Shown here piece by piece: positions 1 through 64,000 of a DNA stretch of 64,000 bases. The position numbers and the translations under genes were made by a program. The notes below the pieces were generated by a model. The model was given only the letters and a program-made list of their open reading frames with translations. It searched no databases and was not told the DNA's origin. Source of the DNA: Planctomycetota bacterium. Its GTDB lineage: Bacteria; Planctomycetota; UBA1135. The stretch lies in assembly GCA_021776795.1 (NCBI GenBank), contig JAJFFC010000008.1, positions 314,738 to 378,737 on the forward strand. Direction: 5' to 3'. Within the stretch, counting starts at the first letter, position 1. Each line of letters starts with the position of its first letter.

Positions 1-528
1 GCTGCCAGTTTGCACGAAGCTTATGGCGAACGCATGACCCCGAGTGAGGGCATCGCCAACATGAAGAGCGAGGAGCGCCTTGGCGTCAAGACCGGCAAAG
101 GCTTCTACAAGCATGATGGCAAGAAAGGCAATAAACCTCAGTTGTGTAGCGATCTCAAGCGCTTTCAAGAGAGCAAAAAGGCGCGGGATTTCTCCGACGA
201 GCAAATCGTCGAGCGCATGGTATTTGCCATGGTCAATGAAGCGGCGCGCTGCCTGGAAGAAGGCGTGGTCGCCAATCGTCAGCAATTGGACTTAGCCACT
301 GTCTTTGGTACCGGCTTCGCTCCTTTCCGCGGCGGCTTGATGCGCTATGCCGAGAGTTTGGGATGGCCTGAAGTCGTGGCCAAGCTCGATCGCATTGGGC
401 ACGAGCGTGATGTCGCTCTACGCAAAGGCGGCTGGGCCAAGTTCAAGCCAGCGGAATGGCTGCGTCAGCAGGTGGCACGGCAAGAAAATGCTGCTTCAAG
501 CACGCCGCCACCGCAAGAGATAATTTGA
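1..528 (+). CDS. C-terminal part of fatty acid oxidation complex alpha subunit (3-hydroxyacyl-CoA dehydrogenase, FadJ/FadB-like); 5' end outside window
   Basis: RLGVKTGKGFY, MVNEAARCLEEGV and DLATVFGTGFAPFRGG motifs; frame open at window edge. Confidence 0.85.
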   Translation, partial: AASLHEAYGERMTPSEGIANMKSEERLGVKTGKGFYKHDGKKGNKPQLCSDLKRFQESKKARDFSDEQIVERMVFAMVNEAARCLEEGVVANRQQLDLATVFGTGFAPFRGGLMRYAESLGWPEVVAKLDRIGHERDVALRKGGWAKFKPAEWLRQQVARQENAASSTPPPQEII

Positions 529-633
529 CCTGTGAGCTGACAAAACGGCGAAATAGTCCTAGCTATTTCATGGAGCTGCATTTTAATAACACCACCCATA
601 ATCAAAAAACGAGGCTAACTCCATGGGTTCATC

Positions 634-2169
634 CTAACGGAAGAAGGTTCCATCGAAATTTGTAGCACCCTTACGTTCAGAATCAGGTTTAAGAAGGATT
701 GAATGCGTGGCGCCAGATTCTTGATTGAATAGCTTAATTCTAACCGGAGCATGAGGAGTAAGGCATGATAGCGTCAAAATTTCTTCTCCAGAATTCTCTG
801 AGGAAATGTGACATTCGGAATTAAACCAAGGCGGCGAAACCGCCCAATCATACCTGTGTGTTTTCGCTAATAATACCGGACTCTGAGCATCACTAACAAG
901 ATCCTGGATTCTCTGATCGAACTCAGTTGTCACCTTTACATGATACTGTTCTTTTTTTCTGCCCCATGAACCTTCCCCAGTCCATGTTATTGTGTGTTCA
1001 AACAACTGCGGCCGCTGCAATATTTTTGTTCCAATATTAACGGTGTACTCTCCTTTGAGCATTTCAACATTTATGGGGTATTCCCAGAATGATGCACGTA
1101 ATTCTGTCACTGGAGCATTTACTTGATAGGCATTTGCCGTCAAATCCACAACAAAATTTCCTGCTGGGATTCCAGTAATCTCAAAAAAACCCAGGTCATC
1201 CGTAATGGCAGTGGAAAATGAATCTCCATAGGCCAATTCAATTGGGCGGCAAACAACTTCTAAATCGGTAAATGGTGAACCAAATTGGTCAATGACCCGA
1301 CCAACAATACTTGAATCTCCAATTTCCGATTTAAGATCCCCCAGAAAAACATTCTGTTTCTCCTCGAATCGAAATGGAGGAAAACTCCTTACTAGTTGGC
1401 CTTTGTACTGAGGGAATTTCTTAACGTTTAATACCACAGAAACTTCTACCCAACCAGGTGGGCAGCCTTCAATACTGAAATCGCCGTTCAAATCGGTGAG
1501 TGCACCTTCGGTGTAACCTCCCCGACCAGGAGCAATCCTTGAATACGCTGACACAGATGCCTCTGGTATTGGATTCCCTAGAAAATCTACGACTCTGCCC
1601 TGAATGCGCCCATATTCAAAAACCAGAATGTTCTTTTCATTACTCTTGCCGCCAGTTTGTCCATCAAGAATCACTAAGGCTTTCTCGTAGTCAGGTCTTG
1701 ATAATCCCAACTCACCTGGATTCCATTCTGAAGATGAGGGTCGAAGATTTGGAGGCAGTGTTGTTTTCCACACGATAAGCTCGTACTTACCAATAGAAAG
1801 ATTGGTAAAGCGGAATTCCCCCTTTTCCCCAGAAAATTGAGAATCTCGAGATTGGAATTCTTCAAGATCTCCTCTCCATTTGAACAATTCTACCTTTGCA
1901 TTAGCCACTGGAGTCCTCCCAATGTTCTGGAGAACTCGGCCATGAATTTCAAAAACAGGGTCATTTAGGCGAGCATCTGATTTCTTGTTTCGAGAAACGC
2001 CATTTCCTTCGATTGGAATGCCTGATTCTCCAATCGACCCGGCGGCAATCTGCCGCCGGGTTTCTTTTTGAGGGGTATCGACCATAGCTCCTCTTTTCAA
2101 GTTAAACAGCCACATGCAAAGAAAGACGGTAAGTAGTGCGATGCCCACCGCAGCATGCGAAATCTTCAT
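634..2169 (-). CDS. N-terminally anchored protein with carboxypeptidase-regulatory-like (CarboxypepD_reg) repeats
   Basis: N-terminal TM helix; repeated IxGRVxDxxGxP...TDxxGxF beta-sandwich motifs; AT-rich DNA; ATG directly abuts upstream TAA. Confidence 0.7.
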   Translation of the reverse strand: MKISHAAVGIALLTVFLCMWLFNLKRGAMVDTPQKETRRQIAAGSIGESGIPIEGNGVSRNKKSDARLNDPVFEIHGRVLQNIGRTPVANAKVELFKWRGDLEEFQSRDSQFSGEKGEFRFTNLSIGKYELIVWKTTLPPNLRPSSSEWNPGELGLSRPDYEKALVILDGQTGGKSNEKNILVFEYGRIQGRVVDFLGNPIPEASVSAYSRIAPGRGGYTEGALTDLNGDFSIEGCPPGWVEVSVVLNVKKFPQYKGQLVRSFPPFRFEEKQNVFLGDLKSEIGDSSIVGRVIDQFGSPFTDLEVVCRPIELAYGDSFSTAITDDLGFFEITGIPAGNFVVDLTANAYQVNAPVTELRASFWEYPINVEMLKGEYTVNIGTKILQRPQLFEHTITWTGEGSWGRKKEQYHVKVTTEFDQRIQDLVSDAQSPVLLAKTHRYDWAVSPPWFNSECHISSENSGEEILTLSCLTPHAPVRIKLFNQESGATHSILLKPDSERKGATNFDGTFFR

Positions 2170-3354
2170 TTATCGCACCACTCCGTCAACTCCATCAACT
2201 CCCTCTTGTGCAGTATCAGGATCCCCAGTGCCAAAAATGCCACCGTCTTTGCCAGATCCAACTGATCCGCTACCACCAGACTTCACGTCTCCACCATTTC
2301 CACCATCACCTCCATCAGTAGGATTTTGGCCGCTACCTCCACAGCCACCTTCGCCACCATCACCACCGGAACCGTTTAGGGTATTGCCGCCTTTGCCACC
2401 ATTGCCTGCTTCACCAGCATCAATGCCTTTCTTGACTCCATCACTAGGAGTATCTCCACCTGATCCTCCTTTTCCGCCATCTCCTCCACACCCGGCCATA
2501 CCATCTTTGGAGCCCCCTCCATCACCACCATTGCCTGCATCACCTGCTTCTGCATCAGGTTGATTCTGGAGATTATCACCTCCGTCACCACCCTTTCCTC
2601 CATTTCCTCCTTTGCCGCTCCCTGCAGCAATACCACCATCTCCACCAGCACCTCCTGAGCCTCCAAGGCGGTCGCCTGAGTATGGTGAACCACCAGGATG
2701 GTTCGCCCCATCACCCCCTTTACCGCCGGCACCAGCGTCTCCTGTAGGACCAAAACAATTACCACCATTTCCTCCAGCGCCTCCAGCGCCAGGCGCAATA
2801 AGACCATTCAGGGTGCCTGGATCCAATATTGCCCCTTTTCCTCCGCAGCCGCCTGTGCCTCCTTTGTCATAACCATTCCCGCCATCGCCTCCAGATGCAC
2901 CGTCTGTTGGGTTGCTGCCTAGCTCATCGCTGGCTCCATCAAGCCCCTCGCCACCGTCTCCTCCATTTCCACCATTCAGCCCACTTCTGCCTCCATTGCC
3001 AGCAGAAACCGGACGGACAGCACCTGTTATCCCAGGATCGCCATACCCTCCAGCCCCTCCATTTCCACTATTAACTCCTTTGCCACCATCTCCACCATGC
3101 CCCTTAGGGGGCTTAGGTGCAGAATCATTGGGGCAGGGGGCATTTGCAGGTGTGTCTGCTGGCCAGCCATCTCGACCATGCTCGTCTGCCCCAAGTTCAC
3201 CATCACTTCCAAATTTATAGTTATCTGGATAGAGGTGGTAGGACTTTCGATGGCCACAATCACCAGCACCTGCCCCGCCAGAAAGGCCAAAACTAGCACT
3301 TGACGAAAGAAATCCCATCAATAATACAAATCCAAAAGTCTTGAGTAATGTCAT
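2170..3354 (-). CDS. Secreted glycine-rich repeat protein (PGRS-like GGxGGxGG repeats)
   Basis: Signal peptide MTLLKTFGFVLLMGFLSSSASFG; long GGxGGxG tracts; GAGGAG-like RBS upstream. Confidence 0.75.
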   Translation of the reverse strand: MTLLKTFGFVLLMGFLSSSASFGLSGGAGAGDCGHRKSYHLYPDNYKFGSDGELGADEHGRDGWPADTPANAPCPNDSAPKPPKGHGGDGGKGVNSGNGGAGGYGDPGITGAVRPVSAGNGGRSGLNGGNGGDGGEGLDGASDELGSNPTDGASGGDGGNGYDKGGTGGCGGKGAILDPGTLNGLIAPGAGGAGGNGGNCFGPTGDAGAGGKGGDGANHPGGSPYSGDRLGGSGGAGGDGGIAAGSGKGGNGGKGGDGGDNLQNQPDAEAGDAGNGGDGGGSKDGMAGCGGDGGKGGSGGDTPSDGVKKGIDAGEAGNGGKGGNTLNGSGGDGGEGGCGGSGQNPTDGGDGGNGGDVKSGGSGSVGSGKDGGIFGTGDPDTAQEGVDGVDGVVR

Positions 3355-3676
3355 GCTCTCGATATCACTCCTCGCACCTAAGTAACTTGGAAATACACCG
3401 CGAATCTGCGATTGACTTTAAAATCATGCAGACCGTTGGGAGAAAGAGAAAATAGTGACGTGATAGACATGGCGATAGTGAATTGAGAGAAGGCTGCGGT
3501 TGATTCTGTTGGATAGCGGGAGTTTATGCAGAGAGCTGGCGACTAGGACATCCTCGGCGCCTGACAATGAATGGATGATGTAATCAAATAACTTAAGTTC
3601 CAAAAACTAGCAGTTGCTCTGCCTCAAGCTTTTCTCAGGAAGGACCATTGAATCTTTGTCAAGACCATTCCTAGTT

Positions 3677-3717
3677 AAAAGCGCCCCGACCTGCGTGCTT
3701 AATGCGTGGTCGGGGCG
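3677..3717 (-). terminator. Intrinsic terminator-like hairpin
   Basis: CGCCCCGACC (3682-3691) pairs with GGTCGGGGCG (3708-3717); T-run follows on minus strand. Confidence 0.6.
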
Positions 3718-3732
3718 AATGTTGTTGCGAAG

Positions 3733-3772
3733 AAAAAAAGTGACGGTCATCGACCCTAACGATGACCGCCAC
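3733..3772 (-). terminator. Intrinsic terminator with UUAGGGU loop
   Basis: 13-bp stem 3740-3752/3760-3772 (one G-U pair on minus strand) followed by T7. Confidence 0.75.
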
Positions 3773-4069
3773 AACCTAAGCCAGGGGAATGTTCCTACGA
3801 TGGAGTGGCGAAGACCCTAAACAACGCATCCATCTAAAACCCTGAACAGAGGGGATCAAGTCCGACCGAAGGTGACTCCCGGGCGGCTGATGCCGAATGG
3901 GGGGCCGCGGTGGCGGACAGAAAGAGCGAGACCAAACCGTCTTCGGCCCTCTGGCCCCGGGCGGTGTTCGTCTCCCGGCTTGCTTTGTCTACGCTGCTTA
4001 GGACTACCTGGTTAGCAGGATTCCCTGGAAAATTATGGAACCTTGCAAATTTCCCATGCCCATGGCGTA

Positions 4070-4453
4070 TTAGTTCCCGTTTCGGTTGCGATTTAGGAGG
4101 TCGGCGAGCAAGAACGCCACGCCAAGAAGGCTCAAAATGATTCCAAAAACGGGGCCTTCTTGATCATTGTGATGGATGTATCCAAGCTCCTTGCTGAGTA
4201 AGAGCGCACCTCCAATCGCCAACAGGACCAAACCGCGAACATAGGGCCGGCGACCAGAGGGAGAATCCTCATCAGGTTTACGCTGTTCACCTAGCGCCTT
4301 GACCACGATTTCGGGGTCCATTCCATTCTCGATGGCCTTCTCCACGGCACGAGCTCGATCGCGGTTTTTCCGACTGTCAAAGAAGAAGTAGGCAATCGGA
4401 ATCGAAAAGGCGCCACCCATGGCGACGATGGGGATGATGATTTCTGCATCCAT
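4070..4453 (-). CDS. Small membrane protein, DUF6249-like
   Basis: MDAEIIIPIVAMGG...AIENGMDPE; three hydrophobic segments; GGAG upstream of ATG 4453. Confidence 0.65.
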   Translation of the reverse strand: MDAEIIIPIVAMGGAFSIPIAYFFFDSRKNRDRARAVEKAIENGMDPEIVVKALGEQRKPDEDSPSGRRPYVRGLVLLAIGGALLLSKELGYIHHNDQEGPVFGIILSLLGVAFLLADLLNRNRNGN

Positions 4454-4458
4454 GTTGC

Positions 4459-4492
4459 TCCTTTGACCGGACCGGACCTTCCTTGGTTGCAG
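4459..4492 (-). promoter_or_regulatory. Putative ECF sigma promoter TGCAAC-N18-GTCAAA
   Basis: Near-identical motif and spacing to 11084-11117 upstream of the ECF sigma gene. Confidence 0.55.
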
Positions 4493-4554
4493 CGATTCCA
4501 CAAAAGAGGGCGTGCTGGAAGCGGCCACCCTCTCGGCTTATCGTGGTAGCGGCT

Positions 4555-6828
4555 ATGTCCGCACCGCCCCCATCCGCAGGACGTCTGTTCCTGGTCAGCA
4601 ATCGATTACCGGTCACTCTTTCTGAGGGCGAAAACGGCCTTGAGGCCACTCTTAGCGCTGGTGGTTTGGCCACCGGCCTAGTTGGCCTGCACCAAGAATC
4701 CGGCGGAGGCTGGATTGGCTGGCCTGGTCTCACCACCGCCGACGGCACCTTGAGCACCGAAGTGCAGGAAGCTTTGCGGGCACGCGACCTCATCGGCGTC
4801 GGGCTGAGCGAGGAAGAACACCGCGGCTACTACCAGAAGTTATCGAACCAGTGCATTTGGCCACTGTTCCATTACTTCAAGGAGCGCATGCACTACGACG
4901 ACGACGATTGGGAGCAGTACGTCGCCATCAATCGTCGCTTCGCCGACGCCGTACTGGCCGAAGTACAAGACGAAGATGTGGTTTTCGTGCAGGACTTTCA
5001 CTTAATGCTGCTGCCCGCCATGCTGCGCGAGGCGCGGCCAAATCTACGCATCGGCTTCTTCCTGCACATCCCCTTCCCCTCCTCCGAAGTTTTCCGCATC
5101 TTTCCCCGCCGCGAGGAGCTGCTGCGTGGCGTGCTCGGCGCGGACTACATCGCCTTCCACACCATGGGTTATCTGCGGCATTTCCGCTCCTCGGTGTGCC
5201 ACTTGCTCGGATTGGAAACGCGCACCTCGTCGATTGACCTCGGCGATCGCTCGGTGCGCCTCGACTCGCGCCCGCTTCCGATTGATGGTTGGCGTTGGGG
5301 ACCTGGCAGCGAAGAAGACGAGCAAAAGATTGCCGACTATCAACAGGAGCTAGCCGAAATGGCAGATGGTCGCCAACTGGTCTTGGGTGTCGAGCGCATG
5401 GACTACACCAAGGGCATCCCGGAACGCTTGCTCGCGGTGAAAGACTTCCTGGCCGAGGACCCGAGCCGCGTCGACCGCATGTTCATGGTCCAGGTGGCGG
5501 TCCCATCGCGTGCCGAAGTCGACGACTACCGCGAGCTCAAAGACGAAGTCGACCGCCTAGCCGGTTCCATCAACAGTGAGTTTGGTCGCCCCGGTCGTCT
5601 TCCACTGCACTATCTATATCAGTCAGTCCCGCCGTGGCAATTGCGCGCGCTCTATCGCTCGGCTGACGTCGCCCTGGTCACACCGTTGCGCGATGGCCTC
5701 AACTTGGTCGCCAAGGAGTATGTGGCTTCGCGCCTCGATAACGACGGCGCTTTGGTGCTCGGCGAATCCACCGGCGCAGCTTGGGAGCTGGGCGAAGCGC
5801 TACGCGTGAATCCTTATGACCCCGATGCCATGTGCCGCGCACTTGGCCATGCTTTGGACATGCCCAAGGACGAGCAGATCGCACGGATGGCCCCGATGCG
5901 CGAGCGCGTGCTCGACAATGACATCGAAAAATGGGCGCGCGGGTGCCTGCATGCCATCCGCCGCTCGCATCGCGTCGGCCCGGCGCCTGCACCGCTCGGC
6001 GTCGACGCCCGCCAAGAGCTGCTGGAGAATTGGCAACGCGGCACCGCCCCGGCCATCTTGCTTCTCGATTACGACGGCACCCTGCAGCCCTTTGCCCAAC
6101 GCCCCGAAGGCGCTGTTCCTGATCCTGAGCTGCTCTCGCTCCTGCGCCGGCTTGCTCAACTGCCACAAGTGGAGCCGTGGGTGGTTTCCGGTCGTCCGCC
6201 GCAGGTGCTAGACGAGTGGCTCGGCGCCACTGGTGTTGGATTTGTTGCCGAACATGGTGCCTACCTGCGCAATCCAGGCGCTAAGGAGTTCCAATCTCTG
6301 CTCGACAACGACGCCCTAACTTGGCGCGATGACGTGCGGCCGATTTTGGAACGCTTCGTCGGCCATGTTCCCGGCAGCTTGATCGAAGAAAAAGCCGTCG
6401 GCCTAGCTTGGCATTACCGCGAGGCCGATCCGGTCCTCGGTGCGTGGCAAGCGCGCGAGTTGTTCCAGCACCTGACCGAACTCCTACCTGACCAGGGCGT
6501 CCAGGTCATGCGCGGCAACAAAGTGATTGAAGTGCGCCCGGCAAGCGTCAGCAAAGGCATGAGTTCGCGGCGCATTCTCAAGGCGCTCGACCCAGCCAAA
6601 GATCGCTTCCTGTTGGCCGCCGGCGATGACATCACCGACGAAAGCTTGTTCCGCATGCTTCCAGACAGCGCCTGGACCTTGTTAGTGGGCAGCCGCAAGT
6701 CCCAAGCACGCTTCCGCCTGGAAAATCCGGCGGAGCTACGCGCTTTGCTGACCTGGCTCGCCGATTGCCCTCCCCCCGCGCCCACCGCCGCGTCAAGCCA
6801 GGCCGCCGGAAGCGCCGATAGGTCCTAA
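4555..6828 (+). CDS. Bifunctional trehalose-6-phosphate synthase/phosphatase (OtsA-OtsB fusion)
   Basis: [39 protein letters not shown] (GT20); LDYDGTL and GDDITDE (HAD phosphatase). Confidence 0.92.
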
Positions 6829-6856
6829 TGGGCCAACCCCTGTCCCGCTTGTTTGC

Positions 6857-8644
6857 ATGCATTTAGACCACGGCATTCTTGGCAATGGCCGCATTTTGGC
6901 GCTGGTCCACCCGGACAGCAGCATGGATTGGCTGTGCATGCCGCGCTTCGACAGTCCTTCTGTCTTCGCGCGCATCCTCGACGAAGAGAAAGGCGGCTGC
7001 TGGAGTTTCGTCGATGGCGATGGCCAGCCACTCAAAGGCGAGCTCAGCTATGTCCACAACACCAATGTGTTGCGTCACGTCTTCCGCGATGAACACGGCG
7101 CCTGGGAGTTGTTCGACTTTGCGCCACGGATTCCCGACGGTTTGCGCCACAAGACTCCCCTGCGAGTCACGCGCTTGTTGCGCCCACTCGAAGGGCGGCC
7201 GCGACTGGCAGTGCGCTTCGACCCGCGCCCGAACTATGGTCGTGAACAACCGCGCTTGCTCCCGGGCACTCACGGCTTGGAGTTCGAAGGCGATGGCCAG
7301 CCCTACACGCTGCAGACCAACTTGCCTTTGGATTACATCGAGAGTGGCCGCGCCTTCACCCTCGACGCTCCGCGCTTCTTCACCCTCGACTATGGCCTCG
7401 TCGGTGCGCCGCAGCATCTCGACGACATCCATCGCGAACTGGATCTCACCATCGCCGGTTGGCGCCACTGGGCGCGCAACTCCTCGCTGCCTGGCTTTGC
7501 CGATGAAGAGGTGCTGCGCTCGGCCTTGTGCCTCAAACTGCACGCCTACGAGGACACCGGTGCCATCATTGCCGCGAGTACCACGAGCATTCCCGAGGTC
7601 ATCGGCGAACCGCGAACTTGGGATTATCGCTTCTGCTGGCTGCGCGATTCGGTCTTCACCGTCGAAGCCCTGCGCCGCCTCGCCCACTTCTTTGAAGGGC
7701 GCCAGTTCTTACGCTTCCTGCTCGACGTGGTGGAAGGCGGAGAACTCCAGCCGCTCTATGGCATCGGCGGCGAACGCGAACTCCCCGAAGAAGAATTGCT
7801 GCACTTAAGCGGCTATGAAGGGACCTCGCCGGTGCGCGTCGGCAACGCTGCTGCTGCGCAATACCAGGCCGACCTCATGGGCGAAGTGGTGTTGTGCATT
7901 CGCAGCATGCTAGTCGACACCCGCTCCGACCTGCGCAACCCCAAGCACTGGCATCCGCTCGTCGAGCGCATGGTCGAAGAAGCCATCGAGGGCTTCACCA
8001 AGCCCGACATGGGCATTTGGGAATACCGTGGACGCCCGATGCGCCACACCTTCTCGCGCGCCATGTGTTGGGCGGCCGTCCACCACGGCAGTTTCATCGC
8101 CGAGCACTTCGGTGCCACCGAGCAGGCCGAAGAATGGCGCAAGGTTGCTGCCAAGATGAAGGAAGAGGTGCTGGAAGAAGCGTGGAACGAAGAACTCGGC
8201 ATGTTTGTCCAGGCCGAAGATTCCCCCCACGCCGACGCCGCCCTGCTGTTGCTGCCTTCGATCGATCTGATCAAGGCCACCGACCCGCGCTTCCTATCCA
8301 CCCTCGATCGCTACAAGGAGCTCCTGGTCAGCGAAACAGGCGTCATGCGCTACGTCCATGGCGACGACTTCGGCGTGCCTACAAGTAGCTTCACCATCTG
8401 TAGCTTCTGGTGGATTGAAGCCCTCGCCATGGCCGGCCGCCTCGACGAAGCGATGGAAATGTTCGATCAGGTCTGTAGCCAAGCCAATCCGCTTGGCCTC
8501 TTCAGCGAAGACTACGACCCCGTCGCCAAGCGCATGCTCGGCAACTTTCCTCAAGCCTACACCCACGTTGGTTTGATCAACGCGGCCATGACCATTGGCA
8601 ATTTACTGCGCGCCCGCGACGGGCGTTTCCACGCCTGGAGTTAG
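6857..8644 (+). CDS. Glycoside hydrolase family 15 (glucoamylase/trehalase-like)
   Basis: WLCMPRFDSPSVF, WDYRFCWLRDS, GIWEYR, LFSED, GNFPQAYTH motifs. Confidence 0.9.
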   Translation: MHLDHGILGNGRILALVHPDSSMDWLCMPRFDSPSVFARILDEEKGGCWSFVDGDGQPLKGELSYVHNTNVLRHVFRDEHGAWELFDFAPRIPDGLRHKTPLRVTRLLRPLEGRPRLAVRFDPRPNYGREQPRLLPGTHGLEFEGDGQPYTLQTNLPLDYIESGRAFTLDAPRFFTLDYGLVGAPQHLDDIHRELDLTIAGWRHWARNSSLPGFADEEVLRSALCLKLHAYEDTGAIIAASTTSIPEVIGEPRTWDYRFCWLRDSVFTVEALRRLAHFFEGRQFLRFLLDVVEGGELQPLYGIGGERELPEEELLHLSGYEGTSPVRVGNAAAAQYQADLMGEVVLCIRSMLVDTRSDLRNPKHWHPLVERMVEEAIEGFTKPDMGIWEYRGRPMRHTFSRAMCWAAVHHGSFIAEHFGATEQAEEWRKVAAKMKEEVLEEAWNEELGMFVQAEDSPHADAALLLLPSIDLIKATDPRFLSTLDRYKELLVSETGVMRYVHGDDFGVPTSSFTICSFWWIEALAMAGRLDEAMEMFDQVCSQANPLGLFSEDYDPVAKRMLGNFPQAYTHVGLINAAMTIGNLLRARDGRFHAWS

Positions 8645-8663
8645 GCTGCCTGCGGAATGGCAT

Positions 8664-8698
8664 AAAAAAGGGAGCCCAGGACTAAAGTCCTGGGCTCC
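8664..8698 (-). terminator. Terminator between convergent genes
   Basis: GGAGCCCAGGACT / AGTCCTGGGCTCC inverted repeat with A6 flank. Confidence 0.75.
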
Positions 8699-8720
8699 GC
8701 AAATGCGAATCTCGATTAGT

Positions 8721-9650
8721 TTAGAGAACCGCCGCGTTGCTCACGGCACAGGAACCGAGATCCACCGCTTGGACGGTCAGACCACAGGCGCCAGCTGGCA
8801 AAGTCACCGCGAAGCTCACCCCGCCGCCAGCATCGGCACCCAAGATGGTAGCCAAGGTTGGGGAACCAATGTCCAGGGAAGTTCCCGCGCAACCGCCAGA
8901 AGGAATGCTGAAGCTACCAGCAGGGCCATAAGCCAAAGCCACGCCACCGAATGGAGTCGCACCGGCAATATCCAAGGTCACAGGACCAGGGCACGTTCCC
9001 GTGACGGTCAGCGATGGGCCGCTAGGACCGGCATCGTAGTACATGGTGCCATTCCAATTCCGAGTTTGGAAAATCGTTCCCGAGAAGCCAGTGTCGGTCA
9101 GACCTGCATTGGTGAGCAAGGTGACATCGGCGTTGGAGAAGGTATCGCCACCGGTGGTGCCGTTGGTGTAGCGGAAGGACTGCACGCCGTAGCTCGTTAA
9201 GGCGACGTAGATCCCGTAGGTGGTACCCGAGGCGAAGGTCACGCCGTTACCAGTCATGTCCATGAAGGTAGGCAGGTCTTGTCCAGCGGAAACACCGGAG
9301 TAGCTACCAATCAGGGTCCATGCTGCGGCGTTGTTTTCAATGCCGTAGGAGGTACCCGTCGCGTAGTAAACATCGATGGTGGCCGAAGTACCAGCGGCAG
9401 TGACATTGATATCGAGGCCAGTCAGAGTCAGGTCTGCGTTTGGCGTGATATCAAACATGTTGCCGGCAAACTGGTTGTTGCTAGCGAAGGTCGTGGTCAA
9501 CGATCCTGGGGCTTGCACCGCAGGGCCTTGTGCACCATTCAGGTTCAGGGAGGATTGACCATCATCGGAGGTGGAAAGGGATTGGGCGCCGAGTGGGGCA
9601 GCCACTAACGCAAAGGCGCAAAGAGCGCCCGCAAGAGAGGTTACATTCAT
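8721..9650 (-). CDS. Secreted hypothetical protein with conserved ~95-aa C-terminal domain (paralogue of 9783-10637)
   Basis: Signal peptide; shared FAGNMFDITP, SAGxDLPT, RYTNG, WNGTxxY and QAVDLxSCAVSN blocks. Confidence 0.75.
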   Translation of the reverse strand: MNVTSLAGALCAFALVAAPLGAQSLSTSDDGQSSLNLNGAQGPAVQAPGSLTTTFASNNQFAGNMFDITPNADLTLTGLDINVTAAGTSATIDVYYATGTSYGIENNAAAWTLIGSYSGVSAGQDLPTFMDMTGNGVTFASGTTYGIYVALTSYGVQSFRYTNGTTGGDTFSNADVTLLTNAGLTDTGFSGTIFQTRNWNGTMYYDAGPSGPSLTVTGTCPGPVTLDIAGATPFGGVALAYGPAGSFSIPSGGCAGTSLDIGSPTLATILGADAGGGVSFAVTLPAGACGLTVQAVDLGSCAVSNAAVL

Positions 9651-9782
9651 GTTAAGGGGTAGGTTATTGGGGGGGGGGCCGGCGGGTTGGAACCCACCGA
9701 AGCACAATTCCTAGATTAGACGAAAACCACTCGTTTCGGCCAATAAAACGTGAAAATTAGGGGGAACAAAGAAAGTCGCAAA

Positions 9783-10637
9783 CTAGAGCATGTCGGTATT
9801 GGACACCGCACACGAGGCCAAGTCGACGGCTTGCAGGCTAATGCCACAAGCCCCTGCGGGCGCGTACATCAAGAAATTCACTGCTCCTTGCGCGTTCGCA
9901 CGGTGGATGGCCATCAGGGTCGGGTTGGCCAGGTCCAACCAATGGCCTGCGCAAGACCCGCCCTGCAACAGGATCTGGCCAGGCTGGCCGAACACAATCC
10001 CGACCCAAGAACTGGGGGTCGCGGTGCTGACATCAATCGTGATCAAACCCGGGCACATGCCGAAAACACCCAACTGCGGGCTCGGTACTCCCACTGCATA
10101 ATGCAGCGTGCCATTCCATTCGCGGTCATGAAAAATGAAACCGCCGAGACCACCGGTGCCGTTTCCGACATTGGTCTGCAAATACATCTCTGGGCTAGTG
10201 TAGGTGATTCCCCCTGCCGGCCCATTCGTGTAACGCAACTTCTGCGTCGGATAACTCGTTAGGTTGACATACAACCCATAAGTTTGCCCGGCGAGAAAGG
10301 TCTTGCCGTTGCCAGCCAGGTCGATGTACGTCGGAAGATCTCTACCTGCGGAAATCCCTGAGTAGCTTCCTAGGTAGGTCCAATGCAGGGGAATCTGTTC
10401 GATGCCAAAGGAAGATTGATCGGCGTACCAAAGCCCCATCGAAACGGCCGTTCCAGGATTGGTGGTGTTGAGGTCCATCCCGGTCAACACCAAGTCGTGG
10501 CGCGGCGTGATATCAAACATATTGCCCGCGAACTCATTGTCGCTGTCATACCTGGTGGTCAGACTCTGCGCTTCCAAGCTCGAAGAGAAAAGGCCAAGGA
10601 ACAAGCCGGCGACCAATCGGGGTTTCCAGATTCGCAT
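9783..10637 (-). CDS. Secreted hypothetical protein, tandem paralogue of 8721-9650
   Basis: Signal peptide MRIWKPRLVAGLFLGLFSSSLEA; colinear similarity to neighbour; TATGGT 6 nt before ATG. Confidence 0.75.
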   Translation of the reverse strand: MRIWKPRLVAGLFLGLFSSSLEAQSLTTRYDSDNEFAGNMFDITPRHDLVLTGMDLNTTNPGTAVSMGLWYADQSSFGIEQIPLHWTYLGSYSGISAGRDLPTYIDLAGNGKTFLAGQTYGLYVNLTSYPTQKLRYTNGPAGGITYTSPEMYLQTNVGNGTGGLGGFIFHDREWNGTLHYAVGVPSPQLGVFGMCPGLITIDVSTATPSSWVGIVFGQPGQILLQGGSCAGHWLDLANPTLMAIHRANAQGAVNFLMYAPAGACGISLQAVDLASCAVSNTDML

Positions 10638-10700
10638 GGATTCACCATAGCAGGAATCCTGAAATGGCCGTTTCGACCAAGAATGGCCCATTTGGGCATT

Positions 10701-10740
10701 AAAAATGCGGCAGCCGGAACCCTAACCCACGGCTGCCGCA
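10701..10740 (-). terminator. Intrinsic terminator with GGGUUAGGGUU loop
   Basis: 11-bp stem 10706-10716/10730-10740 followed by T5 on minus strand. Confidence 0.75.
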
Positions 10741-10846
10741 CAAACCTCCCGAAGGGCCGGAGCCCTAAGGGATTGTCCCCGCATTGCTAAATGATCGTTT
10801 TCATCTTTGTGACGTTCTCTAAGACAGAATCTTTGCCCTTTTCTGA

Positions 10847-11014
10847 TTAACGGGCGTTTTGCGTGCGGAAATACTCCTGGGCCGTAAGCACGGCGCCGAA
10901 GACGCCAATGAGGCCGAAGGAGACGACGAGAGCGAAAACCGGCGCTAAGACGAGCGGGTTTGTGCCTTCGACAAAGGGGAAGGCGAGCTGAATGGCTTGC
11001 GAGAGGAGTGACAT
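10847..11014 (-). CDS. Small (55 aa) membrane protein divergent from ECF sigma gene
   Basis: MSLLSQAIQL...; single long hydrophobic segment; fills otherwise empty space. Confidence 0.5.
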   Translation of the reverse strand: MSLLSQAIQLAFPFVEGTNPLVLAPVFALVVSFGLIGVFGAVLTAQEYFRTQNAR

Positions 11015-11083
11015 GATTTCTAGTGCGTTGTGCCTGTCACGGATGCTTACGCGCCGGTAACCGAATTGCAGGAGAAATTTATT

Positions 11084-11117
11084 CTGCAACCAAGGAGATA
11101 GGATGCAGGTCCAAGGA
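11084..11117 (+). promoter_or_regulatory. Putative autoregulatory ECF promoter TGCAAC-N18-GTCCAA
   Basis: Directly upstream of ECF GTG start; matches 4459-4492. Confidence 0.55.
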
Positions 11118-11124
11118 ATGGTAG

Positions 11125-11694
11125 GTGGAACTGCCGAATCTCCCCTCTGCGGCCTCTCTGCTGCCGCTCAACCAAAGAAACGCCCGCCGTTTTGTGGATA
11201 GCTTCACGCCCTTAATTAGCGCTCAATTGAGTCGCTTTCGCCTCCCGCACGATCTTCTCCAAGATGCCGTGCAGGAGACGCTGGTGCGTTGTTTACGTGG
11301 TTTAAAACACTTTCGCGGGGATTCCCAGCTCTCCACCTGGGTCTACCGCATCGCCTACCGCGAAGGGCTGCGCGCCCAGGAGAAGCTCCAGCGTGACCGC
11401 AGCCGTGCTGTTTCTTTGAGCCCTCTCGCCGAACCAGCCGATTCTGCCCCTACCTATTCCCCTTCCTTCGCCGCCGAACAACAGGACGAAGTTCTGCGCG
11501 TGCGCACGGCCATGGACACCCTGCCAAACGAGCAGCGCCTGGTTTTGGGGTATCATTATTTGGACGGCCTCTCGGTGCACGAAATCGCGTTACTGATGAG
11601 CTCGCGACCGAATACCGTGAAGTCGTGGCTCAAGCGCGGACGCGATAGCCTCAAGTCCACCTTAGCCGACCCCTCTTCGGAGGAATCCGCATGA
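11125..11694 (+). CDS. ECF RNA polymerase sigma-70 factor
   Basis: DAVQETL..FRGDSQLSTWVYRIA (region 2); LSVHEIA..NTVKSWLKRGR (region 4). Confidence 0.9.
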   Translation: MELPNLPSAASLLPLNQRNARRFVDSFTPLISAQLSRFRLPHDLLQDAVQETLVRCLRGLKHFRGDSQLSTWVYRIAYREGLRAQEKLQRDRSRAVSLSPLAEPADSAPTYSPSFAAEQQDEVLRVRTAMDTLPNEQRLVLGYHYLDGLSVHEIALLMSSRPNTVKSWLKRGRDSLKSTLADPSSEESA

Positions 11695-12053
11695 AAGACC
11701 TCGAACAACTGCTGCGCGACCCCCGCGCCCACGCCGACGCCCCCTCGGAAGAGTCTTGGCGTGCCTGGAGTGACGAGGCCATCGCCAAGTGGAATGCGCA
11801 ACAAGCACAAGCCCGGCAGCGAAACCCGTTGCGCTTGATCAGCAATGCCCTGTTCTACGCCGCCGTGCTCATGGCTCTCTGGATCTTGTTCCCCGCCTTG
11901 GCCAGCACCGCGGAGAAGGTGGGAGAAGCCGTCGGTAGCTACCAAGTCTGGGTCGGCATGCCCAACCCGTGGGTGATTGCCGGTATTGCCACCGCGATTG
12001 CCGTGGCCATCACGCCCCCATTGCGCCAGCGCTTGCTCCACGAAATCGGCTAG
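11691..12053 (+). CDS. Putative membrane anti-sigma factor
   Basis: ATGA overlap with ECF gene; short soluble N-terminus plus two TM helices. Confidence 0.6.
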   Translation: MKDLEQLLRDPRAHADAPSEESWRAWSDEAIAKWNAQQAQARQRNPLRLISNALFYAAVLMALWILFPALASTAEKVGEAVGSYQVWVGMPNPWVIAGIATAIAVAITPPLRQRLLHEIG

Positions 12054-12077
12054 TCGCTACCAGTAGAATGACTCCCC

Positions 12078-13286
12078 ATGGAGTCTTCCCCTGCCGATGT
12101 CGTCGTCATTGGTGCCGGTATTGTCGGCCTAGCTACCGCCTATCGGCTGCTCCAAGATCGCCCCGGCATTTCGCTGGTGGTGCTCGAAAAGGAAGATGGC
12201 CCTGCTCACCACCAAACTGGCCATAACTCTGGGGTGCTGCATTCCGGCATTTACTACAAGCCGGGGAGCTACAAGGCGCGCAATTGTCGCGAAGGCAAGG
12301 AAATGATGGAAGCCTTTTGCCGTGAGCAGGAGATTCCTTTTGAGACCTGTGGCAAGGTGATTGTGGCGATTGAAGAGGCCGAGTTGCCTTTGCTCGACAA
12401 CATCTTTCAGCGCGGCCAGGAGAACGGCGTCGACTGCGCGATGATTTCCAAAGAGGAGCTCGCCGAGATTGAGCCGCACGCCGCTGGCATCAAAGCAATC
12501 AAGGTTCCCGAAGCCGGCATTGTCGATTACAAAGAAGTGTGCCGACGCCTTGCCGAAAAGGTGACCTCTGCTGGCCAAAAGATTGTTTATGGCGCCAAGG
12601 TACGCGCGCTGGTCGAGGCTGGCTCAGAGGTGGTGGTGCAATCCACTGCCGGAGATTTCCGCAGCAAGGCGGTGGTCAACTGCGCCGGTCTACATAACGA
12701 CCGCGTCACCGCCATGAGTGGTGCCAAGCCGCCAGCGCGCATCGTTCCTTTCCGCGGTGAGTATTACGAACTGACGCCGCAAGCGAAGCACTTGTGCAAG
12801 CATTTGATTTACCCAGTGCCTGATCCGAATTTCCCCTTCCTAGGGGTGCACTTCACGCGCATGATTGACGGCAGCGTGGAATGCGGTCCCAATGCGGTGT
12901 TGGCGCTCGCGCGCGAAGGCTATACGTGGGGCGACATCAACCTCAAAGACCTCGGCGGGACGCTGACCTACGGCGGCTTTTGGAAGATGATTGCCAAGCA
13001 TTGGAGAACCGGCTTCGGAGAAATGCACCGTTCCCTATCCAAGGCGGCGTTCACCAAGGCACTCTCACGCCTGATGCCGGAAATTCGCTCGGAGCACTTG
13101 GTCAAGGCTCCCGCTGGCGTGCGCGCGCAGGCGCTGATGCCCGATGGCCTCGCCATCGACGATTTCCTGTTCCAAGAAAACGGCCAAGTATTGAACGTGT
13201 GCAACGCACCTAGCCCCGCGGCGACCAGCAGCCTGTCGATTGCTAAGGCGATTGTCGAACGCCTAGCGCCAACCCTAGACCGCTAG
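12078..13286 (+). CDS. lhgO: L-2-hydroxyglutarate oxidase
   Basis: GAGIVG FAD motif; [37 protein letters not shown]. Confidence 0.9.
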
Positions 13287-15034
13287 TGATCCGAAGGGAT
13301 TGGCGGCGCCGGGTTCAGCGCCTCTAAGACAAGTTGCGCATGCTGCAAGGTGCCAGCCTTCACGTTGACCATCGAGTCACCGCTAAAGCTCATGGCTGGG
13401 GGGCCAAATGCTTTTGCGCCCATGTCGCCGAGCACCACGCGATAGTTCCCTTCGGGCAAATCTAATAGGAGGTTGGATTGGCGACGCCCCTCGATATCTG
13501 GAAGGGTTAAGCGCAAATACTCCTCGGGCAACACCTGGCCCTCGAGAGGCTCGAGCCGGTACTCCAACTGCCACCCACGGCCTTCTGGAGGCATGAGCAG
13601 GTCTAAGCGCAAACTGCCGACCCCATCAAGGCGGGACATGGTGGCTTGGCTACGCAGGATTTGGACCTCTTGCGTGAGCTGAACCGGCAAGACCAGCGGG
13701 ACATATCCCTCTGCGTTCACGCGCCATTCCAGGTTCAAGCCAGCTGCGGGAATCGCTCCCGGCCACACCATGTACACCTGATCCGGTGGTAAACGGAAAC
13801 GGCTATGCAAGAAGGGACTCAGGCTATTGGGCGCCACCAGTCCCGTGGAAACCCAAAGCGGACGCGAAGAGGATTTCGTGGGCCATTGCAGATCCAGGTA
13901 GAGAACTTTGGTCGCCATTTCCAAACGAACTCCCAAGTCTCCTGCGCGCAAAGCCAGCACTCGTTCGCCATGTTGTTGCAGGGGGATATTCAAGGGCAGA
14001 GGACCGTTGGCTTCTCCCATGAAGGCACTCACCGAATACATGCCCGGCGGCAGGCCATGGAAGGCAAAGGCACCGTCCTTTTCCGTCTCGGCCCCCACTG
14101 GGTGGTAGGCGCCGATGGTGTCACCAGCCTCAATTCTGCGCATCAGATGAAGCCGCACGTTCTCCACAGGAACGCCATGTAAGTCGAGTACTTGACCGCT
14201 AATGCTCAGCCCCGGATTTAATCGCAGTTGTCCATGATCTTCGCGGGCCAAGGAAACATCGAGCCCTCCTGTGGGATGCAAAATACGCAACTGGGAAGGT
14301 GGCTCCTCCTCGCTGCGCGGCAAACGGAAGTAGCCCTCGGGGCTTGCCCACCCCATGAGGATGCCATCGACATGTAACTCGGCCATGGCCGCTGGCTCAC
14401 CTGAGGGCGTGAGGATTTGGCCTGCCGAAGTCGACAAGTTGCGTGGCAAACGTACCATCCATTCGCCGCGGTTCGGTAAGTCGGAAGCCGGGCGGGCATC
14501 GGCCAACTCGGGGTGGCGCAACATCAGCTCTAAATCGACGAAGCCCAATTGCACGGCCATGCGCCCCATGGCCTCGGGAAGGATGGCACCGGGAATAGCA
14601 AAGCGACCATCCTCGTCAGCAGTGCCCGTGGCCACTGGTTCCTCGGCCTTGGGCGGACGGGTGCGCCCACCCATGGCTGAAGAATCTCGCTTCCACACCG
14701 CATACTTCACGCCGGCGAAGGGGCGTCCGCGCTCATCCACCACCTGGACCGGAATGTCATCGGTACCGCTCCCAGGTGGCAGGATCTGCCCCGCGGTCGC
14801 AATCTGGTCTTCGCGCTGAGGGCTTAACTCCGGGGCAAGGTCACCCAAATCAGGGCCTGGCGCCGGGCTTTGGCCGAATTCGCCCTCTCCCGCCTCAACT
14901 AGAGGTTCTGAGCCACTAGGGCCGGGGGATTGTGGCCGATTCGGCTCCAAACCACCCCACAGCCACCAGCCAATCGCCCCCAAAAGGAGGAGCAGCGGCA
15001 GGAGAACGGCAAGAGGGCGAGCTGAGGAGGTCAT
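13283..15034 (-). CDS. Membrane-anchored CarboxypepD_reg-like repeat protein
   Basis: N-terminal TM, Pro-rich linker, [10 protein letters not shown] and [12 protein letters not shown] motifs. Confidence 0.65.
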
Positions 15035-15106
15035 ATTGCAGGGGGCCACCCCATTATGCCGATAGGTAGGGGCTTCACCGCGCCTTTCCGGTTGACAGCG
15101 TTCTCC

Positions 15107-17755
<2,649 letters not shown>

Positions 17756-17877
17756 ACGAGGGTCACGCGTTATTCCGGCGCCAAAAGGAAGTCGGATTTC
17801 TGTGAAGAGGGTGCGGAGGGATATCCGATAAAGAGCTGCGGAGCAACGCTTCCATTCTCGCCTCCCCTCGGCAACTC

Positions 17878-20301
17878 GTGGCAACACCCTTTCCGGTTTC
17901 GGACCTGATTCGTACAGGTCGATGGCTGCTGGCCTTATGCCTAGCTCCTGCCCTTCTGCAGGCGCTCGGAGTCGATTTTGGCGTGCAAGCCAACGGCGCT
18001 TTAGTCCATAGTCTCCTGGAGTGGACCTCGGTGTGCGCCGCAAGCCTGGTCGGTGCCCTGGCCTTTGTGCACTACCGCGTGACCAAAGAGGCCTCCTTGC
18101 CGGTGATTGGCATGGCGATGTTGTGCGCCGGCGCACTCGACATGTTTCATATCTTGGCGAGTGAAGGTTTGGTCGGCGAGATTGCCGATCCTGAATCCTT
18201 TGCGCCCTTCATTGGCACGGCGAGCCGCTTGGTCAGCGGCCTCATTTGTCTGCTTGGCGTCGGCCTCTTTGCGCTATGGCTTGAGCCGGGGAAGCGGTTC
18301 TCCACAGTGAGCTACTCAGTCATTGGTGGAGCCTTTGCCTTGGCCTCCATCATGCTCATGTCCTATGGCATGGATGCGCAGGGCCTGCCGCGCTCGGTTT
18401 ACGCCGAAGACATGATCAAGCGCCCACTCGAGATGTACCCTCTCGCGGTGTATCTCCTTTGTGGGGCATTAGTCTTTCCACTGTATTACCGCCACCACGC
18501 CAGCCCTTTTGCCCTATCGCTGGTATTGATGATGGTGCCGCAAGCCGCTTCGCAGCTGTACATGGCCTTTGCTTCTGCACAAGATTTCGACGCAGCCTTT
18601 AATATTGCGCATGGACTGAAAGCGATTGGCTGGTTGGTTCCTGCAGGTGGATTGTTAGTGGAGTTTGCCGATCTCTTTCGTCGCGAACGTCAAACTCGAG
18701 AGCGTTGCGAAGCTGCCGAAGCCAGTGCGATCCAAGCGGCGAAATCCAAGAGTGAATTCTTGTCTTCGATTTCGCAGGAGATTCGCACCCCAATGGCTGG
18801 CGTCATTGGCATGGCGGACTACCTGATGACCTCGGCATTGGACAATGCTCAAGCCGATGCAGCGGAAACCATCGCCGGTTCGGCGGGAGCAGTTCTGGCT
18901 TTAATCGATGATGTACAGGATTTCTCACAACTGGAGACTGGTTTTGTCGAACTCGCCGAAGAACCGCTGGCACCTCGGCGGCTGTTGGATGGCATTCTGG
19001 AGCTCCTGAGCGTGCAGGCTTTGCAAAACAAAGTGCGTATGAGCGCCTTTGCCGACCCCGAGGTTCCTGCTCGCGTCTTGGGCGATGAAAAGCGCTTGCG
19101 CCAGATCTTGCTCAAATTGACCTCCAATGCGCTACGCCACACGCGCGATGGTGAGGTCAACTTGCAGTGTGAGTTCGTGGAAGAGGGTTACACCCATGTG
19201 GTGCTGCGCTTCCATGTGTCAGACACGGGCAGCGGAATCCCCGACGACAAACGCGCAGCAATCTTGCGCTCCTTTAGCCAAGCTGGTCATGAAGATGGCA
19301 TCGCTTATGGCGGAAACGGACTGGGTCTTGCCGTGACGCGGCAAATGGTGCGACTCATGGGCGGTTCGATTTGGGTCGAAAGCACCGTCGGCCAGGGAAC
19401 CTCCTTTGTGTTTACCGTTCGCCTTTCGCGCGACCTTGATGAGCGTCGGCAACCGCGCGTGGTGGAAGAATGGCAAGGCAAGCGCTTGTTGCTTGCCGTC
19501 AGTAGTCCGATGCGTAGCAGTCAAATGAAGCGCCAGCTCCAGGCTTGGGGCTTTGAAGTCACTGTCGCGAATGATGCCTGGGATGCCCTGCGTGAATTGC
19601 GCGCCACCCTATTGATGGAACAATGCTTCGATCTTGCGCTGATTGATCAGGATATGCCTGGTCGAAGTGGTGAAGACCTGTGTCAAGAGTTTCGCGCAGC
19701 AGAAGGCGCGGATGGCATGAAGATTCTGCTGATGTCCGGACCTGGCGAAGTCATTCACGAAGGGAATCCGTTGTGGGACTTGCGCCTGCAATCGCCCATC
19801 AAGTTTGGCAGTCTGCACAATGCCTTGCAGCAGGCTTGTGGGGTCAAGCGCTCGGCGCTGTATGACCGCCGTGTCGTCGATGCCGAAGAAATCGATGTCC
19901 TTCCGGGTGCGCTCAAGGTTCTTGTGGCTGAAGATGATCCGGTCAACCAAAAGGTGCTGAGTAAGCTGTTGGAGCGCCTAGGTTGCCAAGTCGACCGCGT
20001 TTGCAATGGCGAGGAAGCCACCGAGCGGGTCCAAACCGGCAGCTATCACCTGGTGTTCATGGATTGCAATATGCCTGGCCTGAATGGTTTCGATGCCACG
20101 CGGTTGATTCGTCTGCGTGAATCCAGCACCGGCGCTCACACCATCATCATTGCGATGACCTCAAATGCTCGCGCTTCCACCCGCGAACAGTGTTTGCAGG
20201 CCGGGATGGACGATTACATCACGAAGCCCATCCGCGCGAGCGTGCTGGCCGAGGCCCTGGACCGCTGGAAGGCGGGCGATGGCGCCATGACCGAGGCTTA
20301 A
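17878..20301 (+). CDS. Hybrid histidine kinase paralogue lacking the phospho-accepting His
   Basis: Same architecture as upstream gene; H-box reads ISQEIRTPMAG. Confidence 0.85.
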   Translation: MATPFPVSDLIRTGRWLLALCLAPALLQALGVDFGVQANGALVHSLLEWTSVCAASLVGALAFVHYRVTKEASLPVIGMAMLCAGALDMFHILASEGLVGEIADPESFAPFIGTASRLVSGLICLLGVGLFALWLEPGKRFSTVSYSVIGGAFALASIMLMSYGMDAQGLPRSVYAEDMIKRPLEMYPLAVYLLCGALVFPLYYRHHASPFALSLVLMMVPQAASQLYMAFASAQDFDAAFNIAHGLKAIGWLVPAGGLLVEFADLFRRERQTRERCEAAEASAIQAAKSKSEFLSSISQEIRTPMAGVIGMADYLMTSALDNAQADAAETIAGSAGAVLALIDDVQDFSQLETGFVELAEEPLAPRRLLDGILELLSVQALQNKVRMSAFADPEVPARVLGDEKRLRQILLKLTSNALRHTRDGEVNLQCEFVEEGYTHVVLRFHVSDTGSGIPDDKRAAILRSFSQAGHEDGIAYGGNGLGLAVTRQMVRLMGGSIWVESTVGQGTSFVFTVRLSRDLDERRQPRVVEEWQGKRLLLAVSSPMRSSQMKRQLQAWGFEVTVANDAWDALRELRATLLMEQCFDLALIDQDMPGRSGEDLCQEFRAAEGADGMKILLMSGPGEVIHEGNPLWDLRLQSPIKFGSLHNALQQACGVKRSALYDRRVVDAEEIDVLPGALKVLVAEDDPVNQKVLSKLLERLGCQVDRVCNGEEATERVQTGSYHLVFMDCNMPGLNGFDATRLIRLRESSTGAHTIIIAMTSNARASTREQCLQAGMDDYITKPIRASVLAEALDRWKAGDGAMTEA

Positions 20302-20352
20302 AGGCTGGTAGAATCCTCCCTTCCCTGGGTTCCCACTCCCCCTCCAGAAGTC

Positions 20353-21387
20353 ATGAAAGTCCTCATCACCGGCCATCGCGGCTATATCGGCGCTCACGCC
20401 ATCGACGTTTTTCAGGCCGCCGGCCACCAAGTCATGGGAGTCGATATCGGCCTCTACGACGGCGTGGAGTTCGGCACCCCGGCCGTAGCCGATGAAGACC
20501 TGACCCTAGATGTCTTCGACATCACTCCAGAGATGCTCAAAGGCGTAGACGCGGTGGTTCATTTGGCCGCGATTTCCAATGACCCTATGGGTGATTTGGA
20601 TCCGCGCATTACCCACCACATCAATACCGGTGGCACCATGCATGTCGCCCGCGCCGCCAAGGAGGCTGGTGTGCCGCGTTTCTTGTTTGCGAGTTCATGC
20701 TCGATTTACGGCGCTGCCGGCGACAAGATTCTCGATGAAAGCGCCGAGTTCACGCCGGTTTCGGCCTATGCCGAGTCCAAGGTCAACGCCGAGGCCGAGC
20801 TGAAGGAACTCGAGAGTGATGATTTTGCCATCACCTATCTGCGCAACTCCACGGCTTACGGCCAGAGCCCGCGCCTGCGCACCGACTTGGCGGTCAACAA
20901 CTTGTTGGCCTTTGCGGTGAGCATCAATGAAGTGAAGCTGATGTCCGATGGCTCTTCGTGGCGCCCCTTGGTCCACTGCCGTGACATCGCCCGTGCTTTC
21001 TTGGCCTTGTCCGAAGCGCCAATCGAAGATGTCCGCGGCTTGGCCGTGAATGTCGGCGGCAACGACGACAACTACCAGATTCGCGAGGTCGCTGAAATCG
21101 TGCACCGCAATGTCGACGGTTCCGAAATCACCATTGCCGAAACCGCAGTGACCGATCCGCGCAACTATCGCGTGTCCTTCGACCTGCTCAACCAGAAGCT
21201 GCCCGAGTTCAAGCTTGAATGGTCGGTGCGCTCGGCGGTGCCGGTCATGTTCAGCGAATACAAAGAGCGCGATGGCTTCGCCTCGGAATTTGAGGGCGGT
21301 CGCTACACGCGTTTGATCACCCTCCAAGGCAAGATGGCCGATGGCGCCCTGCCTGAATACTTCACCGAACTTTCGAAGAAAGACTAG
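20353..21387 (+). CDS. NAD-dependent nucleotide-sugar epimerase/dehydratase
   Basis: TGHRGYIG, HLAAISND, YAESK. Confidence 0.88.
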   Translation: MKVLITGHRGYIGAHAIDVFQAAGHQVMGVDIGLYDGVEFGTPAVADEDLTLDVFDITPEMLKGVDAVVHLAAISNDPMGDLDPRITHHINTGGTMHVARAAKEAGVPRFLFASSCSIYGAAGDKILDESAEFTPVSAYAESKVNAEAELKELESDDFAITYLRNSTAYGQSPRLRTDLAVNNLLAFAVSINEVKLMSDGSSWRPLVHCRDIARAFLALSEAPIEDVRGLAVNVGGNDDNYQIREVAEIVHRNVDGSEITIAETAVTDPRNYRVSFDLLNQKLPEFKLEWSVRSAVPVMFSEYKERDGFASEFEGGRYTRLITLQGKMADGALPEYFTELSKKD

Positions 21388-21389
21388 AG

Positions 21390-21875
21390 ATGAGCGACGA
21401 CGTCATGAAACTCACCCAGGGCTCCAAGATTGAAGGAGTCTACGTGCAGCCGCTACGCAAGATTTGCGATGAGCGCGGCATGATCATGCACATGTTCCGC
21501 TGCGACAGCCCGATCTTCCAGAAGTTTGGCGAGGTCTACTTTTCGCAGTCGATGCCCGGCGCGATTAAGGGCTGGCACATTCACCGCGAACAGACCCAGC
21601 ACTATGCCGTCATCCAAGGCATGATTAAGTTGGTGTTGTGCGACCTGCGCGAAGACTCGCCTTCCAAGGGTGTGATCGAAGAGCACTTCCTCGGCGAGGA
21701 CAACTACTGCCTGATCCGCATTCCAGTTGGCGTGGCAAATGGCTACAAGACCTACGGCACCAAGCCAGCTCTCACCTGCAACTGCTCCGACCAGCCACAC
21801 GGCGCTCCCGAAATGGACCGCATCGATCCCTTCTCCGACGAGATCGATTACGACTGGGACCTGAAGCACATGTAA
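21390..21875 (+). CDS. rfbC: dTDP-4-dehydrorhamnose 3,5-epimerase family (cupin)
   Basis: DERG, GAIKGWHIH, DLREDSPS, IPVGVANGY. Confidence 0.8.
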   Translation: MSDDVMKLTQGSKIEGVYVQPLRKICDERGMIMHMFRCDSPIFQKFGEVYFSQSMPGAIKGWHIHREQTQHYAVIQGMIKLVLCDLREDSPSKGVIEEHFLGEDNYCLIRIPVGVANGYKTYGTKPALTCNCSDQPHGAPEMDRIDPFSDEIDYDWDLKHM

Positions 21876-21953
21876 ACCCTGCGGTTTACCTTGCCAAAGC
21901 CCGCTGACTTAGTCGTCAGCGGGCTTTCTTGTTGTTGTTATGCTGCTCTTATG
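21758..21953 (+). repeat. Direct repeat copy R1: rfbC 3' end, terminator, extended -10 and ATG
   Basis: Aligns to 24497-24669 and 26581-26724. Confidence 0.95.
21896..21930 (+). terminator. rfbC terminator (also present in R2 and R3)
   Basis: 13-bp stem AAAGCCCGCTGAC / GTCAGCGGGCTTT followed by T-rich tail. Confidence 0.8.
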
Positions 21954-24494
21954 TCACGCCATTGGATTGCTATGGTCCTAGGCGGCCTCCTTATCGCCGC
22001 AATTGTGGTGGTGGCATGGCCAGCTGAGGAAAACGAGAAGCCTCAGAATCCAACTCCCTACCCACAAGCTTCCGCCGTCACATTTCCTTCTCATGATGAG
22101 GCCCCATTCTCAGACATCTCCCCAGAAGAGAACAATAATTCCACTGAGATTACGCGGGAAGAGCCTCGAATCAATGACGACTGGATTTCGATAGATTTCA
22201 TTCATGAGGAAACAGGCCGCCCTGTTCCTTTTGCCGAAATTTATCTTTATCGATTAGAGAGCCGAGAAAGTAAAAGTATTTCCGGAAGAATTGGTTCTGA
22301 AGTTGCCAAGGAACTGGCAATGTGGGGCCAATTGTTTCGCACGGATGAGAATGGCAAGCTAAAGCTGTCCCGCATCCAGGACCCCGTTGCCATCACAGCA
22401 GTTGGAGAGAATTGTTACGCTCATTTTCCGCGCCTTAACCTGAATGAACCCCGTGGCGCACTGGGCTTACGCCCCAATCGGGTGATTCCAGTGAGCGTGC
22501 AGGATTATCAAGGGAGCGGCGTTGAGCATGCCTTTGTTTCCCTTCATTTCCAAATGGCGACTGGATTCAGCTTTCCGCTGTTCATTGGCCAAACGGGAGC
22601 CAATGGTACGATTTTCATTCCTATCCTTGATCGCTATTCCCGGAATCAGGAGCTGAAAATCGTCCTCCATTCCTTTTCCAATCAAGAGAATATTGTGACT
22701 GTCGCAAAGCTCCAGCAAGAGGACCGCCCGGTGACCTTTCTTTTCCCGGACCCAAGTGAACTCAAAATCCAATTCCAAGCGCCACAACTGCCTGATGCAC
22801 CTGCATATTTTGTTCTCCGTGATATTGCCTACCTGGATCATCCCTCATTATCGAATACCCTAACCCCAGGTTTTCTATTTCCTCCCGAGCATACGATTGC
22901 TGTTTCTGCGAAATCCAGATCCCTGATTCTGAATGGGTACATCCTTAGCCGGGGATTACACGCCGAAGTTTCTTTGGTCACTCCAAGCGCAAAAGGAACT
23001 ACTGTCGAGGTTCCCATGGAGTTCTCCATGGAGTATCCGGCTGTTTCGGGTCGAATTCTTAACGAAGACGGCGTAATTGGAAGAAATCTAAACCTCCAGT
23101 ACGCCTATCGCTATCCCGGCCTACCAAGCACCCGACAGCCAACAGAGGGAATCCCCCTTTCGACAAATGACGAGGGCATTTTTGAGATTCTTGTGCCCAA
23201 TTGGAATCAGCAAGGGTTGCTGAGAAAGTTTCTCGTGGTCATCCCGCGCACGAGGAGCAAGCCAGAGCGCTTCGCCGAGGTAGACCTCAGTCAACCCTTA
23301 CCTAAGGAAGTGAAGGATCTCGGTGATCTTATCTTGCGACCCTCCCCGGTCCTTGCCAGCGGCAGAGTCGTTGATCGAGATGGAATACCAATCCAAGATG
23401 CGCTGATTCGCATTCCCTCTGAAGATTCACGGTCGTATAAAAGTGGAGTCTCAGGCGCTGGACTGTATGCAGAAACCAATCAAGATGGCGCGTTTCTATT
23501 GCGAGGGGTGTTCCTCGAAGATCTGAAGAGCATCCGTTGCGACCATCGGTACTTTCGAACGGTAGATATCTCCGTATTAGATGGTTCTCATAATCTCAAC
23601 ATCACCTTAGAAAGAACCGTGGAGGTACGTGGGAGAGTTCTAGTCGATCGATTTATCAATGAATCGGACCTCATGATTAATTTGTATTTCCGCGAATCGA
23701 AGAATCCAGACCATGAAAGTTCCACAAGGACGATTCCAGATAGGAGAGGGAAATTCCAAATCATTGGTGCCTATGGCGACGAATCGATCCTCGAAATAGT
23801 CAATATCACTGATTATGAGAATACGTTTGTCCTGTATTCCACTCTTGTACCCAACTTGGACCAAGGAGAAGACATTGATCTCGGTACGATTGACCTGCGA
23901 GGAAAACTTCGCCAATACCATGTTTCTGTTTTGAATCAAGAGGGAGACATGCCGCGCGATGCATGGATTCATCACCCAGAATCCCCGCCAGGGAATGCAC
24001 AGTCTATTTCGCTATGGAAAATGGAATACTCCCTCTATGGTCCCTCCGAAGGCTTGCCGATACTTGTTGGTGCTGATGGATATCGGACGCAAAGCCTGGT
24101 ACTGCGAGAACAAAAATCAACGGTAGAGCTGCTAAAGGGACCAGACATTTCAATTCACGCCAAGGGCTTACCAGAGCTTCCCTCTAGGTACCGCTATCAA
24201 CTCAAAATGATCTCCCTTCCGGGTGGCGCGAAGCGAAATGGTGAATTGCAACAGCTATATAGTACGAGCCAACACTTTGAAGGGTCTACCGGACTTATAG
24301 GAGACTGCACGCTGGAAATCTCCTTGGAATCAAATCGACCAGGAATTTCAAATGGCGCCATCTTCGTTCCCCTTCTTCGGCTACCCATTAAGGATGCCGA
24401 TTCCCGCCTGCATATACCCAATCAAATGAGCGGCATTTCCATCGAATTAGATTTGTCCGAGGCCACTGCCATTGTCCTAGACGCCATCGAGTAG
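21951..24494 (+). CDS. Membrane-anchored CarboxypepD_reg-like repeat protein (cargo A)
   Basis: MSRHWIAMVLGGLLIAAIVVVAW anchor; ASGRVVDRDGIP-type repeats; AT-richer than flanks. Confidence 0.7.
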   Translation: MSRHWIAMVLGGLLIAAIVVVAWPAEENEKPQNPTPYPQASAVTFPSHDEAPFSDISPEENNNSTEITREEPRINDDWISIDFIHEETGRPVPFAEIYLYRLESRESKSISGRIGSEVAKELAMWGQLFRTDENGKLKLSRIQDPVAITAVGENCYAHFPRLNLNEPRGALGLRPNRVIPVSVQDYQGSGVEHAFVSLHFQMATGFSFPLFIGQTGANGTIFIPILDRYSRNQELKIVLHSFSNQENIVTVAKLQQEDRPVTFLFPDPSELKIQFQAPQLPDAPAYFVLRDIAYLDHPSLSNTLTPGFLFPPEHTIAVSAKSRSLILNGYILSRGLHAEVSLVTPSAKGTTVEVPMEFSMEYPAVSGRILNEDGVIGRNLNLQYAYRYPGLPSTRQPTEGIPLSTNDEGIFEILVPNWNQQGLLRKFLVVIPRTRSKPERFAEVDLSQPLPKEVKDLGDLILRPSPVLASGRVVDRDGIPIQDALIRIPSEDSRSYKSGVSGAGLYAETNQDGAFLLRGVFLEDLKSIRCDHRYFRTVDISVLDGSHNLNITLERTVEVRGRVLVDRFINESDLMINLYFRESKNPDHESSTRTIPDRRGKFQIIGAYGDESILEIVNITDYENTFVLYSTLVPNLDQGEDIDLGTIDLRGKLRQYHVSVLNQEGDMPRDAWIHHPESPPGNAQSISLWKMEYSLYGPSEGLPILVGADGYRTQSLVLREQKSTVELLKGPDISIHAKGLPELPSRYRYQLKMISLPGGAKRNGELQQLYSTSQHFEGSTGLIGDCTLEISLESNRPGISNGAIFVPLLRLPIKDADSRLHIPNQMSGISIELDLSEATAIVLDAIE

Positions 24495-24496
24495 AT

Positions 24497-24669
24497 CACC
24501 AAGCCCGCCCTGATCTGCAACTGCTCCGACCAGCCCCACGGCGCTCCAGAAGTGGACCGCATCGATCCCTTCTCCGACGAGATCGATTACGACTGGGACC
24601 TGAAGCACATGTAAATCCTGCGGTTTGCCTTGCCAAAGCCCGCTGACTTAGTCGTCACCGGGCTTTCTT
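24497..24669 (+). repeat. Direct repeat copy R2 (orphan rfbC 3' end and terminator)
   Basis: 173-bp ungapped match to 21758-21930 with about 10 substitutions; begins 2 nt after the cargo A stop. Confidence 0.95.
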
Positions 24670-24713
24670 TTCTCCTACCGTTGACTCAGGATTTCCTGTC
24701 TGCCTAAGGGACA

Positions 24714-25610
24714 TTAATCTGCATATTCAAGCATTTCTTCTGTGAGATTTTTGGAGTTTAGGATCGAGACATTCTGGAAAATGGCTTCCAACCACCCTGA
24801 AACCCCAAGCCAATCAACATCTGGAAAGGAGGAATCGATTATCTTGGCTTCTCGGATTTTCGTGAACGAAAAATTTGCACCCCTAAATTCACAATCCTTG
24901 ATTTCAGTTCCAACAAATGAAGATTCCGAAAAATCGACCTCTCTAGCAATCATTCCACTTAATAGGCATTGATCAAAAACTGCTCCGATTGCCGTTCCTC
25001 TCAAAAATAAAATATTCACAATCTTTGCCTCTCTTGCATCGAGGTAATCCCAGTTTGCGCCTGACGCATTACTTTTATCGTCAAGACTGTGTCCCCTGAT
25101 AATCAACTCTCCGACCTGCATTCGAGACAAATCGATACCCTCAAGACTGCAATCAATGAAGGATATGGAGGCGCCCTCTGCACCACTGAAATTGGCATCT
25201 GCCAAATTACAATCCCTAAACACAAGGTCCCCAAATTGGGTGTGAGAAAAATCAGCACCCCCAACATCCACTTTTGTCATCGTCAAATCACCAAGGTCTG
25301 CCCCCTCAACACTAAGACCATTTAAACTGGCGTCCGTATCTGCAAGCAATTGGATTGCATTTGTTCTGCCTCGATCGCCTTTTTCTCCGCTGGCCAGACC
25401 AATTAGAATCCAGGCCTGATGTTGAACTCCAGATTGTCGATCGGCGCATTCACGCATAAACTGACTTAGAGCAATAAGCAACGAGAATGGCGCCAGGACA
25501 GCTACCAATTTGATTAGCCAAAATTTCTCTAACCATTGAACCACTTTGGTCCACCAATTGGCGGAGAATATTGCCCAAATTCCTCGTATTCTTCCCATCT
25601 CTTCTGTCAC
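24714..25610 (-). CDS. Membrane-anchored pentapeptide repeat protein
   Basis: ADLGD/ADFSH/ANFSG/ANFSF pentapeptide units; N-terminal TM; very AT-rich. Confidence 0.75.
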   Translation of the reverse strand: MTEEMGRIRGIWAIFSANWWTKVVQWLEKFWLIKLVAVLAPFSLLIALSQFMRECADRQSGVQHQAWILIGLASGEKGDRGRTNAIQLLADTDASLNGLSVEGADLGDLTMTKVDVGGADFSHTQFGDLVFRDCNLADANFSGAEGASISFIDCSLEGIDLSRMQVGELIIRGHSLDDKSNASGANWDYLDAREAKIVNILFLRGTAIGAVFDQCLLSGMIAREVDFSESSFVGTEIKDCEFRGANFSFTKIREAKIIDSSFPDVDWLGVSGWLEAIFQNVSILNSKNLTEEMLEYAD

Positions 25611-25637
25611 CCTATCAGTACCATTAGTCCAAGAACA

Positions 25638-26576
25638 ATGGATTCGCCCTCGAACATACCAACTATTGCATTACTAATCACCCTTATCCCTCTTTCCTGT
25701 TCTGCGCCAGAAATAGATATGGCGACCGAGAGTGGTTACCAAGAGGGCCCTGTCCCTCCCCACACCCTTGAACATCTCTCCCCAGTTGACCCTTCCAAGG
25801 AGCATGACGCCTTTCTCTCTGAGATCAGAGAGAGGCTGGGAATCCCAGAAAAGATAGACGGATTCCAAGCCCAAATCTTTGTCAGAGAAAGAGGGTTGCA
25901 TCCAAGGGAGATAAATTTAAATCTCTCCTACAGAGATCGGCATGGTGGGATGGTTAGGTTCTCACTTGAGACCCAATCCTCAGTACTTGAAAAAGACTGG
26001 TTTGGCTATTCCTCTCCAGAAGGTTATTGGAAAGGCCACAGAGACAACAATGGATCATGGGTCGAGACCCGGCTCCTCAGGTCCGGAGAGGAGGTCGACG
26101 GCATCGATGACTTCATTATCCTTGGCGAAGAAATTGCTTCAGTTCTTGCCTTGCCAACCTTCCTGAATGCTCTTTCATCGGCGAACCACTTTACTGATGA
26201 CGCTGGCCTATTAGTCTTGGCAGGCATTCGTCGGTTTGGAAACGAAGAATGGGTTCATCAATTCGCATTTAGTCCCGGCTCATATCGACCCGTTAGGCTA
26301 GTCATTTTTCCTCCTATTGATTCCAGATTTTTTAGCAAGCCATTATTTGATGAGGACGCTCAACGAACGCGGCATGCATTGTTGCAAGAAGACGGAAGCA
26401 TTATTATTGATTTTTCAAATCCACAAGACTTCGACGGGATCATCCTCCCAGCAACCTTTACCGTTCGCGGAAACAACGAGGAAATTGAAGAAGTGATTAT
26501 TGAAGTCCACCACCTTGCCTGGAAAGTTCCTCCCAAACAGGATTATTTTATGTTTCCGGGGGAGCTTCCTGAATAG
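25638..26576 (+). CDS. Hypothetical lipoprotein
   Basis: Hydrophobic stretch ending LIPLSC (lipobox-like); long open frame. Confidence 0.6.
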   Translation: MDSPSNIPTIALLITLIPLSCSAPEIDMATESGYQEGPVPPHTLEHLSPVDPSKEHDAFLSEIRERLGIPEKIDGFQAQIFVRERGLHPREINLNLSYRDRHGGMVRFSLETQSSVLEKDWFGYSSPEGYWKGHRDNNGSWVETRLLRSGEEVDGIDDFIILGEEIASVLALPTFLNALSSANHFTDDAGLLVLAGIRRFGNEEWVHQFAFSPGSYRPVRLVIFPPIDSRFFSKPLFDEDAQRTRHALLQEDGSIIIDFSNPQDFDGIILPATFTVRGNNEEIEEVIIEVHHLAWKVPPKQDYFMFPGELPE

Positions 26577-26580
26577 GCAA

Positions 26581-26724
26581 GAAATGGACCGCATCGATCC
26601 CTTCTCCGACGAGATCGATTACGACTGGGACCTGAAGCACATGTAAACCCTGCGGTTTGCCGTGCCAAAGCCCGCTGACTTAGTCGTCAGCGGGCTTTCT
26701 TGTTGTTGTTATGCTGCTCTTATG
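26581..26724 (+). repeat. Direct repeat copy R3 (rfbC 3' end, terminator, extended -10 and ATG)
   Basis: 144-bp match to 21810-21953 with 2 mismatches; begins 4 nt after the upstream stop. Confidence 0.95.
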
Positions 26725-28269
26725 CCAAAGCTCTGGCTAACAACCTTATTCAGCGGATGCTGCCTAAGCGCAAGTGCGCTTCTCCCCTCGTGCCCATATG
26801 TAACGGCTGCCGAACAAAGCCCACAGGACAGCAATCCTACCTTCCGTGGCATCATTCAATATGAAGGGGACCACACCGTGGACCGTGCGGAGCTAAGTTA
26901 CGCCATTCGCGAAGTAAATGGCCGCAACTGGGACATTGCCAAGGGCACCTTTCTCACCGACGGCTCAGGAAATTTTTCCTTCACTCCGGAGGCAGATTGG
27001 AAACCAGGGAGAAAGGTCATCCTGGTGGTGACCTATCCAGCCAATGTGAGTCAACCCATGCTTGGTGCTGAAATAGACATCAGTGCCTATCTCCAAGGTG
27101 GCGAGCCAGATCTGGGAGCAATCGAGATTCACCAGCCATTGCCGATTGCCTACGGTCGGGTCACGACGCAAACAGGCGATCCCATTGCCCATGCCAAGAT
27201 CGCGCTCATGCAGGGAAATCCCGATACCCCAATCGATTTCACCTTTGGTCCACCCCCCTTGATTGTGGGATACACGGATGAAAATGGAGAGTTCGGGCTG
27301 AACGCCTTCCGACTGGAACCTGACTTAATGCTATTCGTCGATGCCGAGGGCTATCTGCCTCAACAAGTTGGCTTACCGACTGTCACGGGCAACGTCGATT
27401 TGTCTCTACTTCCTGGCTGGAGAATGCACGGGTCGATTTGGCTTGGGGAACCACAGCCAAACTCCATCACGATGAGAATCATTGGCGCAGACTCCAGCCA
27501 ACGATTGCCTTTTGACCGTGCACGCGCGGATGGAGGCGGTGAATTCTCCTTTTCTGATGATTTTCCTCCTGGGAAATATGCTCTGATTTCAGAAGACATC
27601 ACTGGCTTTCGCCATGAGTTTGAACTTGGGCCTGAAGGAGGATTACATGACCTTGGTGTGTTTGATTTAGCTGGCAAAGTCACCTTTGTCACCATTCATG
27701 TGACTGACCAGGATGGCGAAGCCCCCTTGTTTCTCCATGCACAAGATGAAGATGGGCGTTGGCAAGGAAATGAACATGATGGCGCCATTGCACTCACCCT
27801 ATTTGGGGATCCTCCACCGATTTACATCGGAGGCAGAAACACAAAATGGGTGAGAGTGGACAATCCCAAAGATGGCATGAAGGTTGTGTTAGAGCCAGGA
27901 TTGCCTGTAAAGCTCAAGTTAAAGCCAATCCCCAAATTCCCACCGGGCTGGGGAGTCCATGCAACATTGACCAGCATGGAGACAGACCGACCCTTCACCA
28001 GCATGACCATTTCCTGGAACCTGCACCGCGGTATCGTTAGGCCGCCATTCCCTGGGAAATATCAATGTGAGTTGTACGCCTATGACTTTGCAGGGCTTGG
28101 GCAAAATGGCTATGGAGGCATCGAATCGGTTGGCATTCCCGTTTCTGACCCTGGCAGTCCTCTAGAAGTAATCATTGAAGACACCACCGAGCCTCAAATC
28201 ATCTACTTAGAGCTTCCCCAAGAACAACTAGACGCGATGGAGAAGGCCATCGCCGAGCGGAATTCTTGA
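26722..28269 (+). CDS. Exported CarboxypepD_reg-like protein (cargo B), distant paralogue of cargo A C-terminal part
   Basis: Signal-like N-terminus; DLGAIEI..AYGRVTTQTGDPIAHAKI and DLGVFDLAGK match cargo A blocks. Confidence 0.7.
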   Translation: MPKLWLTTLFSGCCLSASALLPSCPYVTAAEQSPQDSNPTFRGIIQYEGDHTVDRAELSYAIREVNGRNWDIAKGTFLTDGSGNFSFTPEADWKPGRKVILVVTYPANVSQPMLGAEIDISAYLQGGEPDLGAIEIHQPLPIAYGRVTTQTGDPIAHAKIALMQGNPDTPIDFTFGPPPLIVGYTDENGEFGLNAFRLEPDLMLFVDAEGYLPQQVGLPTVTGNVDLSLLPGWRMHGSIWLGEPQPNSITMRIIGADSSQRLPFDRARADGGGEFSFSDDFPPGKYALISEDITGFRHEFELGPEGGLHDLGVFDLAGKVTFVTIHVTDQDGEAPLFLHAQDEDGRWQGNEHDGAIALTLFGDPPPIYIGGRNTKWVRVDNPKDGMKVVLEPGLPVKLKLKPIPKFPPGWGVHATLTSMETDRPFTSMTISWNLHRGIVRPPFPGKYQCELYAYDFAGLGQNGYGGIESVGIPVSDPGSPLEVIIEDTTEPQIIYLELPQEQLDAMEKAIAERNS

Positions 28270-28321
28270 ACTCATTCGACCGAAGACTTTGAGCGCATCC
28301 ACTGCAAAGTCCCCCTCCTGG

Positions 28322-30394
28322 TCAATCCGCTAGCTGAAAAAACCCTTCAGCCACTTCAACGCCAAGGTCGACGGATGTCACCGTGGAGTAAATGCTGCCA
28401 ATCATGGGGTTGGCGAAGCGAATCTGAGTTTTGTGGGGAAGCAGCATTCCGGAGACATCGCGAAAATCATCGAAGCGGATGCGCAGGCCCATCATGCCCA
28501 TGCCGTCCATGAGCTTGACCACGTCCTCGCCCAAGACTCGTCCGCTCTCTGCATCGACGAAATAGGTGGGAGCTGGTGCAGAGGTGTCACCGGCACGGAC
28601 CAGATAAAGGGTTTTGCCTCCTCGCTCCAGACGTTGGATGACCTGCATTTTCTCGTGCCATTGGCTCCAATCTCCGAACCGAGCAAAATAACTATCCAAG
28701 CGCTGTTGTTCCTCTCGCAAACCATCCAGGACCTGGGCGGAAACCGTAGATGATTGGTAGCGCGCGACTTTGCCATCGAAAGCCGCGCTCTCAAAGGAGC
28801 CATTGACGCTTCCATCGCTACGAAATTGGTTGGGCCAGGCATAGGTATTGGAAAATGACCCCGTCGCTTGCATGGTGCGCAGGTCAATCTCGCCTTCCGT
28901 TCGCATTGGCCCAAGCGATTCCAGTAAATCTATACGATGAGTTTTGGCAATGGTTCTAGCGAGTTCCTCCACACTGGGCAGGTCCGCCGATGGCGTAAAG
29001 CGGAACTCGTGGTGATCTCCGCTAGAAAAGCCACTGATCTCGCCGTCGGCAGAGCGATCGAATGTAATGATTTCACTGGGGTTCGGGAGTAGCTTCCAGC
29101 GGTCATTGCCGAGGTAACCCAATGGCACGATTCCCTTGCCATGAATCTCTAGCGCAAGCCCTTCCCCATCACGCACCATCGCACGATAGGAGTCATCATC
29201 GTGCTCCCAGTAGTAGCCGAGGTATTCCTCCAAGGGTGGCTGAGCTTGCTCTTCGGCAGGGATAATCCCTAGGAATAACTCTGCGAGCACTTCGCCGACG
29301 CGCATTCCGGTTTGCGTCCCGCGCGATTGGGTGAAGTAAAACACCATGACGTCTTGCTCAGGGAAGACCCAGGCATGGGTGCCATCGGAACCATTGTGAC
29401 CAAAGACCACGACTTCAGGAGCCTTGGTCGGGTCGTCGGCATTTTCTCTGGACAAGACGGTCATCAGGTAGCCATAGCCGAAGGTCAGGCTTGGAATTTC
29501 ACTTGGTGAGCCGGAAGAAAACGGGCTTGGCACCAAGGCCTTTTTCATAAGGTCAGAATTCAGCAGCGCAACGCCATCGACGACGCCGTGATTCTTCCAG
29601 AACGCCATAAAGCGGGCATAATCTGCCGCCGTGGAATACAAACCCTGCGAGCCGAGGAAGAAAGGAAATAAGGGTGGCTGACTCGGGTCCCAAAAGCGGG
29701 TCCAGTTCTCCTTGGAGCCTACATATTTGCTCACGCCACGCGCGCGCAAGGGATTCCCCTCATCCATCACACAGACACTATCCTTCATGCCCAAAGGCTC
29801 CAGGATTCGAGTGGTGACAAAGTCGGCGGCGGGCATTCCGCTGACGACCTCAACCACGGCGGTCAAGGTGTCCGTGCCCTGATCGCTGTAGTGAAATTCG
29901 GTTCCCGGCTCCGAAAGCAACTCTCCCCCGGCACCCATCATCGCCACGGCCTGGATACCGTCAATCGCCTTTAAGTCAGCGGTCATGATCATCGACATCG
30001 ACATGCCACTGGTGTGAGTCAGCAATTGTTCGATGGTGATGTCGCGCGTGGACTCAGCCTCGAAGGCGGGCAAGAAATTCGATACGCGGTCGTCCAGCGC
30101 AATTTTGCCCTCTTCAATCAGCATCAAAATCGAGGTTCCGATGAGTGGCTTCGTCATCGAACGAACGCAAAACACACTGTCCGGGGTCAACTTGGTTTCG
30201 CTTTCTTGGTCGCGCCATCCATAGGCCTCATGAAGAATGGGCGCTCCCCCTTTCATCACGAGCAATTCCGCGCCGACGATTTCCTCCTCGGCAACCAACG
30301 AGGCAACAAGTTGTTCAAGCTTGCTCAGATCCTGGACCTGTTCGGTCTGGATCGGCAGGGCAAGGAGCAGAAGGGAAAGTAAGGGTTGAATCAT
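28322..30394 (-). CDS. Serine hydrolase, beta-lactamase/AmpC-like family, with C-terminal extension
   Basis: SMTK (SxxK), LLTHTSG, FHYSD, GHNG; signal peptide. Confidence 0.85.
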   Translation of the reverse strand: MIQPLLSLLLLALPIQTEQVQDLSKLEQLVASLVAEEEIVGAELLVMKGGAPILHEAYGWRDQESETKLTPDSVFCVRSMTKPLIGTSILMLIEEGKIALDDRVSNFLPAFEAESTRDITIEQLLTHTSGMSMSMIMTADLKAIDGIQAVAMMGAGGELLSEPGTEFHYSDQGTDTLTAVVEVVSGMPAADFVTTRILEPLGMKDSVCVMDEGNPLRARGVSKYVGSKENWTRFWDPSQPPLFPFFLGSQGLYSTAADYARFMAFWKNHGVVDGVALLNSDLMKKALVPSPFSSGSPSEIPSLTFGYGYLMTVLSRENADDPTKAPEVVVFGHNGSDGTHAWVFPEQDVMVFYFTQSRGTQTGMRVGEVLAELFLGIIPAEEQAQPPLEEYLGYYWEHDDDSYRAMVRDGEGLALEIHGKGIVPLGYLGNDRWKLLPNPSEIITFDRSADGEISGFSSGDHHEFRFTPSADLPSVEELARTIAKTHRIDLLESLGPMRTEGEIDLRTMQATGSFSNTYAWPNQFRSDGSVNGSFESAAFDGKVARYQSSTVSAQVLDGLREEQQRLDSYFARFGDWSQWHEKMQVIQRLERGGKTLYLVRAGDTSAPAPTYFVDAESGRVLGEDVVKLMDGMGMMGLRIRFDDFRDVSGMLLPHKTQIRFANPMIGSIYSTVTSVDLGVEVAEGFFQLAD

Positions 30395-30430
30395 GTCTGT
30401 AAGGGCAAGCAGAGCGGAGCTAGACCGAGG

Positions 30431-31933
30431 CTAAGACGAGAGCCACTCTATGGCAGCCACCAATGCGTGGTCTTCTTCGCCTGAGGCGGACTGCGCGGGC
30501 ACTTCGACGTCGGGCTGGATCTTGTTGCCGTATTGCTTGCCGGTGCGGTCGGCGTAGACGCTGGTGGTCAAGAGCAGTATCGCGCCGTCGGCCAAGGGAA
30601 TGGACGAGTTGCCTGTGGAGAGTCCGGTTGTCGGTTGGCCAAAGGTGCGCACGTTGGGGCGACCAAGGAAAGCGACCAAAGTGGCTTCACCGGAACTGCC
30701 GGTCCAGCGCGAAGTCAGGATGGCGATCGGCAGGTCTTTGGCAAAGCTGACCTCGTGCGGAGGATTCACTTTGGTACCCGGGTAGTCTCCCTGCCCGGCT
30801 TCGCTGTTGCGATACCACCAGAGATCGGAACTGCCGTCGAGATAATCAAAACTGCCCACAACTTCCGCGCCAAGCAGTGGGCCTAATCCGGCAAGCATCG
30901 GCCACATGTTGCCGCCGCCATTTTGGCGCAGATCTAACACGATGCCGCGACAGCCCTGAAAATCATTCACACCCCGAGCAATCTCGGCGGCAAAGCGGAG
31001 CGGACTCTCGTCATCGAAAGAAAGGTGCCCGGGAAGCCAGAGATAACCAATATCCCCCTCTAAGCGTTCCCACTCCGGCAACAGCATCGGCGCCGGGCTG
31101 GTGGAGCCATCCTTTTCCACGACCGGATCGTAAGCGGAGATGTACGCCGGCGTCAGCAAACGACTGTGGCGATCTTGCAGTGCGCTCAGACAAAAGCGGA
31201 TGGCCGGGTAAGTATCGGCGGTGGTCTTGGCGCCGCGAGTCAAGGAGTGCAGGTCTTTGCGCATTTGCGGCCAGTCCACCTGCTCGCGCATCATGGCTTG
31301 GCTTTCGACAATCCCAAGGAAGTCGTCAAGATAGGCCGCCGCTTCTGGACTTGCCGGCGCGGAGTACCCGCTGCCGCCCAAGCTGGCGCGCAAGCCGCCA
31401 AACTGAGCAACTCCCGTTCCCAATAGGCCGACGCCAAGAACCAACTCCTCGGCCTCGCGCGGAATCGGCACCTTTAAGGTGAAGTCGCTCCACGTACCTG
31501 ACTCTGCTTGCGGCAAATCGCGACTATCGACCATGCCGAGGACTTCCTTGCCGCGATCCATGCGCACCCAAACAAAGGGTTGGCCAGTGGAGCCCTCTTG
31601 GTACTGCTCCCACTCCACCTCTAGCAACAAGGCTGCCGCACGCTGTTCGGGCAAAGGCAGGGTGGTCCAAACGGTGTGATAAACACCGGGAGCTTCGCCT
31701 TCAAAACGCAGACTCCCCGCCCGTTCACTTGCCGGATCCCGGCCCAGCGAAAGAACGTAATGCTCCGGAGTTACCCCAGTTACTTCGCCTTCGGTCCAGC
31801 GCGGGTGTAAAGACGTATCGGAGGTGTCGGCAAAAGGAAGCGACTGAATGCCCGGCTGCGCGCAGGAGGCCAGGGCACTCAGAATCAAGAGCGCCAAAAG
31901 AGACCGGTGTTTGCGCAAGGATTTACTGCACAC
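30431..31933 (-). CDS. S41 family peptidase lipoprotein
   Basis: LASC lipobox; VLDLRQNGGG, TGSSGE, FGQPTTG, IQPDV. Confidence 0.85.
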   Translation of the reverse strand: MCSKSLRKHRSLLALLILSALASCAQPGIQSLPFADTSDTSLHPRWTEGEVTGVTPEHYVLSLGRDPASERAGSLRFEGEAPGVYHTVWTTLPLPEQRAAALLLEVEWEQYQEGSTGQPFVWVRMDRGKEVLGMVDSRDLPQAESGTWSDFTLKVPIPREAEELVLGVGLLGTGVAQFGGLRASLGGSGYSAPASPEAAAYLDDFLGIVESQAMMREQVDWPQMRKDLHSLTRGAKTTADTYPAIRFCLSALQDRHSRLLTPAYISAYDPVVEKDGSTSPAPMLLPEWERLEGDIGYLWLPGHLSFDDESPLRFAAEIARGVNDFQGCRGIVLDLRQNGGGNMWPMLAGLGPLLGAEVVGSFDYLDGSSDLWWYRNSEAGQGDYPGTKVNPPHEVSFAKDLPIAILTSRWTGSSGEATLVAFLGRPNVRTFGQPTTGLSTGNSSIPLADGAILLLTTSVYADRTGKQYGNKIQPDVEVPAQSASGEEDHALVAAIEWLSS

Positions 31934-32423
31934 TCAAGCGTGGATGCTCACGATCCCAACCAATCACGACGCCTCGGATGTCTTGCATTCCAGCCTCAGC
32001 ACTAGCGCCGCGCAATTCCAGCTCCTGGCCGGTTTCCAAGCGCAAGAACTGACGCTCAGCGCCATTGCACTGGTCACAAGCATGAGTCACGACCTCACCG
32101 GAAAGGTCGAGGCGAATCTCCGTGATGACATAGGCGGCATCGAATGCGGCACGCTCCATGTCAGCAAAATCAATCGTCTGTGGCTCGCGCAGTGCGTAGT
32201 GCGCATAGCTATCGACGGTATCGAGGTAAATGGTGTCGGCACCAGCCTGGCGCCGTAAGGCTTTCTCTAATCCGAAAGCCTTATCGTTTCATATTCAGCT
32301 TTCGAACAGGAGACGCACCTTGGCAAAGGGATCTCCTGAATCCCAGGCTGTGTCGGGTGCGAGACTGCAGGACGCCGCGCCAAGCACGGCCAAACTGGCA
32401 AGCAGGGTGAAGATGCGGAACAT
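31923..32423 (-). CDS. Putative selenoprotein: HMA-like lipoprotein with two in-frame TGA codons (U43-I44-U45)
   Basis: ATG 2 nt after upstream stop; signal peptide with AASC lipobox; TGA at 32297-32295 and 32291-32289; frame continues into AFGLEKALRR and joins listed ORF 31923-32159; hairpin follows. Confidence 0.7.
32256..32283 (-). promoter_or_regulatory. SECIS-like hairpin
   Basis: Perfect 10-bp stem UAAGGCUUUC/GAAAGCCUUA with loop GGAUUAGA, 21 and 15 nt after the two UGAs. Confidence 0.6.
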
Positions 32424-32425
32424 GA

Positions 32426-33337
32426 TTAAAAGCGTAAACCGACAGACAAGGAGACTTGGTAATCGAACGGCACTTGCAGGCCACCGTAGGTTGAGGACAA
32501 GGGCACGTCAAGGCTGAAGCCGATATCCCATTGTGGCTGCGGGTGCCAAGCGAGGCCAAATTTACCCAGCCATAGCTCACTGCCGGAGCTCACCACCGGC
32601 ACGCCCATGGAAGTAGCTTGTGCTTGATCGCGGTAAAGCAAACCCAATTTGACGTTGGCGCTTGGGCCAGGATATTGCTTATGCAGGAATCGATAAGCGC
32701 CGACAAAATCCAAGGCCAAGGAATCTCCGTTTTCCCATTGTTGGGTGCCGCTGTGATTGTCCTTGTATAGGGCGATGGCATCGAAGCGCCAACGATCCAA
32801 CTCCAAGTTGGCGGACAGAGAAACAAAGGGGTCCCAGGAGCCAGAGCCGGGCTGCATGCCTGGGCTGACCAACACGCCGGCATCGCGGACGTCGGTTTCT
32901 CCGGTAGGAAGTTCAGTGCCAATCGCAGCCGCGACATGCCAGCCGGAGCGCTCCCAATAGTCATGCGCCACCAACCACTTGAATAAAATCGAGAGGTCAC
33001 CGAGCCCAGAACTTTCGGTGGTGGTGGCGCCGCGGTCGCGACTCTTCTGCACCATCGGCAGCAATGCGGTAAAGCCAAAGCGCGATGTAATGCCGTAATC
33101 AAAACCAAAGGTGGTGCGGTCTTCGCTGTAGCTTTGGTCGAGTGGGTCAAAAACCGAACTCGATCCGGCCTGCAAACCACTGCCTTCACGGTGGAGATGA
33201 CTGACGGAAATGCGCGAGCCTCCTGTAAACAGCATTTCTCCGGTGAGGGTTTCAATCCCGCCGGATTGCGCGGAAAGCGTACTGCTGCACCAGAGTGATG
33301 TAGCCAGGACGGCCAGGGGGAGACATTTGTTGCTCAT
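32426..33337 (-). CDS. Outer-membrane beta-barrel 'transporter' (Phenol_MetA_deg/SphA-like family)
   Basis: Signal peptide; SGLGDLSI, ELPTG, QPGSGSWD motifs; ends in SVGLRF. Confidence 0.75.
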   Translation of the reverse strand: MSNKCLPLAVLATSLWCSSTLSAQSGGIETLTGEMLFTGGSRISVSHLHREGSGLQAGSSSVFDPLDQSYSEDRTTFGFDYGITSRFGFTALLPMVQKSRDRGATTTESSGLGDLSILFKWLVAHDYWERSGWHVAAAIGTELPTGETDVRDAGVLVSPGMQPGSGSWDPFVSLSANLELDRWRFDAIALYKDNHSGTQQWENGDSLALDFVGAYRFLHKQYPGPSANVKLGLLYRDQAQATSMGVPVVSSGSELWLGKFGLAWHPQPQWDIGFSLDVPLSSTYGGLQVPFDYQVSLSVGLRF

Positions 33338-33351
33338 GGACTCCAGTGATT

Positions 33352-34260
33352 CTACTCCTCACACCAAGGGGATTTCTTGAGATGCGCTTCCAGTGTTTCC
33401 AAAAAGGCCTGCAGCGTGGGGTTGCCGGAAAGCCGCCCGGAATACACGGCGTGGAACTCACCTTGCGGCGAGCGATGTTTCTCAAGCACTTCTACGAGGT
33501 CGCCGGCTTCTAAATGGGGTCGGGCAAGCGCGCTTGCGAGAAGAGCAACCCCCAATCCCTTCAGGCAAGACCGCAAGATGACTGTTTCCAAGGTGCAACT
33601 GAAGCGAGAGCTCAGGGCAGCCTGGGTAGTTTTGGGTGACCACGACCAAGCAGGTTCTTGGCCGGGCCGACGATTGAAGGTCAGCACCTCGTGGTCGCCT
33701 AAATCATCGAGGCTCTTTGGCGTGCCATGTTCTGCCAAATAGTCGGGGTGCGCCACCCATCGCAGTTGGGTTACACCCAGCGGCTTAGAAATCAAACTCG
33801 AATCTTGCAGCCTGCCAAAGCGAATCGCCAAATCTAGGTTGCGCTCGAGGAGCGGCTCAGGCTCCATCGTGAACAGAGCTTCCACACGAGTCTCCGGCCA
33901 CGATTGGAGGAAATCGTGAATTACCGGCGCCAACACCATCTCACCGAAGATGGGCGTCGAAGTGACGCGAAAGGTCCCCGAAGGGTGGTCCTTCACCCCT
34001 CGCAGGGCAGCCTTGGCGGCGTGACTTTCTTCCAAGATGCGCAAAGCATGTGAGAACATTCGCCGACCTGCGGAGGTTGGCCTCAAGCTTCGCGTGGTGC
34101 GATCGAGCAGGCGCAATCCAAGGTCTCTCTCGAGCGCAGCCACCCTGCGGTGGACGCGCTGGCGCGGGATTCCCATCTCTCGGGCAGCTGCACTGAAGCT
34201 GCCCGACTGGAGCACCTGACCAAAGTAACTGAGGGCTTCGAGGTCCATGACTTGCTTCAT
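33352..34260 (-). CDS. LysR family transcriptional regulator
   Basis: GSFSAAAREMG..LERDLGLRLLDRTTRSLRPT HTH; DLAIRFG substrate-binding domain. Confidence 0.92.
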   Translation of the reverse strand: MKQVMDLEALSYFGQVLQSGSFSAAAREMGIPRQRVHRRVAALERDLGLRLLDRTTRSLRPTSAGRRMFSHALRILEESHAAKAALRGVKDHPSGTFRVTSTPIFGEMVLAPVIHDFLQSWPETRVEALFTMEPEPLLERNLDLAIRFGRLQDSSLISKPLGVTQLRWVAHPDYLAEHGTPKSLDDLGDHEVLTFNRRPGQEPAWSWSPKTTQAALSSRFSCTLETVILRSCLKGLGVALLASALARPHLEAGDLVEVLEKHRSPQGEFHAVYSGRLSGNPTLQAFLETLEAHLKKSPWCEE

Positions 34261-34325
34261 TATCGAGACAATCTGACCCTATTTCGAGGGATTGTCTTCT
34301 TTTTGTTCCAGCCTAAGCTGAGGGC

Positions 34326-34736
34326 ATGTCGAAACACACACACCTCACAGGGCTCGATTGGGGCCTGCTTCTGATGCGCCTCACCCTGGCCTTCATTCTC
34401 ATTCACCATGGCGCGCAAAAGATGTTTGGCGTCTGGGATGGCCCAGGCCTTTCTGGCTTCGGCGCCTACCTCGGCAGCATGGGCGTACCGATGCCCTCGG
34501 TCAGCGCTTTCCTTGCGGCAGCAGCTGAATTCTTTGGCGGCATCGCACTTCTGGCTGGCGTATTTGTGCGCTTAGCCGCAATCCCAGCTGGATTTACCCT
34601 ACTGGTTGGTGGCTTCCTCTCTCACAGTGGTGTGACCGAGCGCGAGTATCCCTTGAGCCTAGCCATGTTCCTCTTCGCCCTCGCCCTCACCGGCGGCGGT
34701 TCGCTTAGCTTGGTGAAATTCCTTAAGAAATCATGA
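34326..34736 (+). CDS. DoxX family membrane protein
   Basis: R..L..HGAQKMFG, AEFFGG, EYPL. Confidence 0.85.
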   Translation: MSKHTHLTGLDWGLLLMRLTLAFILIHHGAQKMFGVWDGPGLSGFGAYLGSMGVPMPSVSAFLAAAAEFFGGIALLAGVFVRLAAIPAGFTLLVGGFLSHSGVTEREYPLSLAMFLFALALTGGGSLSLVKFLKKS

Positions 34737-35311
34737 ATCCTCCTCGCCTCCTCATGTTCGCCGGCAGTGCCCGTCGCGATTCCTTAAACAAGAAGCTGGC
34801 CGCTGCAGCGGCGCAAGTGGCCCGATCTCTTGGCGCGGAAGTCGATCTCATCGACCTCGCTGACTACCCAATGCCGCTTTATGACGGCGATTTGGAAGCC
34901 GAAGCTTTCCCGCAAGCGGCCAGCGCCTTGCGCGAAAAAATGATTGCCGCAGATGGCTTCCTCTTCGCCTGCCCCGAATACAACGGCTCGATTACCCCGC
35001 TTTTGAAAAATGCTCTGGATTGGACTTCCCGTCCAGGAGGCGGCGTCGACGAAGGCCTCGTCGCCTACCGCGGGAAGGTCGCCGCCTTGGTGGCGACTTC
35101 TCCAGGGGCACTTGGGGGCATGCGTGGCTTGGTCCATGTCCGTTCCATCCTTTCCGGAATTGGTGTCCATGTGGTGCCAGCCGATCTGGCTGTTGGCGGC
35201 GGCTTTCAAGCTTTCGCCGAGGACGGAAGCCTTGCCGACGAGGGCATGGCGATTCGCCTGCAGGAAACCGTCGACGCCCTGGTGCGCACGAGCTCTCTTC
35301 TAGTGTCCTAG
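34733..35311 (+). CDS. NAD(P)H-dependent FMN reductase
   Basis: GSARRDSLN, PEYNGSITPLLKNALDWTSR, SPGALGG. Confidence 0.9.
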   Translation: MNPPRLLMFAGSARRDSLNKKLAAAAAQVARSLGAEVDLIDLADYPMPLYDGDLEAEAFPQAASALREKMIAADGFLFACPEYNGSITPLLKNALDWTSRPGGGVDEGLVAYRGKVAALVATSPGALGGMRGLVHVRSILSGIGVHVVPADLAVGGGFQAFAEDGSLADEGMAIRLQETVDALVRTSSLLVS

Positions 35312-35330
35312 AAAGTGCCCCCGCCGTAGC

Positions 35331-36920
35331 ATGGCCAAGGTGGATTCACGCATCCTCCTCATTGCACTCCTGTTTACCGCCTGCACCATGCCGAAGTCTG
35401 ACCATGCCAAAGCCCCGCAAACTGCGGCGGAGACTAGCCAGGGAGCGCGCACTTCTTCGGTCGAGGAAGTGCAGCATTTCTTGGCCCAACTCCCCGCTTT
35501 GCCGCAGGGAGGGCTCCTGCAAGTTGCGACCTTTGGAAAAACTCACGAAGGCCGTGACATGACTCTGGTGATTGCAGCCAACCCTCCGCTGCACACTGCC
35601 CAAGAGGTTTTGGCTTCAGGCAAGTTGCGCTTACTGGTCAATGCCAACATTCATGCCGGTGAAGTCGAAGGCAAAGAGGCGGTGCAAATGCTTTTGCGCG
35701 AGATTGCGCTTGGCCAACATGAAGAGTTGTTGCGCTACGCGGTCCTTATGTTTGTGCCGGTGTACAACGCCGATGGCAACGAGCGCTTCGACCGCGCCAA
35801 CCGCGCCACGCAAAATGGACCGATCGAGGGCGTCGGCACGCGCGCCAATGCACAAGAACTGGATCTGAATCGGGATTTCCTGAAAGTGGAGGCGCCGGAA
35901 ACTCGTGCACTGCTTGGCCTGATGAATGTCTACGATCCGCACCTGTTTATGGATTTGCATACCACGAACGGATCCTATCACGGCTATCACCTGACCTATT
36001 CGCCGTCGTTGAGCACAAATGTCGACGCAGACATCAACCGCTTTGCGCGCCAAAGCTTTCTGCCCAGCGTGCGCGAGAAAATGGAGCATGCGCATGGCTT
36101 TCGCACATTGGATTACGGCAACTTTACCGACACCGAGCCGCGGGAATGGGTGACCTATGACCATCGCCCCCGCTTTGGCACCAACTACATGGGCTTGCGT
36201 AATCGCCTGAGCGTGCTGTCGGAAGCCTATAGCTATGTGGATTTCCAGACCCGCATTGCGGCCACGCGCGCCTTTGTCTTGACGGTTTTGGAACAAGCCG
36301 TTGCGGATCGAGATCAGATTCGCACTCTACTTGCCACTGCCGATGCGAAAACTGCAGCAGGCACGTGGCAGTTTGGCCATGACAGCCTGCTTGGCGAATC
36401 CATCACTCAAGATGTGTTGGTCGGCAGTGTCCAGGAAGTGGAGTTGCCCGACGACCTCGGCGTGCGCCGGATTGCCGATGAGAGTTATGAATCGGTGGCC
36501 ATGGCCACGCGATTGGGTTTTGTGTCGCAACAGCAAAACTCGCCACCCTTGGGATGGCTACTGCGGCAACCGAGCCAAGAAATGCGCGATCTCCTCGATT
36601 GGCATGGCGTGCAATCCGAGGCGTGGAGCCAACAAGTCCAGGGCCAGCTCGAAGTCTTTGAAATCAGCGCCTGTCATCGCGAAGGCGTCCTGTTTCAGGG
36701 CCATTTTGAGCTGAAGCTAGAAGGCCAGTGGCGGTCTGCGGAAAAAGCTGCCCCCGCCGATGCCCTGTGGATTTCTGCTCATCAACCCTTAGGCCGGGTT
36801 GCAGCGCAGCTTCTCGACCCCTTGAGCGAGGACTCGGCAAGCACCTGGGATCGTCTGCAGGGCTGGGAAGATGTGCAAACAGGCAAAACCGTGCCTTTTC
36901 TGTGGAGAATTCTTGAATAG
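35331..36920 (+). CDS. M14 family zinc carboxypeptidase (probable lipoprotein)
   Basis: NIHAGEVEG (HxxE), DLNRD, DLH; FTAC lipobox; start could be GTG 35340. Confidence 0.85.
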   Translation: MAKVDSRILLIALLFTACTMPKSDHAKAPQTAAETSQGARTSSVEEVQHFLAQLPALPQGGLLQVATFGKTHEGRDMTLVIAANPPLHTAQEVLASGKLRLLVNANIHAGEVEGKEAVQMLLREIALGQHEELLRYAVLMFVPVYNADGNERFDRANRATQNGPIEGVGTRANAQELDLNRDFLKVEAPETRALLGLMNVYDPHLFMDLHTTNGSYHGYHLTYSPSLSTNVDADINRFARQSFLPSVREKMEHAHGFRTLDYGNFTDTEPREWVTYDHRPRFGTNYMGLRNRLSVLSEAYSYVDFQTRIAATRAFVLTVLEQAVADRDQIRTLLATADAKTAAGTWQFGHDSLLGESITQDVLVGSVQEVELPDDLGVRRIADESYESVAMATRLGFVSQQQNSPPLGWLLRQPSQEMRDLLDWHGVQSEAWSQQVQGQLEVFEISACHREGVLFQGHFELKLEGQWRSAEKAAPADALWISAHQPLGRVAAQLLDPLSEDSASTWDRLQGWEDVQTGKTVPFLWRILE

Positions 36921-36957
36921 AATTTCTCAACTGTCAATTCCTGACCTACGATACTGG

Positions 36958-37686
36958 ATGATGAAAGCGATTCTTCTCCCTATTCTCATGGCTGGCGCCC
37001 TCACAAGTGCCGCCACAGCACAGGAGGTCAAACCGACCCCGGTGCAAGCTCCGGCCGAAGACGCCGCGAAAGAAGTCAAGAAGCCCACGGTTTACACCGT
37101 TGGCACACAGGTCCCTACTGACCTGGTCCTGACTGATCTCGATGGCAAGACTCTGTCCATGAAAGAGCTCCGCGGTAAGACCGTGGTCGTGACCTGGTAT
37201 GCCATCCATTGCCCAGCCATCACGGCCACCGTGGAACGCCTCAAGACTATGGCCAAGGAGTTCGAAGGTGATAAGGATGTCGTCTTCATTGCCATCAACA
37301 GCGACAAAAATGAGCTGGCCGATGCCAAGCCCAAAGGTGTCGACAAGGACGGCAACCCAATCAAGCCTTATGCCACCATCCGCAACTACATGAAGGACAA
37401 GAAGATCAACTTCCGCATGTTCGTGGATCCGGGCAACAAGATTGCTGACCGCTTCCAGGCGAAGACCACCCCGCATATGTTTGTCATCGATGGCAAAGGT
37501 ATCGTGCGTTACTCCGGTGCGCTCGATAACGATATGCGCCTGAAGAAGGAAGAAAAGGACTACCGTAACTACGTTTCCGAAACGGTCGAGGCCATCAAGG
37601 CCAACCGCTTGGTCACCACGACCAACACCAAGCCTTATGGCTGAAGTGTGAAGCGCGAGCGCCGGTCTGGCGCTTCTAAGAGCTGA
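36958..37686 (+). CDS. Exported AhpC/TSA redoxin (Prx-like), probably a selenoprotein read through TGA 37642-37644
   Basis: HCP, AINS, AKTTPHMFVID, YSGALD motifs; C-terminal TKPYG-TGA-SVK where the family motif is GCS(V/I)K; hairpin follows. Confidence 0.75.
37657..37675 (+). promoter_or_regulatory. SECIS-like hairpin
   Basis: AGCGCC-GGUCU-GGCGCU; loop starts 19 nt after UGA. Confidence 0.55.
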
Positions 37687-37710
37687 ACGCTTTCTTTCTC
37701 TGTGAATAAC

Positions 37711-37750
37711 AATCGGGTCTGGGCAGAAATGCCCAGACCCGATTCCTTTT
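37711..37750. terminator. Bidirectional terminator
   Basis: 15-bp perfect stem with GAAA loop between convergent genes. Confidence 0.85.
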
Positions 37751-37765
37751 CCCTGGCAAGTTGGC

Positions 37766-40700
37766 CTACTTGTCTTCCTCTGTCACACCCAAACCGCTAC
37801 GGTCCGGGTAAGCCGGGCGTTTCGGTGCGCGATAGGCTTCGGTCGCCAAACGCTCCATCATGTGTTCGATGGCAACATCGAGTTGAGGATCTCCGCCATC
37901 GACCATCTTCGAGGGATCATCCATGACTTCAATGTCTGGATCGACGCCGTGGCCTTCGATACCCCAGGTGCCATCGTTGTCGTAGAAGGCGAAAGTCGGC
38001 ACGGTAATGCCGCCACCATCAATCAGGCCGGGGTTGCCGGAGATACCGACCAATCCACCCCAAGTGCGGCGGCCAATCAACTTGCCGAGGCCAGCTTGGC
38101 GGAAGTACGACGGGAAAGCGTCGCCACCGGAGCCGGCATCTTCGTTGATGAGCATGCACTTCAAGCCCTGGTGCGAATCCGGTGGCCAGTGAATATCCTT
38201 GGCTCCTCGGGTTGCCCAGTAGTTGGTTACAGGGCGGTTGAGTAGCTCGATGAAACGCGTGGGGATTTGCCCGCCACCATTCCAACGCTCGTCAATGATC
38301 AGACCGTCTTTGAGAATCTGACCGTAGAACTGGCGGAACAAGTTGTTCTGCCCATTCACGCCGGTGTCAGGAACGTAGATGTAACCCAAGCGGCCACCAC
38401 TCATTTCCTCGACGTAACGACGGTTCTTTTCAATCCACGCGCGGTAGCGCAGATTGCTGTCATTGGTCAGCGTCTTCACGATGACTTCGCGAGCGTCGTC
38501 AGTCATGGTCGGTTCGGCGCTCACCGTAAGCACGACCTCTTTCCCGCCTAGGCCGACGAAGGCGGCCCAAGGATCTTGGGTTGGGTCGAGCGGACGACCA
38601 TTGACGGCAAGAAGGAAGTCGCCTTCGTTGACATCGACACCGGCGGCGGAAAGTGGTCCGATCGCATCGGTGTCCCAGGCGGCACCACGAATGATGCGCG
38701 CGATTTGGTAGGCACCGTTGTTCAACTCATAATCCACACCAAGCATGCCAACGTTGGTCGAAGGTCCGTTTGGAGAACCATCGCCATTGCCCGACAGGTA
38801 GGCGTGGCCGACGTTTGCCTCGGCGATGACCTCGCCAATCAAGTAGGTCAGGTCTTCTCGACTCGAGCAGAAGGGAACCATGGCAGCGTAGTGATCGTGC
38901 ACCGCCTGCCAATCGACGCCGTGCATTTGCGGGTCGTAGAAGTAGTCACGGAAGATGCGCCAAGCATCGGTGAACAGCTGTGGATATTCCACACTGGGGT
39001 CAATCCGTAGCTGCATGCCATCGGTCGGCACGTTCTTGCCGGAAGCGCCAGCCTTGGCGTCCATGATCGAAGCCGCGCGCCCACGTGGGGAGAGCAACTT
39101 CTTGCCATTGGCAGAAAGCATGAACCCGCCGCCTCCGCTGACATCCTTCTCGGCAGGCTTGTCATCGTGTAGGTCCAGCATCTTGATGCCACCGCTGCTA
39201 CCCCGACGAACGTACAGCAACTGGTTCTTATCGTTGACGGCCAAGTTGCCGAAGCTGCCATGAGTCACTGGCAGAGCAAAGGCGCGCTCTTCGAAGCTCT
39301 CAAAGTCAATCAAGACTTCTTCGGCCACTTCGTCGGAACCGCCATCGCTGTCACTGTCGCCATCTTGACCAGAGGAGGCGCGTTCGAGGCGGAAGGTGAA
39401 CTCCAGTCCCTCGGACTCAATCACGCCATTGCCTTCCATGACATTGGCGTCGATGGTGGCCTCAATGCTCACGGAGCCTCCATCATCGGTAGCCAGAGTC
39501 ATGGTGACGGCACCAGAATCTGGGTTGTAGCTGCCACTCGCCACGCTGGCATTACCCATGGGCGCGGTCACGCTACCACTCAGGCTGTTGTCAGCATTGA
39601 GGACCAAGTCGAAGGTGATGGGCATGTCCTCTGGGAGAACATCGGCACTGAGATTTCCAGACCAAGAGCCGGTGACGCCATCGTCGGAGGCAGCATCGCC
39701 CTCAGCAGCCTCTTGCTCTTCCGAGTCCTCGCCTTCTTCGTCTGCCTCTTCCTCTTCCCCTTCACCTTCTTCATCCCAACTCACGACATCGTGCTCGGGA
39801 GCCCAAAGACGCTCGGATTCGGCCTGCAGAGGCACGGCAACCAACACCTGACTGTCTTCATAGATGAAGCTCGAATCAATGTCACTGTAGGTTGGCGAGA
39901 ACCGGCGCGAACTGGCGTAGTACAGGTACTTGCCTTCGCGATCGAAGGCCGGGCTGTTGTCAGCAAAGAAGCCGCTGGTCACCTGTTGGCTTTCACCGCT
40001 AGTGGTGTCGTAAATCCAGATCGAAGTCTGGGCGTTGTCATCGGCGGCACGGGAGTAGGTCAACCAACGGCTATCCACAGACCAATCAACACCGCCAATG
40101 CTGCCAATCCAGAACCCGAAGGGGCTGGTATCGACCACTTTGGTGGTGTTGCTCTCCAAGTCATAGAGGTGCAGGGTGCCGTCGCTGTCGACATAGGCAA
40201 TCGATTGTGAATCGGGCGACCACAGCATGCCCAGCTTGAACACGCCGCCAGCGTTGGTGAGCTGCTTGGTTTCTCCGCGGCCATCGGACTGCGTCATCCA
40301 TAACTCGTACTCCCCGCTTTGATCTGAGAAGTAGGCAATCCATTGGCCATCAGGGCTCCATTCCGGGGAGCGCTCGGCAGTGCCATTGCTATGGGTCAGG
40401 TTGACGGGAACTCCCTTTTCGGAGGGCAAGGACCAGATATCGCCGCGAGCAGAAACCGCAGCGCGCTTGGCGTTGGGGCTGACAGTCCAAGAGGAAATGA
40501 ACTTGGCGGCATCGACCGTGCGCGGACGCAGGTTCGAGCGCTCACCAGGAACCACGACTTCCACAGTGGTGTCCTTACCACTCTTCAGGTCTAGCAGCTT
40601 GAGGTCATGCCCCAACTGGAAGACGATTTCGCCTTGACCGCGCCTGCCTGGGCCCATGCTGGGCCATTTGATGTCGTTGTCCGCAAACTTGGTGATTTGC

Positions 40701-41437
40701 TTGGGCGCTCCGCCATCTGGATCTAAGCGCCAAATGTTCATGCGGTTTGCCGGGCCGGCATCGGAAAGGTAATACAACTTGCCTTTCCACCACATGGGCT
40801 GGGTGTCGGTGCCTTCCCAATCGGTCACTTTCTTGGCACTGTGGTCCTTCAGGTTGAACAGCCAAATGTCGGTGGCCAGACCACCGCGATAGCGTTTCCA
40901 GGTGCGGTTATCCCGCGTGCGCGGCGTGTAAGCCAACCAAGTTCCACTTTCGTCGATGGAACTAAAGGTGCCGTATGGGATCGGCAATGTAGTCGGCATA
41001 CCACCAATCGAAGACACCGTGAACACCTGCGCTTGGCGCTGCAAGCCGGCTTGGCCATTGGCAAAGTACAGTAAATCACCATTGGGCATCCATTCGCACA
41101 AAGTTTCATTGGCCGGATGGTGCGTAACCCGTTCCGCAAAGCCACCGGCTAAGGAAATCGTGTAGAGGTCGGTATCGCCTTCGTAGTTGCCGACAAAGGC
41201 CACCGCCTGGCCATCGGCACTAAAGCGCGGGAAGCGCTCGGGGCCTGCCGGGGAAACCAAAGGTGTGGCCACTCCGCCGTCTCGTGGCACCAGCCACAAG
41301 TCGTTGGCATAACTGAATACAATATGAGTCGAACTCACATCGGGGTATCGCAGCATGCCGGCCGGAACCGGGTCGGAAGAGTCCTGGGCCAAAGCTGGCG
41401 CCAGGAGGGGAAGCATGAGGGCAATTGGGGGGAGCAT
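37766..41437 (-). CDS. Tricorn protease homologue (S41)
   Basis: Beta-propeller repeats, WKRYRGG, PDZ domain, DERWNGGG, AGSGGD, GRRTWGG, DPQL. Confidence 0.92.
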   Translation of the reverse strand: MLPPIALMLPLLAPALAQDSSDPVPAGMLRYPDVSSTHIVFSYANDLWLVPRDGGVATPLVSPAGPERFPRFSADGQAVAFVGNYEGDTDLYTISLAGGFAERVTHHPANETLCEWMPNGDLLYFANGQAGLQRQAQVFTVSSIGGMPTTLPIPYGTFSSIDESGTWLAYTPRTRDNRTWKRYRGGLATDIWLFNLKDHSAKKVTDWEGTDTQPMWWKGKLYYLSDAGPANRMNIWRLDPDGGAPKQITKFADNDIKWPSMGPGRRGQGEIVFQLGHDLKLLDLKSGKDTTVEVVVPGERSNLRPRTVDAAKFISSWTVSPNAKRAAVSARGDIWSLPSEKGVPVNLTHSNGTAERSPEWSPDGQWIAYFSDQSGEYELWMTQSDGRGETKQLTNAGGVFKLGMLWSPDSQSIAYVDSDGTLHLYDLESNTTKVVDTSPFGFWIGSIGGVDWSVDSRWLTYSRAADDNAQTSIWIYDTTSGESQQVTSGFFADNSPAFDREGKYLYYASSRRFSPTYSDIDSSFIYEDSQVLVAVPLQAESERLWAPEHDVVSWDEEGEGEEEEADEEGEDSEEQEAAEGDAASDDGVTGSWSGNLSADVLPEDMPITFDLVLNADNSLSGSVTAPMGNASVASGSYNPDSGAVTMTLATDDGGSVSIEATIDANVMEGNGVIESEGLEFTFRLERASSGQDGDSDSDGGSDEVAEEVLIDFESFEERAFALPVTHGSFGNLAVNDKNQLLYVRRGSSGGIKMLDLHDDKPAEKDVSGGGGFMLSANGKKLLSPRGRAASIMDAKAGASGKNVPTDGMQLRIDPSVEYPQLFTDAWRIFRDYFYDPQMHGVDWQAVHDHYAAMVPFCSSREDLTYLIGEVIAEANVGHAYLSGNGDGSPNGPSTNVGMLGVDYELNNGAYQIARIIRGAAWDTDAIGPLSAAGVDVNEGDFLLAVNGRPLDPTQDPWAAFVGLGGKEVVLTVSAEPTMTDDAREVIVKTLTNDSNLRYRAWIEKNRRYVEEMSGGRLGYIYVPDTGVNGQNNLFRQFYGQILKDGLIIDERWNGGGQIPTRFIELLNRPVTNYWATRGAKDIHWPPDSHQGLKCMLINEDAGSGGDAFPSYFRQAGLGKLIGRRTWGGLVGISGNPGLIDGGGITVPTFAFYDNDGTWGIEGHGVDPDIEVMDDPSKMVDGGDPQLDVAIEHMMERLATEAYRAPKRPAYPDRSGLGVTEEDK

Positions 41438-41524
41438 GACGTTGTCTCGCCAACGCGCTAAAAGGGTTCGCGTTGGGAACTTTGTCTGCCGAGGGTAGAG
41501 CCTTGGCCCTCTTCCGTGGGCTCA

Positions 41525-42868
41525 CTAATCCCAGTATTCGATCCATTCGGCCTCGAGTCCGGTCAAATCCACCTCATAGATCTTCTGGATTGCGGCTTCG
41601 ATCGCGACGACATCGCCCCGCCTGACCCGACCGACGCTCTTGAGGAAGGCGTCGAAATGGGGTTTGCCGAACTTTGAATTGCGCAGGAAATCGATCATGC
41701 TCGCCGCCTGCAGATAGTGATTGTGGGCGAGATTCTCTCCGGTCTTCGACTTCCCGCCAGATTGCAACAGACTCGGGATGGTCACAAACTCGCGGAAGGC
41801 AGTGAAGCCCCCCTTGCGCGCGGCGGTCCGCGCAAAGCCCTTGCGCTCATTCTTTTTGGTCGACATGTACTCCGCGACCCCTTCCTGGAACCACGATCCA
41901 CCGCCGCTAAGCTTGAGGCGGTTGCTGAAGATTTGGTGGGTGGCTTCGTGAATATGGACTGGGTCTACAGGAGAGTCGTAATAAGTGGCGTAGTAATCGC
42001 GCCAAGCATGGCCTTTCGAATTAGCCGCCGACTTCTTCGAGATGTTGGCAATCTTTGCGTAGTAGTCGATGTACTCCTCTTTCGTGCGAAAGAGGAACAC
42101 CGGCATCAAGCGCCGGTTAGGAATTTCCGGGAAGGGAAAAGTTTCCTGAATCGCTTCGTAACACTCTTCCATCTTGGCCGCGAACTTTTTACCACTGCTG
42201 GAGTTGGTAAAGATGATGTAGTGCTTGGTGCGATAGATTTTCATCTCGCCAGCAAGGTCTTCGGGGCGGTCACGCTCCCACCGTGCCAGAGCTTCCTCTT
42301 CGGTCCAACTCGGGTCCTCGACCTTGCCGGTAAAGCGAATCCCTTCTTGGAACAGCGCAAAGATGGCTGCGCGGGTTTTCTTGTCCGGAGTTGGAGTACA
42401 ACGCCCACGAATCGAATAGCCCTTGTTCTCGGTGAGGCCAGCGACAAAGAACTCGGTGCCGATGCGCTCGGTGACATTCCAGATGCCTGCGGTAGCGCCG
42501 GCAGCAAAAGGCACCGGCCCTAGTGGGCCTTGCAAGACCTGCTGTTCTTCAAAGCGAAAGGCCAGCTGCTTCGGATCTAAGCGCCGGTTGTAGGCAATGT
42601 TCTCCAGGACATCGAATGGGTCTCGCAAACCCCACTCTTTGCGCGGCACCACGACCAGTTCGAAGCCAAGTGCATACTTCCCATAGTTCGTTTTCCAGCG
42701 TTGGAGAGTCATGCTGTCCTCCAGCTTTTGCTCGGACACCACCGTTACCTCTGCAGGCAAGGTCAACTCCAGTTGCACCTCGGGAAAGGACCAGGTTAAT
42801 GGAGAAGGCGAGGCAGGCTCTGTTTGTGGGAGGGCAAGGACAAGAAGGTAGATAAGCATGCAGGGCAA
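41525..42868 (-). CDS. Secreted protein with zincin-like domain (DUF1570/peptidase MA-like)
   Basis: HEATHQ...WFQEGVAEY; likely start at ATG 42859. Confidence 0.65.
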   Translation of the reverse strand: MPCMLIYLLVLALPQTEPASPSPLTWSFPEVQLELTLPAEVTVVSEQKLEDSMTLQRWKTNYGKYALGFELVVVPRKEWGLRDPFDVLENIAYNRRLDPKQLAFRFEEQQVLQGPLGPVPFAAGATAGIWNVTERIGTEFFVAGLTENKGYSIRGRCTPTPDKKTRAAIFALFQEGIRFTGKVEDPSWTEEEALARWERDRPEDLAGEMKIYRTKHYIIFTNSSSGKKFAAKMEECYEAIQETFPFPEIPNRRLMPVFLFRTKEEYIDYYAKIANISKKSAANSKGHAWRDYYATYYDSPVDPVHIHEATHQIFSNRLKLSGGGSWFQEGVAEYMSTKKNERKGFARTAARKGGFTAFREFVTIPSLLQSGGKSKTGENLAHNHYLQAASMIDFLRNSKFGKPHFDAFLKSVGRVRRGDVVAIEAAIQKIYEVDLTGLEAEWIEYWD

Positions 42869-42965
42869 CGAAATGTGGCTGTTAGGGACGTACCCTAGGG
42901 TAGCAAGGAAGAATTTGCTGGTATTCGGGGATTATGAGTCTCTATTCCTAGTCTATACTTTAGTC

Positions 42966-43364
42966 ATGCGACTTCGCGCCCTGTTCCTGATGCTTCTCTT
43001 GCTGCTACCAAGCGGCTTGGGTGCTGCAGTAAGCACGGCGCAAAACTGCATGACAATGCAAGCCAATCTTGCCATGGACTGCTGCTGCAGCCATGAAGAT
43101 CCGAGCTCCGAACCGCTTCCTGGCCCAGGATTAGAGCGAACTTGCTGCTGCGAAGCAAAGGCACCTTTGGCTCCCCTTAGGGAGAGGCCAGCGCCGCGAT
43201 CATGCGATGACCCGGCACCCAAGGTTGCTTTTGCTCCCCTGACCAGTATGGCGTGCCTTCCGCAGGCTCCAGAAGCAGGCCATGGCATTAAGGCCATCGA
43301 ACCTGGGCCTCCGCGTGCGCCACCTTGGCCCCCGCTATTGCGTAGTCAACGATTCCTAATTTGA
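42966..43364 (+). CDS. Small Cys/Pro-rich protein heading the metal-efflux cluster
   Basis: Hydrophobic N-terminus, DCCC and TCCC motifs, GPPRAPP tail; TATACT 6 nt before ATG. Confidence 0.55.
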   Translation: MRLRALFLMLLLLLPSGLGAAVSTAQNCMTMQANLAMDCCCSHEDPSSEPLPGPGLERTCCCEAKAPLAPLRERPAPRSCDDPAPKVAFAPLTSMACLPQAPEAGHGIKAIEPGPPRAPPWPPLLRSQRFLI

Positions 43365-43449
43365 ATGAGCGATTTCCGGTTCATGCTTTCTGCATGTCCG
43401 GTAATCCCGTCCAGCTCACCTGGACTTCCGCTTGTTCTGACTAGAAATC

Positions 43450-44835
43450 ATGCCTTACCGATCTTCGCCCTTCGCGGCCATCCTTTGTTGTGTTGGCCTA
43501 ATCGCCTGCCAAGGCCCTATCACCCCGACCCGCCTGCCCTCCAGCGGCGCGACCCGGGCTGGCATTCCCTCGCCAGATCAACCACCGGCACCCCCCCTCG
43601 AGGAAGGCATCGCCACTTGGTCACCCGAAGAATCAGTAGAAGGATTATTACACCGAGCGGAGGGAAGTAATCCTGCCGTCCGTGCCGCCTTTCAAGAATG
43701 GCAGGCAGCGAAATCGCGCGTCGTTCAGGTCAGCTCATTACCCAACCCATGGATTAGCCTCGGTGGCTACCTTCAATCGGTGGAAACGCGAACAGGCCCC
43801 ATGGATGGGCGCCTAGGCATCAGCCAAAGTTTCCCCTGGCCAGGGAAATTAGAGACTGCCGGGGATCGTGCCTTTGCACTTTCTGAGGGGGTACGCATGA
43901 AAGTTGAGGATGCCCGGCTCCAAGCCAGAAGCTCCTTCCTTCGCTCATGGAGTGAACGCATTTACCTTTCTCGAGCCGAGCGCATTACGGAAGCGCAGGT
44001 CGCACTTCTAGAACATATTGAGGACGTCTCCCTCAGCCTTTATGAGTCCGCTAAGGTTTCTCAAGCAGACGTTCTCCGCGCACAAGTAGAGCGCCTGAAA
44101 ATGGCGGATCGGCTGAACACCCTCAGGCAACGCGAAAAGCCTTTGGAGTCTATCCTCGAAGCAGCAATCGGGGCGCCCATGGTGACGTGCGAAGCTTGGC
44201 ATGATTTACGCCTTGTGGATGAATTTGACTTGCCCAAGGAAAGCGTTTTACGGGAAGCGGTTCTGGCTGGTTCACCGCGCATCGCCGCTCTCGAAGCCCG
44301 CCTCGTCGGCGCTCGCGAGGCCCAGCGCCTAGCCGAATTTGAAGGCTATCCAGACTTTTCTCTAGGCGTAGATTGGACTTGGATCGGAGAGGGAAATCCC
44401 ATTCAACCAGACTCCGGTGATGATGCCTTAGCCATCTCCTTGGCCATCGAAATCCCCCTGCAACGTGCACCGATCGAAGGTGCACGCCATCAAGCCCTAG
44501 CGGAGCGCAGACAAATCCAAGAGCTGCGAGCGCAACTGCAATGGAACCTCTTGGCCGATCTCCAGTCAGCTTTGGCAGCCCACGAAGATGCCCTTCGCCG
44601 CGTTGCCCTGTTTGAGGAGCAATTACTCCCGAAAGCTGAGCAGACCTACGAAACGACTCTCGTTGCATATCAATCTGGCCAGGCTGCCTTTCAGGACATG
44701 CTCGATGCTGCTCGCGTCGTCCTCGATTTCCGCCTCGCCACGGTGCGCGCCAGAACGGATTCTGCCCTTGCCTTCGCCGACCTCAATGCCCTTCTGCCTG
44801 CCTCACAGCTAATCAAGGAGAACACCGAACGATGA
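43450..44835 (+). CDS. TolC/CusC-like outer membrane efflux lipoprotein
   Basis: LIAC lipobox; NPAVRAA, SLPNP, SQSFPWPGKL, YQSGQAAFQDMLDA. Confidence 0.88.
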   Translation: MPYRSSPFAAILCCVGLIACQGPITPTRLPSSGATRAGIPSPDQPPAPPLEEGIATWSPEESVEGLLHRAEGSNPAVRAAFQEWQAAKSRVVQVSSLPNPWISLGGYLQSVETRTGPMDGRLGISQSFPWPGKLETAGDRAFALSEGVRMKVEDARLQARSSFLRSWSERIYLSRAERITEAQVALLEHIEDVSLSLYESAKVSQADVLRAQVERLKMADRLNTLRQREKPLESILEAAIGAPMVTCEAWHDLRLVDEFDLPKESVLREAVLAGSPRIAALEARLVGAREAQRLAEFEGYPDFSLGVDWTWIGEGNPIQPDSGDDALAISLAIEIPLQRAPIEGARHQALAERRQIQELRAQLQWNLLADLQSALAAHEDALRRVALFEEQLLPKAEQTYETTLVAYQSGQAAFQDMLDAARVVLDFRLATVRARTDSALAFADLNALLPASQLIKENTER

Positions 44836-46889
44836 AATACCTCCTCTCCCTGCTTCCACGCCCAACCACCATCCTGTTAGTTCTGTTCTTCGGCATTTTG
44901 ATTGGTCGTTGCTTTACGCCGGTGACCACGGACTCCGCGCCTGACCGAGGAACGGAATCGGGCATGGCGGCAATGGCCCATGAACAGGACCATCAGGTCG
45001 AAACTAGCCCCGAGGTTTGGACCTGCTCTATGCACCCCTCCGTGCAGATGCCAGGTCCAGGAAGTTGCCCCCTTTGTGGCATGGATTTAATCCCACTCGA
45101 TCACGGTGGTGGTTCGTCCGACGGCCCGCGAACGCTTCGCCTAGAGGAAGGCCAAAAGGCCATTGCTGGAATCCGAACGACCCGAGTGGAACGAAGGGAG
45201 ATAGCTCATGAGGTGAGACTGGTGGGGAAATTAGCCGTAGATGAAACTGCACTTGCCACTCTCTCTGCCTGGGTCGGTGGGCGCCTGGATCGTCTTTACG
45301 TGGACTACACCGGTCTAAAAGTACGCGCGGGCGACCACATGGCCGAGATCTATTCACCGCAGCTTTTTCATGCACAGGAAGAACTGATTGTTGCCGTGGA
45401 ATCGGCTCGCCGCTTTGCCGGCAACCTAGACGAATCTTTGCAAAAAATCTCTCACTCGACGGTGGTGGCCGCGCGAAAAAAATTGGCCCTATATGGCCTC
45501 ACCGAAGAGCAGATGGTCGAGATCGTGGAGAAGGGTGAGCCCTCAGAACAAATTACCCTGAATGCCCCCATTGGCGGCACGGTCATCCACCGCAATGCAG
45601 TTGAGGGACAATATGTCGTGGAAGGCGCTCCGCTGTACACCATTGCCGATTTGGAACAACTCTGGCTCGAGTTGGATGTCTATGAATCGGATCTACCCTG
45701 GGTTCGTTATGGACAGGAAGTACAGTTTGAGGTGGATGCATGGCCAGGCGAATCCTTTCGCGGAGAGATTACTTTTTTGGACCCCGTCCTTGATCCGGCT
45801 ACACGCACCGTTCATGTTCGCGTAGAAATCGACAACCGGGACGGGCGCCTACGCCCAGAAATGTACGTCCGCGCCAAATTGCAAACCATGGTTCATGGCA
45901 TGGGCGAGCCTGCTCCTGTGGATCTTAGCGGGAAGTGGATGTGCCCCATGCATCCTGAAATCATTACCGACTCCGAGGGGGAATGCCCGATCTGTGACAT
46001 GCCACTCGAAACTTCTGAGAGCTTGGGCTATGTCGTCGACATGACGGACCAAGGTCCTCCACTGTTGATCCCGATTTCTGCACCGCTATTGACTGGCGAT
46101 CGCGCCATCGTCTTCGTGCAGAGGCCGGGAGAAGAGTTGCACGGCGCGTCCATTTTCGAAGCGCGCGATATCGTCCTTGGCCCACGCGCCGGCGATTTCT
46201 TTGTCGTCAAAGAGGGCCTGGAAGAAGGAGAAATCGTCGTCAGTCGCGGCGCCTTTACTATCGACAGTGAGCTCCAACTGCGCGGTAAGCCATCGATGAT
46301 GGCACCCAAAGGCGGCGGTGGTGGCGGTGGCCACGCCGGAATGCCTGGCATGGGCGACGCCTCTCAAGGCGAAGGCATGGAGGACATGCCTGCCATGGGC
46401 GACAAGGAAGACGTGCCGCAGGAGGAGACAAGCGCTCGTTTCCGCGGCGAGAATGGCAAGCTGCTGATGGCACTAACCGACCTCGGGGAAGCCATGGCGA
46501 GCGATGACCTGATTGCTGCACAAAAGGTCGTCGGGACCATGACGGTAATCCTTCACCCGCTTCATGGCGAGGCCATCCCGGCTTCGGCAGCCAGCGATTT
46601 GGAGACCCTCCGCACCGCGGTCGCGGAGGCTGCCAAAGCAATTCAGTTAGACGACTTGCGCGTGGTTTTTGACCGCATGCAAGCACCGGCGGTAGCGCTT
46701 GCAAAACGCTACGGCTACCTCGGCCTTGAACGCGAACTTGCGATCTTCCATTGCCCGATGGCATTGGAACGAGGCGCCGATTGGATTGACTTTCATGGCG
46801 ACGGCACGCGCAACCCCTACTACGGGGCAAGCATGCTGAAGTGCGGCAGCGAAACCATGACCATCCCTGGCTTCGAGCAACAGCAGTAG
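44832..46889 (+). CDS. cusB: CusB-like RND periplasmic adaptor with two heavy-metal-binding domains and DUF3347-like C-terminus
   Basis: WTCSMHP..GSCPLCGMDL; WMCPMHP..CPICDMPL; HCPMA..NPYYGASMLKCG. Confidence 0.85.
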   Translation: MKYLLSLLPRPTTILLVLFFGILIGRCFTPVTTDSAPDRGTESGMAAMAHEQDHQVETSPEVWTCSMHPSVQMPGPGSCPLCGMDLIPLDHGGGSSDGPRTLRLEEGQKAIAGIRTTRVERREIAHEVRLVGKLAVDETALATLSAWVGGRLDRLYVDYTGLKVRAGDHMAEIYSPQLFHAQEELIVAVESARRFAGNLDESLQKISHSTVVAARKKLALYGLTEEQMVEIVEKGEPSEQITLNAPIGGTVIHRNAVEGQYVVEGAPLYTIADLEQLWLELDVYESDLPWVRYGQEVQFEVDAWPGESFRGEITFLDPVLDPATRTVHVRVEIDNRDGRLRPEMYVRAKLQTMVHGMGEPAPVDLSGKWMCPMHPEIITDSEGECPICDMPLETSESLGYVVDMTDQGPPLLIPISAPLLTGDRAIVFVQRPGEELHGASIFEARDIVLGPRAGDFFVVKEGLEEGEIVVSRGAFTIDSELQLRGKPSMMAPKGGGGGGGHAGMPGMGDASQGEGMEDMPAMGDKEDVPQEETSARFRGENGKLLMALTDLGEAMASDDLIAAQKVVGTMTVILHPLHGEAIPASAASDLETLRTAVAEAAKAIQLDDLRVVFDRMQAPAVALAKRYGYLGLERELAIFHCPMALERGADWIDFHGDGTRNPYYGASMLKCGSETMTIPGFEQQQ

Positions 46890-46898
46890 GCCAGATTC

Positions 46899-49800
46899 AT
46901 GAATCGCTTCCTCACCTTCGTCCTACGCGAGCGTCTGCTCGTGTTCCTCTTCCTGACCGCCATCGTTGTCGGTGGCCTCATGGTTTCGCCCTTTTCGAGC
47001 GCGAAGGAAGATAGCGTGTTGCCGCATTTCCCGGTTCCCGCCGATGCCATCCCGGACCTTGGCGAGAACCAACAGATTGTGTTCACACCATGGTCGGGGA
47101 ATTCCCCGCGCGATGTCGAAGATCAAGTCACCTACCCCCTAACGGTGGCCATGCTCGGCGTGCCTGGAGTGAAGACCATTCGCTCCAACAGCATCTTCGG
47201 ATTCAGTTCGATTTACATCATTTTTGAGGAATCTGTAGATTTCTACTGGTCGCGTTCGCGCATCCTCGAGAAGCTGAACAGCCTGCCGGCCGGGACTCTG
47301 CCGGCCGATGTGCAACCGGCGCTGGGACCCGACGCCACCGGCCTAGGGCAGGTGTTTTGGTACACCCTGGAAGGCCAAGACAGCGCCGGAAAAGCTACCG
47401 GTGGATTTGACCTAGACGAATTGCGTGCGGTGCAAGATTGGACCGTGCGTTACGCCCTAACCGCAGTCACTGGCGTCAGTGAAGTTGCGAGTATTGGTGG
47501 CTTTGAGCGAGAGTACACCGTCGAGGTCGATCCCGATGCCCTGCATGCCTTTGATGTAGACCTCAAGGAGGTCCAACAAGCGGTCCGTGGCGCTAATACT
47601 GAAACCGGCGCAGGCGTCCTCGAGTTCAATCGGGTGGAGTACATCCTTCGCGGCAAGGGGTGGATCACAAGCCCTGCGGACATCGCCAAATCTCCGATTC
47701 GCGCTCGCGATGGCACACCCTTGCGTGTGGCCGATGTCGCTCATGTCTCTCTCGGCCCCGCCCCGCGGCGCGGTGCCCTGGACAAGAATGGGCACGAAGT
47801 CGTCGGTGGTGTGGTCACGGTGCGTTACGGCACCAACCCGCTGGAGGTATTGGATCGTGTCAAGGCCGAGATCGAACGCATCGCACCAAGCCTTCCTAAG
47901 ATCACACTCCCCGACGGCACCGTCAGCCAAATCACGGTGGTCCCCTTCTATGACCGAACCGGCCTCATTCATGAGACTCTCGGCACGCTAGAGGAGGCAC
48001 TAACTCTTCAGATCATTGTCACGATGATTGTCATCCTTCTGCTGATGGTTCGACTACGTGCGGCGTTGCTCGTGGGCATATCGTTGCCAGTGACCGTGCT
48101 TGGCGCTTTCGTGCTGATGAAAGTTTTTGATATCGACGCCAACATTGTGGCATTGTCGGGGATTGCCATTGCGATTGGCACCATCGCAGACATGGGGATT
48201 GTCCTGTGCGAAAACATTGTGCAGCGACTCAAATCCGCGCCCGAAGGTGAAACTCGCCGCCAATCGGTGCACTACGCTGCCGTCGAGGTTGGTGGCGCCG
48301 TCATGACCGCAGTGACGACGACCATCCTTGGCTTCTTGCCCGTTTTTGTCATGACGGGAGCCGAGGGCAAGCTGTTCAAGCCACTGGCGTTTACAAAAAC
48401 GTTCACTCTTGGCGCCTCTATCGTGGTCGCACTGATGCTCATTCCAGCGATTGCGCTTATTATTTTCCGCAGCCGCCATGAATCCTCGCCACGCATGGAA
48501 CGCTGGAAAGGTCTCGCCCGCAAATGGCTTGGGCGTTTTGCCTTTTTGCCCCACACCGTGGCCATTATTTTTGCAGCACTGTGGCTGGTGGTCCTCCTTA
48601 GCTCTCGCTGGCAGCCACTCGGAGTTGATCGAACGGTCTCCAATTTCCTGTTCGTGGCCATCACCATGGGTCTCCTAGTCGGTTTCTTTTGGCTGGTGAG
48701 GATTGCGTACCCGCGCGTCTTACGATGGTGCTTGCAGCACAAAATTCTTTTCCTCAGCTTGCCAATGACCATCGCTTTGTTTGGCACAAGCGCATGGATT
48801 GGCTTCGACAAAGTCTTCGCCTTTTTGCCAACTACATTGGAAAAGGTTGGGGTTGCGCGAGAATCGACTTACCGCACATCCTTTTGGAGCAACGGAAGCG
48901 AGATGCTTCCCGGCTTTGGAAAGGAATTCATGCCATCTCTGGATGAGGGAAGTTTTCTTTACATGCCAACAACCCCTCCGCATGCCTCGATGCAGCAGGC
49001 GTTGGAAATGGTGAGCCTTCTGGACCAAGCAATCGCATCCATCCCCGAGGTGGAGTCTTCTGTAGGCAAAATTGGGCGCGCGGAGACCGCGCTGGACCCG
49101 GCTCCAATCTCTATGGTCGAAAACGTCATTCTGTACAAATCAGAATATTCCACCGACGAAGAGGGCAACCGCATTCGGAATTGGCGCGACGAGATTCAAT
49201 CACCAGATGACATCTGGGATGAAGTGGTATCGCGTGCCAAATTGCTAGGAGTCACTTCTGCGCCCAAATTGCAACCCATTGAAACGCGCTTGGTCATGCT
49301 CCAAAGCGGTATGCGCGCCCCAATGGGCGTCAAGGTAGCCGCGCCTGATTTGGAGTCGCTAGAGGCTGCTGCCTTGCTCATCGAGAAGGAACTCAAGAAC
49401 ATACCGGGTATTATCCCGGCAGCGGTGTTTGCAGACAGAGTCATTGGTAAGCCCTATCTAGAGGTCGATATCCGGCGGGAGGACGCCGCCCGCTATGGCC
49501 TAACCGTGGCCGCGGTGCAAGAACACTTGATGACCGCCTTTGGTGGAAAAATCGTGTCGCAAACCGTCGAAGGCCGTGAGCGATTCAATATCCGAGTCCG
49601 CTATCCCCATGAACTTCGAGGTGATACCGACGACCTCCGCGCCCTATGGCTACCCCTTCCCCACGGCGGCCATGTACCCCTGACGCAAGTCGGAGAGATC
49701 AGTTATCGCCGCGGACCCCAGGTCATCAAAACCGAAGACACCTTCCTTACGGCTTACGTCACCTTCGACAAAGAGGCTGCACTCGCCGAGGTCGATGTCG

Positions 49801-50492
49801 TCGAGAACGCTCAGCGCATTCTGAAGGAGCATCTCGCCGATGGCAGCCTAGAACTTCCCCCTGGCGTGACCTATAAGTTTGCTGGCACCTACGAGAATCA
49901 GCTACGCGCATCCAAGACCTTGGCCATTGTCCTTCCAGTGGCGCTCCTGCTCATCCTCATCGTCCTGCAGCTCAATTTCCGCTCGCTTGCCGTGACCATG
50001 ATGGTCTTTAGTGGTGTATTCGTCGCTTGGTCCGGCGGATTCCTCATGCTTTGGCTCTACGGCCAAGATTGGTTCCTCAATTTTGATGTCTTCGACACCT
50101 CGATGCGTGAGCTCTTTCAGGTGCAGCCACTGAACCTTTCTGTAGCGGTTTGGGTGGGATTCCTTGCCCTGTTCGGCATCGCGACCGACGACGGCGTTCT
50201 CATGGGAACCTATATCAAGCAATCCTTTGCCAAAAATCGCCCGAAGACCCGCGAAGAGATTCGCGAGGCCATCGTGATTGCAGGCAAGCGCCGGGTCGTA
50301 CCGGCACTCATGACCACGGCAACCACCGCATTGGCGTTGCTCCCGGTTCTCACTTCCACTGGTCGCGGCGCCGATGTCATGGTGCCGATGGCCATCCCTT
50401 CTTTCGGCGGAATGTGTGTCGCATTGTTGACCATGCTCGTCGTTCCTGTCCTTTACAGCGCCTACGAAGAGAGGCGCATCCTAAAATCTTAG
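46899..50492 (+). CDS. cusA: CusA/CzcA family heavy-metal RND efflux permease
   Basis: DAIPDLGENQQIV, VEDQVTYPLT, LGPDATGLG, EFMPSLDEG, GRAETALDPAP. Confidence 0.92.
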   Translation: MNRFLTFVLRERLLVFLFLTAIVVGGLMVSPFSSAKEDSVLPHFPVPADAIPDLGENQQIVFTPWSGNSPRDVEDQVTYPLTVAMLGVPGVKTIRSNSIFGFSSIYIIFEESVDFYWSRSRILEKLNSLPAGTLPADVQPALGPDATGLGQVFWYTLEGQDSAGKATGGFDLDELRAVQDWTVRYALTAVTGVSEVASIGGFEREYTVEVDPDALHAFDVDLKEVQQAVRGANTETGAGVLEFNRVEYILRGKGWITSPADIAKSPIRARDGTPLRVADVAHVSLGPAPRRGALDKNGHEVVGGVVTVRYGTNPLEVLDRVKAEIERIAPSLPKITLPDGTVSQITVVPFYDRTGLIHETLGTLEEALTLQIIVTMIVILLLMVRLRAALLVGISLPVTVLGAFVLMKVFDIDANIVALSGIAIAIGTIADMGIVLCENIVQRLKSAPEGETRRQSVHYAAVEVGGAVMTAVTTTILGFLPVFVMTGAEGKLFKPLAFTKTFTLGASIVVALMLIPAIALIIFRSRHESSPRMERWKGLARKWLGRFAFLPHTVAIIFAALWLVVLLSSRWQPLGVDRTVSNFLFVAITMGLLVGFFWLVRIAYPRVLRWCLQHKILFLSLPMTIALFGTSAWIGFDKVFAFLPTTLEKVGVARESTYRTSFWSNGSEMLPGFGKEFMPSLDEGSFLYMPTTPPHASMQQALEMVSLLDQAIASIPEVESSVGKIGRAETALDPAPISMVENVILYKSEYSTDEEGNRIRNWRDEIQSPDDIWDEVVSRAKLLGVTSAPKLQPIETRLVMLQSGMRAPMGVKVAAPDLESLEAAALLIEKELKNIPGIIPAAVFADRVIGKPYLEVDIRREDAARYGLTVAAVQEHLMTAFGGKIVSQTVEGRERFNIRVRYPHELRGDTDDLRALWLPLPHGGHVPLTQVGEISYRRGPQVIKTEDTFLTAYVTFDKEAALAEVDVVENAQRILKEHLADGSLELPPGVTYKFAGTYENQLRASKTLAIVLPVALLLILIVLQLNFRSLAVTMMVFSGVFVAWSGGFLMLWLYGQDWFLNFDVFDTSMRELFQVQPLNLSVAVWVGFLALFGIATDDGVLMGTYIKQSFAKNRPKTREEIREAIVIAGKRRVVPALMTTATTALALLPVLTSTGRGADVMVPMAIPSFGGMCVALLTMLVVPVLYSAYEERRILKS

Positions 50493-50497
50493 TAAAC

Positions 50498-51343
50498 ATG
50501 AAACCATTCTCCATTCTGATGACTGCGGTCCTGCTCGCCGTTCCGGCGGCGGCGCAACACGACAACCATGATGGCGAGCATGGACAAGATCCTGCCGCCA
50601 AGGCCCAGAAAATCACCGTACCCACGACCCTCGTTCCTCAGACTACTTGCCCGATTTCGGGAGAAGATCTAGAGGACAAGGAGAACTTCATCGACTATGA
50701 AGGTCACCGCATCTACGTGTGCTGCAAGAAATGCAAAAAGAAGGCTGCGATGAAGCCGGAACAAGTTGCGATGAAGATGTTTGCTGCAGGCATTGCGCTC
50801 GAAAATAAGCAAACGACTTGCCCCGTTTCTGGTGAAGAGCTGGAAGACCATGTCACCTTTGTCAAGCTCTACAACAAGACCATCTATACCTGCTGCAATA
50901 AGTGCAAGACAAAGGTGGCTGCAAACCCCGCCAAGTACCTCGACCTGATGGAAGGGCGCACTGCTCAAACCAAATGCGCCGTCCGTGGTGGTGACCTCGA
51001 CCCCGAGGCCAATTTCACGGTGGAAGGCATGACCATCGGCCAATGCTGTCCTGGCTGCGAAAAGAAATGGCAAGCGGATCCTGCCACCTACTTTGCCAAG
51101 TTAAAGGCTGACAACGTGGTGGTCGAGCCCGCGACCATGATTTGCCCCGTTATGCCAGGAATGAATGGCAACAAAAAGTTCCCGGTCACGCTTGGTGCCA
51201 AACGCTATTACCTCTGCAGCGAAAAGGCAGCCCTGATGTTTGTTACCAACCAAGAAAAATACATGCCCGGTTGGTTTGCGGCGCAGGGGATTGAGGTCGC
51301 GCCAAAGCTTGAAGAGCACAAAGTCGACCATGATGTGCAATAG
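50498..51343 (+). CDS. Periplasmic protein with four YHS/TRASH-like Cys-rich repeats
   Basis: Signal peptide, His-rich N-terminus, repeats CPxSG..CCxxC. Confidence 0.75.
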
Positions 51344-51429
51344 CCAAGATGAGGGCTTTGCCCTCATTAGCTGAAGAGGAACGTAAGTGTGGCTGTCGCC
51401 AACGTCGGCAGCCACCACCCCTACCCAAT

Positions 51430-53682
51430 ATGAAACATCAAACCTCGCTTTCTCTCCAAGGGATGAGCTGCGCTTCTTGCGTTGCCCATATTGAGAAGGC
51501 CTTGCACGGGATTCCTGGAGTCCTGGAGGCAAGTGTCAATCTGGCCACCGAACGCGCCGAGGTGATCACCTCAGGCGTAATCCCCTTTCCCATTTTGCAG
51601 GTTGCCATCGAAAAGGCGGGCTATCAAGCGCAAGAGATTTCTGGGGAAGACCCTCCTGGCGCGAGCAGTTCCACCGAAGATCGACGCAATCAGGAGCAAG
51701 CTACACTCAAGCGAGATCTTCTTATCGCGGCGCTCTTGACCTTACCCGTATTCCTCTTGGAAATGGGAGCCCACCTGGTTCCGGCCTTCCATCATTTTTT
51801 AAACGACAGTATCGGCCAACAAACAAACTGGTGGATACAACTTGGGCTAACCAGTGCCGTCCTGTTTGGCCCAGGCCGACGATTTTTTAAGGCTGGCGTG
51901 CCCTCCCTGCTGCGCATGGCCCCGGACATGAACTCCTTGGTGGTCCTTGGCACCAGTGCCGCCTTTGGGTTTTCGGTCGTCGCGACGGTCGCCCCATTCT
52001 GGCTACCGGAGGGCACCGTTCATGTGTACTTCGAAGCCGCGGCCGTTATTGTCACCCTAATCCTCATTGGCCGTTTTCTGGAAGGAAAAGCAAAAGGAAG
52101 AACCTCTCAAGCGATTCAGCGCTTGGTGAAGATGCAGCCCAAAACGGCAAGAGTTTTGCGTAAGGGGGATTTCGTCGAACTCCCGATTGCGGAAGTGACC
52201 CACGGAGATCACCTTCAAGTGCGCCCCGGAGAACGCATTGCCGTCGATGGCATTGTTTTGGAGGGGAGTAGTTTCGTCGACGAGTCCATGATTTCCGGAG
52301 AACCCATTCCGGTCGAAAAATCGGTGGACGCAAAATTGGTCGGTGGCACCATGAATCAAGCTGGTGCACTCACCATGGCGGCAACCGCCGTCGGGGGCGA
52401 AACGGTCCTCGCTCAAATCATCTTGATGGTCGAGCAAGCCCAGGGATCTAAGCTGCCGATTCAAGCCTTAGTCGATCGCGTGACGAGGTGGTTCGTGCCT
52501 ACTGTTGTCCTGCTCGCAGCGCTGACCTTTGGCGCTTGGATGCTATTTGGCCCCGCTCCGGCACTCACGCTTGGCTTAGTCAATGCTGTTGCGGTACTTA
52601 TCGTGGCATGCCCCTGCGCCATGGGCTTGGCGACCCCGACCTCGATCATGGTCGGCACCGGCCGAGGAGCGGAAATGGGGGTCCTTTTCCGCAAGGGGGA
52701 GGCCCTGCAAGCGCTGCAAGTAACGCGCGTCGTCGCCCTCGATAAAACGGGGACCCTGACCGAAGGTCGCCCGTCGTTGACCGACTTGCACCTCATCCAA
52801 GGGTTTTCTCGCGACCAGGTTCTGGCTTTGGTGGCGGCTGTGGAGGGCAAATCGGAACATCCAATCGCCAAGGCATTGGTGGCTGCTGCAGTCCAAGAAA
52901 ATCTGACCATCCCCCCCGCCGCAGATTTCGAATCCGTCACCGGCTACGGCGTTCGAGCCACGGTGAATGGCCAACGGATTGAGGTTGGCGCGGACCGCTG
53001 GATGGAACAACTTGGTCTCGTTCTAACGCCCTTACAACAGCAAGCACTCCTGCTAGGAAACGAAGGGAAGTCTCCCCTCTACGTTGCGGTCGATGGCAGC
53101 TTGGCGGCTATGGTCGCTGTTTCCGATCCCATCAAAGAAAGCACACCCCCAGCGATCGATGCCCTGCATGCTCTCGACCTTCCTGTCGCGATGATTACTG
53201 GCGACAATCGGCTAACCGCCCAAGCGATCGCAAACCGCCTGGGGATTGATGAGGTGGTGGCTGAAGTGCTTCCCGCTGGCAAGGTGCAAGCACTCGAAGA
53301 GTTAAAGGCTAGGTTTGGATCCCTTACTTTTATTGGCGATGGCATCAATGATGCGCCTGCCCTGGCGGCGGCGGACGTCGGCATTGCCATCGGTACGGGG
53401 ACGGATATCGCGATGGAGGCTGCCGACGTGGTCCTGATGTCGGGCAGTCTCGACAGCGTTCCACAGGCAATCGCCTTATCGAAAGCCACGATGCGCAACA
53501 TTCGCCAAAATCTCTTTTGGGCTTTTGCTTATAACGCGGCGCTCATTCCCATTGCGGCCGGCGCCCTCTATCCCGCAACTGGGATGCTGCTCTCCCCTGC
53601 ACTTGCCGCCGGTGCCATGGCCCTGTCCAGCCTCTTTGTCCTTGCGAATGCCCTTCGGCTCCGGGGACTGCCTCTTAATTGA
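51430..53682 (+). CDS. copA: Copper-translocating P1B-type ATPase
   Basis: [34 protein letters not shown] and MALSS motifs. Confidence 0.93.
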
Positions 53683-53735
53683 ACTATTCCCCAAGATTTC
53701 CGCCGCAATTGCAAAATATTGATTAACCTAGAGCC

Positions 53736-54752
53736 ATGCAAAGAATCGCATTCATTCTTCTTAGTTTCCTGTGTAGCGCAGGCCTAGCCCATGCCCAAGA
53801 CATCATGGCTATCGATGGCCCAGGTAATGTCTACCTCATCGATAGCGCAAATGGTTCAGGAACACTCCTAGGTTCCCTCGGCTATACAGGTGCCGTCGGC
53901 CTGGCACGTGACAGTGCCGACGACCTTTATGCCATCTGCGATCACCCCATCTCTGGCCAAGCCATTGTGCAAGTTGATCCGCTGACCGGCGCGGGCACGC
54001 TCGTGAACTCGGCAATCCCGCTCTACACCGGCGAGGTCTTCCGTGGCGTGTCCTTTGACAGCTCCGATAACCTCTGGGCTGAGCACACCACGAGTTACAT
54101 CGTGACGGTTCCTCTGGCTTCGGGCGTTGCTGTCTTTGGCAACAAGCCAGCCACCTTTGACATTCGCTCCATCGCTTGGCGCGGTGGCGAGATGTACGGC
54201 TGGGATTTGTTCAAGGGCTTGGTCATTTTTGACACTGTCGGCACCAACTGGGCCACTGACGTTAACCCCGGCGTTCCTGGCTCGCTCGATGTCAATGCCA
54301 TGACCGCCTCCCCTAGCGGCCAGTTGTTTGGCGCTTCGGATTCGCTCTACTCCATTGACGAGATTACCGGCGTCGCCACCTTGGTTGGCTCGGGACCTTA
54401 CAGCGGCATCACCGCCATGGAGTTTTTGGGCACGCCACCCAACCCCGTGCTCAGCGTGACTCCCCTCACCGCTGGCCAGGCAGCCACCTTCTCGGTGACG
54501 GGCGCCACTCCATTTGGTTCTGTGATTGTGGGCTACTCGACTGCCGGTGCAGGCCCCACCAGCACGCCCTTCGGCGTGGTTGACATGTCGCCTCCAATCA
54601 ACGCTTTCCCGCCATTCGCCATGGATGCCACCGGTAGCGGCGGCTGGTCGCTGACCATTCCTGGCGGCGCATCGGGCCTCACGCTTTACACCCAAGGCGT
54701 GGATACCGGAAGTGGTTTGCTCACCACTTCATTGGCCACGGCCATTCTGTAA
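53736..54752 (+). CDS. Secreted beta-propeller-like protein with conserved C-terminal domain
   Basis: Signal peptide; YxIDxxTGxxTLVG repeats; C-terminal GATPFG..LYTQGVD block resembles 8721-9650. Confidence 0.7.
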   Translation: MQRIAFILLSFLCSAGLAHAQDIMAIDGPGNVYLIDSANGSGTLLGSLGYTGAVGLARDSADDLYAICDHPISGQAIVQVDPLTGAGTLVNSAIPLYTGEVFRGVSFDSSDNLWAEHTTSYIVTVPLASGVAVFGNKPATFDIRSIAWRGGEMYGWDLFKGLVIFDTVGTNWATDVNPGVPGSLDVNAMTASPSGQLFGASDSLYSIDEITGVATLVGSGPYSGITAMEFLGTPPNPVLSVTPLTAGQAATFSVTGATPFGSVIVGYSTAGAGPTSTPFGVVDMSPPINAFPPFAMDATGSGGWSLTIPGGASGLTLYTQGVDTGSGLLTTSLATAIL

Positions 54753-54785
54753 AGAAGGCTTAGAAGAATCCGTCGTGGGAGAGCT

Positions 54786-55565
54786 CTACCAGCTCTTCCA
54801 CGGCGCTTTGCCACTGGCCCACATCTTCTCGAGCATATTCCACTCGCGGAAGGTGTCCATCGGCAGCCAGAAGCCTTCGTGCTCAAAGGCCATCAACTGG
54901 CCATCGGCAGCAAGGTTGCGCAGCGGCTCCTGCTCAAAAGTCAGGTCTTCACGATCGTCGAGATAATCAAACACCTCGCGGTTTAAGACAAAGTAGCCAC
55001 CATTGATGGCACCTTGGCCGACGTCGAGCTTCTCCTTGAACGCCGTAATCTGCTGACCCTTCATATCGAGGTCACCGAAACGACTAGGCGGGCGCACCGC
55101 AGTCAGCGTGGCAATCTTGCCATGCGACTTGTGGAACTTGACCAGCGCATCGATATCAATGTCGGCTAGGCCATCGCCGTAAGTCAGCATGAAGCAGTCA
55201 TCGGTGATGTACTTCTGAATCTTCTTGACCCGCGCGCCGGTCAGCGAATCGAGACCGGTTTCGGCCAGGTGCACCACCCAATCCTTTTCGTCTTGCGACT
55301 CATGGGCGTGGGTTTCGACCGAGTTATCGCCGAGGCGGACCGTGACATCGGCCATCTTGGCGCGATAGTTCATGAAGTAGTCCTTGAAGTCCCAGGAGCG
55401 GTAGCCGAGGCACGGAATGAACTCCTTATGCCCAAAATGGCTATAAATCTTCATGATATGCCACACGATCGGGAAACCGCCGATCGGGACCATAGGCTTG
55501 GGGACGTTGGCCACTTCACCCTGAATCCGGGTGCCGCGACCGCCACAGAGGATGGCAACCTGCAT
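54786..55565 (-). CDS. rfbF: Glucose-1-phosphate cytidylyltransferase
   Basis: ILCGGRGTR, PKPMVPIG, TGARVK, MLTYGDG, GFWLPMDT. Confidence 0.9.
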   Translation of the reverse strand: MQVAILCGGRGTRIQGEVANVPKPMVPIGGFPIVWHIMKIYSHFGHKEFIPCLGYRSWDFKDYFMNYRAKMADVTVRLGDNSVETHAHESQDEKDWVVHLAETGLDSLTGARVKKIQKYITDDCFMLTYGDGLADIDIDALVKFHKSHGKIATLTAVRPPSRFGDLDMKGQQITAFKEKLDVGQGAINGGYFVLNREVFDYLDDREDLTFEQEPLRNLAADGQLMAFEHEGFWLPMDTFREWNMLEKMWASGKAPWKSW

Positions 55566-55604
55566 GGGCGGTAGTATAGGTTCGCCTCCTGCGCGCCCCT
55601 CCCC

Positions 55605-56564
55605 ATGGACCGCTCCTCTTCCAGTTCCTCCGCCCTGGCCGGCCGCCGCGTTCTTGTGGCTGGTGCTGGCGGCTATATCGCCTCTCGCCTTCTTCCGCGC
55701 CTGTTCGAAGCCGGCGCCAAGGTCGCTGCACAAGCCAGCTATACCGAGCCCCTACAGGGCCTAGACCTTGAGCTAATCGCTGGCCCGGTTAGCGATGCCC
55801 AGGTGCAAGAAGCGATTCGCGCTTTCGACCCGGAGATTGTTCTGGATTTGATGGGCAAGACCGACCAGTCGCATTCGCGCGACAACGACGACGCCATGGC
55901 CGCAAGTCACTTCGCTGCGGTGCGGGATTTGGGTCGTGCGGTGATCGATTCGCCTGCGCTGACGCGCTGGGTGCACTGCGGAACCAATGAAGAGTACGGG
56001 AATAACCCAGTGCCTTTCTGTGAAGACATGCGCGAGGAACCGGTGTCTGCCTATTCGGTAGGCAAAGTGGCGGCCACCCATCACCTGCAGATGCTCGCCA
56101 CCTACGAAGGTGTGCCGGTGTGCACGGTGCGGCCCTTTGTGGTGTTTGGTCCGCAGCAAACGCGCGGCCTGATCCCCTTCCTGATTCGCATGGGTTTGGG
56201 TGACCAAGCCTTTGACACCACCGACGGCAAGCAAACTCGCGACTTCATCTGGTCTGAAGATTTGGTGCAAGGCATTCTGGCTGCCGCCGTCGCCCCCGCC
56301 GATGCCGTAAATGGTCAGGTCATCAACTTGGGTGCTGGTGTGGAAACGCCGGTGCGTACTGTGGTCGAAACTGTGTGCCGCTTAGCCGGTGGCGGCCAAC
56401 CGAACTTCGGCGCCATGAGCATGCGCCCGGGCGAAAGCCAGCGCTGCGTGGCGGACATCTCCAAAGCCAAGTCTCTGCTTGGTTGGGAGCCGCAAGTGAG
56501 CCTGGAACAAGGCTTGGCGCAAATGGTCGAGGAAGCACGGACCGCAGCAGGAGCCTCGTCATGA
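55605..56564 (+). CDS. NAD-dependent epimerase/dehydratase
   Basis: GAGGYIA, YSVGK, QTRDFI, ADISKAKSLLGW. Confidence 0.85.
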   Translation: MDRSSSSSSALAGRRVLVAGAGGYIASRLLPRLFEAGAKVAAQASYTEPLQGLDLELIAGPVSDAQVQEAIRAFDPEIVLDLMGKTDQSHSRDNDDAMAASHFAAVRDLGRAVIDSPALTRWVHCGTNEEYGNNPVPFCEDMREEPVSAYSVGKVAATHHLQMLATYEGVPVCTVRPFVVFGPQQTRGLIPFLIRMGLGDQAFDTTDGKQTRDFIWSEDLVQGILAAAVAPADAVNGQVINLGAGVETPVRTVVETVCRLAGGGQPNFGAMSMRPGESQRCVADISKAKSLLGWEPQVSLEQGLAQMVEEARTAAGASS

Positions 56565-57502
56565 GCGTGCGCCCGCAGTTCTCGGTGGTGATTCCGTCTT
56601 ACGACGAAGAACCCAATATTCGCCCGCTTGCAGATCGCCTCAAGGCCACCTTCGCCAAGATGGGTGTCGAGAACTGGGAAGCGATTTGGGTTGAGAACGG
56701 CTCCAGCGATGGCTCTTTGGAGTTGCTCGAGGAGCTTCACCAAGAGGATTCTCGCTGTAAATACCTTTCCTTGTCGCGGAACTTTGGCCACTCCGGCGCG
56801 GTCGCTTGCGGTTTAGATTTCGCCGACGGCGAGATGGTGGTGATGATGGACGGCGATCTGCAAGATCCGCCGGAGATGATCGAAGACTTCCACAAGAAGT
56901 TGGAAGGCGAAGATCTTGATGTCGTGTATGGCCAGCGCAAGAAGCGCGATAAGGAAGGCTTCATCAAGCGCACCTCCATGACCATCTTCTACCGCTTGTG
57001 GAAGCGCACTGCCTATATCCACGTACCGCTCGACGCCGGCAACTTCTGCCTGATGCGCCGTTCTGTGGTCAACGCGCTGACTTCACTGCGCGAACGCGGG
57101 CGTTTTGTGCCTGGTTTGCGTGCCTTTGTCGGCTTTAAGCAAGACGGCATTGCCTTTGACCGACCTGGCCGCGCCGCCGGAGAAGAGAAAACCAACTTCT
57201 GGATTCTCTCCGGCATTGCGATTGAAGGTCTGCTGGCCTTTTCAGTGTTCCCACTGCGCCTGCTCATGATCACCGGCATGGTGGCGATTGTGCTTTCCGT
57301 GGTGGCCGCCTTCATCATGATGCTCGGCAACTGGCTGAACTGGTTCGACATGCGCAACGAAATGACCTATCTGACCGCATTGATGGTCTTGATTGGTGGT
57401 GCCACCATGCTGGGCATTGGCGTGATTGGCGAATACGTCGGCCGCATCTACCAAGAAGTGAAGCGTCGCCCGATATACATCGTGCGCCGCCGCGGCATTT
57501 AG
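56561..57502 (+). CDS. GT2 glycosyltransferase (GtrB/ArnC-like)
   Basis: SVVIPSYDEE, LSRNFGH, DGDLQDPP, two C-terminal TMs, GEYVGRIYQEVKRRP. Confidence 0.9.
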   Translation: MSVRPQFSVVIPSYDEEPNIRPLADRLKATFAKMGVENWEAIWVENGSSDGSLELLEELHQEDSRCKYLSLSRNFGHSGAVACGLDFADGEMVVMMDGDLQDPPEMIEDFHKKLEGEDLDVVYGQRKKRDKEGFIKRTSMTIFYRLWKRTAYIHVPLDAGNFCLMRRSVVNALTSLRERGRFVPGLRAFVGFKQDGIAFDRPGRAAGEEKTNFWILSGIAIEGLLAFSVFPLRLLMITGMVAIVLSVVAAFIMMLGNWLNWFDMRNEMTYLTALMVLIGGATMLGIGVIGEYVGRIYQEVKRRPIYIVRRRGI

Positions 57503-57825
57503 TCGGACAGTAAGGACTCGATGTGGTCGCGCAGCATGTCGATGAGCTCCGGGTTCATGTATTGGTAGTCGTCGGGGATATCGAGTACTTGAATCTCGAC
57601 CTCTTGAGCTTCGAGCGGGAATAAACGCTGCAATTTGGCGCGGTGATTCTTTTCCATCACCAGAACAAGCTCTGCCCACGCTAAGTCCTTGGCACTGACC
57701 CGACGTCGCGCCTGTTGGCTCACCCCCGCCGACCGCACTTCGCAACGTACATCCTTACGATACAGCTGCTCCGCCGTGGGGCTACGCCACTGATTCTTCG
57801 CGCAAAGAACGAGAAGCTTAAGCAC
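57499..57825 (-). CDS. Low-molecular-weight protein tyrosine phosphatase-like protein
   Basis: LCAKNQWRSPTAE P-loop; LDIPDDY. Confidence 0.85.
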   Translation of the reverse strand: MLKLLVLCAKNQWRSPTAEQLYRKDVRCEVRSAGVSQQARRRVSAKDLAWAELVLVMEKNHRAKLQRLFPLEAQEVEIQVLDIPDDYQYMNPELIDMLRDHIESLLSD

Positions 57826-58936
57826 CGCTCCGTGGCCGCTGAGATGCTGGCGGGGCTGCTGGCGCGGATCCGTAATGAACAAAAGCCATGGTCAAGAGAA
57901 CCGCAACAGCAACATAGAAATTCAATCCACCGAAAAGAGCAAATGGGGCGTCTAACTCGGCAAGAGTATAGCTTAGAAATACAAACAAATAGAACAGCTG
58001 CAGGAGGGTGCGCATCAGTCGAATGCCTGGGGTCAACTGGCGCCAAGTGAGCAAAACCACGTTTGCGAAAACATAGGCTAGGCTCACGTATGGGAGGTAG
58101 TGCATACGGGAGGTCCCATCCCAAGGAATTACCATTTCGTGGACAAACACGGCTAAACCAAGCAGACCAAACGTCGTTCCGATTTCGCGCAAGGACACTT
58201 TCCAAATCCGGATTCGCCGGGAATGCCACATCCAGCCCACTGCGACAAGCAACAAGAGCCCCGCAATGAGATTGGAAGAAAAGAAAAATCGTTGTCTAAA
58301 TTTTTGTACCTCTAGACCGCTCCTCAAGAAATAAAAGTAAGCCCCCGTCAGAATAATCATGCCTAGAGGGTGAGCAACGAGCTTAGCTAGCTTTGGATAA
58401 CCCTTATCCGAGAGTAGCAAAAGAATCAGCGCAAAGTGGGCCATTGTCACCAGGCAAACACGGACCGGCTTCCAGCTAAGGGCATTCTGTTCGACATGAA
58501 GACCCTGAAAAATAAGGATTACCAACAACAAGCCAAAGGGCCACAGAAGTCGACGCAACCAAATCCCAACCTTGGGCAATTTCAAAGAGGACAACCCTAC
58601 CGTCCATAGGAACATCGACAGTGCCCCTGAACTCAGCAGGGCGAACACAATCACAGCTTGGTTATAGACCTGAGTAAATAATCCCAGCCCTCCTATTCCG
58701 ATCGCCCAAAGGCAAGGCTCCAAGAGCGGGCCAAACTTGCCAAGCTGATTCTCACTAGGAAGTTTCCTTGCCCAGCCAATGGCCCAGTGCAGAGCCAACA
58801 CCCACGCCGACAGGTAGATTCCATTGGGGCGCGAGTAGTAGGGGCTCATCCCATAAACCTGGTACCACATCAGGAGGAGGCCCACAGCCAGCCACCGATA
58901 GAGCTCCCCGTTAAACCATGAAGAGGGGCCAATCAT
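57818..58936 (-). CDS. Polytopic membrane protein of unknown function
   Basis: About 10 or more hydrophobic segments; AT-richer than flanks. Confidence 0.6.
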   Translation of the reverse strand: MIGPSSWFNGELYRWLAVGLLLMWYQVYGMSPYYSRPNGIYLSAWVLALHWAIGWARKLPSENQLGKFGPLLEPCLWAIGIGGLGLFTQVYNQAVIVFALLSSGALSMFLWTVGLSSLKLPKVGIWLRRLLWPFGLLLVILIFQGLHVEQNALSWKPVRVCLVTMAHFALILLLLSDKGYPKLAKLVAHPLGMIILTGAYFYFLRSGLEVQKFRQRFFFSSNLIAGLLLLVAVGWMWHSRRIRIWKVSLREIGTTFGLLGLAVFVHEMVIPWDGTSRMHYLPYVSLAYVFANVVLLTWRQLTPGIRLMRTLLQLFYLFVFLSYTLAELDAPFALFGGLNFYVAVAVLLTMAFVHYGSAPAAPPASQRPRSGA

Positions 58937-58967
58937 CGCGCCGCCACCTTAACACGCGAGCGGGAAT

Positions 58968-59951
58968 CTAAACAAAGGGGTCTGGAGCCTGCAGGTGGTT
59001 CTGCACGTAGTCGCGAACGCCGTCTTCTAAAGAGGTGAATGGGCGATCATAGCCCGCGGAGCGCAACTTGCTCATGTCGGCTTCGGTGAAGTACTGGTAC
59101 TTCTCGCGGATTGCCTCTGGGGTATCGATGAACTTCAGTTCCGGGTCGCGATCATTGGCGGCGAAGACTGCCTTGGCCAAATCCGCGAAGCTGCGCGCTT
59201 GCCCGGTGCCTACGTTGTACAGGCCCTGCACTTCGGGGTGATCGAACAACCAAGTCACCACGTCGACGACATCTTTGACATAGATGAAATCGCGCAGCTG
59301 GCCACCGTCTTCATAGTCAGGGCGATGCGAGCGGAACAAGGTGGCCGCCTCTCCGGCCGCAATCTTTGGCTGCAGCTGATGCACCACGCTGCGCATGTTG
59401 CCTTTGTGCTCTTCATTCGGACCATAAACGTTGAAGAACTTCAAACCCACGCACTGGGGTGGTAGTCCCCCACCTTCGCGCAGCATGCGCGCGAGGCGGC
59501 GATCGACCACATGCTTACTCCAACCGTAAGCATTGAGCGGGCGCAGAGCAGACAGGGCATCGATGCTGTCGTCATCGACAAAACCGTGGCTGCCATCGCC
59601 GTAGGTGGCCGCCGAACTGGCATACAGGAAGCGCACCTTGTGACGCCCGCACCAACGGAATAGATCCAGGCTCAGGCGCACATTGTTGTGCACGATGCGA
59701 TCGACATCTTGCTCCGTGGTCGCCGAAATCGCGCCCATGTGCACAATCGCCTCCACCTGCTCGGCGCTGACCCCGGCCAAATAGTTGGGTAAATCTTCCG
59801 GGCGGATGATGTCGGCCAACTCACGCTTGGCAATGTTGCGCCACTGCTCGCCCTGCCCGAGCCAATCCACCACCACCAGCTCGCCGCGGCCCTCTAGGCC
59901 GGCAAGAAGATTGCTGCCGATAAACCCCGCGCCTCCGGTGACGATGATCAT
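58968..59951 (-). CDS. rfaD: ADP-L-glycero-D-manno-heptose 6-epimerase
   Basis: MIIVTGGAGFIGSN, YASSAATYG, PLNAYGWSK, FFNVYGPNEEHKG, YQYFTEAD. Confidence 0.93.
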   Translation of the reverse strand: MIIVTGGAGFIGSNLLAGLEGRGELVVVDWLGQGEQWRNIAKRELADIIRPEDLPNYLAGVSAEQVEAIVHMGAISATTEQDVDRIVHNNVRLSLDLFRWCGRHKVRFLYASSAATYGDGSHGFVDDDSIDALSALRPLNAYGWSKHVVDRRLARMLREGGGLPPQCVGLKFFNVYGPNEEHKGNMRSVVHQLQPKIAAGEAATLFRSHRPDYEDGGQLRDFIYVKDVVDVVTWLFDHPEVQGLYNVGTGQARSFADLAKAVFAANDRDPELKFIDTPEAIREKYQYFTEADMSKLRSAGYDRPFTSLEDGVRDYVQNHLQAPDPFV

Positions 59952-60007
59952 GTTGGCATTCTACAGGACTGCCCAAATCCGCCGGCAACACTTATCATGG
60001 GGGGCGC

Positions 60008-60355
60008 ATGAGCAGTGAGAACCCCTTCAAGGATTTGTTCGCCAAACTCGGGATCGAGGGCAGTGGCGAAGAAGAATCCGATCAAGCCGGTGTGGCCGGA
60101 GTCGATGCCGATGGCAAACCGATCAAGGTTGTGGTGATTGGCTATGAACGTCGCGGCAACAAAGCCGTAACCACGATTCGCGATATTCCGGAAGAGCGCC
60201 AAAAAGAGTTCTTGGGGTACATCCGCAAGGCCTTCGGCACTGGCGGTGGCATCAACGAAGATGACTTGTTCATTCAGGGTGACCGTCGTTCCCAGCTGAC
60301 GCGCTGGTTCGAAGGACAGGGCATCCGCGTGCGTGGCGAACGCGGCGACGCATGA
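60008..60355 (+). CDS. SUI1/YciH family translation initiation factor
   Basis: RRGNKAVTTI, FGTGGG, IQGDRR. Confidence 0.8.
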   Translation: MSSENPFKDLFAKLGIEGSGEEESDQAGVAGVDADGKPIKVVVIGYERRGNKAVTTIRDIPEERQKEFLGYIRKAFGTGGGINEDDLFIQGDRRSQLTRWFEGQGIRVRGERGDA

Positions 60356-60975
60356 TCTCCCGCTGGCGCCCGCTTTGGTGCGCAGCCCTTCTGCTTGCGG
60401 CGTCGTGCTCGACGTTGGTCGCGCCGCGCACAATTTTGGCGGAATCCGATTTGGAATTGACGCAGAAGGAAGATTTCCTTGCGCAATGGGAAGTCTCGCT
60501 AGATGTCGCCAATGCCTTTTTGCAAAGTGAGCACAATCAATCCTTACCGAAAGGCCAGTACGAGTTGCGCAACGATGGCATGATTCTGCGCGGACCCGAC
60601 CGCGATTATGAAGTCACGGTCAAAAAGACCACCATGGGCGGCCTTTGCGCCACCTTCGGCTATCCCGCGCAAGAGCGCTCCTGGGGCTTTGTGGTCGGCA
60701 GTTCCCACCGCGGGCCTGCAGTCGTCGCCAATACTTTCTTCTACAGCGTGACCGGCAAGCGTCGGAACCCAGAGATGTTGGCAGAACTGATTCTGCATGA
60801 AACCGCGCATCAAGTGCACGACGTCGGCACTTTGCGCTTTACCCGGACCATGCACTATTACTGGTTCTCGCTGTTCTACGGCTACGGCGGCCACCCCGAC
60901 GAAGCCATGCCGGTCATGGTGAACCACGAGTACCGCTCCTTCCTCCGCGAACGCGGCGATTGGCCAGCCTCTTGA
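60352..60975 (+). CDS. Lipoprotein with HExxH motif (putative zinc metallopeptidase)
   Basis: LAASC lipobox; ILHETAHQ followed by distal E. Confidence 0.6.
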   Translation: MISRWRPLWCAALLLAASCSTLVAPRTILAESDLELTQKEDFLAQWEVSLDVANAFLQSEHNQSLPKGQYELRNDGMILRGPDRDYEVTVKKTTMGGLCATFGYPAQERSWGFVVGSSHRGPAVVANTFFYSVTGKRRNPEMLAELILHETAHQVHDVGTLRFTRTMHYYWFSLFYGYGGHPDEAMPVMVNHEYRSFLRERGDWPAS

Positions 60976-61757
60976 GCACTCCCCAAGAGGCCCCGCTGGA
61001 TTGGAAGCCGCCCAAACCAGGCGGCCGCTGGCGTGGCATCCTGGTTCTGCTTCCTGCAGTGATCTTTGCCTTCGGTTACGTGCTGTGGCTCATCCCCACA
61101 TTGCTCCTGTTCAAGAAGTGGAGCCAGCGCCATCGCACCGCGTTGATTCGCGGTTGGGGCAAGGCTTTGCTTTGGATGTTCGGCGTGCGCCTGGAACTCG
61201 GTGGCCTGGAAAACCGCGATGCTCCTGGCGCAAAAATCCTGGCGACCAATCATGTGAGTTTGTTAGATCTCATGATCTACAGCGCAGCTTGGGGCGACGG
61301 CGGCACCGTGATTTACAAAAAGGAGTTCGGTAAAATCCCTCTCATCGGTCGCTGCATGCGCCTGCTCGATTTCATTGCCGTCGATCGTGGCAACCCGGAA
61401 GCCGCGCGAAAAAGCATGGCCGACGCAGCAACTGGAATCCGCGAACGCGAACTTGCGGTTTGGATTGCCCCCGAGGGAACCCGCTCGCGCAAGGGCGGAC
61501 TGCAAGAATTCAAGATGGGAGCCTTTCATTTAGCCATGCAAACGGGTGCGCCTATAGTGCCCTGCATCATGCGCGGCGTTTCCGAGGTGAACCCCATCGG
61601 CAGCTTAATTGTGCGTTCCGGCACCGTTCGCGTGGATTATTTGCCCCCCGTCCATCCGCAAGGTTGGAAAAGATCGAATTTGAGGGAAAAAGCCACGGAA
61701 TTGCGACGTCTATTCCTGCGTTACTTACCTGCCGCGAGCGGTACAGAAGGGGCATAA
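60972..61757 (+). CDS. Lysophospholipid acyltransferase (PlsC-like)
   Basis: NHVSLLD, FIAVDR, PEGTRS, FKMGAF. Confidence 0.88.
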   Translation: MSTPQEAPLDWKPPKPGGRWRGILVLLPAVIFAFGYVLWLIPTLLLFKKWSQRHRTALIRGWGKALLWMFGVRLELGGLENRDAPGAKILATNHVSLLDLMIYSAAWGDGGTVIYKKEFGKIPLIGRCMRLLDFIAVDRGNPEAARKSMADAATGIRERELAVWIAPEGTRSRKGGLQEFKMGAFHLAMQTGAPIVPCIMRGVSEVNPIGSLIVRSGTVRVDYLPPVHPQGWKRSNLREKATELRRLFLRYLPAASGTEGA

Positions 61758-62755
61758 TGCACCACTCGGTGCAGTCCGCTGCACCCCTCGCTCCCACCAT
61801 CCCCGCTTCCTGCTACATGAAACAGAGCACAGCTAGTCGTCCTCGCCGCCGTCGTGAACTCGACAAGGTCAACGCCTACTTCATCTTGACTGCGCATGTC
61901 CTTGCGGTAGTCGCCGTGTTGTACATGATTTTCGGGACGTTCTCGTGGTGGAGTCTTGGACTCGGCATCTTCTACGCATGGATTTGCACGCTGTCCATTA
62001 GCGCGGGTTACCACCGCCTGTTCTCGCACCCGACTTACCGCGCGCACTGGATTCTGCGCGCCATGTATCTCTTCTTCGGCGCGGCTTCGATTCAGAACTC
62101 CGCACTAAAGTGGTCTTCGGACCACCGCACTCACCACGGGGAGGTCGATCGCAAAGACGATCCCTACAACATCCGCAAAGGATTCTGGTGGGCGCACATC
62201 GGTTGGGTGCTGCACCGCGGCCCCGAAGGCGACTTCTCCAATGTGCCGGACCTGAAGAAGGACCGCCTGGTGATGTTGCAGCACAAGCACTACCTGCTTT
62301 GGGCCATTCTTTCCGCAGGCGTCTTGCCGCTTTGCCTGGGTTTCCTGTGGGGAGACCCGATTGGCGCATTGTTGATTGCTGGCTTCCTGCGCATCGTGGT
62401 CGATTGGCACAGCACCTTCTCGATTAACTCGGTGGCGCACATGATTGGTAGCCGCCCTTACTCGCTGGCGAACTCCGCACGCGACTCTTTCTTGACCGCC
62501 TTGGTCACGATGGGCGAGGGCTATCACAACTTCCACCACCGCTTCGCCAACGATTACCGCAATGGCGTGCGCTGGTTCCACTTCGATCCAACCAAGTGGT
62601 GGGTTTGGACCTTGTCCAAGGTCAACCTTACTTGGGACCTCAAGCGCGCCTCACGCGATGCCATTCTCAGCGCTCGCGCCAAAGTCAAGGCCGAAGTCGC
62701 TGCGCGCAAGGCGGAACTTCGCGCGCGGAAGTTGAAGCCGCAGACGAATCCTTAA
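61757..62755 (+). CDS. Acyl-CoA/acyl-lipid delta-9 desaturase
   Basis: His boxes HRLFSH, HRTHH, HNFHH; start at 61757 or 61817. Confidence 0.9.
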   Translation: MHHSVQSAAPLAPTIPASCYMKQSTASRPRRRRELDKVNAYFILTAHVLAVVAVLYMIFGTFSWWSLGLGIFYAWICTLSISAGYHRLFSHPTYRAHWILRAMYLFFGAASIQNSALKWSSDHRTHHGEVDRKDDPYNIRKGFWWAHIGWVLHRGPEGDFSNVPDLKKDRLVMLQHKHYLLWAILSAGVLPLCLGFLWGDPIGALLIAGFLRIVVDWHSTFSINSVAHMIGSRPYSLANSARDSFLTALVTMGEGYHNFHHRFANDYRNGVRWFHFDPTKWWVWTLSKVNLTWDLKRASRDAILSARAKVKAEVAARKAELRARKLKPQTNP

Positions 62756-62786
62756 GCCCAGGCTATCGCCCTTCTGCGGGCCGGGA

Positions 62787-63656
62787 TTAACCCTGCCAAA
62801 GCTTAGACTGCACGCCGTCGCGACCGACGATGCGCAAGGGCTTGCCATCTTCCTCGCATAGATAGCGAGTGAGGTCGTCGACGCCCAGCTCTTCGAGAAC
62901 TTCTTCGTCGATGAGGCAGCGGCCTTGCACCTTTTCTTCGGGGAGGGACAAGATGCCGAGCACAGCGTCGGCAAGGATGTCAGCCTTGCGCCAATCTTTG
63001 GGACCGCCGAGCCCATGATTGATCGTGGCCTGAGATTCAATCGCGGTGGCTGGCCATAGCGCACAAGAGTGCACGCCGCTGCCCTGCACTTCATCGCCTA
63101 GGCCCATGGCCAACAGGCTCATGCCGAACTTGGAAATGCAGTAGCCGGTTTTGCCGCGCATCATGCTGCGGTCCAGCGGAGGTGACATTTGCACCACCAG
63201 CCCGCGGCCACGCGCGACCATGTCTCCCACCACTAGGTGGCTCAGCAAAAAAGCGCCACGGACGTTGACGTCCATCATCAGGTCGAAGCGCTTTGGTGGG
63301 GTATCCACCACGGGCTTCCACCACAAGGCGCCGGCGTTATTGATCAAGATGTCGATGCCACCAAACGTGTCCTTCGCTGCGGCGACTAGTTGTTCTAGAT
63401 CTTGTTGCGAACGCACATCGGTCTTCACCGCTAGGGCTCTGCGGCCCAACTTCTCGACTTCAGATGCTGTTTCGTGAATGCTGCCTGGTAGAGATTCGCG
63501 CCCGCGTTCACTTTTGGCCGCAATCACGATGTCGGCACCGGCTCGCGCCAGGGAAAGCGCGATGTTGCGACCGATGCCTCGGCTTGCGCCTGTAATCAGG
63601 GCAATCTGGCCGCTCAAATCGGGAGCAGAAAAGGGTGGTTCGTGAATCGCGGACAT
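62787..63656 (-). CDS. SDR oxidoreductase, HSDL2-like
   Basis: TGASRGIG, AAKS..LPGSI, MSPPL, YCISKFGMS, LWP. Confidence 0.88.
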   Translation of the reverse strand: MSAIHEPPFSAPDLSGQIALITGASRGIGRNIALSLARAGADIVIAAKSERGRESLPGSIHETASEVEKLGRRALAVKTDVRSQQDLEQLVAAAKDTFGGIDILINNAGALWWKPVVDTPPKRFDLMMDVNVRGAFLLSHLVVGDMVARGRGLVVQMSPPLDRSMMRGKTGYCISKFGMSLLAMGLGDEVQGSGVHSCALWPATAIESQATINHGLGGPKDWRKADILADAVLGILSLPEEKVQGRCLIDEEVLEELGVDDLTRYLCEEDGKPLRIVGRDGVQSKLWQG

Positions 63657-63664
63657 GGTTGGCC

Positions 63665-64000
63665 CTACTTAGCCTGCTCTTGCTTGGCGATTTCTTCGTC
63701 GCGTAGTTCGCGGCGCAACAGCTTCATCATGGAAGACTTGGGTAACTCGCTGCGAATCTCCCAGTGCTTAGGCACCTTATAGGCCGCCATTTGCTCGCGG
63801 CACCATGCCTCGAGTTCTTCTTCTGTCGCAGAATTGTCAGGATGGAACACGATGAAGGCTTTCACCGTTTCCCCACGCTTCTGATCTGGCACCCCAATGG
63901 TGCAAGACTCAAATACGGCGTGGTGGGCCATTAAGACGCGGTCGATTTCATCGGGGAAGACGTTGTAACCCGAAGCAATGATCATGTCTTTCTTGCGGCC
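63665..64000 (-). CDS. C-terminus of long-chain fatty acid-CoA ligase (5' end outside window)
   Basis: GRKKDMIIASGYNVFPDEID, GETVKAF, AAYKVPK, ELPKS. Confidence 0.88.
   Translation of the reverse strand, partial: GRKKDMIIASGYNVFPDEIDRVLMAHHAVFESCTIGVPDQKRGETVKAFIVFHPDNSATEEELEAWCREQMAAYKVPKHWEIRSELPKSSMMKLLRRELRDEEIAKQEQAK

Follow-up and report, generated by a model that had tools for sequence, protein, structure and literature searches.

Insertion-duplication by a single crossover has been reported in Escherichia coli (PMC3240628), where linearized DNA with one-sided homology yielded a PCR product diagnostic of target duplication in 56 of 60 clones and the duplications in 14 sequenced clones measured 109 to 950 bp. 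The cited part of that report concerns a laboratory conjugation construct, with a frequency of ∼4 × 10−9 and a circular intermediate. The array that we describe here is similar in its partial target duplication of variable length, but the events in this genome are natural, fixed, and serial, at about 12 loci, their copies diverge at the level of alleles, and the circle is putative. The additive flexible genomic islands of "Ca. Actinomarinales" are bounded by partial tRNA direct repeats in the cited description (PMC7771536), whereas here the repeats are mostly 3' or 5' ends of protein-coding genes and the island, flanked by a core gene on each side, grows at both ends. In the arrays of T6SS effector-immunity, Rhs, and CDI loci (cited part of PMC5361080), too, new genes are added one after another beyond a conserved anchor, older genes are shifted downstream, fragments remain, and alleles derive from other strains; homology-facilitated illegitimate recombination (HFIR) was proposed for them. 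The fragment in those arrays is part of a variable toxin gene, while the fragment here comes from the 3' or 5' end of an unrelated core neighbor and the cargo is whole.

MGE-free hotspots of horizontal gene transfer also consist of variable slots between core genes, and many are integrase free, with recombination in the flanking genes (cited part of PMC5635113). The double crossover proposed for them replaces content and so explains the swapping of genes but not their addition, whereas our scars suggest a step in which genes are added. Integrative elements restore their target and leave a displaced fragment at the far end (Islander, as excerpted from PMC4383910), and integrons have a cassette-like serial order. 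Unlike either, our array has no integrase, fixed core, or attC.

Results

We analyzed a 64,000-nucleotide (nt) stretch of a Planctomycetota genome (the window), which lies on contig C29. The 3' end of an rfbC-like gene occurs there in three direct copies (R1 to R3; Table 1), as a preliminary description had reported. R2 is 94.2% identical to R1 across 173 nt, and R3 matches R1 at 142 of 144 nt, through the ATG of the next gene inclusive. The copies are offset by 2,739 nt (R1 to R2), 4,771 nt (R1 to R3), and 2,032 nt (R2 to R3). R2 and R3 begin 2 and 4 nt past the TAG of the preceding cargo gene, again as first described. The 3.26-Mb genome holds no further copy of the tail; the next best match had an E value of 0.19.

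Table 1. Features of the rfbC array and its flanks (window coordinates)
Feature	Position	Strand	Remarks
NAD-dependent epimerase/dehydratase gene	20353..21387	+	PF01370; partner 5' of the rfbC-like gene; precedes rfbC in listed close relatives
RmlC/RfbC-like sugar epimerase gene, 161 aa	21390..21875	+	PF00908; intact; source of the duplicated tail
R1	21758..21953	+	Live rfbC tail (final 39 codons, stop included), hairpin, promoter motif, cargo A ATG
R1 terminator-like hairpin	21896..21927	+	13 pairs; A-run 5', T-run 3'
R1 promoter motif	21939..21953	+	TAnnnT −10-like hexamer, 6 nt, ATG of cargo A
Cargo A, 847 aa	21951..24494	+	Added gene; N-terminal hydrophobic segment, carboxypeptidase-regulatory-like domains; C terminus intact
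R2	24497..24669	+	Dead rfbC tail, hairpin with one stem mismatch; promoter motif absent
Pentapeptide-repeat protein gene, 298 aa	24714..25610	-	Added gene; Pfam; GC 0.44; convergent on R2
Orphan predicted lipoprotein gene, 313 aa	25635..26576	+	Added gene
R3	26581..26724	+	Dead rfbC tail (final 22 codons, stop included), hairpin, promoter motif, cargo B ATG
R3 terminator-like hairpin	26667-26698		13 pairs
R3 promoter motif	26710-26715		5' of the cargo B ATG
Cargo B, 515 aa	26722..28269	+	Carboxypeptidase-regulatory-like; hypervariable ancestral resident
Beta-lactamase-family serine hydrolase gene	28322..30394	-	PF00144; 3' flank

To call the source of the tail a housekeeping gene, as had been done, is too strong: the protein scores 42 bits against an rmlC equivalog cutoff (TIGR01221) of 155.75, and of 49 genomes examined in the family, only 12 gave a near-full-length match to the epimerase-rfbC pair. 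The array cargo is strain specific and predicted to encode envelope proteins. It is indeed richer in AT (GC, 0.44 to 0.52; GC3, 0.40 to 0.53) than the flanking genes (0.55 to 0.60 and 0.64 to 0.80, respectively). Cargo A and cargo B are distantly related proteins (22% across 342 aa) whose genes have no DNA similarity. The pentapeptide protein falls far under the Qnr and other equivalog cutoffs, and the lipoprotein has no Pfam match; its feature look-alikes DUF6503, DUF2092, and DUF4292 are a lead only. We ruled out that cargo A is cut off at its joint, since its C terminus aligns with those of homologs, and that its TAG is a mutated rfbC TAC, since three changes in 6 nt would be needed.

The reported absence of a recombinase held: a Pfam scan of 29 distinct proteins from the window revealed no recombinase family. 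The window has no tRNA gene, and the five tyrosine recombinases and one serine recombinase of the genome are all on other contigs. IntI (TIGR02249, 439 bits) belongs to a true integron on C7, a locus separate from the window. Two genomic attC-type sequences used as BLAST queries matched C7, C18, C22, C23, and C30 but not C29.

The repeat had also been proposed to supply a terminator and a promoter. All three copies carry the hairpin, which in R1 is likely bidirectional as a terminator, judging from its flanking runs. The TAnnnT-6 nt-ATG motif of R1 and R3 is likely a leaderless promoter: TAnnnT at this spacing precedes 5.25% of start-proximal ATGs versus 0.22% of internal ATGs, and the layout recurs 3' of rfbC in 7 of 12 loci of relatives. 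The 5' duplicates of DegT and gene121, found elsewhere in this genome, likewise start just 5' of TAnnnT-N6-ATG. The proposal thus holds for the hairpin and probably for the promoter and start codon of R1 and R3, but not for R2, which has no promoter motif. A full sigma-70 promoter scan found no site within the repeats, Rfam gave 0 matches, and a literature search, largely without subscription journals, found no publication on leaderless promoters in Planctomycetes. The match between R1 and R3 does end at the ATG, as noted previously, but this exact break does not support precise machinery, because the likely leaderless promoter ends there and a hypervariable open reading frame (ORF) begins, which is the likely explanation.

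In the sister lineage L026, an ortholog of cargo B lies directly 3' of rfbC, and the L026 sequence matches R3 onward into cargo B (26580-26750, 93%). This order marks cargo B as an ancestral, fast-evolving resident; it is 41% identical to its L026 ortholog over 275 aa, while neighboring genes are 97 to 100% identical. Cargo B homologs also follow rfbC in L030, L106, L111, and L112, and relatives of cargo A at 22 to 28% occur in or near the same slot in L109, L111, and L116. On this comparison, cargo A and the pentapeptide/lipoprotein pair are the additions, cargo B the ancestral neighbor, and R3 the displaced original rfbC-cargo B junction. The earlier view of cargo B as captured cargo is contradicted by the L026 order. 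The R1 × R3 crossover envisaged with it would restore that order. The arrangement is not invariant among relatives, which have differing gene content at the same position, and none of the relatives compared has rfbC duplicates.

Flanking genes of other loci also hold other numbers of same-family cargo genes in relatives. Across five genomes, the number of cargo genes at the ABC permease slot is 0, 0, 1, at least 1, and 3, hyp263 and DegT are adjacent in two of five, and the MBL protein and acyl-CoA synthetase genes are adjacent in three of four. In G051, this slot holds three cargo genes in tandem but no gene-end repeats, so arrays of this kind also form, or last, where no scar is present.

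About 12 gene-end duplications, of 3' or 5' ends and of two tRNAs, surround low-GC cargo in this genome, with duplicates of 31 to 331 bp and cargo of 1 to 4.5 kb. They come from a genome scan in 20-kb pieces. Of its 25 rows over 3.26 Mb, we retained 12, one of them doubtful (C11:460/4658), and dropped 13 by hand (9 attC-type, 1 contig end, and 3 intragenic or paralog). Comparison scans gave three rows in 1.04 Mb of sister-genus DNA (one unclear candidate), four in 0.4 Mb of two distant genomes (none clear), and four in 1.97 Mb of rfbC neighborhoods of other bacteria, and enrichment of scars in this genome was not established (Poisson P = 0.10). In the neighborhood scan, L135 has an apparently clear 5'-end case. 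The tRNA cases are tRNA-Phe on C9, where portions of two convergent genes are repeated and a classical att duplication is an equally good fit, and tRNA-Pro on C27. No common junction motif was seen by eye in 15 junction contexts, and a 102-nt piece (C29:395549-395650) had no match elsewhere in the genome. The idea of a dedicated rfbC cassette array is not supported, since about 12 unrelated loci bear this kind of scar without a common motif and relatives lack rfbC duplicates; what does stand is that the rfbC gene end has been a repeated landing site for added genes with no integrase encoded there.

We compared the duplicated copies with the live genes in 12 summed comparisons and counted 49 synonymous and 13 nonsynonymous differences over 281 and 967 sites, respectively (pN/pS, 0.08). 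This silent bias departs from a null in which the live copy is purified and the dead copy is neutral (P = 1 × 10−11; 7 × 10−11 with one mobile-region locus omitted), and still does so when that null is given a raised synonymous fraction (P = 2 × 10−6). The predominance of silent differences identifies the duplicates as parts of functional alleles of related lineages and not decayed self-copies. R2 differs from R1 by five silent and two replacement changes, and four of the five silent changes match the live gene of L026. The site after the stop is A in R1 and L026 and G in R2 and R3, a split that, as one site, weakly suggests a crossover within a 63-nt identical core. A donor/recipient hybrid test against one outgroup (L026) placed four silent sites on one side and one site on the other. 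Divergence from L026 per 250 nt is 0 to 8% over epimerase-rfbC and 5 to 33% upstream, a pattern that fits allele exchange at the rfbC locus. Differences between R1 and L026 per 100 nt number 8 and 5 in 21653-21852 and 0, 0, 2, and 2 in 21253-21652, so the divergent patch reaches ∼100 nt upstream of the R2 start point.

All array units were present at similar depth in the contigs of four runs (X1 to X4) from one study, perhaps the source of the assembly. Contigs bridged the cargo A-R2 (X4), R2-pentapeptide gene (X1 and X4), and lipoprotein-R3 (X1) junctions with over 31 letters to either side; R1-cargo A was bridged by only 30 letters, and none of the listed pieces spanned the whole array. The contigs of these runs, which drop rare variants, contained no deletion or circle joints. 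Four runs from four other studies (X5 to X8) contained the flanks and some portions of cargo B (X6: 26617-27043, 2 differences). They were nearly devoid of 22002-26588, yet no contig joined across, and we did not count this as evidence; seven joints were present in their contigs, none involving the repeats. An assembly chimera of strain variants would agree with the lack of a single spanning contig in short-read runs and with the origin of all four full holders in one study. We consider a chimera very improbable: depth is even, contigs bridge the cargo-to-fragment junctions, R2 carries its own alleles, and the copies have no exact match to one another beyond 78 nt, a length below that of the 141-nt contig-end overlaps, which suggest a final assembly k of 141.

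Discussion

The reading that we favor, and to which we give an even chance, is that the array was left by integrase-free insertion-duplication with DNA of related lineages. A fragment from a relative, bearing an rfbC tail and the variable gene next to it there, would circularize and integrate through a single homologous crossover within the common tail; transformation, transduction, or vesicles may have brought the DNA in. Two such events would have occurred here, one bringing cargo A and one the pentapeptide/lipoprotein pair. Each would cost little, because rfbC stays whole, the new gene gets a terminator, and cargo B retains its own promoter. The repeats, once present, would let units move or drop out via RecA alone. 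RecA and ComEC genes are present in the genome. Against this reading, Ku was not found (genome 89% complete), the contigs show no circle or deletion joint, and no donor was found: searches with cargo A and the lipoprotein retrieved only themselves, and the pentapeptide protein was its own sole match at E ≤ 10−10.

HFIR with linear DNA would involve the same DNA source and outcome and differ in topology: the donor strand would pair in rfbC upstream of the repeat, the foreign end would be joined illegitimately inside the recipient rfbC tail, and the old tail would be displaced downstream. The divergent patch of R1 upstream of the R2 start is compatible with this route, since 21653-21757 could be replaced DNA, as are ComEC and the proposal of HFIR for Vibrio cholerae T6SS arrays (cited part of PMC5361080). 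We regard it as unlikely; by the cited account of the E. coli work (PMC3240628), the DNA lost in HFIR usually about equals the DNA gained and the duplications came from circles, and the post-stop A/G site, a single position, sets R2 apart in the way expected of a crossover. Remnants or satellites of site-specific elements, with a replacement tail at attP and an integrase lost or acting in trans, are quite improbable. Their geometry is that of tRNA islands (cited part of PMC4383910), in that the far end bears a displaced target fragment in direct orientation, and the genome has the tRNA-Phe and tRNA-Pro cases as well as its six recombinases. Yet the start points of R2 and R3 are 52 nt apart in unrelated sequence, which shows no reuse of a fixed crossover core; the targets are about 12, unrelated, and include 5' ends; no integrase family was found among 54 proteins scanned at the scar loci; and the cargo belongs to the envelope families of the host clade itself, allelic to same-slot genes in relatives.

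Six of 10 co-directional joints fall −2 to 8 nt from the cargo stop codon, and the cargo A unit runs exactly from the ATG to 2 nt past the stop. Such joints would suit a dedicated undescribed pathway that joins DNA at ORF ends and duplicates 30 to 330 bp of target, for example, by way of an RNA step or at the site of transcript release from the ribosome, and the genome does have one reverse transcriptase and an integron. We seriously doubt such a pathway, and equally its fuller form, in which DNA is joined exactly at the ORF end, without an integrase, into leaderless-promoter slots behind core genes to build surface-protein arrays genome-wide. The silent divergence indicates that the duplicates came from other alleles and were not copied from the target, one unit has two divergent genes and hence is not one mRNA, the ATG edge has the simpler cause given above, and the reverse transcriptase sits among attC-type sites on C22. 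The other four co-directional joints are 20 to 213 nt from the stop, with further joints on the 5' side of cargo. Stop-proximal joints are expected under some nulls (P = 0.12 to 0.53) and unexpected under others (P = 1 × 10−3 to 6 × 10−6), and they likely result from filtering, whereby a fragment ending inside cargo would leave a broken gene and one reaching the next shared gene would replace instead of add. In-place tandem duplication of the rfbC tail and cargo B followed by divergence could draw on the distant homology of the two cargo proteins and the fast evolution of cargo B. It is scarcely credible here, as repeats 94 to 99% identical flank cargo genes of 847 and 515 codons without DNA similarity, and the unrelated middle unit and the silent bias in effect refute it.

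For integrase-free duplication of protein-coding gene ends genome-wide in natural genomes, our literature search, largely without subscription journals, found no publication. Gene-end scars with silent divergence offer a countable footprint of the additive step that can be scored in any assembled genome. The scars mark both joints and show that the donor was a relative, which makes the growth of MGE-free hotspots testable. They also suggest how an uncultured Planctomycetota lineage stacks fast-evolving alleles of surface proteins while its flanking genes stay unbroken.

The rfbC-tail array

The rfbC 3' end with its hairpin occurs three times in the window, as the preliminary description had it, as the live copy (R1) and two duplicates (R2 and R3); whole-genome comparison found no fourth copy in the rest of the genome (G000; 3.26 Mb, 89% complete). 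The window covers positions 314738-378737 of contig C29 of G000. Against R1, R2 shows 94.2% identity across 173 nt, and R3 agrees at 142 of 144 positions, a stretch that runs to the end of the next gene's ATG. R2 and R3 do begin just past a cargo stop codon, 2 and 4 nt after TAG, and the enclosed genes are low in GC and GC3, in agreement with the AT-richer cargo first described. The target gene is RmlC-like yet scores under the rmlC cut-off.

The repeat array is real. The doubt that it might be a chimera of strain variants lost most of its force: an assembly artefact is unlikely because the longest exact repeat between copies is 78 nt, contigs from four runs cover all array units evenly, and run contigs bridge three of the junctions inside the array with >31 letters to either side. 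The four runs belong to one study, possibly the source of the assembly itself, and none of their contigs spans the whole array. R1 × R3 recombination would restore the gene order of the sister lineage L026, but the excision joint was not seen in these contigs.

A variable slot behind rfbC

No rfbC-tail duplicate was found at 16 close-relative loci (80 to 100% amino acid identity; several redundant, three with <1 kb of downstream sequence). The orthologous epimerase-rfbC pair is present in 12 of 49 family genomes, among which only G000 has the duplicate. The arrangement downstream of rfbC is not invariant. In L026, 87% identical to G000 over 10.5 kb of DNA, rfbC and the same hairpin are followed by a cargo B ortholog; cargo B-like genes follow in L030, L106, L111, and L112, a cargo A-like gene in L116, and unrelated genes in other relatives. 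Cargo B and its L026 ortholog are 41% identical, and their neighbors are 97 to 100% identical. Judging from these gene orders and from the divergence of cargo B against its conserved neighbors, the position is a variable slot with cargo B as its resident, to which cargo A and the pentapeptide/lipoprotein gene pair were added. Cargo B had been described as captured, which its ortholog's place directly behind rfbC in L026 contradicts. In L109 and L111, translation from the ATG of the promoter motif meets a stop after 43 and 9 codons, respectively; the resident cargo B-like gene there seems disrupted or missing.

The layout of TAnnnT, 6 bases, and ATG, which marks leaderless transcripts in other phyla, is present in R1 and R3 and missing from R2. 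Across G000, TAnnnT at this spacing precedes 5.25% of start-proximal ATGs (169/3,221) versus 0.22% of internal ATGs (35/15,794), an ~24-fold enrichment suggesting that leaderless transcripts are numerous in this lineage of Planctomycetota. The same layout, in versions with three distinct hexamers, stands behind rfbC at 7 of the 12 loci from relatives, and the two 5'-type duplicates elsewhere in G000 (DegT and gene121) start just upstream of a TAnnnT-type motif. A full sigma-70 promoter scan of the repeats found nothing. A putative leaderless promoter would explain why R1/R3 similarity ends at the ATG, with promoter and start codon conserved and the ORF behind them hypervariable.

Gene-end scars across the genome

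The observation held as to copies, junctions, low-GC cargo, and lack of an integrase, and the earlier interpretation was supported in part; a system dedicated to rfbC was not supported. Genome self-comparison found ~12 further direct repeats, 31 to 331 nt long and 1 to 4.5 kb apart, which duplicate a gene 3' end, a gene 5' end, or a tRNA. The cargo that they enclose mostly has lower GC and is carboxypeptidase-regulatory-like, FG-GAP, or unassigned to a family. Hosts of these scars include a DegT aminotransferase, an acyl-CoA synthetase, an acyl-CoA dehydrogenase, two ABC permeases, tRNA-Phe, tRNA-Pro, and, recognized by eye, a heavy-metal ATPase-like gene. In relatives, the flanking genes are adjacent or separated by different numbers of same-family cargo.

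None of 54 proteins scanned at scar loci is an integrase. The five tyrosine recombinases, one serine recombinase, and one reverse transcriptase of G000 all lie away from these loci and from the array, as the claim of a recombinase-free array had held; one recombinase is the integrase of a genuine integron that has an attC array of its own. The rfbC array was rejected both as an integron and as an integrase-bearing element. From the scar scan, 12 of 25 rows were kept for G000 (3.26 Mb), versus a single unclear one out of 3 for sister-genus DNA (1.04 Mb), so that an excess in G000 over other genomes is not established (p 0.10).

Coordinates of the rfbC-tail copies and of other features (C, contigs of G000; L, loci or stretches)
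Location	Locus	Feature
Window 634-3354 (-)		Glycine-rich repeat protein (394 aa, GGxGGxGG-type), then 511-aa carboxypeptidase-regulatory-like protein
Window 13283-15154		Further carboxypeptidase-regulatory-like family member
Window 21758-21953	R1	Live rfbC tail, hairpin, next ATG
Window 24497-24669	R2	Duplicate
Window 26581-26724	R3	Duplicate
C12:88216-98856	L186	~8.7 kb between hyp263 and DegT aminotransferase, adjacent in relatives G003 and G023; 3' duplicate of hyp263, 5' duplicate of DegT gene
C29:445317-449960; C2:62839-66782	L189; L188	Two genes, convergent neighbors in relatives, split by accessory DNA with one duplicate of one tail and two of the other; contigs break at repeated ends between; similar cysteine-containing 193/195-aa gene with partner on both sides
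C27:7816-12437		Complete tRNA-Pro(TGG) present on both sides of two cargo genes; second copy has extra base
C16		87% identical version of part of the C27 cargo, perhaps a strain variant or further unit
C28:73390-74101; 83904-84615		Two full copies of a peroxiredoxin gene (86%), separated by 10.5 kb, with operon-like block between them; excluded from scar count
17978-19610	L135 (Proteobacteria MAG)	108-nt duplicate of gene 5' end, 1.5 kb upstream of that gene; differences look third-position by eye; same scar type outside Planctomycetota
C7:216722-224656	L199	Complete integron: IntI (TIGR02249, 439 bits), then six near-identical 70-nt attC-type repeats
C18, C22, C23, C30		Related attC-type sites, no integrase match nearby
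C22:3602-5284		560-aa ORF with reverse transcriptase domain (PF00078) among attC-type sites

Origin of the duplicates and route of insertion

Summed over 12 pairs of working gene end and duplicate (two third copies omitted; at most one coding difference in five of the pairs), there were 49 synonymous versus 13 nonsynonymous differences (pN/pS 0.08). Neutral decay of the duplicate beside a selected live copy was rejected (p 1e-11, or 2e-6 when the synonymous fraction is raised). R2 carries five silent and two replacement changes; four of the silent ones equal the L026 live allele, and both replacements are private to R2, as would be expected of later decay. The silent bias, the rejection of decay, and the allele match indicate that the duplicates are fragments of functional alleles that came from related lineages.

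We infer that circle closure followed by a single crossover in the gene tail is the simplest reading of the scars. A relative's fragment, consisting of a gene tail together with the variable gene that follows, would close into a circle and enter the chromosome via one crossover within the tail. Each insertion would cost little, leaving rfbC intact, giving the new gene a downstream terminator, and letting cargo B retain its promoter. In one Escherichia coli study, a circularized-fragment route gave target duplications of 109 to 950 bp and was 10 times more frequent than homology-facilitated illegitimate recombination (HFIR) (PMC3240628). RecA and ComEC are present in G000, Ku was not found in this 89% complete genome, and no cargo donors were found. 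A linear HFIR-type route remains close; HFIR is proposed for Vibrio cholerae displacement arrays (PMC5361080), and a divergent patch in R1 begins ~100 nt upstream of the position matching R2's first base. A site-specific element acting at rfbC and the other scars fits poorly, since the two rfbC joints fall in unrelated sequence 52 nt from each other and no motif common to the 15 junction contexts was seen by eye.

Six of 10 joints lie -2 to 8 nt from the stop of the preceding codirectional cargo gene (2, 4, 8, 4, 1, and -2), and the others lie at 20, 36, 43, and 213 nt. Filtering can produce such joints: a fragment that stops short leaves the cargo broken, and one that extends further would lead to replacement instead of addition. 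The probability of the clustering, however, runs from 0.5 to 6e-6 depending on the null, and no donor was found. A dedicated pathway capturing ORF ends therefore keeps a small probability.

Relation to known systems

Additive flexible islands that bear partial tRNA repeats (PMC7771536) and displacement arrays (PMC5361080) work similarly; unlike the tRNA-marked islands, the G000 scars are anchored mostly on protein-coding gene ends. Our literature search, which mostly fell outside subscription journals, returned no account of such genome-wide scars in natural genomes. A double-crossover model is proposed for hotspots free of mobile genetic elements (PMC5635113), and gene-end scars supply its missing additive step.

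Follow-up and report, generated by a model that had tools for sequence, protein, structure and literature searches.

Most characterised selenoproteins are oxidoreductases, according to a 2026 review that tabulates 119 families (PMC13188914), and the HMA-like entries in its table are NF041115, which has a UxxU motif, and transport proteins. The same review gives a bacterial SECIS consensus in which the loop lies 16-37 nt after the UGA (PMC13188914). Systems rich in selenocysteine (Sec) that act on organometals have been proposed (bioRxiv 10.1101/2022.07.06.499078), and a passage of the deep-Sep paper holds that every known selenoprotein seems to have Cys homologues (PMC12013277). Two Sec residues separated by a single residue (UxU) occur nowhere in the review's table of 119 families (PMC13188914), the main text of BSepDB mentions neither UxU nor Planctomycetota (PMC13326102), and the literature returned the motif once, for a rhodanese-related variant (PMC1976440).

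The locus described here, in a window of 64,000 nt from a Planctomycetota genome, combines a lipoprotein gene containing two in-frame TGA codons with an outer membrane barrel gene. The lipoprotein gene very likely encodes a selenoprotein. We advance more tentatively the broader proposal of a widespread Planctomycetota envelope module with a selenium-only metal site and a tandem pair of SECIS elements inside the coding region, one per UGA. The lipoprotein reaches no family cut-off in NCBIfam or Pfam, and its family is apparently missing from current catalogues.

Reading frame, predicted fold, and probable selenocysteine decoding

The two genes and the parts of the lipoprotein are as follows.

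32426..33337, minus strand: outer membrane beta-barrel gene, PF13557/COG4313-like, 303 codons (from Pfam)
31923..32423, minus strand: double-TGA lipoprotein gene (U43-I-U45), 166 codons (from the frame and homologues)
32367..32423, minus strand: signal peptide and lipobox (Cys19)
32295..32297, minus strand: U43, the first TGA (codon 43), at the Met position of HMA MxCxxC by profile alignment
32289..32291, minus strand: U45, the second TGA (codon 45), at the first Cys of HMA MxCxxC by profile alignment
32106..32327, minus strand: HMA (CopZ/MerP-type) domain, residues about 33-106 (predicted model)
31926..32129, minus strand: C-terminal five-stranded beta domain, residues 99-166 (predicted model, pLDDT 93.5)

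The lipoprotein gene opens with an ATG at 32423, 2 bases past the TAA of the barrel gene, and ends with a TAA at 31925-31923; the 78-aa open reading frame listed for the window shares its frame with both TGAs and the 166 codons. Coordinates, homologues, and independent contigs bear out the initial annotation, which had read TGA codons 43 and 45 as part of one 166-codon frame behind a signal peptide and lipobox. The lipobox column, Cys19, does not vary in 46/46 aligned members, and from sequence we infer that this residue is lipidated. Existing annotation splits the gene into pieces, with database products of 113 aa and 42 aa. Protein databases hold pieces in most cases, along with three full-length entries that lack Cys at the motif and lie on long branches inside the clade. 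When four public runs were compared, at the level of contigs rather than raw reads, contig X3 (same study) and contig X5 (another study) crossed both TGAs unaltered, X2 reached both close to a contig end, and X4 was gapped there. As contigs from two studies carry both TGAs unaltered, we dismiss sequencing error as their source.

The model of the HMA part has a pLDDT of 91.8 and its ten best structural matches are all HMA domains, in line with the fold first suggested for this protein; that residues 33-106 adopt a ferredoxin-like HMA fold is, as a model-based prediction, hardly in doubt. The first predicted strand of the domain precedes the TGAs. By sequence, the window protein has no match to PF00403 at an E value of 0.1, and the matches in 5/46 members are weak (best E 0.0023) and short of the gathering score. 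A gapless profile alignment to a Cys-only relative of the CPFC type, found near a related barrel, has a probability of 97% and sets the register: U43 falls on the Met and U45 on the first Cys of MxCxxC, with K48 at the second Cys position. The earlier assignment of U45 and of the Lys is thus upheld. At that second position, 62/62 members carry K, E, T, A, M, or L. Since the canonical second ligand, and with it the canonical CxxC metal pair or its U equivalent, is missing from every one of them, the site differs from a standard HMA site. A downstream CDQC (residues 116-119), also pointed out at the outset, is present, but it sits on a loop of the predicted C-terminal domain, where a CxxC occurs in only 30/62 members.

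Machinery for Sec, the presence of which the selenoprotein proposal had presupposed, was found in the source genome (3.26 Mb, 89% complete): selA, selB, selD, and tRNA-Sec all score above cut-off, and selD itself carries a TGA. TGA terminates 274/926 long frames and the sole TCA tRNA is tRNA-Sec, so the codon is not reassigned. A selA match occurs in 283/301 genomes of the order and in 60/63 of those holding the family, the three without a match being 62-81% complete; because selA is nearly universal in the order, co-occurrence there is uninformative. Across a sample of the phylum, selA was present in 25/25 genomes with UxU versus 288/401 overall. Among high-quality genomes of the order it was found in 102/102, a lineage that uses selenium strongly.

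Other candidate selenoproteins were observed in the same genome. In the window at 36871-37686 (plus strand), an AhpC/redoxin gene ends at a TGA (37642-37644) within a PYG-U-SVK motif, and its frame continues for 13 codons; a small GC-rich inverted repeat was noticed by eye about 20 nt downstream. This gene probably encodes another selenoprotein. At C12:66679 (plus strand), a frame of 671 codons is joined through a TGA to one of 391 codons, and a G-loop hairpin follows 21 nt downstream; this is possibly a large selenoprotein. Further candidates lie at C30:6924, C30:26209, C4:393248, C12:195403, C26:167981, C26:109565, C29:281236, C9:203790, and C1:33523; by motif we take these nine to be mostly thioredoxin- or peroxiredoxin-like.

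Conservation of the codon pair and its sister clades

A search with the single protein gave matches in 7/61 genomes, each with two TGAs. A seven-row profile search, which reports stops of any kind, so that an outcome of two TGAs is not built in, matched 78/301 genomes of the order, and the 63 best of its 81 places have exactly two TGAs each, which argues against chance. A 46-row profile (median identity 30% in its alignment) matched 53/401 genomes of the phylum, 25 of them with UxU. Both TGAs are also present in all 62 distinct members that were translated, although part of this set was gathered by a pattern demanding TGA, and the unbiased figure is 63/63. The family is common, in at least 63/301 genomes of the order and 25/401 across the phylum, and systematically mis-annotated.

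Around the codon pair, residue 44 is I, T, S, or V, residue 46 is N in 59/62 members and otherwise S, residue 48 is never C or U, and residue 51 is G in 62/62. The true stops of the 62 members are 28 TGA, 24 TAG, and 9 TAA, with one sequence cut. A TGA pattern recovered relatives in 42/44 and 53/54 matches from genome and metagenome collections, respectively, and a Cys-codon version of the motif recovered no relative from either (12 and 81 raw stretches). The interchange of Cys and Sec once expected at residues 43 and 45 was not found inside the clade. Cys forms occur only in sister clades with other spacing: Cys stands at the position equivalent to U45, and for U43 the only Cys is one residue off, in CxxCxxC relatives. 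One of the two motif positions is thus a Cys in distant sisters. Discovery methods filter on Cys homologues, and at this motif the UxU clade shows none in the scans run. The pair has been lost in four long-branch relatives nested in the clade, wholly in P0048, P0059, and P0080, and down to one TGA in L133.

These data bear on the possibility that Sec is not involved at all, the TGAs being true stops (a short lipopeptide gene followed by a separate gene), codons for another residue, or marks of a pseudogene. Databases do call only the 113-aa and 42-aa pieces, and scans of genomes and metagenomes gave no Cys-Cys form of the clade. However, all of the top 63 places have exactly two TGAs where any stop could have been reported, 50/62 members have no ATG in residues 46-67 from which a separate gene might start, and the predicted HMA domain already has its first strand ahead of the TGAs. 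There is no second TCA tRNA, TGA is a common true stop in this genome, and TGA and Cys codons interchange at the first HMA Cys among the sister clades. We consider a non-Sec explanation very improbable; with the TGAs kept in homologues and the Sec machinery present, the selenoprotein reading of the initial annotation stands.

Relatives are labelled Planctomycetota. Three members on contigs of 2.6-8.7 kb come from bins labelled Luminiphilus, Glaciecola, and Paceibacteria (L056, L063, and L079); their sequences nest among those of Planctomycetota, and they are probably misbinned. One UxU copy (L085/L104, G176:C84) has neither signal peptide nor barrel and directly follows the TGA of an unrelated gene, an arrangement that represents a rearrangement or misassembly.

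Weaker profile matches are related two-domain proteins, most of them adjoining related barrels. Their motifs are UxxU (23), CxxU (2), UxxC (1), CxxC (2), CxxCxxC (4), UxUxxU (1), and UxUUxU (1). A maximum-likelihood tree of 101 rows, with groups picked after a quick tree, motif columns retained, and only a midpoint root, splits 28 rows of the CxxC/UxxU type from the other 73 with support of 99/97; the larger group holds UxU, the three- and four-Sec forms, CxxCxxC, and motif-less forms. The UxxU lipoproteins linked to barrels form at least two further clades with 23 distinct sequences (L089-L100, L135, and L143-L157), and the 14 of them scanned against NF041115 reach at most 34.4 bits against a cut-off of 95. 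Some genomes hold UxU and UxxU paralogues together (G182, G325, and G589). One relative has four TGAs in six codons (U-V-U-U-E-U; L156, G670:C7, 1919-2443, plus strand), adjoins a related barrel, and comes from a genome with selA. Another is a three-Sec UxUxxU form with both hairpins described below, cut by the contig start (L132, G575:C182, 1-387, plus strand). The CxxCxxC relatives (L138-L141) have the same two-domain build, and three of them follow a longer, porin-like gene to which the barrel profile gives no match.

Two hairpins behind the TGA codons

Two hairpins follow the codon pair within the coding sequence.

32256..32283, minus strand: H1, SECIS-like hairpin, nt 15-42 from the first UGA
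32238..32254, minus strand: H2, SECIS-like hairpin, nt 44-60 from the first UGA

H1 is the perfect 10-bp hairpin with a GG-starting loop that had been seen initially; folding confirms it at 32283-32256, with stability z scores of -3.8 to -5.0 in four overlapping fragments relative to dinucleotide shuffles. Its loop opens 21 nt past the first UGA and 15 nt past the second, which places the loop G at 22 and 16 nt, both within the 16-37 nt range. H2 has a 6-bp core and a 5-nt loop with a conserved G at 32247, and its loop opens 40 nt past the second UGA. Given this second conserved hairpin directly behind the first, the initial proposal of a single hairpin serving both UGAs is probably incorrect or incomplete.

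We regard both elements as very probably functional. H1 is more stable than its recodings in 46/47 members (means of -16.9 versus -9.0 kcal/mol), as is H2 in 46/47 (-12.2 versus -7.8 kcal/mol), whereas four downstream control regions treated the same way gave only 17-24 of 47. Pairing holds in 96.7% of H2 cells, with double changes at 5/6 pairs, and in 79.2% of H1 cells in one register, with double changes at 6/11, though kinship among members inflates both double-change counts. RNAalifold returned H2 and nothing else. The H2 loop G occupies a third codon position and is G in 59/62 members across Gln, Arg, and Leu codons, boxes that elsewhere in the same genes end in G in 73%, 22%, and 43% of cases. 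As H2 lies outside the search pattern, the metagenome matches serve as a hold-out set; here 202/204 H2 pairs are kept, and the loop G is found in 34/34 new sequences.

How the hairpins are shared between the UGAs can be judged from the sister clades. Counted from the first UGA base, the H1 loop begins at 24-25 nt in 21/23 UxxU sequences, and in UxU at 25-26 nt in 37/62 and 28 nt in 19, a start that lies 3-6 nt earlier in the protein than in UxxU. The position of H2 is unchanged between UxxU (23/23) and UxU (59/62), which leaves it 31-32 nt from the second UGA in UxxU, a distance that the 16-37 nt range covers, and 40-41 nt from it in UxU, a distance beyond that range. H1 thus moves with the first UGA and H2 does not shift. 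This pattern suggests a separate SECIS for each UGA, and its simplest reading assigns H1 to the first and H2 to the last. SelB would then use H1 at the first UGA and H2 at the second. This assignment is weakened by three single-Sec forms that retain H2 and at least traces of H1; among six Cys-only relatives, for which folding windows differed between classes, no consistent H1 or H2 signal was found. H1 could also serve both UGAs, its loop being 15-16 nt from the second and that of H2 lying outside 16-37 nt, and shared use of H1 or a composite element may be alternatives. On balance we think one hairpin per UGA the somewhat more probable arrangement.

The barrel partner, proposed function, and known systems

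The barrel gene passes the cut-off of PF13557 (41 bits against 22) and encodes about 280 mature residues behind a signal peptide. It lies directly upstream of the lipoprotein gene in 46/47 loci, mostly with a gap within 50 nt, and in 46/46 metagenome loci having at least 400 nt of upstream sequence (46/53 overall). No further neighbour recurs to a similar degree in flanks of 1.5-5 kb, some of them cut: overlapping frames aside, the next clusters cover at most 5 loci, and no mer or cop genes were recognised among recurring neighbours. No His or Cys is invariant in the barrel (the best is His265, in 35/44), and a sequence search of solved structures gave nothing below an E value of 0.4, FapF being a weak match at 0.41. 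A 782-codon frame elsewhere in the window, 19 kb away from the module, contains an HMA-like stretch at about 51436-51567 (plus strand) and probably encodes a heavy-metal P-type ATPase.

Selenolates are tight ligands for Cu(I) and Hg(II). We lean toward metal capture behind the barrel as the role of this two-gene module: the lipoprotein, with its predicted HMA fold, would take a soft metal over from the barrel and bind it between the two selenols. The barrel would admit a soft metal or organometal, and the lipoprotein, presumably lipid anchored on the periplasmic side of the envelope, would hold it or hand it on, with the U-x-U pair binding Cu(I), Ag(I), Hg(II), or an organometal in near-linear geometry. 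Such a site may have evolved from an ancestral MxCxxC loop through gain of Sec at the Met position and loss of the second ligand. This mechanism is proposed on the basis of the predicted HMA fold, the Cys-type ancestors, variants rich in ligands, the strict pairing of the two genes, and selenolate chemistry.

One competing possibility is an HMA-fold redox catalyst of the envelope, in which the U43/U45 pair would alternate between selenol and diselenide states and the second-domain CxxC would act as an optional relay. The prevalence of oxidoreductases among characterised selenoproteins (PMC13188914), the lost canonical second metal ligand, the CxxC in 30/62 members, and the many thioredoxin-fold Sec candidates of the source genome fit such a catalyst. 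We think it unlikely, as the fold is that of metal chaperones, to which the closest Cys relatives belong, the second CxxC is missing from half of the family, a recurring redox partner gene was not found nearby, and the three- and four-Sec loops would suit ligand counting better than a two-electron couple. Somewhat less likely again is a barrel substrate that is organic or metalloid (an organomercurial, an organoarsenical, or a selenium compound) and is held as a selenium adduct rather than as a bare ion. Characterised relatives of the barrel take up hydrophobic organic molecules (PMC4493636), the barrel has no invariant metal-ligand residues, and other proposals exist for organometal systems rich in Sec (bioRxiv 10.1101/2022.07.06.499078); yet genes for a lyase, reductase, methyltransferase, or transporter do not recur nearby, and the kinship to that barrel family is itself modest (41 bits, with no solved structure below an E value of 0.4).

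The family makes it possible to test how a single ribosome reads two UGAs with three bases between them when SECIS elements lie inside the coding sequence, and the series of CxxC, CxxU, UxxU, UxUxxU, UxU, and UxUUxU forms, with matching hairpin shifts, supplies natural controls. If our reading is correct, the module is a natural model for inserting two to four selenocysteines within six codons. It would also be a seleno-metallochaperone coupled to an outer membrane channel for the uptake of soft metals or organometals, suggesting one way in which these bacteria could interact with copper or mercury.

Compared with the HMA metallochaperones (PF00403; CopZ, MerP, and Atx1/Ccc2a), the lipoprotein has the predicted fold, the loop register, and the helix in common, and like MerP it is exported; where they carry MxCxxC, it has U-x-U-x-x-K/E, together with a probable lipid anchor and an extra beta domain. 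NF041115 (UxxU_metal_bind, a two-Sec "putative mercuric reductase") likewise places two Sec in an HMA-like domain (PMC13188914), and its model matches HMA domains. That model has 74 positions, a UxxU motif, and a 95-bit cut-off; the UxU locus has no match to it, and 2/46 members do, with a best E value of 0.037. NF045683 (MerT_CopZ_Se) and NF045648 (MbdU) are, like the lipoprotein, metal-related selenoproteins. The former is a 235-position MerT/CopZ fusion with a cut-off of 375, in contrast to a soluble lipoprotein of 166 aa, and touches the HMA part of 7/46 members weakly (best E 1.2e-4); the latter has 468 positions and a CU motif, and matches nothing in the genome (E 10) or among the 46 members. 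The rhodanese-related variant of Olavius symbionts also has UxU, through gain of a second Sec (PMC1976440), but in a different fold and family and, as described there, in one variant form rather than as a family-wide invariant.

H1 fits the bacterial SECIS consensus for the first UGA, with G in the first two loop positions, a distance of 21-22 nt, and a stable stem. Two abutting hairpins behind UGAs 3 nt apart, with H2 40 nt from the nearer UGA, depart from it. The partner gene passes the Pfam cut-off of the family of COG4313/PF13557 channels, which includes Pput2725, SphA, and TcpY. Those channels are tied to aromatic or lipid catabolism, whereas here a member of the family is paired with a seleno-HMA lipoprotein.
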